Below are positions 1 through 64,000 of a stretch of 64,000 nt of DNA, piece after piece (the first letter of the stretch is position 1; every line of letters begins with the position of its first letter). The translations under genes and the position numbers were made by a program. The DNA comes from Octopus sinensis. Its lineage: Eukaryota. Under the pieces are notes generated by a model. It saw only the letters and a list, made by a program, of their open reading frames with translations. It was not told the origin of the DNA and made no database searches. The stretch is from NCBI RefSeq assembly GCF_006345805.1, contig NC_043025.1, positions 15,996,001-16,060,000 of the forward strand, given 5' to 3'.

Positions 1-11
1 TGAAAAAACCT

Positions 12-239
12 TTAACCCTTTAGTGTTCAGATTACTCTGTTAAATGTAATGCTTTTTTTATTTAAATTGTTTTGAATTAATCATTCATTATCTTATAGCT
101 TTGAGGTTTCAATGATGTGATTGTTTATTTTTAGGTTTATTTTTAGGTTTAGTGTGAGAGGCTAGATATGTCCAGTTGAATATAAAATATGTAGAATATA
201 TTGGGCCGGATTTGGCCAGTTTAAACACGAAAGGGTTAA
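12..239 (+). mobile_element. piggyBac-like MITE
   Basis: TTAA at 12-15 and 236-239 flank CCCTTT...AAAGGG ends. A reverse-orientation relative lies at 27455-27681. Confidence 0.7.
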
Positions 240-267
240 GTGTACTCCATCCTGCCAATAGTGCCTA

Positions 268-905
268 AGTACTTAACAAGCTTATTGTTACGTACTTGCT
301 AATTATAGCAAGCTTATTGCTTATTAGCAAGTCTACTTCCTCCCTTTCTTTGAGTATTTAACAAGCTTTATTGCTTTAATTAGCAAGTCTGCCCTCTCAT
401 CGTTACAGCATTTAACAAGCTTATTAGCTTAATTAGCAAGTCTACTTCATTTGACCATTAAGATATCTAACAAATTTATTTCTGTAACTACCAAGTATTC
501 TCCAGTTGATTGTTAAGGTATTTAACAACCATATTACTTCAATTAGCGAGTCTACTCTGTCCCATCGTTAAGGTGTTTAATGAACTTTTTACTTTAATTA
601 GCAACTCTACACTTCTATACAAGTGTTTTGATAATTAACATTTTCCTTTTAATTACTCTTCTTGTTTATCCAATTTGATTATTAAAATATTTAATGAGTT
701 CACTCCTTTAATTAGTAAGTTTGTTCAATCATTAAAGTAATTAATGAACTTATTACTTTGATTTGAAAGTTTGCTCCATCTCATTGATAATGAACTAATT
801 AAAATTGCTAATTAAAGTAATAATGAATTTATTACTTTAATTAGTTAGTGTACTCCTCTGTCCAGTCATTAAAATATTTAACAAGCTTCTTATCTTAATT
901 ACTCT
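268..905. repeat. Degenerate ~60-bp minisatellite
   Basis: The motif (t)ttaacaagcttatt-cttaattagcaagtctac recurs about every 55-65 bp, roughly 10-11 copies. Confidence 0.7.
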
Positions 906-959
906 ATTTGTGAATCATTATATTTTCCTAACGACATCGTCTGCTCTTCTCGTTAACAG

Positions 960-1009
960 GCTGGTGTGATTGAAGGGTCCGTTATAATGTCAGTTGTTGG
1001 AATCATAAG
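960..1009 (+). CDS. Exon A of Aa_trans/AAAP-family amino-acid transporter (TM2: AGVIEGSVIMSVVGII-S)
   Basis: Acceptor ttaacag|G and donor AAG|gtaaga. The 50 nt end in phase 2, and AG+C joins the next exon to give AGVIEGSVIMSVVGIISIYAMLLIIKCKYRL, resembling TM2 of AVT3/ANT1/SLC36-type transporters. Confidence 0.88.
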
Positions 1010-1839
1010 GTAAGAAGATGGTGTCTTATATTTTGTGGGATGTTGGGAAAGGGTTAGGGGATACCCGTACTCCTTTTTTACCCCCTCATCCCACCACCCA
1101 TTCTTTTTAAACATCGTTTATGCAATGGAAAAGATGTTGTGAATGTTGTTGCTGTTATTGTTGTTGTTGTTGTTTAGTGCCTTCCACCCCACCCCTGTCC
1201 TCCAGGATCAACACTCAACACGGGACCTATGAGGAGAGGCACGATGTGCCACTATGGAATTTCAATTAAATTAATTAAAATTTTGCACTGACTTTACTGT
1301 TTGGTTTTCCTGCAGAGTATGCCCCTGAGTATCTTTTTTTTCTTCTTCTTCTTCCATGTGGCTGTGTGGTTAAGAAGCTCAATTTGCAACCATGTGGTTC
1401 TGGGTTCAGTCCCACCGCATGGCTCCTTGGGCAAGTGTCATCTGCTATAGTCAAAGCCTTGTGAGTGGATTTGGTAGATGGAAACTGAAGGAAGCCTGCA
1501 GTGTTTATATGTGTCTGTGTTTGTATCCCCACCACCACTTGATAACCAGTGTTGGTGTGCTTATGTCCCATAACTTAGTGGTTCCGCAAGAGAGGTAAAT
1601 TAAAGTAAATAATGGGGTTGATTAATTCAATTAAGAATCCTTGAAGGTGGTGCCCCAGCATGGCCTCAGTCTAATGATTGAAACAAAGAATATATTTGAT
1701 ATAGTAATAACCTCATGCATTTCAAAGCTCCTCTGCAGTCATTGGCTACCATATGCCTTTCTACAGCTGGATATTTTCCAGAGTTGGATAAACATGTGGA
1801 ACTCCACTATTGTATAGGATTAACATAACAAAGTGGGGG

Positions 1840-2335
1840 GAGCTGGGAGGCACGTTGGCACACCAGGCGAAATGCTTAACGGTATTTTGTCTGCCGTTAC
1901 GTTCTGAGTTCAAATTCCACCGAGGTCGACTTTGCCTTTCATCCTTTCGGGGTCGATAAATTAAGTACCAGTTACGCACTGGGGTCGATGTAATCGACTT
2001 AATACCTGTGTCTGTCCTTGTTTGTCCCCTCTGTGTTTAGCCCCTTGTGGGTAATAAAGAAATAGGTATTTCGTCTGTCTTTACGTTCAGAGTTCAAATT
2101 CTTATTTCTTGTATTACCCACAGGGGGCTAAACATAGAGGGGACAAGCAAGGACAGACAAAGGGATTAAGTCGATTACATCGACCCCAGTGTGTAACTGG
2201 TACTTAATTTATCGACCCTGAAAGGATGAAAGTTAAAGTTGACCTCGGTGGAATTGGAACTGAGAACGTAACAGCAGACAAAATACCTCTAAGCATTTCG
2301 CCTGGCGTGCTAACGTTTCTGCCAGCTCGCCGCCT
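1840..2335. mobile_element. Two copies of SINE family B, tail-to-tail (palindrome)
   Basis: 1840-2064 (+) and 2101-2335 (-) are reverse complements (gagttcaaattc...gtcgactttgcctttcatcc...ggggtcgat), with a ~36-nt spacer. Confidence 0.8.
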
Positions 2336-2469
2336 TTCTGAGTTCAAATTCTGCCAAGGTCGACTTTATATTTCATCTTTTTGGGGTCGATAAATTAAGT
2401 ACCAGTTGCGTACTGGAGTCGATCTAATCGACTGGCTTCCTCCCCCAAAATTTCAGGCCTTGTGCCTAG

Positions 2470-2808
2470 AGTAAAGGGTAAAGACCCCCTTCGGTCATGA
2501 ATGACCATGGGATTGCACCTAGAGAGTTACCCTCTGAGGCACAAGTCTGGGCAAGGTTGTTTTATGGAAGACCAGCAGTCGCCCATGCATACCAGCCTCC
2601 CCTCTCCACGCCACCAGTGTTATCCAAGGGAAAGACAAAGGTCGATACAGCTTGGCACCAGTGACGTCGCAACTCATTTCTACAGCTGAGTGAACTGGAG
2701 CAACGTGAAATAAAGTGTCTTGCTCAAGAACACAACGCAGCCCGGTCCGGGATTCGAGCTCACAACCTCACGATCGTAAGCTCGACGCTCTAACCACTGA
2801 GCCATGCG
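2470..2808 (-). mobile_element. tRNA-derived SINE (family D)
   Basis: The reverse complement begins with a tRNA-like head carrying an A box (TGGCTCAGTGG) and a B-box-like motif. A second copy is at 60745-61083. Confidence 0.8.
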
Positions 2809-3226
2809 ACATGAAGATGGCTTTAATAGCAAATTACAACATTTGTTTCTGCACCAGACACCAGCTTTATCTTCCTGATTTTACATTCATATATCATTTT
2901 ATAAGATTATTTTTCCGAATAACTATATAAATAGGTAGATATGATCTGGTAACAGCTGTGTGTTGGTGCTTCCTTGGGCAGAATGCAATGACGCGCTGTG
3001 TTGGATTTGAGTCCCTCATCATATGTGCCTTGCTGGTTTTTCTTCACCAGTCACAGGGGCAGGAGTGGCTGTGTGGTAAAAAGCTTGCTTACCAACCACA
3101 TGGTTCCGGGTTCAGTCCCACTGCATGGCACCTTGGGCAAGTGTCTTCTACTTTGGCCTTGGGCTGACCAAAGCCTTGTGAGTGGACTTGGTAGACAGAA
3201 ACTGAAAGAAGCCCGTCGTGTGTGTA

Positions 3227-3274
<48 letters not shown>

Positions 3275-3557
3275 AGCATGGCTGTGTGGTAAGAAGCTTA
3301 CTTTGCAATCATGTGGTTCCAGGTTCAATCCCACAGCATGGCACCTTCTACTATGTTTATCTCTCTCTCTCTCTCACTCTGTGCTTCTCTCTGTCTTTCT
3401 CTTTTTTCTTTCTCTCCCTACGTTCCTCCCTCTCTACTCCCCTCTCTCTTGTGTCACATCACTCTTCATCACTCTTCATCCTCTACCTTTCTTTCTGTCT
3501 GTCTGTTTGTCTCTCGTCCAACCATTGTCGTTTCTCTTCTTTCTTTCTCCATTTCAG

Positions 3558-4194
3558 CATCTACGCCATGCTTCTGATCATCAAATGTAAATACCGACTC
3601 TTGGAGCAGCGAAGCCAATTTGTGAAGGCGTACAAGCTGAAGGGTGCCACACGGGCCTGGAGCCAGAGTCAGAGTCGGCTGCGGAAGATGGCGATCAATG
3701 CAGAGGACACAGAGAATCTGCTAAAGTACCATGCGAAACCTCACTCTGATGAAGAGAGTGACCCAATCACCGAAAAGGTAAAAAAGCCCCTCCATCCTCT
3801 GCTTGTTGAAAATTACCGTGTCCAGCGCCCCAGTGCCACTACAGATGTCGCCACCTCTGCTGCCACCACCACCACCGCCACTAGAACTACTACCACCACC
3901 ACTCCTCCTCCCCCTCCCACTACTACTTTTCCTACTACTTCCACTACTTCTGTAACTGCTGCTGCTGCTGCTACTGCTACTTCTTTATCGAGACGCGATG
4001 GACGAAATTCGTTGTTTACGTTCGACGACGATGATGATGACGACGACGACGACAGCGACGATGACAATGACGACTGGAACGAGGAGAAGATGATGCTGAG
4101 GAGGATGAAGATGATGAAGATGATGGAAGACGAGGAAGAGGATGAGCCAGGTGAGGAAAGCCCAGTTCCGCAAGGTGTGAAGAAAGATGCCAAG
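3558..4194 (+). CDS. Exon B of the transporter: end of TM2 plus long low-complexity loop
   Basis: Pyrimidine tract and atttcag|C acceptor. Open for 212 codons (IYAMLLIIKCKYRLLEQ...KKDAK). Phase-0 donor AAG|gtacat matches the next exon. The 3' boundary is less certain because of a competing donor at 4150. Confidence 0.8.
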
Positions 4195-4207
4195 GTACAT
4201 TCATTAT

Positions 4208-4249
<42 letters not shown>

Positions 4250-5599
4250 GCTTTGTCACTTCCGGAATGACCCCTCCATTGAGAACCATCTCCTGCACAC
4301 CTCCTCTTACTGCATCATCCTCCTCCATCTGATCTTACTAACATGGCTGTGGCTACTACTACAACTACAACTACTACTACAACTACTACTATTATTACTA
4401 CTGCTGCTACTACTACTACTGCTGCTGCTACTGCTACTGCTGCTTCCATTTCCCTTCCATCCCCTCTTTTTTTCTCCCCCTTCCAATGCATGATTTTTAA
4501 GCTGCCTGCTAAAGTCCCTTGGATGAAAAAAAGGAAACATGGTCAAATAATAATAATAATAATAATAATCCTTCCTATTAAAGGAACAATACCTGAAATT
4601 GTGGAGGAGGGGGAGGGGGCTTAAGTCGATTATATCAACACCAATATACAACTGGTACTTATTTTATCCACCCCGTAAAGCGATGAAAAGTAAAGTTGGC
4701 TTCAGTGGAATTTGAACTCGGAACATGAAGAGGGATAAAATGCTGTTAAACCCTTTGCTTCGTTTGCTAACGATTCTGCCAGCTTGCTGCCTTCATTAAT
4801 AACAATAACAATAACAATAATAATAATAACAACAATAATAATAATAATAATAATAATCGATTCTACTAGAGGCACAAGGCTTGAAATTTTGGGGGTGGGA
4901 TAAGTCGATGACATCGACCCCAGTACTCAACCAGTATGTGATTTATTGACCCTGAGAGGATGAAAGGCAAAGTCAACCCCAGTGGAATTTGAACTCAGAA
5001 CGTAGCAATGGGGGAAATACTGGTAAGCATCTTGCCCGGTGTGCTATCGATTCTGCCAGCTCACCGCTGTACTACTACTACTACTGCTCTTTTACTTGTT
5101 TCAGTCATTTGACTGCAGCCATGCTGGAGCACCGCTTTTAGTCAAAGAAATCGACCCCAGGACTTATTCCTTGTAAGCCTAGTACTTATTATATCGGTCT
5201 CTTTTGCCGAACCGCTAAGTTACAGGGACGTAAACACACCAGCATCGGTTGTCAAACGATGTTGGGGGACAAACACAGACACACAAACATATACACACAC
5301 ATACATACATACACATATATATATATAGATATATATTTGTTGAAATAGAAAGATGAATTTTCTTGTTACAGATTATTCAAAAGTTTAACCGATACCTGGG
5401 TAGCAAAAATCACAGCAGAAAATACACGGTTGGAGATAAGACCATTTGGTGTTGCAACCGTGCGTTGGTGCGGATAATTGAAGTTTAATATTATTATTGA
5501 ATGGAAGAAATGGAGTTGAACGAAGATTGTACAGAATTCCTTTTATTACATTCTACACATGTTTCAAATTTCTTCCATTCAATAATAATATATATATAT

Positions 5600-5630
<31 letters not shown>

Positions 5631-5639
5631 TATATATTA

Positions 5640-7790
5640 AGATTGAAGCAATTTGAAGATGATCTCTGGTCCATTGTGAGAAATGTAAAATTTCAACGAT
5701 CACCACTAAGAAATAAACATCTGAGGTATCTTCGCAACATCACCAAAGAAATCAATTCTATGGATGCTATGTTGGTTCAATCTGATAAGACTGGAAATCT
5801 GTACAAACTTGATAAAGACTATTATTTGGAATTACTTAAAAAAGAAATTCAGAAGAAATATACAATTACTGATAAAAGAATACTCAACAAAGCCAACTTT
5901 GAGGCTATGAAAATTATGGAGAAGTATAAAATGAAGACAGAACCACTTGTTCCTAAGCAACCTCGGTTCATTTTGAAGGATCACAAACCAAATGATTTTA
6001 CTAACCCATCATTAAGGCTTATCTGCCCTTCTAGCTCTGACATCGGTATCCTTAGTAAAAATATACTAGATAAATATATTCCTAATTTAATTAAATCATT
6101 AAAACTTAGTTTATGGTCTAATTTGTTTCAAGTATTTGACTGGTTTAGTTCTATTACTAATAAGGGGAGTACTAAGTTTATCCAGTTTGATATTTCCAAT
6201 TTTTATTCATCTATTAATCCAATAGTACTTAATAAGGCACTTTGGCTTGCTCATAACAAAGCTGGTCTCACCCGAGAAGAAATTAATGTTGTGTTGGCAG
6301 CCAGAAGATCTATTATTAAATTTGATGATAAGTTGTGGGTCCGTAAAGACACACCAGATAGTTTCGATATACCAATGGGAAGTTCTGATTCAGCACAGAT
6401 AGCTGATTTGGTCTGTATATATATTCTTTTTGAAATGGCTGAAGAGTTCCCTAACATTTATGGAGATCTATATCGTGATGATTGTTTACTTTACCTCCAA
6501 AATGTTTCCAACCAAAAGGTACAAAAAGTTAAGAATAGTTTAGTTAATTTTTTCAGTAGAATGGGCTTAAAAATCGTTTTTGATGACGATATGATGAAGG
6601 CCAACTTTTTAGATATTATGCTTAATTTACACAGTGACTCTTACTTCCCATATTGTAAACCGTTGACCAATCTTAAGTACATTAGCAAATTTGTAATCAT
6701 CCTAGAGCAATTACTAAGAACTTAGTTAAGAATATTTCATTTAGATTATCTAAATTATCTGTTAGTGTCGATATTTTCAGTGATAATGCTGAATTCTATA
6801 ACTCTGCCTTAATTAAAGCAGGTTATACAGAGAAAATTTTCTACATTGATTCTACTCAGTCTAATTGTAAATTCAATAATGTAGATAAGATTTCTAGTCG
6901 TAAAAGAATTATTGATAACAAACATAACTTATGCACCGATATAAAGCGAATGAAGGCAGATAACCCTTATTTAATCCCCTATTATCGTTCTAAAAGTTAA
7001 TATAACACCTTCAAAAGTAATTACGCTATGAATACTAGTAAAAATATTTGGTTAATAATTCCTTATGGGAGACAAATTAAATCTAATCTCCCACTGCTGT
7101 TTCGTCAATACCAGAGGGCGCACACTCTCCTACCCTGATGTAATCTCCAGGGATACAGGCATCCAGCAACAGGACCTCCGTAATACCATGATGGACCGTG
7201 AAGTCTGGCGAGGCATAGTCAATTCCATTGTCTCGACCACGGTCGAACAATGATGATGATGATTGCTACGAATTTTCCAAACATTTCTAGATATTACTCT
7301 ATAATCAATTCACATAAGGTTAGGATAGGTTTTTCAAACACAAAAAATCTCTTGCAAATTATATCTTCTCATAATAACAAACTGTTAAATATTAATACAT
7401 TTACTAATACTAACATTAATTTAGCCAATACCATCCAACCCTCTAGAAATATTAATAACAAGGTTATTGTATCTGAAGTCAATTCCAATAGAATTAAGTT
7501 TATGTCAAGTAACTCTAAAATTCTATAAGATTGCATTGTTTATACCATTTATTCTTTTGAATAGTATCAGTGGAATTTTCGAAACATGTGACAAAAGTAA
7601 GAATATTTGATTTACACCTGTGTTAAACTCCATTTATTTATTCGTATATTATACAAAAAATTCCACATAAACACGAAGTTTCTACCTTTATAAACAAGGA
7701 GTTACAACCTCTTTACTTGCGAGATTTTTGCTGCCCTGGTAACTATTTATTTATTTTTTCCGTGTTAATCGTTAACAAGGTAAAAATACT
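5640..7790 (+). mobile_element. Penelope-like retroelement, degenerate (Naiad/Chlamys-type RT motifs)
   Basis: The 360-aa ORF has DKTGNLY, KDHK, FDISNFYSSI, PMGSSDSAQIADLV and YRDD. After a frameshift at ~6690 it continues NHPRAITKNL..RLSKLS..YNSALIKAGY, then FPN..INSHKVRIGFSNTKNLLQIISSHNNKLL. No GIY-YIG recognised. Interrupted by a LINE fragment at 7106. Confidence 0.78.
7106..7263 (+). mobile_element. Solo 3'-end insertion of the RTE-clade LINE that forms the large array
   Basis: caataccagaggg...gaccacggtcg (140 bp) + aacaa + (TGA)n. It splits the Penelope reading frame between SNLPLLFRQ and IATNFP. Confidence 0.9.
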
Positions 7791-7823
7791 CTCAAATATT
7801 TATATATATATATATTATATATA

Positions 7824-8213
7824 GGCGTAGGAGTGACTGTGTGGTAAGTAGCTTGCTTACGAACCACATGGTTCCGGTTCAGTCCCACTGCGTGGCACTT
7901 TGGTTAAGTGTCTTCTGCTATAGCCTCGGGCCGACCAAAGCCTTGTGAGTAGATTTGGTAGACGGAAACTGAAAGAAGCCCGTCGTATATATGTATATAC
8001 ATATATATGTATATGTTTGTGTGTTGTGTTTGCTCCCCTACCCCAACATCGCTTGACAACTGATGCTGGTGTGTTTACATCCCTGAACTTACGGTTCGGA
8101 AAGAGCGCTGATAAGAATATACTAGGCCTACAAAGAATAAGTCCTGGGGTCGATTTCCTCGAATAAAGGCGGTGCTCAGCATGGCCACTGTCCAAATGAC
8201 TGAAACAAGTAAA
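7824..8213 (+). mobile_element. tRNA-derived SINE (family A), near full length
   Basis: ggcg(c/t)aggagtggctgtgtggtaag...ggttcagtccc...atgactgaaacaagtaaa. At least 15 full or partial copies in the window (e.g. 1355, 3055, 5090-, 8232-, 15690-, 22190, 49460-, 50600-, 51280-, 51895, 56260). Confidence 0.85.
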
Positions 8214-8530
8214 TTAAACAAAATGAATATAAATACGACGGGCTTCTTTCAGTTTCCATCTCCAAATCCACTCACAAGGCTTTGGTTGGCCTGAGGCTAT
8301 AGTGGAAGACACTTGCTCAAGGTGCCATGCAGATGCCCAAGGTGCCACTATTACTAATAATGATTGCCTCTACTAAAGGCACAATGCTTGAGGTTTGCGG
8401 GGAGGGGACTAGTCAATTACATTGACCCCAGTGTTTCACTCGTATTTAATTTCTTGACCCCAGAAGGATGAAAAGCAAATTCAACTTTGGTGGAATTTGA
8501 AATCAGAACCTAATGATGACAAAATGGTGC

Positions 8531-8582
8531 TGAACACTTCGACTGAACACTTCGACTGAACACTTCGACTGAACACTTCGAC
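8531..8582. repeat. 13-bp tandem repeat x4 inside a SINE
   Basis: (tgaacacttcgac)4. Confidence 0.9.
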
Positions 8583-8672
8583 TGGTCGGCTAAACGTTCT
8601 GCCAGTTCATTGCCTTCAATAATAATTATTATTATTATTATTATTATTATCATCATTTATTATTATTATTAT

Positions 8673-9230
8673 TGAGTGAGCGAGCAGAGCATGCCATCAA
8701 AGTGACCTGGGGTAAAATATACGAAGCCCAGTATACCCATCTGATACCCGTCTGATAAGGGTACACCAGGCACATGCATCACCAACCATATGTGCGCAAC
8801 ATGTGATCTCATATTAAGAAACAGCACATGACCTTGCAGGTGGGGCCCAGTTAGAATTTCTTCTCGAAGGTTGAGTCAGCCCATCCTGCTCAAACGCCCT
8901 GAATAAGGGTGTGCTTTAAGGATTTGAAGACCACCCATGTTACCAGGTAAATTATTCAAACCCCAAAGACTCCCTCTCAACACAGTGGCTATGATGCTCC
9001 CCCACTACTTCTGCTCGTGATCAGAGATGCACAATCGTCAGCCACTAAGGGACATGCTCAACTGGTTAAGGTCAAACAACTGACAAGCAAATCTGTGGTA
9101 TTGAGCAGAATATTTGCTGTAGCCCCCATCTTTTATACCAAGACAAAACAATGTACATGATAACACTTCCAATCAGTTAAGATCAGAAGCATGAGAGCCA
9201 CTGCCTGGTACTGCATCAGGGCATTTATTA
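8673..9230 (-). mobile_element. Unclassified interspersed repeat with (TAA)n tail (family E)
   Basis: Reverse complement of 22816-23236 over several hundred bp. Confidence 0.7.
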
Positions 9231-9694
9231 TTAATATTATTATTATTATTATGGCGGCAGTGAGCTGGCAGAATTGTTAGCATTCTGGACAAAATGCTTG
9301 GCAGTTTTTCGCCAGTGCTCCATTCTGAGTTCAAATTCTGCTGAAGTTGACTTTGCCTTCCATTCTTTCTGGGTCGATAAATCAAGTACCAGTGAAACAC
9401 TGGGGTTGATATAATCGACTTTTACCTTCCCCAAAATTTCTGCCTCTGTCGTGTGTGTATGTGTATGTATGCATGCATGTGTGTGTGTGTGTGTCAGTCT
9501 GTATGTATGTATCTATTGGTCATAGGGCCATGAAGTGAGATATTTGTACATCATTGAATTTTAGTGACAAAAGCTTGTACAACATATATATATATTTCAA
9601 GCGATCACACAGTCGCTGATTTTGCAACAAGCAAAAATGCTAATTCTGAAACATCTCCAAGAGATCTACGCAGAAGTTTTGCTCACAAGTAATA

Positions 9695-10046
9695 TTTGAA
9701 CCAGCCAGGACCCCTGGACTGGAGATACGTAAAAAGCACTATCTGAATCGTGGCCGATGCCAGCGCCGCCTCGACTGGCTTCCGTGCCGGTGGCACATAA
9801 AATACACCAATCCGACCGTGGCCGTTGCCAGCCTCGCCTGGCACCTGTGCAGGTGGCACGTAAAAAGCACCCACTACACTCACGGAGTGGTTGGCGTTAG
9901 GAAGGGCATCCAGCTGTAGAAACATTGCCAGATAAGACTGGAGCCTGGTGCAGCCTTCTGGCTTCCCAGATCCCCCGGTCGAACCGTCCAACCCATGCTA
10001 GCATGGAGAACGGACGTTAAACGATGATGATGATGATGATGATGAT
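9695..10046 (+). mobile_element. SINE-like family C with 3' hairpin and (GAT)n tail
   Basis: ...gttaggaagggcatccagc...ccatgctagcatgg..aacggacgttaaac(gat)n. Other copies at 11538-11938, 42424-42730, 50852-51058, 58570-58770(-) and 63320-63540(-). Confidence 0.8.
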
Positions 10047-10129
10047 TTCAACGTGGCTGTCCAGTTGAGCGGACTCTGCTGCGATTTTATCAGATGTAGT
10101 TATGCATCATTAACCAACTAGGGGAGATG

Positions 10130-10686
10130 TCCACTTGGGGTTAAAAAATCGCATTCGTGGGACAGAAGGGAAATCTCCTCGGTGACCAAAGGGCGAATCT
10201 ACCAGGTCATCATTCATACTATCCTCCTCTATGGTTGTGAAACATGGCCTGAGAGTTGTCGATCAGCGACGGCTGGAGGTGTTCGACAATGACTGTCTCC
10301 GCTGCATTCTTCGCTGCCGACGCATTGATCAGGTCCCTACAGCCTGAATCTCCGGCCCCTCCCTTCGGTGCTTCTACAATGGTACTTGAGGTGGTTCAGT
10401 CATGCGGCCTGGCGTCCAGAGGGTGAGCTGATTCGCGATGTCCTCTTCCCAACTGGCGCAAAGGCCCGAGTGGACAGCTGAAGACCTGGGCAATGATGAT
10501 AAAGGGGGACCCCTCCGAACTCTCAGGTCTGCGCATATGGAACCGCGAATGGCTCACTATCTCCAGTGACCTCACACGGGACCGTTGAGCGTGGGCCACC
10601 ATGGTTCGTGATGCCGTTAAGGACCAGGGAAGAAGCCGGCTCAACCCCCTGGGTGAACGCCGTCACAAGTACAAGTACAAGTAAGT
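10130..10686 (+). mobile_element. Degenerate RTE-clade LINE 3' fragment
   Basis: Frameshifted ILLYGCETW..RRLEVFDNDCLRCIL, followed by a (caagta)n tail. Confidence 0.7.
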
Positions 10687-11062
10687 AGAGTGTGCTGAAA
10701 TGGACAGCCATGTTGAAGTGGCTACAAATATTCCTTGCTTCTGCAACCCTTTTGCCATTCTCTCAGTCACCGTAGTAGGGTCCAGGGACAATTCATTCCA
10801 AGGTGACTGGTGCCTTTTTTACGGAAAGTTTAATGCCAGAGTACCTTTCTCCTACAAGAATTACCTTCCTTACAGCTTTGCCAAAAATAACAGGAACCTC
10901 TTTCAGGCCTGGGGAATCTCTTTAACTTGTAGGTAGGGTCCTGATATGTACTACCATTCTGGGTCAGAATGGATCTGGGAATAATGGTAATTAAGGGGTA
11001 ACTCCAAGCTCCCTGCAAGTCCAGAACTCCCCAACTGGAGCCTGACCTCCGGACTTTGTATA

Positions 11063-11486
11063 TTCTTTTACTTGTTTCAGTCATTTTGACTGTGGCCATA
11101 CTGGAGCACTGCCTTCAAGGGTTTAAATCAAACAAGTCAACTGCACGACTTGTTTTTCTCTTTAATCCTAGTACTTGTCCTATTAGTCTCTTTTGCCGAA
11201 CTGCTAGGTTACGGGGATGTAAGCACATGAGCACCAGTTGTCAAGCAGTGATGTGGCGGACAGGGGAGACAAACAACACATGCACACACACACTCTCTCA
11301 TATATATATATATATATATACATACACACTCACACACAACAGGCTTCTTTCAGTTTCTGTCTCCTAAATCCACTCATAAGGCTTTGGTCAGCGCAAGGCT
11401 ATAGTAGAAGACATTTGCTCAAGGTACAACGCAATGGGACTGAACCTGGAGAAGCATGCTTTTTACCACACAGCCACCTTTGCACC
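11063..11486 (-). mobile_element. SINE family A, diverged
   Basis: Reverse complement of the family A consensus with an internal (CA)/(TA) tract. Confidence 0.75.
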
Positions 11487-11537
<51 letters not shown>

Positions 11538-13254
11538 GGCACCCATGCCAACCCCCTTTGCTTGCGAAGACATGTTGGGGCAATCGAAATCGAATTGAAC
11601 CAGCCAGGATCCCTGGTCTGGTGGTACGTAAAAAGCACTATCCGACTCGTGGCCAATGCCAGCACCGCCTCGACTGGCTTCCGTGCTGGTGGCACATAAA
11701 ATACACCAATCCGACCGTGGCTGTTGCCAGCCTCGCCTGGCACCTGTGCAGGTGGCACGTAAAAAGCACCCACTACACTCGCGGAGTGGTTGGCGTTAGG
11801 AAGGGCATCCAGCTGTAGAAACATTGCCAGATAAGACCGGAGCCTGGGGCAGCCTTCTGGCTTCCCAGATCCCCGGTCGAACCGTCCAACCCGTGCTAGC
11901 ATGGAGAACGGACATTAAACGATGATGATGATGATGATACACGATGTATCAGATAAGGGGATCAATTAAATAGGTAGAAAGAAAGCAACAGCAAAGCACA
12001 CCTCATGTCTTGAATAGAGAGAACTCAAAATATTCAAATAAATAGATTTATGGTTAGGGTTAAGAGAAACTGATACTTTACTGGCAAATCCAAAGAATAT
12101 GCCAGGATCATTGGCAGATTTAACCGTGTAGTTATCTTAATAAACATGGAACAAATAGATGATGTGGATATTATGCTCTCTTAGCTGCTATGATTCCCAA
12201 TGTCCTCATAATTCCCCCTTCCCCCACTCCCAATACCCTCCCCCTATAACTTCTGTGATCCCCCCCCCGCTTCCCAGCCACTCCTATATCTCTCAATCGC
12301 AATTGCTGCTCCTGTTTCCCATCTGACCATCTCTCCTCACATTCTTATGAAATTTCTTCCCTGTCTGCCCCCCCCTCTCCACCCTGCCTCCATCCAGTCC
12401 AATCCCCTGTATCACTCCACCTATATTCACCCCTCCCCATCCACTGTGCCTTGAGGGTATCTCCTGACACATCTCCACCACCATCTCTCTCCCTCTCTAA
12501 GTCTCTCTCTCCTTTCTTCTTCTCCAACCCAGGGTATCTTTGAATCCCTTTTACAGTATGACCCCTATCTCTACCCCTCTATTATTCTTTTAACCTCTCG
12601 TCAATTGCCACAAAGCCAACTCCCTCAATACTATTCCCCCCTCCCCCACCCCAGTTGAGGTGACTTTCTCTTGTCATGATACATCACCTAGTGACCCCAC
12701 CAGTGCTGGTACCACATAAAAAAAAGCACCCAGTCCACTCTGGTATGGTAGAGCTGGGTATAGTCCCCTGGCTTGCCAGCTCCTGTCAGACTGTCCAACC
12801 CATGCCAGCATGGAAAACCGACGTTAAATGATAACATGATCATAATGATTATTGCATATGTCTCAGCCAAAGTTACAACCAGTCCTTGATTAAGATTGAA
12901 TCTGTCCATCAAACGGATTGCCTGTTAACCCTCTGCCATTCAGAATTGTACCACTTATTTATTCATTTTGTTTTCAATTAATCCTACATTATCTTATAGC
13001 TTTGATGTGTTGGTGATGTCATCATCATCATTATATATCTGTTTTCTGTGCTAGCAGGGGCTGCACCAAATGCCATAGTGTTTTGGCTTGGTTTCTATGG
13101 CTTGATGCTCTTTCTAAAGCCAACCACTACACAGAGTGTCCTAGGTGCATTTTATGTAGCCCCCCCCCAATCACCAGTGCTTTTTGCATGGAAGCCAAAA
13201 CTGCACCAACACTTTTTACGTGCAACCTTGGTTTTAGGATCTCAGTTCCGTTGT

Positions 13255-13395
13255 GGTGGATGGGTCACAGCAATGTGTCACCTGCCTCAGTCCTCTGTCA
13301 TCTCTTCTATAAGGTCCAGCTTTTTGAGATTGGCCTTCAAAACTTCATCCCATGTCTTCCGAGGTTGCCCTCTTCCACAACTCTTCCCTTCACTT
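13255..13395 (-). mobile_element. RTE LINE 3' fragment
   Basis: The minus strand reads CGRGQPRKTWDEVLKANLKKLDL, like the C-terminus of the RTE at 18215-21330. A similar piece is at ~58365-58470. Confidence 0.6.
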
Positions 13396-14904
13396 TAAGT
13401 GACTGATGTGACTGTTTTTAGAATGACATTGTAGAATAAGTGGGAGAGGCTAGATCTGGCCAGTTTCAACAGAAAGCAATTAGAATATTTGGTCCAGATG
13501 TGGCCAGTCTGAATGCTAATGGGACACTGCACACTCTTACGTTTTATTTTGTCCTTTCATTTGAAAGTAATGAGTCTGTTTGGCAAATGATTTTGATTGG
13601 TTAATAACCTACTAACTCTACCATCCCTGACTGGAGCAATTGCTATATGCATCCATTCTTCAATGGAAAATTTCATTTGCTGTCATAATTCCTGTGGTGC
13701 ATTATCACATCATCATCATCATCATCATTTAACGTCCATTGTCCATGCTGGCATGAGTTGGCTGGTTTGACCAGGACTGATAAGCTGAGGGACTGTACCA
13801 GACTCCAGTCCAATTTGCAGTGTTTCTATGGTTGGATGCCCTTCCTAACACCAACCACTCCGAGAGTGTAGTGGGTGCTTTTACATGACACCAGCATCTG
13901 CCATGACTATGATTTCACTTGGCTTCATGGGTCTTCTTTCTCAAGCATGGCATAATGCCGAAGGTCTTGGTCACTTGTCATTGCCTCCGTGTGGCCCAAC
14001 ACTTGCAAGGTGCTTTCTACATGCCACCAGCATGGGTACCAGTTACATGACCCCATTGGCCACAACTATGATCTCACTTGATCTCATGGGCCTTCTCAAG
14101 CACAGCATATTGCCAAAGGTCTCAGTCACTAGTGATTACCTTTGTGAGGCCCAAAGTTTGAAGATCATGTTTCACCTTGATCCATGTCTTTCTGGGTCTA
14201 CCTCTACCACAAGTTCCCTCCACAGTTAGAGATCAGCACTTCTTTACACACTTGTACTATACCATACACCATAAACCTCAAATGGAATATTGCTTGATGT
14301 GGCAGTGTTATATATACATCTTACTACTGCACAATTTTATATAATGTTGCATGTTATTGCATTCCAAATTGTATGTTGCAATGTGTTAATAAATTTGCTA
14401 CTGAAGCATGTGTAGAATACCTGAATTATCTTTTCAGTTCATGTTTAATCAAATTCATTACCACTGCATTGTGTAAAAGTGCATTTATAAGCATGTAAGC
14501 ATCTTGAGAGTTTTTCAGAAGTCCTGTTAATGTTCCTCGGAGCAGAGTTTGCATCTCCTGGAAAGGATACTATATGGTTGTGCATGCCTTACTGTGGACT
14601 TAATTATATCATATTTAATTTTATCTTCCTTAAGTCGCCACACAAAATCAGCCAAATATGTTGAATGCTTCTTGTTGATTTTCTTGAGGCTGGTGATTCC
14701 ATTCAATGATTCTTGAATAGATCAGCTGCTGACCCAATGTAAAAATATACAGTCCTCCTATTATGTGTACAGTACATTTTTATACAATATTCGTCCTCAC
14801 ATAGAGGTTAATCAATGGGCATTTTGATGTTTCTCTGCATGAGCATTTATTAGATTTAGTTGTATGTATGTATATATGTGTGTATGTATATATATATATA
14901 TATA

Positions 14905-15402
14905 TCATCAGAGATGTCTCAGACACATTCTCAATGTTGGCTGGACCTCAAAAATTCCAGACACACAGATCCTGAGGACAGCTGATATCTTGAGTATTGA
15001 GGCGATGGTACACAAGCACCGGTTGTGTTGGACTGGACACCTTATTAGAATGAAGGATAGAAGGATTCCTAAGCAGATGCTCTATGGAGAACTTGTGAAT
15101 GGAAGGAGACTCCGGAAGAACCCAAGGCTGCGATTTAAGGACTGTGTCAAGTCCTCATTAAAGGCCTGTAATATGCAGGACACTGACTGGGAGAACAATG
15201 CCTGTCATCGCCACAGATGGAGGTAGCAGGTTAAGGAGGAGATCGACACTTTTGAGAGAGCATGTATCCAGCATGAAGAACTTAAGCGAGCAGCGCGAAA
15301 GCGCATGGCTCGTATAGTGAATGGGGAAAGCTTGGTCTGCAATGTTTGCAGTCGTGTATGCTTGTCAAGAGCAGGGCTCATTAGCCACCAACGGAGCCAC
15401 AA
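14905..15402 (+). mobile_element. RTE (BovB-like) LINE 3' fragment with C-terminal C2H2 finger
   Basis: HQRCLRHIL..WTGHLIRM..IPKQMLYGEL..PRLRFKD. After a stop: CNVCSRVCLSRAGLISHQRSH. Confidence 0.8.
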
Positions 15403-15405
15403 ATT

Positions 15406-15437
<32 letters not shown>

Positions 15438-15836
15438 ATATATTTATATATATATCAATAATAAAGAGTGAAATTAATTAATTTAGAAATAATCATTAAT
15501 TTCACCAAGTAGAGTTCGGCATGTAAAAGCCCCATTCAAGGAAGGTTTAAGTAATACTAAGTAATTAAGGGTTTAGCAACGATTTGCCTCACCACACACC
15601 GAATTTAGAAATAGCAGTCAAAAAGTTTTGGCTATTCTTTCTACTTAAAAGGGAGATCCCAGTAAAAGCAAAGCACTTAATAAGCAAACGACGCAGTTTC
15701 CGTCTACCAAATCCACTCACAAGGCATTGGTCGGCCCGGGGCTATAGCAGAAGACACTTGCCCAAGATGCCACGCAGTGGGACTGAACCCGGAACCATGT
15801 GGTTAGTTAGCAAGCTACTTACCACACAGCCAATCC

Positions 15837-15887
<51 letters not shown>

Positions 15888-15904
15888 TTATATATAAGCT
15901 TAGA

Positions 15905-18171
15905 TATGTTTCGACCAAAGATTGGTCCAGGCCATGTCTAACTTAATAGCACCACCTGATAGGATTATTTGAATCCTGTTTAAGTCAAGTTTTGCTTATG
16001 GTCCATTCAAGTAGTGAGGTTTTGTTGGGTGAGTTGTATCCAATTATGGGTGGCTTATCTGGTATTCCTTGAAGGAATCTATCCAGACTCCATTTAAAGT
16101 TGATGGGATCCTTTACCTCTTTGATCTCTTTCGGGACAATGTTAAATAGGGCAGGGCCTGTTGAGGAAAAGAAATTATGTTGTAGTGTATATGTATGCTG
16201 TGATCTTGAATTGGGCAGGGGACGTATGGCCCGTGGTCCCAGTCTTGGATGAACCTTGAAGCTTATGTTCAGGTCGTTTGGGCAAAGTTGGTGGTATATT
16301 CTCCACATCGTACAAATGATGTACCGCTCATGGCAACGTTGGAGAGAGTAAAGTTTCAAGGCTTTAAGGCGATCCCAATAATCGAGAGCAGCCATGCCTT
16401 CAATTCGTTTAGTGAGTGCCCTCTGGGGTGACTCAATTCTGGAGATGTTTTGTCTTGTATGGGGAGACCACAGTGGGCAGCAGTATTCGAGGTGTGGCCG
16501 TACAAAGGAGGAGAATAGTGGTATGATGACACCTTGTTCTCTGGACCGGAAAGTTCTTAAGATCCAGGAACTCATCCTACGAGCTATATCGAACTTCTTG
16601 TTGATGTGTGCACTCCAACTTAGATCGTCATCAACAATTACACCTAGGTCTCTGATGTTTTTAGAGGCTGTGAGCGGTTCCTCTGAAGGAAGAGAGTATG
16701 GTTGTTTTAGTGAGGAATTTCTTCCAAAATGCATCAACTCAAATTTTCCCTCGTTCAGTTGCATTTTGTTTCTGTCTGCCCATTGATTCACAGCATATAG
16801 ATCAGACTGGAGTTGAGTTCGGTCTGCTTCTTCATTGACGATTTGATGGGGCTTAGTGTCATCAGCAAATATTTTCACTTTGCAGTAATGTACGACACTG
16901 GAAAGGTCGTTTATGTAAATTATGAAGAGTAGCGGACCCAAAACAGTCCCCTGGGGAACACCGCTGGTGACTTTTGCTGGGTTTGAGTAGACTCCATCAA
17001 CTACATGTTGAGTTCTATTCGCCAGGAAATACTTAATCCAGTGTAGAACTTTTCCACGGATTCCAACATTTGCCAATTTTGAGAGTAGGATATTATGGTC
17101 TACCCTGTCGAACGCTTTACTGAAGTCAAGATATATGACGTCAGAGTTCGAACCTGTTCCCAAGGCTTTGAATACATCTTCAATGTGGTGTAAGAGCTGT
17201 GTTAGACAGTCCCTTCCACAGCGAAAGCCATGCTGATTTGCATTTAGGAGTTTCTGGGTCTCCAGGAAGTCAGCCATCCTTGATCTTAACATTCTTTCAA
17301 ACACTTTGATGATGTGGGAGGTGAGTGAGATTGGGCGATAGTTGACTACGAGGGATCTGTTTCCCTGTTTGAAAACCGGGATGACCGACTGGGATAGAAA
17401 CTGTTTCGGTATATAACCTGCATCTAACGAATTTCTCCAGAGGTTGGTCAGAGGGACTGCAAGTTGGTGTCTACATTCCTTCAGGAGACTAGCGGGAAAT
17501 CTATCAGGGCCCACAGCAGAGTAGTATTTGACCTCATTTATTGCTGCTATGATGTCAGTGGCAGTGAAGGTTATGTCTGAGATTTTGTGTTGGGAGTCAA
17601 CTTCGTTCGCTTCTCTTGCGTCAATATCAGTGGGAACACTAAAGACAGAGCAGTATTGTTTCTGCAGTATTTCTGCCATTTCTTTAGCATCGTGTTGGGG
17701 AATGCCGTTATCATCAATCAATGGCCCAATGGGTGAGACAGTGGTTCTATGCTTATTTGCATAAGAATAGAACACTTTTGGGTTCTGTTTGATGTTTTTG
17801 ATTACCCATTGTTCCTCCACAGCTCTTTGATTTTCAATGGAGGTTTTCATGTTGGTCTGCAGATGAAGTTTTTCCAGCTCTAGTCTTTTCATTGTTGTTG
17901 AATGTGGATGTTGTTTGTGGGAATATTTTAATTGGTTGATTTTTTTGTTGAGACTTTTGATGCGCCTGATGAGTGTTTTTTTCTTTTTAGGGAGCCGGTT
18001 TCTGTTTGTGTTAGTAGATTTCGTGGGAGCGTGTTTAGAGCATGAATATGTGACAATGTTTTCAAAGTGCTGCCATGCGGTCTCAATATGAGAGGAATTG
18101 AGAGTAAAAGACCAGTCGATGGAAGACAGATCCTTTCTGATTGCTCCCCAGTCCGCTTTGTGGACTGATAG

Positions 18172-18172
<1 letters not shown>
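15905..18172 (-). mobile_element. CR1-clade LINE, 5'-truncated, with an open 729-aa RT-containing ORF
   Basis: YRPISLTSHIIKVFER, QHGFR, YLDFSKAFDRVDH, GVPQGTVLGPLLF, FADDTK, RPHLEYC..WSPH. No APE domain is present. A 3' hairpin GACCAA-tct-TTGGTC lies near 15907-15921. Confidence 0.9.
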
Positions 18173-18206
<34 letters not shown>

Positions 18207-18214
18207 TATTTCAC

Positions 18215-21200
18215 ATCTCCTTCCCAGTTTTTAGAGTTGGCACTGTCAATGTTGGTACATTGAAAGGTAGGTCTAGTGAGATTGTAGAGGTGCTTGAGAG
18301 AAGACGGTTGATGTATGCTGCATACAAGAGGTAAGATGAAGAGGTGCTTCAGCTAGGGTCCTCACAGGCAAGGCACATAGGTATAAAGTCTTCTGGCCAG
18401 GTAACATGGATGGTGTAGGGGGTGTGGGCATTCTCCTTGCGGAGAAATGGGTGGATAAGGTCATAGAGGTTGTCAGGGTTTGCGATAGAGTGCTTAAGCT
18501 CAGGTTAGTCCTACAGAGTGGCACAGCTACGATTATCTCTGCCTATGCCCCACAAGCGGGACTACCAAATGATCAGAAGGACCAATTTTATGATACCCTT
18601 CTACAGGCTACCTCAAAGACTAGTGGCAAGGACCTCATCTTTGTGGGTGGAGACTTTAATGGGCATGTCGGGCGGAAATCGGGTATCTTCACTGGGGTAC
18701 ACGGTGGCCATGGTATTGGCACCAGAAATGATGAGGGAACTAGATTACTGGAATTCTGTGATGCATGTAACCTTTTAGTCTGCAACACCAACTTCAGGAA
18801 GCCAGACTGCCTCCTTATAACCTATCAGTCAGGAGACTCCGCTAGCCAAATAGACTTCATCCTCACCAGACAGCGGGATGCAGGGTCACTCTTAAATACA
18901 AAGACCCTCCCGGGTGAAGAATGTATCCCTCAGCATAGGCTAATCATCAGTGACTTTAAGCTTGAGGCCAGAAGGACTCCAAGAAACAAACCAATCCAGA
19001 AAAGAAGGATTTGGAAGCTAAAGAACCCTTCACATGGTCAGAGATTTAGGGACATCCTCATCAAGAAATTTAATGAGAGGGAGGAGGAGCTTCAGACGAC
19101 GGACATAGAAGGTAGCTGGGAATTCCTACGGGACAGCTTGCTGAGTGCCACAGACCAAGTCTGTGGATGGTGCAAAGTCCCTTCCAGACCTAGAGTTACG
19201 TGGTGGTGGAATAGTGCAGTAGACAAAGCCATTAGTGCAAAGAGACAGACCTGGAAAGCCTGGAGGGATGGGGGCAGCAGGGAACTGTACCAGGTAGCCA
19301 AAAGGGAGGCTGGGCAGCAGGTATACATAGCCAAAGATGTAGCAGAAAAAAGAAGTTTGCCAATGTCCAGCGACGTGAGGACCAAAGAGCTGAGGTATTT
19401 CGGATTGCAAGACAGTGTGTGAGAGAAAATAGTGATGTTACAGGAGAGAAATGCGTCCGCATGGATGATGGGGCACTTGCTTTTAATGTTGGTGAAAAGA
19501 AAGAGGCTTGGAGAAGCCATTATGAAAGACTGCTGAATGTGGAGAATGAATGGGAGGAGGAGAGCCTGCCAAATATTGACCCAGTAGAGGGACCAGCTAT
19601 CTGAATAGACAGCTCCCTTGTAGTTAAGGCAATTAAGGATATGAAAACAGGTAAATCCCCCGGCCCATCAGGAATCACTGCTGAGATGCTTAAAACAGCT
19701 GGCTATGTGGGCTATGGCCTAGTCACCCGTATTGTAAACCAGGTAGTTCATAATGGAGTCATACCCAATGACTGGCGTAGCAGCACCATAGTTAATTGCT
19801 ACAAGGGTAAGGGTGATGCTCTAGATAGAAATAACTACAGGGGTATTAAACTGTTGGATCAGGTGATGAAGGTCACAGAGAGGGTCATAACCCATCTCAT
19901 TAGGGAGAGAATTTGCTTAGATGAGATGCAGTTCGGTTTTGTGCCGGGTAGAAGCACCACTGATGCTATATTCCTGGTCCGACAACTGCAGGAGAAGTAC
20001 CTAGCTAAAGATAAACCCCTCTACATAGCTTTTGTGGACTTGGAGAAAGCCTTTGACAGGGTTCCCCGATCCCTTATCTGGTGGTCGATGCGGAAACTGG
20101 AAATTGACGAATGGCTAATAAGGGCTGTACAGGCCCTATACAGAGAGGCTGTCAGCAAGGTTAGGATTGGCAATGAATATAGTGAAGAATTCCGGGTAGA
20201 AGTAGGTGTACACCAAGGCTCAGCCCTCAGTCCCTTTGTATTCATCATAGTCCTCCAGGCAATAACAGAGGAATTCAAAACAGGATGCCCCTGGGAGCTC
20301 CTCTATGCTGATGACCTGGCCCTCATAGCAGAATCACTACCGGAACTAAAAAAGAAATTTCGGGTCTGGAAACAAGGGTTAGAATCAAAGGGCCTTAGAG
20401 TAAATGTAGCAAAGACCAAAGTTATAGTAAGTAGAAAGGCGAACTCAGCACACACCCCCTCGGGCAGGTGGCCCTGCTCGATCTGTAGGAAAGGTGTAGG
20501 TAGAAACTCCATAAGATGCACCCAATGTAAGCTATGGACACATAAGAGGTGCAGCAACATCAAAGGGAAATTAACTGATAAGATAGCTTTCATGTGCGGC
20601 AGATGCACAGGGACAATAGACACCACAAATACTCAGAAAACAGATTCCATCACACTCCAGGGGGAGAAACTAGAAGTAGTTGATAGTTTCCGCTACCTGG
20701 GTGACCAAGTTAGTAGTGGAGGTGGATGCTCAGAGAGTATCACCACTAGAATACGAATAGCCTAGGCAAAGTTCAGAAAGCTCCTACCCCTACTGGCGAC
20801 AAAGGGTCTCTCGCTCAGAGTGAAAGGTAGATTGTATGATGCATGTGTGCGAACTGCCATGCTTCACGGCAGTGAAACATGGGCTGTGACTGCAGAGGAC
20901 ATGCGTAGACTTGAAAGAAATGAAGCTAGCATGATCCGTTGGATGTGTAATGTCAGTGTGCGCGCACGACAGAGTGTAAGCATCCTAAGAGAAATGCTGG
21001 ATATAAGAAGCATCAGATGTGGAGTGCAAGAGCGACGCTTGCGATGGTATGGTCATGTACTGCGGATGGATGAGGAGAGATGTGTGAAGAAATGCCACTC
21101 CCAAACAGTTGAAGGTATCAGGGGGAGAAGTAGACCCAGGAAGACATGGGATGAGGTAGTCAAGCATGACCTGAGAGCGTTGGGCCTCATTGAGGCAATG

Positions 21201-21330
21201 GCGAAGGACCGAGATCTCTGGAGATATGGTGTGACTGCAAAGACCCGGGCTGCTTCCTGCACCAGTTCCGCATAGGCCCCTGCCCATTCAAAGTACCCCG
21301 GATCCCAGAACATCCCGCTTACTGTGGTTA
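18215..21330 (+). mobile_element. RTE-clade LINE, near-complete but disrupted ORF (APE + RT + PHD-type finger)
   Basis: APE: VGTVNVGTL, GGDFNGHVG, SQIDFIL, QHRLIISDF. RT: YRGIKLL, QFGF, DLEKAFDRVP, GVHQGSALSP, YADDL. Stops at ~18338, 19602 and 20763, and a frameshift near 19370. Confidence 0.92.
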
Positions 21331-21594
21331 AGCCCCAGGAAAAAAATCTTTTCCAGCAGAATAGGCACATACCACCTCCCCCCCTTTCATTACCTTCCTC
21401 TTTCCTCCCTCCACCTGGATCCACTTCCATTCCTCATTATCTTCCTCCAGCCATGCCCTCCCCTCTCTGCTATATTCCACCCATCCTTAACACCTCTCTT
21501 ATCCTCTGTCACTCCCCAAACCCTCATATATCTCTCACCTTCAATTACTATATCTGCCTGTCTGTCTGTCTGTCTATCTATTTATCTGTCTGTG

Positions 21595-21627
<33 letters not shown>

Positions 21628-22777
21628 GTGTCTGTCTGTCTGTCTATGTCGGTCTGTCTATATATATGTATCTATTGATTGATCGATTGAAGCCAGTTAA
21701 ACACAGGTGGGCTTAATCAGTATAATTATATTAATTATTTGGAATACAAAAGCATTGCTGTCACTGTTATCTTGACAGCTGTTTAGGGTTTGGGTGAATC
21801 ATAATTTACAATAGAACTCCCTCTGCCTCTCTTCCCCCTCTCACTCTCTCTCTGTCTCTGTGTATTCATCTCTGTCCATCGTATTATCCTCCTCTACTTT
21901 TCCATGCTCATCTCTGTCAGGTGTTCGTTTTTCTTCCATTTGCCGACCCTCACCTGTTTCGAAACAAGGTAATGACACTCCACCCATGACCACCTCAATC
22001 AGTACAATAATCGCACATGTTTCCACTGGCATTTGCATAACTGTGTCCCTTGTTTATAATTAACTCATGATATCATGACGAGGAGGCCTAAGAATTAAGT
22101 ACCCCCACACCCCCACACACACACCTGTGCTCATAAACACACACACACACACACACGCATACTCACGCATCCATACATACAAGTGCTGCCATAGCTGTGT
22201 GGTTAAGAAGCTTGCTTTGCGATCATGTGGTTCTGAGTTCAGTCCCACTGTGTGGCCATAGGGCAACTGTCTTTTGCTATAACCCTGCAGCCAATCGATG
22301 CCTTATGAGTGGGTTTGGTAGGTGGAGACTGAAAGAAGCCTGTCATATGTATGCATGTGTGTGTGTGTGTGTGTTTGGCCTCCTCCCAATGACTTAGTAA
22401 CCAGTGTTAGTTTGTTTACATCCCTGTGAATTAGTGGTTTAGTAAAAGAGACTGATAGAATAAGTACCAAATCAAAATAAAAAATGGTATTGACGTCAAT
22501 TTGTTTGAGAAACTATCAGAATTTTTTTTATGACACATGTATACTAGTAACAATAATAATAATCCTTTCTACTATAGGCACAAGGCCAGACATTTGGAGG
22601 GGGTGGTGCAAGTCGATTACATCGACCCCAATGCATCACTGGTATTTATGTTATCGTCCCTTAAAGGATGAAAGGCAAAGTCGACCTCAGTGGAATTTGA
22701 ACTCAGAACATAGCGGCAGACAAAATACTGCTAAGTATTTCGCCTGAATTGCTAACAATTCTGCCAGCTCACCACCT

Positions 22778-22815
<38 letters not shown>

Positions 22816-22816
<1 letters not shown>

Positions 22817-23236
22817 TTGTCAGTTGTTTGACCTTAACCAGTTGAGCATGTCCCTTAGTGGCTGACGATATGTGCATCTCTGATCACGAGCAGAAGTAGT
22901 GGGGGAGCATCATAGCCATGTGTTGAGAGGGATTCTTTGGGGTTTGAATAGTTCACCTCTGGAAACATGGGTGGTTCTTTCAACATCCTTAAACAACCCT
23001 TATTCAGGGACCGTTTGAGCGGGATGGGCTACTCAACCTGAAGAAAATTCTAACTGGGCCCCACCTGCAAGGTCATGTGCTGTTTATCTTGATATGAGAT
23101 CACCATGTCGCGCACATATGGTTGTGATGCATGTGCCTGGTGTACCTTTATCAGACGGGTAGTCATGATGGGTATATTGGGCTTCGTATATTTTACCCCA
23201 GTGTCACTTTTATGGCATGAACTGCTCTCTCACTCA
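22816..23236 (+). mobile_element. Unclassified interspersed repeat (family E), second copy
   Basis: Matches the reverse complement of 8673-9100 and ends in (AAT)n. Confidence 0.7.
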
Positions 23237-23524
23237 ATAATAATGATAATAATAAACCTTTCTGCTGGAAGAACAATCCCTCAAATTTGTGGGGAGGGAC
23301 AAGTTGACTACATTGACCCCCAGTGCATAACAGGTACTTATTTAATTGACCACCGAAAGGATGAATGGCTAAGTCAACCTCAGCAGAATTTGAACTCAGA
23401 ACATAGTGGCAGACGAAATACCGCTAAGCATTTCGCCCGGTGTGCTAACCATTCGGCCAGATTACTGCCTTTAATAATGATGATAATAATAACAACAACA
23501 ACAATGATTTCTTTTAAAATTATA

Positions 23525-24310
23525 ACGTTTCGTGGCCGTTTGCCAGCTCTGTCTGGTCCCCGTGTTGGTGGCACGTAAAAGCACCATCCGTTCGTGTCCA
23601 TTGCCAGCCTCGCCTGGCCCCCGTGCCGGTGACACGTAAAAGCACCATCCGTTTCGTGGCCATTTGCCAGCTCTGTCTGGCCCCCGTGTTGGTGGCACGT
23701 AAAAGCACCATCCGTTCGTGTCCATTGCCAGCCTCGCCTGGCCCCCGTGCCGGTGACACGTAAAAGCACCATCCGTTTCGTGGCCGTTTGCCAGCTCTGT
23801 CTGGCCCCCGTGTTGGTGGCACGTAAAAGCACCATCCGTTCGTGTCCATTGCCAGCCTCGCCTGGCCCCCGTGCCGGTGACACGTAAAAGCACCATCCGT
23901 TTCGTGGCCGTTTGCCAGCTCTCTGGCCCCCGTGTTGGTGGCACGTAAAAGCACCATCCGTTCGTGTCCATTGCCAGCCTCGCCTGGTCCCCGTGCCGGT
24001 GACACGTAAAAGCACCATCCGTTTGTGTCCATTGCCAGCCTCGCCTGGCCCCCGTGCCGGTGACACGTAAAAGCACCATCCGTTTCATGGCCGTTTGCCA
24101 GCTCTGCCTGGCACCCGTGCGGGTGGCACGTAAAAAGCACCCACTACACTCACAGAGTGGTTGGCATTAGGAAGGGCATCCAGCCGTAGAAACACTGCCA
24201 GATTTGACTGGGCCTGATGAAGCCTTCCAGCTTCACAGACCCCAGTTGAACCGTCCAACCCATGCTAGCATGGAAAGCGGACGCTAAATGATGATGATGA
24301 TGATGATGAT
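23525..24310 (+). repeat. Family C element with ~10 tandem 61-64-bp modules alternating between two variants
   Basis: ttgccagc(tctgtc|ctcgcc)tggcccccgtg(ttggtgg|ccggtga)cacgtaaaagcaccatccg repeats over 23528-24130, followed by the standard family C 3' half. Confidence 0.9.
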
Positions 24311-24671
24311 GATAATAAGAACTGTGCATTTTTTATTTTTGTGTTTTGTGCATTTGATTAAAGTTTTTTTTTTAATGTAAATTAATTAAATAAAATAATT
24401 ATTTCCTTGCACCTCATTTCTTGTTTTGGCAAATTCCTTCACTTTAATATTGTTTCTTTCTTGATGATCTTGTTTTTTTTGTTGTTCTTCTTCTTCTCCC
24501 CTCCTCCTCCTCCCCCTCCTCCTCTAATCCTCCCACCTTTTGTGTGTTGTACTCTTTTGTTCTTTGAGGTTTTCTCCTCAATCTCTTGTCCCCACCACCA
24601 CCACCACTCTCCCGCCATTAAACCACTTTACTATTATTAATATTACCATTTGTTTTGTTGTCTTTGACCAG

Positions 24672-24699
24672 ATGCAGGATTTAACCTATGGTGATCTGG
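24672..24699 (+). CDS. Exon C (28-nt micro-exon, MQDLTYGDL-G)
   Basis: tctttgaccag|ATG...CTGG|gtgagt. Encodes the family-typical TYGDLG helix before TM3. Phase 0 in, phase 1 out. Confidence 0.87.
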
Positions 24700-24824
24700 G
24701 TGAGTTTTTTTTCCCCCTGTTTGGTCTATACAGATAGCCTTGTATTTATCTACGTCTATGTATGTGTCTGTCTGTCTGTCAGTATCTATCTACCTATCTA
24801 TCTATCTATATATATATATATATA

Positions 24825-24969
24825 CTTTATTTAAAGCAGCAGAAAATTCAACAAAATCTGTTACTCTGAGTTTCTCGTTGCCGTTCATCAGACAAGAACT
24901 GTCTGATGAACGGCAACGTGAAACTCAGAGTAACAGATTTTGTTGAATTTTCTGCTGCTTAAAATAAAG
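24825..24969. repeat. Near-perfect 70-bp inverted repeat (foldback) with 5-nt loop
   Basis: Arms 24825-24894 and 24900-24969, with 2 mismatches by eye. Confidence 0.95.
24899..24936 (+). ncRNA. Minimal type I hammerhead ribozyme motif (Penelope-type)
   Basis: CUGU-CUGAUGA-ACG(GCAA)CGU-GAAA-CUC(A)GAG-UA|ACAG: intact core, 3-bp stem II with GNRA loop, palindromic stem III, GUA cleavage triplet and 4-bp stem I. A mirror copy on the - strand (24858-24895) has a stem II mismatch. Activity is untested. Confidence 0.72.
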
Positions 24970-25038
24970 CATATTACTCTACCACTGGTATTTGAGTACT
25001 CTTTTTTCCACCTTGTTTCACATTTATGTGTTTACTCC

Positions 25039-25086
<48 letters not shown>

Positions 25087-25222
25087 CACATGTACACATG
25101 CACACATGTGTGTGTGTGTGCGCGTATATATATATGTTTATATATACACATGCATATCGATTTATACATATATACACATACACACCCTTGTATACATACA
25201 TGTATACAAGGGCGTGTGTGTG

Positions 25223-25670
25223 TATTGGGTCATCCCATAAATAATGTGGTTTTTTTCAATTGCATGAACTAAAAGTCAGAGGGGGACGGGATAAACTGCC
25301 TGCATCAACTTGCTATAAAAGCAGGAAGTAACTTTACCTTGTCCTTATTCTTAGTACAAGTTTTGAAGAGTGCAGTTTGATTTTATCAGTTAAATCACCA
25401 TTCAAGTATGGCTGATGCCCGTGCCACCTGAGTGGCACGTCAAAAGCTTCATTCAAGTGTGGTTGATGCCAGTGCCGCCTGACTGGCTCTCATGCCGGTG
25501 GTATGTAAAAAGCAGCTACTATATTCTTGGAGTGGTTGGCATTAGGAAGGGCATCCAGCTGTAGAAACCTTCCCAAATCAGATTGGAGCCTGGTGCAGCC
25601 TCTGGGCTTGCCAGACCTCAATCAAAGTGTCCAACTATGCCAGTATTGGAAGGTGGATGTTAAACGACAG

Positions 25671-25701
<31 letters not shown>

Positions 25702-25850
25702 TTTCAAAGCTGTGATAGAAGGGACAAAGGACCATATTTGGCATGTTTTGCTTTATGAGTTCAGTAAAGGCAACAACGCACCGGAAAGTGTGAGGAATAT
25801 TGATGCAGTATATGGGAGGTCGGACAAGTGTAAGCCAGGGTCAGTGAAAG
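25223..25850 (+). mobile_element. Mariner 5' fragment containing a family C SINE
   Basis: TA+TTGGGTCATCCCATAAATAATG TIR. Transposase N-terminus KDHIWHVLLYEFSKGNNA follows the SINE. Same family as 47759-49321. Confidence 0.85.
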
Positions 25851-25983
25851 GTAGAATGCAATAAGGATAAAGTTAATGGAAATTAATGAAACGGTTTTCT
25901 AAAGAAAGGAAGGGAAATTTAGTAAAATGTTAAAAAGTACCTTGTGAATAATTTTGGTATAAAAAAAAAGGGAAGTGAACATT

Positions 25984-26383
25984 GGCGCAGGAGTGGCTGT
26001 GTGGTAAGTAGCTTGCTTAACAGCCATGTGGTTCTGGGTTCAGTCCCACTGCGTGGCACCTTGGGCAAGTGTCTTCTACTATAGCCTCGGACCGACTAAA
26101 GCCTTGTGAGTGGATTTGGTAGATGGAAACTGAAAGAAGCCCGTCGTATATATGTATATGTATATATGAGTGTTTGTGTGTCTGTGTTTGTTCCCCCAAC
26201 ATCGCTTGACAACCGATGCTGGTGTGTTTACGTCCCCGTCACTTAGCGGTTTGGTAAAAGTGACCGATAGAATAAGTACTTGGCTTACAAAGAATAAGTC
26301 CTGGGGTCGATTTGATCGACTAAAGGCGGTGCTCCAGCATGGCCGCAGTCAAATGACTGAAACAAGTAAAAGAGTAAAAGAGT
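25984..26383 (+). mobile_element. SINE family A, full length
   Basis: Matches the family A consensus end to end. Confidence 0.85.
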
Positions 26384-27454
26384 ATTGATTACTGGGATCT
26401 GATTTAAAAGTATTTGAGTTACTATTTCTAGCAGATAATCTAGGCTGATTCACGCCATCTTGGTTGGCGTTTGTCAGATGATGTCAGAGGTCAAGGAGGA
26501 GGTGAAGTTCACTTCATTAAGTTTATTTTGAGAACTTTGGGACAAATTGGCCAAACTTGGGACTGGAATGATTGTTGTTGTTGTTGCTGTTTGTTCCTTC
26601 TCGAGGCATGCCTGGCTCATAAGGGCCGGTTTCTCGGTTTCATTGACCTATAGGTTCCCCACCTGGACGGGATGCCGGTCCACCGCAGATGCAAGAGGAA
26701 AGAGTGAGAGAAAGTTGTGGTGAAAGAGTTAGCAGCAGTTATTATCTTTTGCTGGAGCCACATGGAGCTTAGGTATTTCACTCATAAACACACACACTGC
26801 CCAGTCTGAGATTTGAACCCGTAATCCTTTGACTGTGAGTCTGCCACTCTAACCACTAGGCCATGTGCCTCCACAGAATGATTGCATACAGAATTCTAAT
26901 TCATCCTTAACCTCGATCAAACACCACCAGGGCATATAGTCATTATAAATATATTATAGTCATGCTATTTAGCTGTCTTAAGTCCTGGGCCCGGGATCCA
27001 GTTAGCTCCCTGTAGGGAGCTTGCCTAAAAGTCTGCAGAACCTAGAAAATAAAAGATAGAGAAAAAGAAATAATGACAAAGTGAAATGAAATAGAAGTTT
27101 TTAAAGAGAAACTTATGTAGATACTAACAGTATTAATAGGAGATTAATATGTAAAATGCTTTTAGTATATCTCATTGTATTATAATAAGAACTACTTACT
27201 TTCAACGAACACCTATCAGTATCATTTTTCCATATATTTACTTTGTTTCTTTTTCTTCTTTTCTCTTTCTTTATGGTCTTTTATTTCCTAGGTTATTAAT
27301 GATAAATATGTTTTTTGTTTTCTTGTACCAAAACTACCTACTAGTTACTTTTTAATACGTTACTAAATTTCTCTTTTCTTCTTAGAAAACCGTCTTATTA
27401 ATTTCTATTAATTTTATCCTTACTGTCTTCCATACTTTTTTTTTTTTTTTTGCT

Positions 27455-27681
27455 TTAACCCTTTAGTATTTAAACCGGCCATATCCGGCCAAAATATTTA
27501 ATCTGTTTTATGTTCAAACTGACCAGATCCAGGCTCTCACACCTACCCTACAATGTTATTCTACATTAAGTAATTACACCATCAAGATCTTGAAGATATG
27601 AGATAATGCATGATTAATTCAAATCAGTGTGAACCAATAAACATATTGTTTGATAGAATAATCTGAACACTAAAGGGTTAA
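27455..27681 (-). mobile_element. piggyBac-like MITE, second copy
   Basis: TTAA-CCCTTTAG...CTAAAGGG-TTAA. Reverse-complement relative of 12-239. Confidence 0.72.
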
Positions 27682-27764
27682 ATATTTACTTATTTAAAAA
27701 ATTCTAATCTTTAATTTAATATTGTTCATATTTCTCATGTTTGATATCAATCCTATATTTCCTA

Positions 27765-30700
27765 TTCTACTATATATAACCAATTCTACTATAAGGCTCA
27801 GAACCTGGACATTATCAAAGAAGCTTGAGAGGCGGTTGGATAGAACATACACTCGCCTCCTTATGAGAGCTCAAAATCTCTCGTGGAAGCGTCATCCAAC
27901 CAAAGTAGAAATATATGGGAAACTACCACCTGTGTCATCTCTTGTGAAAGGTAGGAGAGTCCAGTTTGCTGGACATTGTTGTAGAGCTGAAAAAGAGGTA
28001 ATTTCTACTCTTCTCTGGAAGCCATCTACTCGCGATACCAGAGGGCGCACACTCTCCTACCCTGATGTAATCTCCAGGGATACAGGCATCCAGCAACAGG
28101 ACCTCCGTAATGCCGTGATGGACCGTGAGGTCTGGCGTAACATGGTAAATTCCATTGTCTCGACCACGGTCGCAATACCAGGGGGCGTACACTCTCCTAC
28201 CCTGATGTAATCTCCAGGGATACAGGCATCCAGCAACAGGACCTCCGTGATGCTATGATGGACCGTGAGGTCTGGCGTAGCATGGTAAATTCCATTGTCT
28301 CGACCACGGTCGCAATACCAGAGGACGCACACTCTCCTACCCTGATGTAATCTCCAGGGATACAGGCATCCAGCAACAGGACCTCCGTAATGCTATGATG
28401 GACCGTGAAGTCTGGCGTAACATAGTAAATTCCATTGTCTCGACCACGGTCACAATACCAGAGGGCGTACACTCTCCTACCCTGATGTAATCTCCAGGGA
28501 TACAGGCATCCAGCAACAGGACCTCCGTAATGCTATGATGGACTGTGAAGTCTGGCGTAACATAGTAAATTCCATTGTCTCAACCATGGTCGCAATACCA
28601 GAGGGCGTACACTCTCCTACCCTGATGTAATCTCCAGGGATACAGGCATCCAGCAACAGGACATCCGTAATGCTATGATGGACTGTGAAGTCTGGCGTAG
28701 CATAGTAAATTCCATTGTCTCGACCACGGTCGCAATACCAGAGGGTGCACACTCTCCTACCCTGATGTAATCTCCAGGGATACAGGCATCCAGCAACAGG
28801 ACCTCCGTAATGCTATGATGGACTGTGAAGTCTGGCGTAACATAGTAAATTCCATTGTCTCGACCACGGTCACAATACCAGAGGGCGTACACTCTCTCCT
28901 ACCCTGATGTAATCTCCAGGGATACAGGCATCCAGCAACAGGACCTCCGTAATGCTATGATGGACTGTGAAGTCTGGCGTAACATAGTAAATTCCATTGT
29001 CTCACCATGGTCGCAATACCAGAGGGCGTACACTCTCCTACCCTGATGTAATCTCCAGGATACAGGCATCCAGCAACAGGACATCCGTAATGCTATGATG
29101 GACTGTGAAGTCTGGCGTAGCATAGTAAATTCCATTGTCTCGACCACGGTCGCAATACCAGAGGGTGCACACTCTCCTACCCTGATGTAATCTCCAGGGA
29201 TACAGGCATCCAGCAACAGGACCTCCGTAATGCTATGATGGACTGTGAAGTCTGGCGTAGCATAGTAAATTCCATTGTCTCGACCACGGTCGCAATACCA
29301 GAGGGCGTACACTCTCCTACCCTGATGTAATCTCCAGGGATACAGGCATCCAGCAACAGGACCTCCGTAATGCTATGATGGACTGTGAAGTCTGGCGTAG
29401 CATAGTAAATTCCATTGTCTCGACCACGGTCGCAATACCAGAGGGCGTACACTCTCCTACCCTGATGTAATCTCCAGGGATACAGGCATCCAGCAACAGG
29501 ACCTCCGTAATGCTATGATGGACTGTGAAGTCTGGCGTAACATAGTAAATTCCATTGTCTCAACCATGGTCGCAATACCAGAGGGCGTACACTCTCCTAC
29601 CCTGATGTAATCTCCAGGGATACAGGCATCCAGCAACAGGACATCCGTAATGCTATGATGGACTGTGAAGTCTGGCGTAGCATAGTAAATTCCATTGTCT
29701 CGACCACGGTCGCAATACCAGAGGGTGCACACTCTCCTACCCTGATGTAATCTCCAGGGATACAGGCATCCAGCAACAGGACCTCCGTAATGCTATGATG
29801 GACTGTGAAGTCTGGCGTAACATAGTAAATTCCATTGTCTCGACCACGGTCACAATACCAGAGGGCGTACACTCTCCTACCCTGATGTAATCTCCAGGGA
29901 TACAGGCATCCAGCAACAGGACCTCCGTAATGCTATGATGGACTGTGAAGTCTGGCGTAACATAGTAAATTCCATTGTCTCAACCATGGTCGCAATACCA
30001 GAGGGCGTACACTCTCCTACCCTGATGTAATCTCCAGGGATACAGGCATCCAGCAACAGGCATCCGTAATGCTATGATGGACTGTGAAGTCTGGCGTAGC
30101 ATAGTAAATTCCATTGTCTCGACCACGGTCGCAATACCAGAGGTGCACACTCTCCTACCCTGATGTAATCTCCAGGGATACAGCATCCAGCAACAGGACC
30201 TCCGTAATGCTATGATGGACTGTGAAGTCTGGAATAACATAGTAAATTCCATTGTCTCGACCACGGTCGCAATACCAGGGTGCACACTCTCCTACCCTGA
30301 TGTAATCTCCAGGGATACAGGCATCCAGCAACAGGACCTCCGTAATGCTATGATGGACTGTGAAGTCTGGCGTAACATAGTAAATTCCATTTTCTCGACC
30401 ACGGTCGCAATACCAGAGGCGTACACTCTCTACCACCTGATGTAATCTCCAGGGATACAGGCAATCCAGCAACAGGACCTCCGTAATGCCATGATGGACC
30501 GTGAGGTCTGGCGTAACATGGTAAATTCCATTGTCTCGACCACGGTCGCTATACTACCAGAGGCGTACACTCTCCTACCCTGATGTAATCTCCGGGGATA
30601 CAGGCATCCAGCAACAGGACCTCCGTGATGCTATGATGGACCGTGAGGTCTGGCGTAGCATGGTAAATTCCATTGTCTCGACCACGGTCGCAATACCAGA

Positions 30701-33700
30701 GGCGCACACTCTCCTACCCTGATGTAATCTCCAGGGATACAGGCATCCAGCAACAGGACCTCCGTAATGCTATGATGGACCGTGAAGTCTGGCGTAACAT
30801 AGTAAATTCCATTGTCTCGACCACAGTCACAATACCAGAGGGCGTACACTCTCCTACCCTGATGTAATCTCCAGGGATACAGGCATCCAGCAACAGGACC
30901 TCCGTAATGCTATGATGGACTGTGAAGTCTGGCGTAGCATAGTAAATTCCATTGTCTCGACCACGTCGCAATACCAGAGGGTGCACACTCTCCTACCCTG
31001 ATGTAATCTCCAGGGATACATGCATCCAGCAACAGGACCTCCGTAATGCTATGATGGACTGTGAAGTCTGGCGTAACATGTAAATTCCATTGTCTCGACC
31101 ACGGTCGCAATACCAGAGGGTGCACACTCTCCTACCCTGATGTAATCTCCAGGGATACAGGCATCCAGCAACAGGACCTCCGTAATGCTATGATGGACTG
31201 TGAAGTCTGGCGTAACATAGTAAATTCCATTGTCTCGACCACGGTCGCAATACCAGAGGGTGCACACTCTCCTACCCTGATGTAATCTCCAGGGATACAG
31301 GCATCCAGCAACAGGACCTCCGTAATGCTATGATGGACCGTGAAGTCTGGCGTAACATAGTAAATTCCATTGTCTCGACCACGGTCACAATACCAGAGGG
31401 CGTACACTCTCCTACCCTGATGTAATCTCCAGGGATACAGGCATCCAGCAACAGGACCTCCGTAATGCTATGATGGACTGTGAAGTCTGGCGTAGCATAG
31501 TAAATTCCATTGTCTCGACCACGGTCGCAATACCAGAGGGTGCACACTCTCCTACCCTGATGTAATCTCCAGGGATACATGCATCCAGCAACAGGACCTC
31601 CGTAATGCTATGATGGACTGTGAAGTCTGGCGTAACATAGTAATTCCATTGTCTCGACCACGGTCGCAATACCAGAGGGTGCACACTCTCCTACCCTGAT
31701 GTAATCTCCAGGGATACAGGCATCCAGCAACAGGACCTCCGTAATGCTATGATGGACTGTGAAGTCTGGCGTAACATAGTAAATTCCATTGTCTCGACCA
31801 CGGTCGCAATACCAGAGTGTGCACACTCTCCTACCCTGATGTAATCTCCAGGGATACAGGCATCCAGCAACAGGACCTCCGTAATGCTATGATGGACTGT
31901 GAAGTCTGGCGTAACATAGTAAATTCCATTGTCTCGACCACGGTCGCAATACCAGAGGGTGCACACTCTCCTACCCTGATGTAATCTCCAGGGATACAGG
32001 CATCCAGCAACAGGACCTCCGTAATGCTATGATGGACTGTGAAGTCTGGCGTAACATAGTAAATTCCATTGTCTCGACCACGGTCGCAATACCAGAGGGC
32101 GTACACTCTCCTACCCTGATGTAATCTCCAGGGATACAGGCATCCAGCAACAGGACCTCCGTAATGCCATGATGGACCGTGAGGTCTGGCGTAACATGGT
32201 AAATTCCATTGTCTCGACCACGGTCGCAATACCAGAGGGCGTACACTCTCCTACCCTGATGTAATCTCCAGGGATACAGGCATCCAGCAACAGGACCTCC
32301 GTGATGCTATGATGGACCGTGAGGTCTGGCGTAGCATGGTAAATTCCATTGTCTCGACCACGGTCGCAATACCAGAGGGCGCACACTCTCCTACCCTGAT
32401 GTAATCTCCAGGGATACAGGCATCCAGCAACAGGACCTCCGTAATGCTATGATGGACCGTGAAGTCTGGCGTAACATAGTAAATTCCATTGTCTCAACCA
32501 CGGTCACAATACCAGAGGGCGTACACTCTCCTACCCTGATGTAATCTCCAGGGATACAGGCATCCAGCAACAGGACCTCCGTAATGCTATGATGGACTGT
32601 GAAGTCTGGCGTAACATAGTAAATTCCATTGTCTCAACCACGGTCGCAATACCAGAGGGCGTACACTCTCCTACCCTGATGTAATCTCCAGGGATACAGG
32701 CATCCAGCAACAGACCTCCGTAATGCTATGATGGACTGTGAAGTCTGGCGTAACATAGTAAATTCCATTGTCTCGACCACGGTCGCAATACCAGAGGGTG
32801 CACACTCTCCTACCCTGATGTAATCTCCAGGGATACAGGCATCCAGCAACAGGACCTCCGTAATGCTATGATGGACTGTGAAGTCTGGCGTAACATAGTG
32901 AATTCCATTGTCTCGACCACGGTCGCAATACCAGAGGGTGCACACTCTCCTACCCTGATGTAATCTCCAGGGATACAGGCATCCAGCAACAGGACCTCCG
33001 TAATGCTATGATGGACTGTGAAGTCTGGCGTAACATAGTAAATTCCATTGTCTCGACCACGATCGCAATACCAGAGGGTGCACACTCTCCTACCCTGATG
33101 TAATCTCCAGGGATACAGGCATCCAGCAACAGGACCTCCGTAATGCTATGATGGACTGTGAAGTCTGGCGTAACATAGTAAATTCCATTGTCTCGACCAC
33201 GGTCGCAATACCAGAGGGCGTACACTCTCCTACCCTGATGTAATCTCCAGGGATACAGGCATCCAGCAACAGGACCTCCGTAATGCTATGATGGACTGTG
33301 AAGTCTGGCGTAACATAGTAAATTCCATTGTCTCGACCACAGTCGCAATACCAGAGGGTGCACACTCTCCTACCCTGATGTAATCTCCAGGGATACAGGC
33401 ATCCAGCAACAGGACCTCCGTAATGCTATGATGGACTGTGAAGTCTGGCGTAACATAGTAAATTCCATTGTCTCGACCACGGTCGCAATACCAGAGGGTG
33501 CACACTCTCCTACCCTGATGTAATCTCCAGGGATACAGGCATCCAGCAACAGGACCTCCGTAATGCTATGATGGACTGTGAAGTCTGGCGTAACATAGTA
33601 AATTCCATTGTCTCGACCACGGTCGCAATACCAGAGGGTGCACACTCTCCTACCCTGATGTAATCTCCAGGGATACAGGCATCCAGCAACAGGACCTCCG

Positions 33701-36700
33701 TAATGCTATGATGGACTGTGAAGTCTGGCGTAGCATGGTAAATTCCATTGTCTCGACCACGGTCGCAATACCAGAGGGCGTACACTCTCCTACCCTGATG
33801 TAATCTCCAGGGATACAGGCATCCAGCAACAGGACCTCCGTTATGCTATGATGGACCGTGAAGTCTGGCGTAACATTGTAAATTCCATTGTCTCGACCAC
33901 GGTCGCAATACCAGAGGGCGCACACTCTCCTACCCTGATGTAATCTCCAGGGATACAGGCATCCAGCAACAGGACCTCCGTAATGCTATGATGGACTGTG
34001 AAGTCTGGCGTAACATAGTAAATTCCATTGTCTCGACCACGGTCACAATACCAGAGGGCGTACACTCTCCTACCCTGATGTAATCTCCAGGGATACAGGC
34101 ATCCAGCAACAGGACCTCCGTAATGCTATGATGGACTGTGAAGTCTGGCGTAACATAGTAAATTCCATTGTCTCGACCACGGTCGCAATACCAGAGGGTG
34201 CACACTCTCCTACCCTGATGTAATCTCCAGGGATACAGGCATCCAGCAACAGGACCTCCGTAATGCTATGATGGACTGTGAAGTCTGGCGTAACATAGTA
34301 AATTCCATTGTCTCGACCACGGTCGCAATACCAGAGGTGCACACTCTCCTACCCTGATGTAATCTCCAGGGATACAGGCATCCAGCAACAGGACCTCCGT
34401 AATGCTATGATGGACTGTGAAGTCTGGCGTAGCATGGTAAGTTCCATTGTCTCGACCACGGTCGCAATACCAGAGGGCGTACACTCTCCTACCCTGATGT
34501 AATCTCCAGGGATACAGGCATCCAGCAACAGGACCTCCGTAATGCTATGATGGACTGTGAAGTCTGGCGTAACATAGTAAATTCCATTGTCTCGACCACG
34601 GTCGCAATACCAGAGGGTGCACACTCTCCTACCCTGATGTAATCTCCAGGGATACAGGCATCCAGCAACAGGACCTCCGTAATGCTATGATGGACTGTGA
34701 AGTCTGGCGTAACATAGTAAATTCCATTGTCTCGACCACGGTCGCAATACCAGAGGGTGCACACTCTCCTACCCTGATGTAATCTCCAGGGATACAGGCA
34801 TCCAGCAACAGGACCTCCGTAATGCTATGATGGACTGTGAAGTCTGGCGTAACATAGTAAATTCCATTGTCTCGACCACGATCGCAATACCAGAGGGTGC
34901 ACACTCTCCTACCCTGATGTAATCTCCAGGGATACAGGCATCCAGCAACAGGACCTCCGTAATGCTATGATAGACTGTGAAGTCTGGCGTAACATAGTAA
35001 ATTCCATTGTCTCGACCACGGTCGCAATACCAGAGGGCGTACACTCTCCTACCCTGATGTAATCTCCAGGGATACAGGCATCCAGCAACAGGACCTCCGT
35101 AATGCCATGATGGACCGTGAGGTCTGGCGTAACATGGTAAATTCCATTGTCTCGACCACGGTCGCAATACCAGAGGGCGTACACTCTCCTACCCTGATGT
35201 AATCTCCAGGGATACAGGCATCCAGCAACAGGACCTCCGTAATGCTATGATGGACTGTGAAGTTTGGCGTAACATAGTAAATTCCATTGTCTCAACCATG
35301 GTCGCAATACCAGAGGGCGTACACTCTCCTACCCTGATGTAATCTCCAGGGATACAGGCATCCAGCAACAGGACCTCCGTAATGCTATGATGGACTGTGA
35401 AGTCTGGCGTAGCATAGTAAATTCCATTGTCTCGACCACGGTCGCAATACCAGAGGTGCACACTCTCCTACCTACCCTGATGTAATCTCCAGGGATACAG
35501 GCATCCAGCAACAGGACCTCTGTAATGCTATGATGGACTGTGAAGTCTGGCGTAACATAGTAAATTCCATTGTCTCGACCACGGTCGCAATACCAGAGGG
35601 CGTACACTCTCCTACCCTGATGTAATCTCCAGGATACAGGCATCCAGCAACAGAACCTCCGTAATGCTATGATGGACTGTGAAGTCTGGCGTAACATAGT
35701 AAATTCCATTGTCTCGACCACGGTCGCAATACCAGAGGGCGTGCACTCTCCTACCCTGATGTAATCTCCGGGGATACAGGCATCCAGCAACAGGACCTCC
35801 GTAATGCTATGATGACGTGAAGTCTGGCGTAGCATAGTAAATTCCATTGTCTCGACCACGGTCGCAATACCAGAGGGTGCACACTCTCCTACCCTGATGT
35901 AATCTCCAGGGATACAGGCATCCAGCAACAGGACCTCCGTAATGCTATGATGGACTGTGAAGTCTGGCGTAACATAGTAAATTCCATTGTCTCGACCACG
36001 GTCGCAATACCAGAGGGTGCACACTCTCCTACCCTGATGTAATCTCCAGGATACAGGCATCCAGCAACAGGACCTCCGTAATGCTATGATGGACTGTGAA
36101 GTCTGGCGTAACATAGTAATTCCATTGTCTCGACCACGATCGCAATACCAGAGGGTGCACACTCTCCTACCCTGATGTAATCTCCAGGGATACAGGCATC
36201 CAGCAACAGGACCTCCGTAATGCTATGATGGACTGTGAAGTCTGGCGTAACATAGTAAATTCCATTGTCTCGAACACGGTCGCAATACCAGAGGGCATAC
36301 ACTCTCCTACCCTGATGTAATCTCCGGGGATACAGGCATCCAGCAACAGGACCTCCGTAATGCTATGATGGACTGTGAAGTCTGGCGTAACATAGTAAAT
36401 TCCATTGTCTCGACCACAGTCGCAATACCAGAGGGTGCACACTCTCCTACCCTGATGTAATCTCCAGGGATACAGGCATCCAGCAACAGGACCTCCGTAA
36501 TGCTATGATGGACTGTGAAGTCTGGCGTAACATAGCAAATTCCATTGTCTCGACCACAGTCGCAATACCAGAGGGTGCACACTCTCCTACCCTGATGTAA
36601 TCTCCAGGGATACAGGCATCCAGCAACAGGACCTTCGTAATGCTATGATGGACTGTGAAGTCTGGCGTAACATAGTAAATTCCATTGTCTCGACCACGAT

Positions 36701-39700
36701 CGCAATACCAGAGGGTGCACACTCTCCTACCCTGATGTAATCTCCAGGGATACAGGCATCCAGCAACAGGACCTCCGTAATGCTATGATGGACTGTGAAG
36801 TCTGGCGTAGCATGGTAAATTCCATTGTCTCGACCACGGTCGCAATACCAGAGGGCGTACACTCTCCTACCCTGATGTAATCTCCAGGGATACAGGCATC
36901 CAGCAACAGGACCTCCGTAATGCTATGATGGACCGTGAAGTCTGGCGTAACATAGTAAATTCCATTGTCTCGACCACGGTCGCAATACCAGAGGGCACAC
37001 TCTCCTACCCTGATGTAATCTCCAGGGATACAGGCATCCAGCAACAGGACCTCCGTAATGTTATGATGGACTGTGAAGTCTGGCGTAACATAGTAAATTC
37101 CATTGTCTCGACCATGGTCGCAATACCAGAGGGTGCTCACTCTCCTACCCTGATGTAATCTCCAGGTATTCAGGCATCCAGCAACAGGACCTCCGTAATG
37201 CTATGATGAACTGTGAAGTCTGGCGTAACATAGTAAATTCCATTGTCTGGACCACGGTCGCAATACCAGAGGGTGCACACTCTCCTACCCTGATGTAATC
37301 TCCAGGGATACAGGCATCCAGCAACAGGACCTCCGTAATGCTATGATGGACTGTGAAGTCTGGCGTAACATAGTAAATTCCATGTCTCGACCACGATCGC
37401 AATACCAGAGGGTGCACGCTCTCCTACCCTGATGTAATCTCCAGGGATACAGGCATCCAGCAACAGGACCTCCGTAATGCTATGATGGACTGTGAAGTCT
37501 GGCGTAACATAGTAAATTCCATTGTCTCGACCACGGTCGCAATACCAGAGGGCGTACACTCTCCTACCCTGATGTAATCTCCAGGGATACAGCATCCAGC
37601 AACAGGACCTCCGTAATGCTATGATGGACTGTGAAGTCTGGCGTAACATAGTAAATTCCATTGTCTCGACCACAGTCGCAATACCAGAGGGTGCACACTC
37701 TCCTACCCTGATGTAATCTCCAGGGATACAGGCATCCAGCAACAGGACCTCCGTAATGTTATGATGGACTGTGAAGTCTGGCGTAACATAGTAAATTCCA
37801 TTGTCTCGACCACAGTCGCAATACCAGAGGGTGCACACTCTCCTACCCTGATGTAATCTCCAGGGATACAGGCATCCAGCAACAGGACCTCCGTAATGCT
37901 ATGATGGACTGTGAAGTCTGGCGTAACATAGTAAATTCCATTGTCTCGACCACGATCGCAATACCAGAGGGTGCACACTCTCCTACCCTGATGTAATCTC
38001 CAGGGATACAGGCATCCAGCAACAGGACCTCCGTAATGCTATGATGGACTGTGAAGTCTGGCGTAACATAGTAAATTCCATTGTCTCGACCACGGTCGCA
38101 ATACCAGAGGGCGTACACTCTCCTACCCTGATGTAATCTCCAGGGATACAGGCATCCAGCAACAGGACCTCCGTAATGCTATGATGGACTGTGAAGTCTG
38201 GCGTAACATAGTAAATTCCATTGTCTCGACCACGGTCGCAATACCAGAGGGTGCACACTCTCCTACCCTGATGTAATCTCCAGGGATACAGGCATCCAGC
38301 AACAGGACCTCCGTAATGCTATGATGGACTGTGAAGTCTGGCGTAACATAGTAAATTCCATTGTCTCGACCACGGTCGCAATACCAGAGGGTGCACACTC
38401 TCCTACCCTGATGTAATCTCCAGGGATCCAGGCATCCAGCAACAGGACCTCCGTAATGCTATGATGGACTGTGAAGTCTGGCGTAGCATGGTAAATTCCA
38501 TTGTCTCGACCACGGTCGCAATACCAGAGGGCGTTCACTCTCCTACCCTGATGTAATCTCCAGGGATACAGGCATCCAGCAACAGGACCTCCGTAATGCT
38601 ATGATAGACCGTGAAGTCTGGCGTAACATAGTAAATTCCATTTTCTCGACCACGGTCGCAATACCAGAGGGCGTACACTCTCCTACCCTGATGTAATCTC
38701 CAGGGATACAGGCATCCAGCAACAGGACCTCCGTAATGCTATGATGGACTGTGAAGTCTGGCGTAGCATAGTAAATTCCATTGTCTCGACCATGGTCGCA
38801 ATACCAGAGGGTGCTCACTCTCCTACCCTGATGTAATCTCCAGGGATACAGGCATCCAGCAACAGGACCTCCGTAATGCTATGATTGACTGTGAAGTCTG
38901 GCGTAACATAGTAAATTCCATTGTCTCGACCACGGTCGCAATACCAGAGGGTGCACACTCTCCTACCCTGATGTAATCTCCAGGGATACAGGCATCCAGC
39001 AACAGGACCTCCGTAATGCTATGATGGACTGTGAAGTCTGGCGTAACATAGTAAATTCCATTGTCTCGACCACGATCGCAATACCACAGGGTGCACACTC
39101 TCCTACCCTGATGTAATCTCCAGGGATACAGGCATCCAGCAACAGGACCTCCGTAATGCTATGATGGACTGTGAAGTCTGGCGTAACATAGTAAATTCCA
39201 TTGTCTCGACCACAGTCGCAATACCAGAGGGTGCACACTCTCCTACCCTGATGTAATCTCCAGGGATACAGGCATCCAGCAACAGGACCTCCGTAATGCT
39301 ATGATGGACTGTGAAGTCTGGCGTAACATAGTAAATTCCATTGTCTCGACCACAGTCACAATACCGGAGGGTGCACACTCTCCTACCCTGATGTAATCTC
39401 CAGGGATACAGGCATCCAGCAACAGGACCTCCGTAATGCTATGATGGACTGTGAAGTCTGGCGTAACATAGTAAATTCCATTGTCTCGACCACGATCGCA
39501 ATACCAGAGGGTGCACACTCTCCTACCCTGATGTAATCTCCAGGGATACAGGCATCCAGCAACAGGACCTCCGTAATGCTATGATGGACTGTGAAGTCTG
39601 GCGTAACATAGTAATTTCCATTGTCTTGACCACGGTCGCAATACCAGAGGGCGTACACTCTCCTACCCTGATGTAATCTCCAGGGATACAGGCATCCAGC

Positions 39701-41750
39701 AACAGGACCTCCGTAATGCTATGATGGACTGTGAAGTCTGGCGTAACATAGTAATTCCATTGTCTCGACCACGGTCGCAATACCAGAGGGCGCACACTCT
39801 CCTACCCTGATGTAATCTCCAGGGATACAGGCATCCAGCAACAGGACCTCCGTAATGCTATGATGGACTGTGAAGTCTGGCGTAACATAGTAAATTCCAT
39901 TGTCTCGACCACGTCGCAATACCAGAGGGTGCACACTCTCCTACCCTGATGTAATCTCCAGGGATACAGGCATCCAGCAACAGGACCTCCGTAATGCTAT
40001 GATGGACTGTGAAGTCTGGCGTAACATAGTAAATTCCATTGTCTCGACCACGATCGCAATACCAGAGGGTGCTCACTCTCCTACCCTGATGTAATCTCCA
40101 GGGATACAGGCATCCAGCAACAGGACCTCCGTAATGCTATGATGGACTGTGAAGTCTGGCGTAACATAGTAAATTCCATTGTCTCGACCACGGTCGCAAT
40201 ACCAGAGGGCGTACACTCTCCTACCCTGATGTAATCTCCAGGGATACAGGCATCCAGCAACAGGACCTCCGTAATGCTATGATGGACTGTGAAGTCTGGC
40301 GTAACATAGTAAATTCCATTGTCTCGACCACAGTCGCAATACCAGAGGGTGCACACTCTCCTACCCTGATGTAATCTCCAGGGATACAGGCATCCAGCAA
40401 CAGGACCTCCGTAATGCTATGATGGACTGTGAAGTCTGGCGTAACATAGTAAATTCCATTGTCTGGACCACAGTCGCAATACCAGAGGGTGCACACTCTC
40501 CTACCCTGATGTAATCTCCAGGGATACAGGCATCCAGCAACAGGACCTCCGTAATGCTATGATGGACTGTGAAGTCTGGCGTAACATAGTAAATTCCATT
40601 GTCTCGACCACGATCGCAATACCAGAGGGTGCACACTCTCCTACCCTGATGTAATCTCCAGGGATACAGGCATCCAGCAACAGGACCTCCGTAATGCTAT
40701 GATGGACTGTGAAGTCTGGCGTAACATAGTAAATTCCATTGTCTCGACCACGGTCGCAATACCAGAGGGCGTACACTCTCCTACCCTGATGTAATCTCCA
40801 GGGATACAGGCATCCAGCAACAGGACCTCCGTAATGCTATGATGGACTGTGAAGTCTGGCGTAACATAGTAAATTCCATTGTCTCGACCACGGTCGCAAT
40901 ACCAGAGGGCGCACACTCTCCTACCCTGATGTAATCTCCAGGGATACAGGCATCCAGCAACAGGACCTCCGTAATGCTATGATGGACTGTGAAGTCTGGC
41001 GTAACATAGTAAATTCCATTGTCTCGACCACGGTCGCAATACCAGAGGGTGCACACTCTCCTACCCTGATGTAATCTCCAGGGATACAGGCATCCAGCAA
41101 CAGGACCTCCGTAATGCTATGATGGACTGTGAAGTCTGGCGTAACATAGTAAATTCCATTGTCTCGACCACGGTCGCAATACCAGAGGGTGCACACTCTC
41201 CTACCCTGATGTAATCTCCAGGGATACAGGCATCCAGCAACAGGACCTCCGTAATGCTACGATGGACTGTGAAGTCTGGTGTAGCATGGTAAATTCCATT
41301 GTCTCGACCACGGTCGCAATACCAGAGGGCGTACACTCTCCTACCCTGATGTAATCTCCAGGGATACAGGCATCGAGCAACAGGACCTCCGTAATGCTAT
41401 GATGGACTGTGAAGTCTGGCGTAACATAGTAAATTCCATTGTCTCGACCACGGTCGCAATACCAGAGGGCGCACACTCTCCTACCCTGATGTAATCTCCA
41501 GGGATACAGGCATCCAGCAACAGGACCTCCGTAATGCTCTGATGGACCGTGAAGTCTGGCGTAACATAGTAAATTCCATTGTCTCGACCACGGTCGCAAT
41601 ACCAGAGGGTGCACACTCTCCTACCCTGATGTAATCTCCAGGGATACAGGCATCCAGCAACAGGACCTCCGTAATGCTATGATGGACTGTGAAGTCTGGC
41701 GTAGCATGGCAAATTCCATTGTCTCGACCACGGTCGAACAATGATGATGA
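27765..41750 (+). mobile_element. Single 5'-truncated RTE-clade (RTE-X-like) LINE insertion with internally amplified 3' end
   Basis: The left part encodes ILLY..TWTLSKKLERRLD.TYTRLLMRAQNLSWKRHPT..RRVQFAGHCCR..WKP. The right end is ggtcgaacaa(tga)n. The perfect 11-bp direct repeat TATATTTCCTA at 27754-27764 and 41751-41761 is a candidate TSD. Confidence 0.9.
28033..41736 (+). repeat. Tandem array (satellite) of a 140-bp LINE-3'-end unit, ~98 copies
   Basis: Unit caataccagaggg(t/c)gcacactctcctaccctgatgtaatctccagggatacaggcatccagcaacaggacctccgtaatgctatgatggactgtgaagtctggcgtaacatagtaaattccattgtctcgaccacggtcg. 13,704 bp/140 = ~98, derived from coordinates rather than counted unit by unit. Confidence 0.97.
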
Positions 41751-42213
41751 TATATTTCCTAGACATTATCTCCAAGAACTTTTATTTAGCTTCTGTCTGT
41801 TATATTTCTCTTTATCTTTACAATCCTTTTTCTAGGTTATTAATGATAAATATATCTCTTGCCTTTTCTTCTACTGAATTTATCAACCTGTTACTTTTTA
41901 ATATCCCACTAAATTCTCCTTCCCTTCTATTAACTTTATGATTATTGTTGTATTCTATATTCCATAAGGTTCTTCTTTTAAAGAAATATTGACTTTGCAT
42001 TCTTGAAACATGTTGAGGGATTATTTTTTAACATGGACTTAGTTTAACCCGAAGAGCAGCCTTAACATCTGCATTCATTTACAGATCGTTAATATTAATG
42101 CAGACATGAAGTAATTTATTACTTATTATAAGCTATAATTAAACAAATCATCTCTACGTTCTTATTAAGCTGTGAAACAATTGTCGTTAAATAAGAATTC
42201 TAATGGCTAAAAA

Positions 42214-42802
42214 AATTTTATATTTTTCTCTTTGTTTTTCTCTTGTATCCATTCTGTATATTCTATATTTTTGTAGAATGATATGTTAAGGAGCTTCTTT
42301 TTTTTTTTGAGAAACACGGGATGAGTTTAATCCATATATTGTGACTTAAATATATATGTATTTTTATATATCTACTCATCTGTCTGTCTGTCTCTCTATA
42401 TTTATATATATGTTATATATATAAAGCACCATCCGAACGTGACCGATGCCAACCCTGCCTCGAATGGCTTCTGTGCTGGCGGCACATAAAAAGCACCAAC
42501 CGATCGTGACCGATGCCAGACCCCTCTGGCTCCTGTGCAGGTGGCACGTAAAAAGCACCCACTACACTCGCGGAGTGGTTGGCGTTAGGAAGGGCATCCA
42601 GCTGTAGAAACACTGCCAGACCAGACTGGAGCCTGGGGCAGCCCCTGGCTCCCCAGACCCCGGTCGAACCGTCCAACCCGTGCTAGCGCGGAAAAACGGA
42701 CGTTAAACGATGATGATGATGATGATGATGATAGATATACACACATACACACACATATATACACACACATGCACACATACATACACACACACATATATAC
42801 AT

Positions 42803-42858
<56 letters not shown>

Positions 42859-43328
42859 CGACATATATAGAGATACATATAAATTATATATATATATTTG
42901 TGAAAAGGGTGGACGTTGTTACACAAGCAGTTGTGCAGGTAAAAGTGTTAGTAAATATGGTCGGATTGACCTGAAAATTTGCACACCTGTATTAAAAGTG
43001 GTGGGGAGTTTGCTCAATTGAAAGGCGTGGCCTCTAGGGCAAAATTCCTCATCTTTAAAATGTAGCCCAAGTAGTCCTGAATGAAAACAGTATGTGTGCG
43101 TGTGTGTGTGTATATTTATGTATATAACATATATATAAATATAGAGAGACAGACAGACAGACAGATGAGTAGATAGATAAAAATACATATATATTTAAGT
43201 CACAATATATGGATTAAACTCATCCCGTGTTTCTCAAAAAAAAAAAAGCTCCTTAACATATCATTCTACAAAAAATATAGAATATACAGAATGGATACAA
43301 GAGAAAAACAAGGAGAAAAATATAAAAT
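42214..43328. repeat. Long inverted repeat (~205-bp arms) enclosing a SINE and a ~190-bp core
   Basis: 42214-42420 is a near-perfect reverse complement of 43122-43328. Confidence 0.9.
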
Positions 43329-43335
43329 ATAAAAT

Positions 43336-43363
43336 CCCGAGCAAGGCCGGGTATCTCTGCTAG
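43336..43363 (+). mobile_element. Helitron-like 3' terminus
   Basis: CCCG-agcaaggc-CGGG hairpin, then 8 nt, then CTAG|T. The 5' end was not identified. Confidence 0.5.
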
Positions 43364-43566
43364 TATATAATACACACACACACACATATAGATAGATAAA
43401 GATATACATACATATATGGAAAACGGACGTTAAGCAATGATGATGATGATGATGAAACACTGGGGTCATTGCAATCAACTAGTCCCCTCCCACAAAATTT
43501 CAGGCTTTGTCCCTTAATTAGAAAGGATTATTATTATTATGTAAATTTTTTTTTTCAACTTTGTAG

Positions 43567-43632
43567 GATATTTTGCAATGGGGTGGTTTGGCAGACTGGT
43601 GGTTGATATTGTCCTGCTGGTGTCACAAATTG
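43567..43632 (+). CDS. Exon D (G-YFAMGWFGRLVVDIVLLVSQI-G, TM3)
   Basis: ttttcaactttgtag|GA...ATTG|gtgagt. 66 nt, phase 1 to phase 1. Matches the GRxxVDxxxxxSQxG TM3 pattern. Confidence 0.92.
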
Positions 43633-43759
43633 GTGAGTAACACACAATTTCCAATCTCTTGATATTCTCCTTGTCATGTATACAGCAGGGTTGGCCAAAA
43701 GTCACTTGACACTAAATCAAAACCTTTAATTCCAAAATTTATTTCTGTTTAACAATCTT

Positions 43760-44213
43760 TGTGGTACCAGTGCCGGTGGCACATAAGAAAACCATCCGAA
43801 CGTGGCCGTAGCCAGTACCGCATCGACTGGCCTCCGTGCTGAGGGCACGTAACAAACACCATCCGAGCGTGGCCGTCTGCCAGCCTTGTCTGGCACCTGT
43901 GTCGGTGGCACATAAAAAACACCATCCGAGCGTGGCCATCTGCCAGCCTCGTCTGGCACCTGTGTTGGTGGCACATAAAAAACACCATCCAAGCGTGGCC
44001 GTCTGCCAGCTTCGTCTGGCACCTGTGTCGGTGGCACATAAAATCACCCACTACACTCTCGAGTGGTTGGCGTTAGGAAGGGCATCCAGCCGTAGAAACA
44101 CTGCCAGATCTGACTGGCCTGGTGTAGCCTTCGGGCTTGCCAGACCCCAGTTTAACCGTCCAACCCATGCTAGCATGGAAAGCGGACGTTAAACGATGAT
44201 GATGATGATGATG
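43760..44213 (+). mobile_element. Family C element with ~4 tandem 5' modules
   Basis: caccatcc(g/a)agcgtggcc..ctgccagc..gtctggcacctgtg..ggtggcacataaaa is repeated, then the standard 3' half with (GAT)n. Confidence 0.85.
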
Positions 44214-44786
44214 AACTGAATGAATATAAAAGTCTTTTGATATGAAACATCACAAAAATTGTTCAAACTGAAATCCTTCTTGAGCGACACATTTTTCCAT
44301 TTGAGTCAGTACAGAATCACAGCAGAGAGTATTAATGGAATTATGATTTACTGTCTGGTAACTTTTGGCCAATTCCGCATACCATCATCATCATCATCAT
44401 CATTGATTCAATGTCCTCTCTTCCATGCTTGCGAGGGTTGGACAGAATTAGTCGTGGCAGATTTACTTCTGTGGCCAGATGCCTTTCCTGTCCTCAACCC
44501 TTGCCTGTGTGTTAGAAGTATCCCATTAATTTAAATCTCCTCAATATCACTTAATGTTAAATGCTGGTACTTGCAGTTTTTCATTAAAGAGAAATAGCAG
44601 GCTATTTTGAATTTTTTCCTGAAGGCATCAGAGTATTTCACACAAATGAACAGCAAAAATGGCAAAATGACAATGCTAGCCATTCTCATTTTGTTTAGCG
44701 GCATTTCACCTGTCTATACTTTCTGAGTTCAAATTCTGTCATGTTTGACTTTGCCTTTCATCCTTTCGGGGTCGATAAATTAAGTA

Positions 44787-45298
44787 CCGTAAATCCTCGA
44801 GTATAGTCCTCCCTTGAGTATAATACGCAGGGGATTTTTAAGGGGCTGTACCTCTGAAAAACCTAAACCTTGGGTATAATATGCAACCCTTCTCTAACTT
44901 GAGTCAAGGAGGTCTATATAGCGTCCTTGGTTTGTAAAAATGTATACGGTAACGCCCTTTATTAGTATTGTATATATAACATAATGCAAACGTGTAGCTT
45001 TTTTGTGCATTTTGTTTGCAGAAAATAAAGAAATAACAGTAATAACGTTTAATAAATGTTGCTTACTGCAAGTTATGGATGATTCTTTTATGACTTTATT
45101 GCTTTCGGGCTGAGCTTCAGGTATTTTCGCGCCTGACAACACAAAATGCGTCTGAATAAACATTGCCAGACAGCAAATAGAGACTCGGACATTGCTTAGA
45201 AAATATTTTTAATTTTTAACCTTGTGTGTAATACGCACTAGGGATTTTGACCTTTAAATTTTGGGGAAAAAATGCAGATTATACTTGACGATTTACGG
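44787..45298. mobile_element. pogo/Tc1-mariner-type MITE inserted in a SINE
   Basis: TA TSD. TIRs CCGTAAATCCTCGAGTATA / TATACTTGACGATTTACGG (17/19 match). Splits family B at aattaagTA|ccagttg. Confidence 0.8.
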
Positions 45299-46281
45299 TA
45301 CCAGTTGCATACTGGGGTCAGTGTAATAAACTAGTCCCAATTTTGTTTTGCCTTGCATTGAGGTTATGCTCCATTTCTTTTTTTTTTAACACTGTATGTC
45401 TTTAATGAGACCCTCGTTAGAGGAAAAATGCATTTACTAGCGCTTAACAATATGTATAATGTATGTTTGAGACCTCAGGTATCAGGGATTGCTATACTTG
45501 TTGATCTTACTACATCTGAATTCCTTGAGGGGGGGGGGTGCTTGCTGTGACTAAGGGCAAACCAATGAACTATACTACCGATCCTGACATCTGCATGCTA
45601 AGTGGAGTCAAAACCAATTAAGGGGTAGCTAGAGTCAGAGTCAGAGTTGGTAAAACCATATTGACTCCGACTCACAATACAACATACGGGCCCCTTCAAA
45701 GTACAAGTGTATGCATATGTTTTATGAGATATGTAGACCAGAATCCCTTAATTACATAAAGAGGAGTTGGAGTCGGAGTGTTTTGTTTCGACTTCACAGC
45801 CTTGATCCCCCCCACACCTTCCTTTCCATTCCTTTCTCTCTTCCCCACCAAATACACACAGAACTGCCCACAAACCCCAATCCTCCTTTTCACTGGCCAA
45901 AATTGATAAACACCCTTCAGTTATACATCCTCTACCTCCACCACTAATGGCATAGAGCCCAAAGAAAGGAACGCATGGCTATGATCCACCCAATGTCCAC
46001 GGATATTGCCGACTGTACTCTAATCACCCCCTGGAATACAGGCTATGATCATAAGGAATTTGTGAATTGTGGAAACCCGCGTAGTGGGGCATTAAAAAAT
46101 TTATAAATTCCATTCATGGATCATTATTATTACTATTACTATGTATAGCCTACAGCATATTGGCACAGTTTGGTGCAACCCCCAAACACTGCTGTCTCTA
46201 TCATCAGGCAGGAGCCAGTATAATAATACAGGAGCTTTTATATACAGATTCAAAAATGCTTCCCATAAACAAATTTAAAGG

Positions 46282-46315
<34 letters not shown>

Positions 46316-46588
46316 TATATATATATATATACTGGTATGTATAATTATTTGTATATATATTTCTTGTGTATTGTGTTCATGAAGGAAAAAAGCACTTTTT
46401 ATGGCCTTAATCCAGAAATTGGACCCAATTCACAATTAAAGTGAAATCTTTTTTAGTATTTTTTCATTTGCTTCACTACAACCTCTGTCCTTTTTGCAGT
46501 TTTGCCGTAGTTTTTTTAGTGCTTTGGCATTAATTTCAGGACAGCCACTTTGCTTTGCTCCCTTAATATAATTACATATATATATATA

Positions 46589-46995
46589 TACCGAAAATAT
46601 TAGAAACAGCAGCCAAAATTGACCACTATGTCCTCTACTAATAAAAAGTCTCCACAAACAAACAGAATTTGTAAGCTGTATATGGCAAAAAAAGGCAGAA
46701 AATAATGAAATCCCAGCCTATCCCAGCGTTATTTTCATTATTTTCTGCCTTTTTTGCCATATACAACTTACAAATTCTGTTTGTTTGTGGAGACTTTTTA
46801 CTAGTGGAGGAAATAGTGATCAATTTTGGCTGCTGTTTCTAATATTTTCGGTATGTGGTTTTGAGCAACTTGTTGCATTTAACCCTTAATTATAATTATT
46901 ATAACCCTTACCAAATATGGTCTTTTCCATACCGATAAATCTACTAGGTGAAATTGATTAATTTTATTAAATTAATTATATTCCACCCTTTATTG
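46589..46995. repeat. Foldback (~122-bp arms, ~22-nt spacer) plus unpaired tail
   Basis: 46589-46710 is a reverse complement of 46732-46853. The tail to ~46995 is related to 56820-56925 and to the reverse complement of 15450-15600. Confidence 0.85.
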
Positions 46996-47560
46996 CATAT
47001 ATATATATATATATATATGCTTATATATATATATAAGTATATATAACTGCTTGATTTTCTTGTACTTAACATTCATGTTAGTATGTCAATGTCTGTATAT
47101 ATGATTAGGGTGGTGAGCTGCCAGAATCGTTAGCAGAATCGTTAGCAGGATGGGTGAAATGCTTAGTGGTATTTTGTCTACCATTATGTTCTGATCTCAA
47201 ATTCCGCCACGGTTGACTTTCCCTTTCATCCTCCTGGGGTCAATTAAATAAGTACCAGTTACACATTGAGGGTGATGTAATCGACTTAATCCCTTTGTCT
47301 AGTCTTGTTTGTCCCTTCTATGTTTAGTCCCCTGTGGGCAATAAAGAAATATATATATATATATATGATTATGTATATATGTTTATAATATACATTTATA
47401 TGCATATGTATGTGTGTGTGTGTGTGCATTTGCATAATTGTTGTTATTAATTCATATTTCTCCGTGATTATCTGTTTGTGTCTATATATGTAAATGTATA
47501 TAAATATATGTAGCTTTATATATATGAGAATATATATATATATATATGTGTGTGTATGTT

Positions 47561-47598
<38 letters not shown>

Positions 47599-47615
47599 GT
47601 ATTTCTTTCCTTCAG

Positions 47616-47682
47616 GTTTCTGTTGTGCCTATCTAATATTTATCTGTGAGAACCTGTCTGACAACATCAAAGGGTTGTCAAT
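47616..47682 (+). CDS. Exon E (G-FCCAYLIFICENLSDNIKGLS, end of TM3)
   Basis: tttctttccttcag|GT...TCAAT|gtaagt. 67 nt, phase 1 to phase 2. GFCCAYLIFI-x-ENL is characteristic of AVT3/SLC36-like proteins. Confidence 0.92.
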
Positions 47683-47758
47683 GTAAGTAGAGCCTTTTCT
47701 ATCACCTTGGTTACACACACACAGCTACACACATATCCAAAATGTATATACATGCATA

Positions 47759-49321
47759 TAGGGTCATCCCATAAATAATGCAGTTTTTTTTCAATTACAC
47801 CAATGGAAAGTCAGAGGGGGATGGGATAAACTGCCTGCATCAATTTACTATAAAAGCAGGTAGTCACTTTACCTTTTCCTTATTCTTAGTGCAAGTTTTG
47901 AAGAGTGCAGTTTGATTTTAACAGTTAAATCACCATTCAAGTATGGCTGATGCCCGTGCCACCTGAGTGGCACGTCAAAAGCTTCATTCAAGTGTGGTTG
48001 ATGCCAGTGCCGCCTGACTGGCTCTCATGCCGGTGGTATGTAAAAAGCAGCTACTATATTCTTGGAGTGGTTGGCATTAGGAAGGGCATCCAGCTGTAGA
48101 AACCTTCCCAAATCAGATTGGAGCCTGGTGCAGCCTCTGGGCTTGCCAGACCTCAATCAAAGTGTCCAACCTATGCCAGTATTGGAAGGTGGATGTTAAA
48201 CGACAGTGATGATGATGATGATTTTTTCAAAGCTGTGATAGAAGTGACAAAGGACCATATTTGGCATATTTTGCTTTTATGAGTTCAATAAAGGCAACAA
48301 CGCAATGGAAAGTGTGAGGAATATTAATGCAGTATATGAGGATCAGACAATAAGCGTAATCCAGTGTCAAGGGTGGTTCCAGAAATTCCAAGCCGGAAAC
48401 TACAGCCTAGAAGACAAGCCTCATCCTTGAAGATCTGTAGAGCTGGACAAGGACGTCCTGCAAACCCTGGTGGAACAAAATCCCATTGTAACTGTTGAAG
48501 AACTAGCAGAGAAGCTTGGATATGGTCATTTAACCATTTGACATCTGGAAAGTCAGCAAATTGGGTCAATGGGTTCCTCACAAACCTTCCAAGTCTAATC
48601 GCATGCAGAGAGTGAATGTGTGATCTTCTTTGCTGTCACATCTCATGAATGAACCTTTTTTTGGACCGAATGCTAACTGGTGATGAGAAGTGAGTTCTCT
48701 ATAAAAATGTCAAGTTCTGAAGACAGTGGTTAGGGAAAGGAGAAACACTGGCACCGCAGGCTAAAGAAAGTCTTCACCCATGTAAGGTGTTGTTATTTGT
48801 TTGGTGAGATATGAAAGTTTTAGTTCACTTTGAACTTTTAAACCCAAACCAAATGATAGCAAAGGAGATCTGCTTTGAGCAGCTTGAGGGGCTTAAATCA
48901 GCGCTAGAAGGAAAAGGATTATCTTTGGCTTCAAGACAAAAGGTGTTCTTCCATCAGAATAATGCTTGCCCACATACAGCGAGGATAACATCCCAAAGGC
49001 TGGAGCAGTTGGAATGGGAAACGATGCCCCACCCACCATATTCACCAGACATTGCCCTGTCTGATTATCATTCATTCAGAAGTCTTCAAAATCATTTAAA
49101 TGGAAAAAATATGAATTCTGTTGAGACGGTCAGAACAGTACTGGAGGAGTATTTTTCATCAAGGACAAGTGAATCTTGGAAGAGGGGCCTTGCAAGTCTA
49201 CGAGATAGATGGAAGAGCATTGTAGAAAATGAAGGAGAATATATTTTAGACAAGAAAAGAACTTTATTTTAATTTTGAAAAATAAGTCTAAAAAAGTCGC
49301 ATTATTTATGGGATGACCCAA
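47759..49321 (+). mobile_element. Mariner transposon, both TIRs, pseudogenised transposase, SINE insert
   Basis: Perfect 21-bp TIRs GGGTCATCCCATAAATAATGC (47761-47781 and 49299-49319). GDEK, HQNNACPH and HPPYSPDIALSDYH motifs occur with stops and frameshifts. Confidence 0.92.
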
Positions 49322-49743
49322 TACATGTATCTATATATATATATATTTACATATATATATACAGAACACACACTGACATACATACATGTAGACATATTCA
49401 CAAACACACTGATACTGACACATGTATATACACACACACAAAGTGATGTGATATATATCTGATGGGCTTCTTTCAGTTTCCAATTTACTCACAAAGCATT
49501 AGTCAGTCTGGGACTATAGTTGAATGCACTTGCCCAAGGTGCCATGCAGTGGGACTGAACCAGGAACCATTTTGGCTGAGAAGCATACATATACTCACAC
49601 ACACATCTGCATATAAGGTTCATTAGAAACCTCAATTACTATCTCTCCCATTCAAAATAAAACACACACACATTTGTAGCTCACCTATTTGAGCACTCAG
49701 GAAGCATACCTATTAGTTCCTCTTATCCTGACAAAAACTCCTC

Positions 49744-49775
<32 letters not shown>

Positions 49776-49892
49776 TTTAAGTTGTGAGGATTTAATTTCC
49801 TCGTTAGGGATTATTTATAACAATCTCGATTCCAACTTGTGTCAAATATATTGAAAGAAAGTTCCCCAATATATATGTCCAATAATGTGTAA

Positions 49893-50280
49893 AGTTAATG
49901 AAAGAAAATGGAGAAGAAAAAATATATTGTACACTTGGTTAAGTTTATTAGTATCACAATGAAAAAGTCATGGGTATAAGATTGAGGATATAAGGGGACC
50001 GGATCTACAAATGAAGTAAGCAAAGAAATCTTGCGTGTGTTTCAGTCCAGCTTTAGGTTTGAATTATCAACTTTCAAGCCATTTTACATTTAAAAAAAGA
50101 CAACCACAATTAGTCGGATATCTTCAGGGATTGACTGTGTCCTTTCACGTGTTGATCAGGTCCCCTTATATCCTGAATCCCCTTATATGTATTACTGTTT
50201 CATTGTTATACTAATCCACTTGTTATACTAACAACTATCCACTTTATATTTTTCCATTTCTCTATTTTCTCTTATTAACT
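49893..50280. repeat. Degenerate inverted repeat / foldback
   Basis: GGATATAAGGGGACC / GGTCCCCTTATATCC inner 15-bp IR, with diverged complementary outer arms. Confidence 0.55.
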
Positions 50281-50285
50281 TATAA

Positions 50286-50316
<31 letters not shown>

Positions 50317-53300
50317 GATTAGAGACAGGTTTCTCCGTATAGAATACACTTCGTAGTACTCAAGAGATTTGAACTTGAGCAGATAGAGGAGTAAATGTAA
50401 GGACAAGCAAGTTGATATTCAAAAAATATTAAATACATTTAATACAAAAAAATGTAGATACGTATACATATAAAATAGTCTGACTTCCACAGAATGGAAA
50501 CGATATCAGGAATGAAAAACCTCTTGTTGAACCCTTTTTATTTAATGATATCATTTCTACTCTGTGTAAGTTGGACTGTTTTATGTAACCATATTCCTTT
50601 GGTCTTTTACTTGTTTCAGTCATTTGACTGTGGCCATGCTACAGCACTGCCTTTAGTCGAACAAATTCACCCCAAGACTTATTCTTTGTAAGCCTAGTAC
50701 TTATTCTATCGGTCTCTCTTGCTGAACCGCTAAGTTACAGGGACATAAACACATCAACATCAGCCATCAAGCAATGATAGGGGAGACAAACACAGGCACA
50801 CAAACATATATACACCTATATATATATATATCTATATCTATATATATATGCTCTGTCTGGCACCTGTGCGGGTGGCATGTAAAAAGCACCCACTACACTC
50901 ACGGAGTGGTTGGCATTAGGAAGGGCATCCAGCCGTAGAAACACTGCCAGATCTGACTAGGCCTGATGAAGCCTTCCGGCTTCACAGACCCCAGTTGAAC
51001 TGTCCAACCCATGCTAGCATGGAAAACGGACGCTCAACGATGATGGTGATGATGATGATATATATATATATATATATATATATCTATAGAAATGCTACCA
51101 GATCAGTTAGGAGCCTGGTGCAGCCATCTGGTTTGCCAGTCCTCAGTCAAATTGTCCAACCCATGCCAGCATGGAAAGTGTTAGTAATCTGTTACAGCAC
51201 TTACCTGGCGTACCTAATCATTTAGATCACCTGTGAAATAAACCCCCATACTTTGTGATGATGATGATGATGATGATACAACGGGCTTCTTTCAGTTTCT
51301 GTCTACCAAATCCACACACAAGGCTTTGGTCGGCCAGAGGACACTTGCCCAAGGTGCCACACAGTTGGACTGAACCCAGAACCATGTGGTTGGGAAGCAA
51401 GCTTCTTACCACACAGCCACACCTGTGCCTATCTACCTGCCTAACTTGCAGGTATGTGTGTGTGTATACATGTATGTGTGTGTATCTGTGTGTTTGTGTG
51501 TGTGTGTGTGTACGCATGTAATTAATGTCAATAATGAGCAACAGCTGGCAGCCTATTTCCCTAATTAGGCCAACACACCAATATTCGTTAAATCATCACA
51601 AATTCACTCTTCCGTGTCCGACCTCTAAACCCCTCCTCCTTCAAAATTATTAAGAAGAGAGCTTTGTGTTGTCTCCTGAATGGAACGTATGTGTGTTTGT
51701 GGGTGGGTGTGCCTGTGTGTATGCGTTTCTTTTTGCATGTATGTGTTTGTTTGTGTCTGTTTGTATCTGGATGTGTTTATGTGTGTTTGTTGGTGTGTAT
51801 TTGTGCATTTTTATATATATGTCTGTATTAGCATGTGTATGAAAAAATATCTGTACAAGATGTATCTATGTGAGTATATATATATATATACACACTTAGC
51901 GGTTCAGCAAAAGAGACCGATAAAATAAGTACTAGGCTTACAAAGAATGAGTCCTGGGGTCGATTTGCTCGACTAAAGGCGGTGCTCCAGCATGGCCACA
52001 GTCAAATGACTGAAACAAGTAAAAGAGCAAAAGAGCAACACACACACACACACACACACGTTTGTATTCAGTGTGTGTGTGTGTGTATTTCTGTGTGTAT
52101 ATGTCTATATTAGGTGAATATATGTGTTTGTGTGTGTCTATTAAATGAATGTTCATATAACATATGTATGTATGTGTGAGTGTGTGTATGTGTGTGTATG
52201 TATGTATGTATGTGTGAGTGTGTGTATGTGTGTGTGTGTGTGTATGTATGTATGCAAATTGAGGGAGTTGAACAGGTAAAATTCAGGTTACATGTTTCTT
52301 AGCCTACTGATCGTCTGGTGTTATAAGGGGTTCTCAATTGGCCAAGAATACTCTAATTACATGTGCAAAACCACTTTTTGGTTTTTATACCTGCCAGGGA
52401 CTGCTTGAAATTTACAAAGGTCCTACACTGAGATCCCTTATACACTCATATACACACACACACACACACACACACGTGTATGTATACATATGTGTTTGTA
52501 TATTTATTAAGTTGTGGGGATCTAAAAGGATACTCCACTTTTATGGAGATGGTCATGGCTGGGTTGTTTTTGAACAGTGTAGGTTCATGTGGGTGTAATG
52601 AATAACAACAACAACTAATAATAATAATAATAATAATACTGTTATCAACTACACCACTACCACCACCATCGCTACTGTTGTTACTACTGTAGCTGCTGCT
52701 ACTACTACTACTACTACTACCCACTCTCACAGCTACTACCCTAACCACCTCTGCATTGCTACCACCACCACCACCACTTACAACATTACCACTACCTCAA
52801 TCGCCATCACCCTCCCACCACCCCCACCCCCATCGCCCCAACCACCACCACCACCATCAGCAACTCTACACCCCCCTCGATTCCCATCGAATATCATTAC
52901 TGAATTAAATATGAACTAATCTACATTTATACTGAGAACAGCTGTCACCACACCCACATACCAACTGACACATGTGTGTGTGTGTGTGTGTGTGGTGTGT
53001 GTGTGTGTTTAGTGGAGGCCCGAGGCTCATGAGTGTAAGATTGTGGTTTCAATTCCTGGAGCAGGCAATGCATTGTCTTCTTGAATGAAGCCCTTCATTT
53101 CACAGCTCCCCAATCCGCTCAGCTGCCAAAATTGGGGAGTAATTCAGTGACAGACTGGCGTCCCATCCAGAAGGGCCATGTATGGGAAAACAGGCCCTGT
53201 GAGCCCCTAAGCTTGGCAAGGACCTGTCACCCTTTTTTCTTTTGTGTGTCTGCAATGTATGCTGAGGGTTTTTTTTCTCTCTCGGGAGCTGCATTAGTCA

Positions 53301-53924
53301 AGCCCCTGCACTCACAGGATCCAGGGAGAAATCAAGCAGACCCCACGTAGTCTGTGCCCCATTTGTTGGTCAGCTGGTGGTGGGGGCCCAGGAAGGGTTA
53401 AATGACATGAGGTCATGACTCGGCCTTTGATGTCAGGAGACAGGAAAATAAAGTGTTATGTCTGGGAGTCTTCAGGACAGAAGAAGCTGAGGTGATGTGT
53501 ACCGGGGTATGTTCAGGGTCCAGTAAAGGGCTGACAACAAGGAGTAATCAGCAGGAGTGGCTGTGTGGTAAGAAGCTTGCTCCCCAACCACATAGTCCTG
53601 GGTTCAGTCCCAGTGCGTGGTACCTGGGGGTGGGGGTCAAGTGTCTTTTACTATATTCTCAGGCCAACCAAAGCCTTGTAAAAGAAGCCTATTGTACACA
53701 CACACACACCACACACACACACACAGAGGAAAATGTGTTGCTGAAAATGCACTTAAATTTCAAAAACTTGTAAATGTTTAAACTATTTATGTAAATAAAT
53801 GTATTTTAAACATTTACAAGTTTTTGAAATCTAAGTGCATTTCCAGCAACACATTTTCCTATATATTTTTTATTCCTGCGTGGAAACACCACTCCCTCTT
53901 TTGCTATATATATATAAAGCAGCA

Positions 53925-54270
53925 TCCGTTTGTGTCCGTTGCCAGCCTCGCCTGGCCCCCGTGCCGGTAGCACGTAAAAGCACCATCCGTTTGTGTCCGT
54001 TGCCAGCCTCGCCTGGCCCCCGTGCCGGTAGCACGTAAAAGCACCATCCGTTCGTGGCCGTTTGCCAGCTTTGTCTGGCACCTGTGCAGGTAGCATGTAA
54101 AAAGCACCCACTACACTCACGGAGTGGTTGGCGTTAGGAAGGGCATCCAGCCATAGAAACACTGCCAAATCTGACTGGGCCTGATGAAGCCTCCCGGCTT
54201 CACAGACCCCAGTTAAACCGTCCAACCCATGCTAGCATGGAAAACGGACACTAAATGATGATGATGATGT
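53925..54270 (+). mobile_element. Family C element with ~3 tandem modules
   Basis: catccgtttgtgtccgttgccagcctcgcctggcccccgtgccggtagcacgtaaaagcac is repeated, then the 3' half. Confidence 0.85.
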
Positions 54271-54710
54271 TTTAACATGTATAAGGAACCCCAAAATTTT
54301 GGTGTTTAAAGTTTGGGAAAAAGGTTTTGTAAGGGATTAGGTAAATTTTGGAAATGCTTGTATGTATGTGTGTATGTGTTATGAAAATAAACAAAAGACG
54401 AAGGCAGGTGGAGTACAAACAAACAAATGTATTAGTATGGCGCTCAGGAATAGAAATAGAACAAGTCTTTTACGTTTCAAGCCAACGCTCTTTGACAGAA
54501 AGATACACAGAAAAGAAACAAGGAGAGAAAAAATGCGTGTAGGAGCTAACGATCTATCATGGCGTATTTCTGTATCATATATATTATATTAAATTAGAGA
54601 TAAAACCACTATTAGGCAAATCAAACAGTTAAAAGCATAAGCCAATACGTAAAATTAATTTAAAAATATAAAAGATAAAATTAAAAATTAATGATATATA
54701 TATATATATA

Positions 54711-55259
54711 GGCGCAGGAGTGGCTGTGTGGTAAGTAGCTTGCTAACCAGCAACATGGTTCCGGGTTCAGTCTCACTGCGTGGCATCTTGGGCAAGTGTC
54801 TTCTGCTATAGCCCCGGGCCGACCAATGCCTTGTGAGTGGATTTGGTAGACGGAAACTGAAAGAAGCCTGTCGTATATATGTATATGTATATATATGTAT
54901 GTGTGTTAGGAAGGGCATCCAGCCGTAGAAACACTGCCAAATCTGACTGGGCCTGATGAAGCCTTCCGGCTTCACAGACCCCAGTTAAACCGTCCAACCC
55001 ATGCTAGCATGGAAAACGGACGCTAAATGATGATGATGATGTATGTTTGTGTGTCTGTGTTTGTCCCCCCATCATCGCTTGACAACTGATGCTGGTGTGT
55101 TTGTGTCCCCGTCACTTAGCGGTTCGGCAAAAGAGACCAATAGAATAAGTACTGGGCTTACAAAGAATAAGTCCCGGGGTCGATTTGCTCGACTAAAGGC
55201 AGTGCTCCAGCATGGCCGCAGTCAAATGACTGAAACAAGTAAAAGAGTAAAAAGAGAGT
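54711..55259 (+). mobile_element. SINE family A with nested family C 3' fragment (54905-55040)
   Basis: Family A halves flank a ttaggaagggcatcc...(GAT)n segment inside the central (TG) tract. Confidence 0.85.
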
Positions 55260-55529
55260 ATATATATATGATAGAGAAATAATTTATTCTCAAGTGCGTG
55301 ATAATGCTAATAAAATAGCCTGAACAGGATAAACTATCCATATGTTGCAGAAAAATCATTACTGGCCAGGCTGCGTCAAGTAAATATTCAAACGAATATT
55401 CATATAGATATTATTATTATCATTAGCAGTAAATATATAAATAATAATAATAATAATAATAACAATGATAGTGGTTGGCAAGCAATAATGCTGTTAATTG
55501 GCTAATCATTAAAATTTTATAATTAATAA

Positions 55530-55700
55530 ATAATTATAACAGAGGGTAAATGAAGTACCAGCTTGCTAGAAATAAGAGCTAAAATACTCAAGACATCAAA
55601 ATCAATGTTGGCCTGTTATGATTTTTCAGTGAGTTTGGTTGGTGGCTTGTTTAACTATTTTAGCTCTTATTTCTAGCAAGCTGCTACTTCATGTCCCCTT
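55530..55700. repeat. Inverted repeat, ~36-bp arms
   Basis: tgaagtaccagcttgctagaaataagagctaaaata / tattttagctcttatttctagcaagctgctacttca. Confidence 0.85.
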
Positions 55701-55998
55701 TTTTATAATTATTTATCTCTTATAAAATTTTATTGTTTTATTTTTACTGCCCTGTTTCTGTTACCCCTTTTAACCCTCTGCAAATCCCAAATTTTATTTA
55801 ATTTGCTTTTTTCGGGAACGACTGTTTTGATGAAAACACACCTTGTCCCAAAGATTCAAAATGCTGAGTAGATAAAATAGGGGACAACTGATGAAGGGGT
55901 TGTTCTTTATGCCTTGTTTCTCCTTTTTGTTTCTTTTGTTGTTCGAAAAATGTTTGTTTTCCATGTTTTTGTTGTTGATGTGTTTTGATGTCTTCTAC

Positions 55999-56240
55999 CC
56001 ATACATGTATGTATATATGCATGTATATGTAGGTATGTACATGTATGTATATATACATATATATGTAGGTATGTACATGTATGTATATATACATATATAT
56101 GTAGGTATGTACATGTATGTATATATACATATATATGTAGGTATGTACATGTATGTATATATACATATATATGTAGGTATGTACATGTATGTATATATAC
56201 ATATATATGTAGGTATGTACATGTATGTATATATGCATGT
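55999..56240. repeat. 36-bp minisatellite, ~6.5 copies
   Basis: (atgtatgtatatatacatatatatgtaggtatgtac)n. Confidence 0.9.
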
Positions 56241-56416
56241 ATATATATATATATATGGCATGACTGTGTGGTAAGGAGTTTGCTTCCCAATCACATGATT
56301 CTGGGTTCAATTCCACTGCATAGCACCTTGGGGGCTAGTTAGTGTCTTTTACTATAGCCTCGGGTTGACCAAAGCCTTGTGAGTGGATTTGGTAGACGGA
56401 AACTGAAAGAAGCCCA

Positions 56417-56462
<46 letters not shown>

Positions 56463-56467
<5 letters not shown>

Positions 56468-56925
56468 AACAATGAGGGTCTTTGCAACAAGTTGCTTGAC
56501 CACATACCGAAAATTTTAGAAATAGCAGCCAGAGGACTGCTATTTCTTTTTATTACAAAAATATGTCTCCACAGAGAACAATATTTGCAACTCATTATAT
56601 GGCAAAAAAAGAAGAAAAATAACGAAAATAAACAGTCCACGGTCAATTATGGACACACGTTTCTGGATTAGAATCATAAGATTCATTTCCTTTATCAACA
56701 TAATATTCCGATAAATCTAGAAATGCTAGGAAAACTTACCTCTTATTTTTCTGATCAAGCGAAAATTTTCAGTATGTGGTCAAGGAACTTGTTGCAAAGA
56801 CCCTTATTGTTATAATTAGATATAATTTTACTGAATATGGTCCTTTTCCATACTGAAATACTACTTGGTGAAATTTGTTGATTTTATTAAATTAATTATA
56901 TTTCACCCTTTATCTGTAATGAATA
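56463..56925. repeat. Foldback-plus-tail element related to 46589-46995
   Basis: ~55-bp arms (gagggtctttgcaacaagttgcttgaccacatac / gtatgtggtcaaggaacttgttgcaaagaccct) plus the shared tail, embedded in (TA)n. Confidence 0.75.
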
Positions 56926-56934
56926 TATGTACAC

Positions 56935-56990
<56 letters not shown>

Positions 56991-56992
<2 letters not shown>

Positions 56993-57161
56993 CGCAGGAG
57001 TGGCTGTGTGGTAAGTAGCTTGCTAACCAACCACATGGTTCCGGGTTCAGTCCCACTGCGTGGCATCTTGGGCAAGTGTCTTCTGCTATAGCCCCGGGCC
57101 GACCAATGCCTTGTGAGTGGATTTGGTAGACAGAAACTGAAAGAAGCCTGTCGTATATATG

Positions 57162-57192
<31 letters not shown>

Positions 57193-57385
57193 CTGTATTT
57201 GTCCCCCTAGCATTGCCTGACAACCAATGCTGGTGAGTTTATGTCCCCATCACTTAGCGGTTCGGCAAAAGAGACCGATAGAATAAGTACTGGGCTTACA
57301 AGGAATAAGTTCCAGGGTCGATTTGCTCGACTAAAAGGTGGTGCTCCAGCATGGCCACAGTCAAATGACTGAAACAAGTAAAAGA

Positions 57386-57387
<2 letters not shown>
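56991..57387 (+). mobile_element. SINE family A, full length
   Basis: Nearly identical to the halves at 54711-55259. Confidence 0.87.
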
Positions 57388-57432
<45 letters not shown>

Positions 57433-57903
57433 AATATGTGTCTGATTCTCCCCCCCTCCGTCACTGCTTGACAACTGGTGCTTGGTGTGTTTATGTCCCT
57501 GTAACCTAGTGGTCCAGCAAAAGAGACTGATAGAGTAAGTGCTAGGCTTACATGGAATAAGTCCTGGGTCATATTGTTCAACTAAACCCCTTCAAGGTGG
57601 TGCTCCAGCATGGCTGCAATATACATACAGATACATTCTGCTGGATACCATCACACTTCACATTACATACAACAAGAGACAAATGCAATTATAAAAAAAA
57701 TAACCATTTACAACCACATCAACAACAATAACAACAACAACAGCAATATGCCTAATAAGCATAAATTGATAATTAACCATGTATGTATTAATTATTTTTA
57801 AATCATTTAATTGTAACCAATTATTGCCTGCTTTCCGTATTTGAACTTTAGGAGCTCATTTCAGTTAGAAATCAGATCTGCGTTCAGGTAACAGTATCGA
57901 CAC

Positions 57904-57968
<65 letters not shown>

Positions 57969-58538
57969 GCTTGGCATGTTTCAAGTTTTTCTTGTTGGTG
58001 ATTGTGTTTGTCTTCCAAGAAAAAGAAAGGAAAACAAAGAAACCCACCTTGTTTGTTTATTGAGTATTAACACTGTCTCCATCATCATTTAACATCCAGT
58101 CCCCAGGGTGGCTTAGGTTGAATAGTTTTGCAGGGTCTGGTCAGCAGGGGAGCTGTCCACACTCCAGATTGTCTGCTGTGGCATGGTTTCTATGCTCTTC
58201 CTAATGCCAACCACTTTACAGAGTGGCACTGGGTGCTTCTTACATGCCACTGGCACGGGTATGTAAATGCAACACTGTGGCACCAACCCCTTTATGTGGA
58301 ATTGACCCCTGCAATGGACAAGCCTGTATGCCTGGACAGCAGTGTCTTCTCAAGTGCAGCAAATCACCACAGCCCCACCCAGTCCCTTGTCGTTTCCTCA
58401 GTGAGGCCCAGCGTCTGAAGATCCTTTCTCACCACTTCATCCCATGTCTTCCTCGGTCGACCCCCATCACTGTCGTCATCCTTGTTGTCGTCATCATCAT
58501 CATCATCAACACCATTATGAGCACAAGCAACATTGGTG

Positions 58539-58569
<31 letters not shown>

Positions 58570-58819
58570 TGCCAACTACCACCACCACCGCCATCATCGT
58601 TTAGCATCTGTTTTCCATGCTGGCATGGGTTGGACGGTTTGATATGGAGCTGGCCAAACTCCCAACTGTCTGTTCTGGCATGCTTTCTATGGCTGGATGC
58701 CCTTCCTAATGCCAACCCCTTAACAGAATTTGCTGGCTGCTTTCTATATGCCACTGGCACAGCACCATCGCCTGGAAGGACAAGCCTGTAAGTGTGCAAG
58801 ACAGTGTATTATAATCATC

Positions 58820-59515
58820 ATCATCATCATCATTGCTGTTATTGTTTGGCAGAATTGTTGGAGCATCAGACAAAATGCTTTTTTGGCATTTTTTTTCCCT
58901 GAGTTCAAATCCTGCCTTTCATCAACTTCACCTTTCATCCTTTCGAAGTTGATGAAATAAGTAGCCCTCAGTTACTGGGGTTGATGTAACCAACTGGTTC
59001 CCTCTCCTTAAAACTGATGGCCTCCTACCATAAATAAGAAAAAAATTATTATTATTATTATTAATTAAGGCAGTGATCTGGCAGAATCGTTAGCAAATTG
59101 GGTGAAACGTTTAGCTGTATTTTGTCTGTCTTTAGGTTCTGAGTTCAAATTCCGCCAAGGTTGACTTTGCCTCTCATTCTTTTGGGGAAGGTGAATAAAT
59201 TAAATACCAGTAAAACAATGGGGTCGATGTAATTGACTAGTCCCCTACCGCATGATTTCAGACTTTTTACTTTTAGTGGAAAGGGTTATTATTATTATTA
59301 ATTAAGGCAGTGAGCTGGCAGAATTGTTAGCACACTGGGCAAAATGCTTAGCGGCATTTTGTCTGTCTTAAGGTTCTGAGTTCAAATTCTGCCAGGGTCA
59401 TCTTTGCCTTTTGTCCTCTTGGGGTTGATAAAATAAGTACCAGTGCACTGGGGTCGATGTAATCGCCTTATCCCCCCCCCCAATTTCAGACCTAGTAGAA
59501 AGGATTATTATTATT
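58820..59515 (+). repeat. Three head-to-tail SINE family B copies (~235-bp period)
   Basis: Copies start at ~58845, ~59065 and ~59305. The second and third follow (ATT)n tracts and the first a (CAT)n tract. Confidence 0.75.
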
Positions 59516-60744
59516 ATTATTAAAGCATATAACATAATAATTTAGTTAAACAAAACAGATATTGAACCACATAGACAAAGATATGCAAAGAAACCGGGTG
59601 GTCACAGTTGGAAGGGCTTTGACCAGAGAGCTCAGCAACAGTATACCACATCGTACCACCACTGCCACTGCCACCACCACCATCAACATCACCACTGCCA
59701 TGGGCTCCACCACCACCACCACCACCACCACTGTCGTCATCACCTCTACCCCAATCCCTCCTCCCTCTCCTGTCCCTTTGTATTTGGTCCTTCATGTTGC
59801 ATTCTCCCTGCATGCTGCATGTTCAGTCTTTGCATGTGCGTACGCATGTGTATGTGTGTGTGTGTATGAGAGAAAGAGAGAGAGAAGGAGATGATGTTAT
59901 GGTCTTCTATTTCCCCTAACCATTATAGTTGATGCCATGCTGGAGCATCATCCATTTCTGCATGTTCAAAGTATGTTTTGGTTTTCCTATTCCATTCATT
60001 ACACAACTCACTCTTTAATTTACCTAACCCAATTAATGCTATTGGCCTATTTGATTATGACAATTAAGTTTTTCCATACCTGTAAGATCTTTGTCACCTG
60101 ATTAATTATTCACTCTTTATTAGACTACGCTGTGTTGATGATGTCAAAACAGACTGAAACATCTCTGTAGTTGTTCCCCTTGATTACAAAGAAATGAAGA
60201 TCTAATCATTGTTATCATGTAAAACTGTTGTGAGTCCAAATTTGGCAAAATGCGGTTTTTTTTTCAATATTTACTTTTGCTTGCAATAGCCAGTTCTTTT
60301 ATTCAAACTGTCGTATCTCCAGCTGCTTTTGATGCCAAAATATCAGAAATTGCCAAAGTGTAGTACAACGGTTTTGCTATGGAATGGTGAAATTATTTTT
60401 TTTGTTTTCTGGACTTACGACACTTTTGCATAATAACAATGCAACGTTTTCTTTGCCCTAAATATATAAAGTTTTAGAAATTAATTTTTATATTTGCAAT
60501 TATCTCCCCTTTCCTTTCAGAGTTGCTGACAGTCAACACCAGGTTTATATTTTTTGTTGTGTGTGTGTGCATGTGTATGTGTTTATGTATGTGTATATAT
60601 GTGTGCATGTAATTGTGCAGGTATGTTTGTCTGTTTATGAATGTGTGTACATCTGTGTGCATGTATGTATATATGTATGTAGTGTGTGTATATATATGTG
60701 TATTTGTATATATATATATATGTGTGTGTGTGTGTCTCTATGTG

Positions 60745-61083
60745 AAGGGGCGTGGCTCACTGGTTAGAGCATCGAGCTTACGATCGTGAGGTTGTGAGCT
60801 TGAATCCCGGACCGGGCTGCGTGTTGTGTTCTTGAGCAAGACACTTTATTTCACGTTGCTCCAGTTCACTCAGCTGTAAAAATGAGTTGCGACGTCACAG
60901 GTGCCAAGCTGTATCGGCCCCTTTGCCTTTCCCTTGGACAACATCGGTGACGTGCAGAGGGGAGGCCGGTATGCATGGGCGACTGCTGGTCTTCCATGAA
61001 ACAACCTTGCTCAGACTTGTGCCTCAGAGGGTAACTCTCTAGGTGCAAACCCATTGTCAGTGTCTGACCGAAGGGGGTCACCA
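60745..61083 (+). mobile_element. tRNA-derived SINE (family D)
   Basis: tRNA-like head ggcgtggctcactggttagagc..gcttgaatcccgg. Reverse-complement relative of 2470-2808. Confidence 0.8.
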
Positions 61084-61321
61084 CTCACCATTTCTCTATT
61101 TATGTGTTTAATTTATGTATGTCCTGGCAGGACTCATGAATATTTCGCAGAATGGAACCTATTGGGTTCCATTTGAAAACTATCCAAACAACCCAAAGCA
61201 CGGCCTGTGTTGCTCTTCTGCTAATCACTAAAAAGGGGAGCAAATTGGAATACGCTAATTACTTAATGCCCTTTATATATTTTATACACAATTTCAAGGA
61301 CTTCATACACAGCACTCTCCT

Positions 61322-61408
61322 TCACTCTTTGCCTTACTCTATTTTTCTCCTTTTCCCTTCACTCTTTGCCTTACTCTATTTTTCTCCTTTTCCCTTCACT
61401 CTTCGCCT
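61322..61408. repeat. 37-bp tandem duplication (x2.3)
   Basis: ttcactctttgccttactctatttttctccttttccc is repeated. Confidence 0.85.
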
Positions 61409-61902
61409 TTCCCTTTACTGACAGGCTAAATATCGGAGAAAGAAATTTAGTTAAAAAAAAAAAGAATTACACATTTCACTCACCACTATCACCCCCTCCT
61501 CCTCAAATCCGTCTCCTCCTCCTCATCTCCCCCTCCTTCTCATCTCCCTCCCCTCCTCATCTTCCCCCTCTTCCTCATCTCCCCTTCTCCTCATCTCCTC
61601 CTTCCCCACTTTAGCTAATCACATGAAAGTGTTACAGATGGGCTAAGTAACAGAGTAACAAGCAGAATTATTATAAGATGTGTGTATATGTATGTGTATA
61701 CATACGTATATTTGTTTGTTTATTTGTATCTGCTTCCATCCAGTTGTACTTTTATATCTGAACTTGTTTTTATGTTCGCCTGTGAATACACACACACACA
61801 CACTGGCTGTGTGATCAGGTGGATTACTTCACAACTAAGTGATTGCAGGTACAAGCCAGTCAAAACTTGTGAGTAGATTTGCTAAACAGAAGCCTGTGGT
61901 AT

Positions 61903-61939
<37 letters not shown>

Positions 61940-62360
61940 GAGCAAAATGCCTCCCCCCCGTCCAATGGATGGTGCTGAGTTGTCAAACATTTAAACCAAA
62001 TTTTCTCAAAACAACTTGTCTGACCGTCCCATAGGCCTCCTCTTTGAGAAACATTGATTTAACCTAAATTTGAGACACCAGCAAAAGAAGAAATAAAGAT
62101 AGACTTTTTATCCATTCCAAAGAAAAACGATTTTATTCACACAAATATGCAACCGAAGAGTTTAAAGTACCAGTAATGATAAGGCTGTTGACTGGGAGAA
62201 CACAATTGATTTTTGTAATTTTTTCAAGACTTATATACGCCCTGATACCGTTGGTATCTACATATCAAATTTGAGCACAATCAGATGGAGGATGCCCGAT
62301 ATCCAAGAAGACACACGGACAGACAGAATGGATTTTATATAATATATATATATATATAAA

Positions 62361-63215
62361 TGAGGTCTGATCAATAAGTATCCAGACCGGTGCTATAAAA
62401 ACAAAACTACAACACGTACCAATTTGGCATTTCATCTCCTTCCAAGTGGTCCTCTTCGGAAGCCACACACTTAATCCAGTGCTGTTTCCGTTAATGGAAG
62501 CATTCCTGGAACTTGTTTTCTGGAATAATCAGCAGCTGCCTCATCACACTCACTTTGATTTCTTTGATATCCTGAGATCTTCTGCCTCTCAAGCGAGATT
62601 TGATTTTTGGGAAGAGGAAAACATCATGAGGGATGCGATCTGGGGAATACGGTGGCTGTCGGACCTGGGGGAATGCTGTGCCTGGCCAAAAACTGCTGCT
62701 GAATGGGCAGGTGTGTTGTCACGGTGCAATTGCCACTCACCGGACACATGCAATTGTGGCCTTTTCCAACGACCAGCATCCAGTAAAACATCACGGTAAT
62801 ACTCCTGGTTTACTGTCTGACCAGCTGGAGCATACTCATGATGGACAATGCCCTTGTAGTCAAAGAAAACGGTCAGCAGTGTCTTAGTCATTCCTGCTTT
62901 TCTCTGTCTCAGAGAGGTTGGAGTCTTCCACTGCGAAGACTGAGCATTTGTTTTGGGGTCATAGCTATAGATCCAAGATTCACCACCCGTTATGACCATT
63001 TTCAAAAAGTTTTCATTGTTCTTGATACAGTCAAGGAGGTCTGAGTGTCAGCTGGAAGCAGTTTTGGCACAAATTTGGTTGACACGTGTCTCATACCCAA
63101 ATCTTCAGTCCAAATAATGGACTGATCTGAGCCATATTTAGTCTGCGCATCCTCTCATAACTCACCAATAGTTGTGATGCTTTTTTCAGTTCTACTGGTT
63201 GTGGATCTCTCAGAA
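62361..63215 (-). mobile_element. Second mariner family, 5'-truncated pseudogene
   Basis: The minus strand has TGGESWIYSYDP, TVFFDYKGIVHHEY, LHRDNTPAH and a frameshifted PYSPD. One TIR-like end at 62361 (tgaggtctgatcaataagtatcc). Confidence 0.82.
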
Positions 63216-64000
63216 GAGAGAAAGAGGGGGAGAGAGAGAACAGGAGAAAGAGAGAGACAGACAGACATAGAAAATGGTGATGGGGAGAAAAAAGGGAATT
63301 AGAGAAAGGATATATATATATATATCATCATCGTCACCGTTTAACATCTACCTTCCATGCTGGCATGGGTTGGATGGTTTGACAGGAACTGGCCAAGTAA
63401 AAGACTACCTCGGGCTACTGTGTCTGTTTTGGAAGGGGTTTTACGGTTGCATTATCTTCCTAATACCAACCACCCTGCAGGGAGGACTGGATGGGTTTTA
63501 TGTGGCTCCAGCACTGGCAGGGTCACCAAATAACTTGCAAGACAAAGGATCTTTGAGTGGGGAGGGGACATTGGGGGAGGTGAGCTTGTATCGAATGACG
63601 AAAGGTTAGAGTATAACAGAGGAACATACCCCCCCACGCCCCTGTATATATATTTCTTGGGGAATCTTCCTAAACCTGTCTATTCGTATGTGTTACTACA
63701 GAACGGTAATATCAAATCTGCTTTTACTCTTGCTGGGAATTTGTCTCTGGTTCTTCCACTAATAATGCTTAAGCCTGGTTTCGAAGGGTCTATGAGTCAG
63801 ATGGGTTGCTATGGAAATTGGATTTATGGTCTTTCATGATTGTAGAGGGGAATTTTGGTGCTAATATATCTATTCTATCATCTCGTTTAAGTTTGGTGGC
63901 TCCATTGGAACGCGCCATGCCCAGCCCAAATATTCTACCTGGTTTGTGTTGGAACCAGCCACCTCTCACCTCTCACACCTCCCCTCTACAATATCATTCT

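What the first reader, a model, noticed from the sequence alone, without database searches (positions are those of the whole stretch)
27754..41761. One LINE insertion whose last 140 bp are repeated ~98 times between its body and its tail: a retrotransposon 3'-end concatemer that became a satellite
Seen: an 11-bp direct repeat (TATATTTCCTA, 27754-27764 and 41751-41761) brackets ~270 bp of RTE-clade ORF, then 13.7 kb of 140-bp units, then the intact native end ggtcgaacaa(TGA)n. Removing all but one unit restores an ordinary ~420-bp 5'-truncated LINE. Inference: the array grew inside a single insertion event. It may have been seeded during target-primed reverse transcription by the RT jumping back to the template 3' end (concatemeric cDNA), or by microhomology-mediated duplication, and then expanded at DNA level. 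It makes up ~74% of an 18.9-kb intron of a transporter gene. I cannot tell whether it has been described before.
Basis: partly seen in the sequence, partly recalled or inferred. Interest (0 to 1): 0.9.

Follow-up and report, generated by a model that had tools for sequence, protein, structure and literature searches.

The report
Octopus LINE tail amplified into array
One short copy of an RTE-type jumping gene, sitting in an intron of an octopus amino-acid transporter gene, has had a 140-bp piece of its 3' end copied head-to-tail 98 times; it is a clean, early-stage example of the known route from transposon to tandem repeat, not a new kind of element.

Summary
An 11-bp direct repeat (27754-27764 and 41751-41761) brackets a 5'-truncated RTE-like LINE. 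Its 140-bp 3' coding segment is present as 98 tandem units (28033-41736), followed by the native end AACAA(TGA)3. All 97 junctions share one breakpoint, GGTCG|CAATACC, with a 3-nt TCG microhomology, so there was a single founder duplication. Blocks of several units are duplicated far more often than chance allows, and mutations that arose inside the array have spread to many units. Most of the array therefore grew at DNA level. The element fills 74% of an 18,867-bp GT-AG intron of an Aa_trans transporter gene, in the sense orientation. The closest public copy is a normal monomer in Octopus vulgaris.

How the founder duplication arose is unresolved. Two clues favour reverse transcription. An independent copy in the same window (7106-7262) starts at exactly the unit's first base. 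All internal units carry A at unit position 2, while the resident first unit and its closest relative carry G. A DNA-only microhomology duplication is not excluded. The label "satellite" is not shown, because only one locus is known. I could not test read support, an empty site, or a genome-wide count of the junction. Novelty: new member of a known kind. Interest is moderate.

The parts
27754..27764 (.). Left copy of the 11-bp target-site duplication, TATATTTCCTA
   Evidence: Read directly. The chance of such a match between the two flanks is about 0.004.
27765..27777 (+). 13-nt filler at the 5' junction (TTCTACTATATAT). Its first 10 nt repeat LINE bases 27784-27793.
   Evidence: Read directly. 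Alignment to L001 and L002 shows that LINE homology starts at AACCAATTCTAC.
27778..28032 (+). Body of the 5'-truncated RTE-like LINE, encoding the C-terminal part of its single ORF (...TWTLSKKLERRLD...LLWKPSTR)
   Evidence: The frame is open. A protein search gave 84 homologues, up to 90% identical. Relatives carry an APE endonuclease plus RVT_1. It is 92% identical in DNA to an Octopus vulgaris copy.
28033..28172 (+). Unit 1, the resident copy of the 140-bp segment. It starts CGATACC and is the only unit with G at position 2.
   Evidence: The same G is present in the L002 copy.
28173..41736 (+). Units 2-98 of the 140-bp tandem array. Each starts CAATACC after the junction GGTCG|CAATACC.
   Evidence: TRF; junction table; block duplications; variant columns.
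41737..41750 (+). Native LINE end, AACAA(TGA)3: the last two codons, then the stop codon and simple-repeat tail
   Evidence: The same end is found in the solo copy, L001 and L002.
41751..41761 (.). Right copy of the 11-bp target-site duplication
7106..7262 (+). Separate solo copy of the same LINE family: exactly one unit plus AACAA(TGA)4. It starts at CAATACC, the same base as the array unit.
   Evidence: It is 94.7% identical to the unit plus tail. The sequence was read directly. There is no homology upstream (94% and 89% of shuffles scored at least as well against the window LINE and L002). No clear target-site duplication was found.
24672..24699 (+). Host-gene micro-exon upstream of the intron that holds the array
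   Evidence: AG/GT splice sites. The spliced peptide matches Pfam Aa_trans.
24700..43566 (+). Host intron of 18,867 bp. The LINE and its array lie inside it, in the sense orientation.
43567..43632 (+). Host-gene exon downstream of the intron (..YFAMGWFGRLVVDIVLLVSQIG)
47616..47682 (+). Next host-gene exon (FCCAYLIFICENLSDNIKGLS)
   Evidence: The three exons together hit Aa_trans with E = 4.7e-9 and 35.8 bits, above the 25.6-bit cut-off.

Best explanation
Step 1 is shown. A 5'-truncated copy (about 430 bp) of an RTE-type LINE inserted once by target-primed reverse transcription. It landed in the sense orientation in an intron of an octopus Aa_trans amino-acid transporter gene and made an 11-bp target-site duplication.

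Step 2: that there was one founder junction is shown; how it arose is inferred. A 140-bp piece of the 3' end was duplicated head-to-tail once. This piece is the last 46 2/3 codons of the ORF and stops 5 nt before the stop codon and tail. The duplication occurred at a 3-nt TCG microhomology: body ..CTCG|C(G/A)ATACC, tail ..GGTCG|AACAA. I think reverse transcription most likely made this founder junction. It could have been a template switch during insertion. It could also have been a second RT event primed from a break in the resident copy's own 3' end, copying another RNA of the family that carried A at unit position 2.

Step 3 is shown. The dimer then grew to 98 units at DNA level, by unequal exchange or replication slippage that moved blocks of several units at a time. 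Mutations that arose within the array spread along with these blocks.

No function is indicated. The array is non-coding, its frame is broken at every junction, and it is carried passively in the intron.
For: Single insertion:
- One target-site duplication pair brackets the whole structure.
- The monomer form matches normal copies L001 and L002.

Single founder junction:
- All 97 junctions have the same breakpoint.

DNA-level growth:
- Near-identical blocks of 4 units: 5 observed against 0.06 expected.
- Near-identical blocks of 6 units: 2 observed against 0 expected. Units 69-74 match units 88-93, and units 4-6 equal units 11-13.
- The derived T at column 92 is in 82 of 98 units. The ancestral C survives in 15 units that lie in clusters.
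- The first 20 units are twice as far from the consensus as the rest.

Lean towards an RT seed:
- The only other copy of the family in the window (7106-7262) begins at exactly the unit's first base, with no upstream homology.
- The left breakpoint lies 5 nt from the stop codon and tail, inside the terminal hairpin, where RT starts.
- Unit position 2 is A in 97 of 97 internal units, in the solo copy and in L001. Relatives encode Asn (AAT) there. It is G in resident unit 1 and in L002.
- The same insertion carries a 10-nt re-copied stretch at its 5' junction.
Against: - A 3-nt microhomology junction is equally what a DNA-level tandem duplication would leave.
- The G-to-A difference at position 2 is a CpG transition. 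It could have arisen while only two or a few units existed and then become fixed.
- The solo-copy coincidence is a single observation, and the solo has no clear target-site duplication.
- No exceptional RNA structure was found (z = -0.39), and no ribozyme was found at the unit start, so nothing explains a preferred RT stop there.
- I found no second locus with the junction. However, the collections I could search hold almost no octopus DNA.
Confidence: 0.55

Rival explanations
1. DNA-only origin. After an ordinary insertion, replication slippage or microhomology-mediated repair duplicated 140 bp between the two TCG triplets. The terminal hairpin may have stalled replication. Unequal exchange then amplified the duplication. 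Reverse transcription played no part after the insertion.
For: - The 3-nt microhomology junction fits.
- The left breakpoint lies inside an 11-bp hairpin that could stall replication.
- Other TE-internal tandem arrays are common in this window, for example the 61-63-bp SINE-like arrays at 23526-24141, 43762-44043 and 53916-54108.
- All later growth is demonstrably at DNA level.
Against: This model needs three coincidences:
- The right breakpoint is the exact first base of an independent 5'-truncated copy.
- The left breakpoint is within 5 nt of the stop codon and tail.
- An early G-to-A change at unit position 2 became fixed in 97 of 97 units, while other changes that arose in the array, such as those at columns 14-16 and 92, are still polymorphic.
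Confidence: 0.35
2. The whole concatemer, tens of units long, was made in one target-primed reverse transcription event by repeated jump-back of the RT. It has changed little since.
For: The breakpoint is uniform at all junctions. RTs of non-LTR elements and bacterial DRT2 can make concatemeric cDNA by template jumping (papers listed).
Against: - There are 69 distinct unit sequences, with shared derived variants arranged in duplicated multi-unit blocks. This requires later DNA-level turnover.
- Ancestral and derived states are interleaved in clusters.
- An RT making 97 identical 3-nt-guided jumps with no variation in position and no added bases is unlikely.
Confidence: 0.05
3. Assembly artefact: the array is absent, or grossly mis-sized, in the real genome.
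For: Tandem arrays are prone to mis-assembly, and no reads could be examined.
Against: The units are not identical; there are 69 distinct sequences. Variants form an ordered, non-periodic block structure with unique flanks on both sides. At 13.7 kb the array is within the length of a single HiFi read. The exact copy number remains unverified.
Confidence: 0.03

Closest known systems
Satellite and tandem repeats derived from LINE 3' ends or ORF2. Examples are the common cetacean satellite (L1 3' end), the chicken HinfI repeat (CR1 3'UTR plus partial ORF2), PROsat and Pvc20 (L1 ORF2), and 18HT (HeT-A 3' region). These are reviewed in PMC9659126 and PMC12628747.
   Same: A sub-segment of a non-LTR retrotransposon, at or near its 3' end, is turned into a head-to-tail array.
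   Different: Those are abundant, multi-locus and mostly heterochromatic satellites whose birth site is lost. Here there is one 13.7-kb euchromatic, intronic array. It is still inside its parental insertion, with body, tail and target-site duplication intact.
Tail-to-internal tandem dimers of non-LTR retrotransposons, formed by double insertion and then expanded by unequal exchange (McGurk and Barbash 2018, PMC5932611)
   Same: The 3' end of one copy is joined to a 5'-truncated start of the next. The two-stage model also matches: a small tandem first, then unequal exchange.
   Different: The junction here lacks the tail, the last 5 nt, and any target sequence. A classical second insertion next to the first does not fit. 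Only a variant primed from inside the resident 3' end would.
Short tandem repeats inside retrotransposons that expand into satellites (Ogre LTR elements; Vondrak et al. 2020, PMC7004042)
   Same: The array arises within a retroelement and expands in place.
   Different: In Ogre the repeats are a standing feature of the element's 3'UTR and are carried to many loci. Here normal copies of the family are monomeric (solo copy, L001, L002).
Template jumping by non-LTR RTs (R2) and concatemeric cDNA made by DRT2 reverse transcriptases (papers listed, e.g. PMC12039810, PMC11100668)
   Same: This is a possible way of working: RT leaves the template at one point and resumes near its 3' end at a short microhomology, giving head-to-tail copies.
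   Different: There is no evidence here that more than the first junction was made this way. R2 jumps are end-to-end, whereas this junction is internal on both sides.

Membership tests
RTE clade of non-LTR retrotransposons | Single ORF of about 1000 aa with an N-terminal APE endonuclease followed by RT; element of about 3.2-3.8 kb | tested here: met
   This was tested on relatives only. P0102 (911 aa, 50% identical over the shared C-terminus) has Exo_endo_phos plus RVT_1. Members of its cluster, at 1010-1011 aa, lie on 3.6-3.8-kb contigs. The window copy keeps only the last 137 aa.
RTE clade of non-LTR retrotransposons | Very short or absent 3'UTR ending in short simple repeats rather than poly(A) (own knowledge: Malik and Eickbush 1998) | tested here: met
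   The stop codon is the first TGA of the (TGA)n tail in the window element, the solo copy and L002. L001 ends in TAA followed by (TGA)n.
RTE clade of non-LTR retrotransposons | RT-domain phylogeny groups the element with reference RTE elements | not tested
   The copy has no RT domain, and no reference set was available. RTE-clade LINEs are documented in Octopus (PMC9115989), but that element (RTE-2_OV) has 3'UTRs of about 600 nt and is not this family.
Satellite DNA (strict sense) | Long head-to-tail array of a monomer of 100 bp or more | tested here: met
   98 units covering 13.7 kb
Satellite DNA (strict sense) | High genomic abundance, with arrays at several loci | not testable with these tools
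   There is only one array in the window. Searches with junction peptides found no other array. The JGI metagenomes hold no copy of the family at all, so their lack of the junction says nothing.
Double-insertion tandem of non-LTR elements (McGurk and Barbash) | The junction contains the intact 3' tail of the upstream copy and usually target-site sequence | tested here: not met
   All junctions read GGTCG|CAATACC, with no AACAA(TGA)n and no intervening bases.
Double-insertion tandem of non-LTR elements (McGurk and Barbash) | The downstream copy starts at a 5'-truncation point of the kind seen in independent insertions | tested here: met
   The solo copy at 7106-7262 starts at the same base. This is a single observation.
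RT-made concatemer (template jumping) | The same donor-acceptor junction recurs at independent loci with different target-site duplications | not testable with these tools
   This needs a k-mer search of the octopus genome or reads. No such collection was available.

The most novel reading that the evidence does not exclude
The RT of this RTE family, or break repair templated by its RNA, preferentially leaves the template at the TCG just upstream of CAATACC, about 153 nt from the 3' end, and resumes at the TCG in the terminal hairpin. If so, 'unit plus tail' mini-copies and near-tail-to-internal dimers would be regular products of retrotransposition. The same junction would recur at many octopus loci, and the LINE machinery itself would seed tandem arrays that later grow at DNA level.
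Probability: 0.2. Interest if true: 0.7.

Novelty: new member of a known kind. Interest (0 to 1): 0.4.

Why it matters
Many satellites trace back to transposons, but the first steps are rarely seen, because the parental copy and its flanks are lost. Here all the landmarks survive in one place:
- the target-site duplication;
- the unrepeated body;
- the first (resident) unit;
- one uniform founder junction;
- the native tail.

That makes the order of events readable. It also makes the question of whether the seed was made by reverse transcriptase or by DNA repair directly testable. The tests are a genome-wide count of one 20-mer and a survey of 5' ends in a public chromosome-level octopus assembly.

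For the host gene, the array puts 98 sense-strand copies of a LINE 3' hairpin into a 19-kb intron. No effect of this is shown.

Tried and rejected
- Fixed-register segmentation failed because of small indels. I replaced it with anchor-based segmentation. The apparent junction indels in the first MAFFT alignment were alignment artefacts.
- There is no simple higher-order repeat. The lag analysis shows no single period, only a weak minimum at lag 4. Block duplications are the real signal.
- A self-cleaving ribozyme or other known RNA family defining the unit start: no Rfam match even at E = 10.
- A strong RNA structure as an RT stop: the 174-nt 3' end folds no better than shuffles (z = -0.39). 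Only an 11-bp terminal hairpin stands out.
- Hidden upstream homology of the solo copy: none.
- The junction elsewhere:
  - JGI metagenomes gave 0 hits. They also gave 0 hits for an internal unit 25-mer, so this result is uninformative.
  - Junction-spanning antisense and sense ORF queries found only normal copies.
- Locating the window in an annotated assembly through its TE ORFs: not on record.
- Candidate exons near 26.5 kb and 45.4 kb turned out to be SINE-like sequence.
- Classical double insertion was rejected because the junction lacks a tail.
- Unit 1 as a simple 'ancestral' unit was rejected. It shares the derived G97 and G112 with interior units.
Full report
**1. Observation.**
Tandem Repeats Finder reports one array at 28030-41736 with period 140, 98.0 copies and 96% matches. 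Anchor-based segmentation gives 98 units between 28033 and 41736. Of these, 76 are exactly 140 bp and the rest are 138-144 bp. There are 69 distinct unit sequences, and mean pairwise identity is 96.7%.

The 11-mer TATATTTCCTA is present at 27754-27764 and 41751-41761. Two random 40-bp pieces of this repeat-rich window share an exact 11-mer or longer with P about 0.004. The right copy also abuts the LINE tail directly.

After the last unit comes AACAATGATGATGA (41737-41750). Joining body, one unit and tail gives 422 bp with a single open frame. It reads ...LLWKPSTRDTRGRTLSYPDVISRDTGIQQQDLRNAVMDREVWRNMVNSIVSTTVEQ*, and its stop codon is the first TGA of the tail.
- The unit stops 5 nt before the stop codon.
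- Clear LINE homology starts at 27778.
- Bases 27765-27777 are a 13-nt filler whose first 10 nt repeat 27784-27793.

**2. What the element is.**
The 137-aa translation finds 84 proteins with E-values down to 6e-70. A search of 1.8 billion representative proteins finds 5870. Longer relatives carry an APE endonuclease plus RVT_1 in a single ORF of about 1000 aa, on contigs of 3.6-3.8 kb. With no 3'UTR and a (TGA)n tail, this is the RTE type of LINE. I did not test clade membership by phylogeny.

A junction-peptide search happened to retrieve an ordinary monomeric copy on Octopus vulgaris chromosome OX597819.1 (L002, 92% DNA identity). The window is therefore almost certainly octopus. RTE-clade LINEs are documented there (PMC9115989), although that element is a different family.

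L002 and the window element begin within about 10 nt of each other (AACCAATTCTACTATA). Both encode Asp (CGATACC) where other relatives encode Asn (CAATACC). They look like one subfamily of about 430 bp.

**3. Host context.**
Three + strand exons with canonical AG/GT sites lie at 24672-24699, 43567-43632 and 47616-47682. They splice into MQDLTYGDLGYFAMGWFGRLVVDIVLLVSQIGFCCAYLIFICENLSDNIKGLS. This peptide matches Pfam Aa_trans at E = 4.7e-9, above the gathering score. The intron 24700-43566 is 18,867 bp, and the element occupies 74.2% of it, in the sense orientation.

**4. One founder junction.**
All 97 junctions read ..CCACGGTCG|CAATACCAGAGG.., apart from point changes that are mostly CpG transitions. 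The native body reads ..CTACTCG|C(G/A)ATACC, and the native tail reads ..ACGGTCG|AACAATGA. The duplication therefore joined two TCG triplets 140 bp apart. The left breakpoint lies in the 3' arm of an 11-bp terminal hairpin, CATTGTCTCGACCACGGTCGAACAATG.

**5. Growth was at DNA level.**
Near-identical multi-unit blocks occur far more often than when unit order is permuted:

| Block size | Observed | Expected |
|---|---|---|
| 4 units | 5 | 0.06 |
| 6 units | 2 | 0 |

Units 69-74 match units 88-93, units 36-41 match units 90-95, and units 4-6 are identical to units 11-13.

Relatives show that C at column 92 is ancestral. T is now in 82 of 98 units, and C survives in clusters at units 1-3, 18-20 and 30-32. 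At columns 14-16 the ancestral CGC remains in 8 units, while two different derived forms (TGC in 52, CGT in 34) have spread. The first 20 units are about twice as far from the consensus as the rest. This is the usual picture of unequal exchange or slippage acting on a tandem array. It rules out the idea that the present array is an unaltered RT product.

**6. How the first duplication arose.**
I considered three models:
- (A) a DNA-level microhomology duplication;
- (C) a second RT event primed from a break inside the resident copy's 3' end, with the new cDNA 5'-truncated and joined at TCG.

All three predict the observed junction. Four observations lean towards B or C:
- The only other copy of the family in the window is the solo at 7106-7262, which is 94.7% identical. 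It consists of exactly one unit plus AACAA(TGA)4. It begins at the very base where the unit begins, and it has no detectable homology upstream.
- The left breakpoint is 5 nt from the stop codon and tail, where RT initiates.
- Unit position 2 is A in all 97 internal units, in the solo copy and in L001. It is G in resident unit 1 and in L002. A second RNA of the A type explains this at once. Models using the resident sequence need an early CpG transition that became fixed while other changes within the array stayed polymorphic.
- The same insertion has a 10-nt re-copied stretch at its 5' junction.

Against B and C:
- The solo copy is a single observation and has no clear target-site duplication.
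- The G-to-A change is the commonest kind of mutation.
- I found no ribozyme and no unusual RNA structure that would create a preferred stop.

I put RT seeding at roughly 55% and DNA-only seeding at roughly 35%. A classical double insertion is excluded because the junction carries no tail and no target sequence.

**7. What could not be tested.**
- The JGI metagenome collection has neither the junction nor any copy of the unit, so that negative is uninformative.
- Protein searches with sense and antisense junction-spanning ORFs found only monomeric copies. Arrays are unlikely to be annotated as genes, so this too is weak.
- Read support, the empty site and copy-number variation could not be examined.

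**8. Comparison with what is known.**
Satellites derived from LINE 3' ends or ORF2 are known. Examples are the cetacean common satellite, the chicken HinfI/CR1 repeat, PROsat and 18HT (PMC9659126, PMC12628747). Tail-to-internal tandems of non-LTR elements that later expand by unequal exchange are also known (PMC5932611). So are retroelement-internal repeats that grow into satellites (PMC7004042).

This locus is a new and unusually well-preserved example of that kind, not a new kind. Calling it a satellite is premature, because it is one intronic array. Its value lies in preserving all the landmarks of its birth. That makes the RT-versus-repair question answerable with a simple genome-wide survey.

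Noticed in passing
window 7106-7262 (+): A solo copy of the same LINE family made of exactly one array unit plus AACAA(TGA)4. Its 5' end coincides to the base with the array's unit boundary. It has no clear target-site duplication. It lies just downstream of a Penelope-like or other RT ORF (5643-6725).
   Followed up: yes
window 27765-27793: The 5' junction of the array-bearing LINE has a 13-nt filler whose first 10 nt (TTCTACTATA) repeat the LINE bases 19 nt downstream. This small re-copy scar is compatible with a polymerase or RT jump at integration.
   Followed up: partly
L002 10061-10392 (-), Octopus vulgaris OX597819.1: A monomeric copy of the family with nearly the same 5' end as the window element (within about 10 nt), the same G at unit position 2, and a 72-bp internal deletion. 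This hints at a discrete subfamily of about 430 bp or a truncation hotspot.
   Followed up: partly
window 23526-24141, 42419-42559, 43762-44043, 53916-54108: Tandem arrays of a 61-67-bp motif (..GGCACGTAAAAGCACCATCCG..) inside SINE-like elements, with 2 to 10 copies each. TE-internal tandem repeats are common in this genome.
   Followed up: no
window 25380-25698, 47915-48230, 58570-58830 (-): SINE-like elements ending in ..TAAACGA(TGA)n-type tails that resemble the LINE's AACAA(TGA)n end. They may be non-autonomous partners of this RTE family.
   Followed up: no
window 18340-21272 (+) and 15985-18174 (-): Two further LINE-like elements with long ORFs. One has endonuclease-like and RT-like ORFs of 338, 374 and about 169 aa. 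The other is a 729-aa RT ORF on the minus strand. Neither product is on record in the gene-position index.
   Followed up: partly
window 62592-63047 (-) and 48808-49269 (+): ORFs that look like remnants of a mariner-type transposase.
   Followed up: no
window 35329-36162 (-): A 277-aa antisense ORF runs through six array units because small indels restore the frame. Other antisense ORFs of 132-165 aa occur along the array. They are by-products of the repeat and are not annotated anywhere.
   Followed up: yes
window about 3700-4220 (+): An ORF starting MAINAEDTENLLKYH.., rich in Thr, Pro and Asp. It could be a first exon, either of the Aa_trans gene or of another gene. It gave only a weak Sororin_middle hit.
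   Followed up: partly
window 56002-56244: A 36-bp tandem repeat with 6.8 copies at 98% identity.
   Followed up: no
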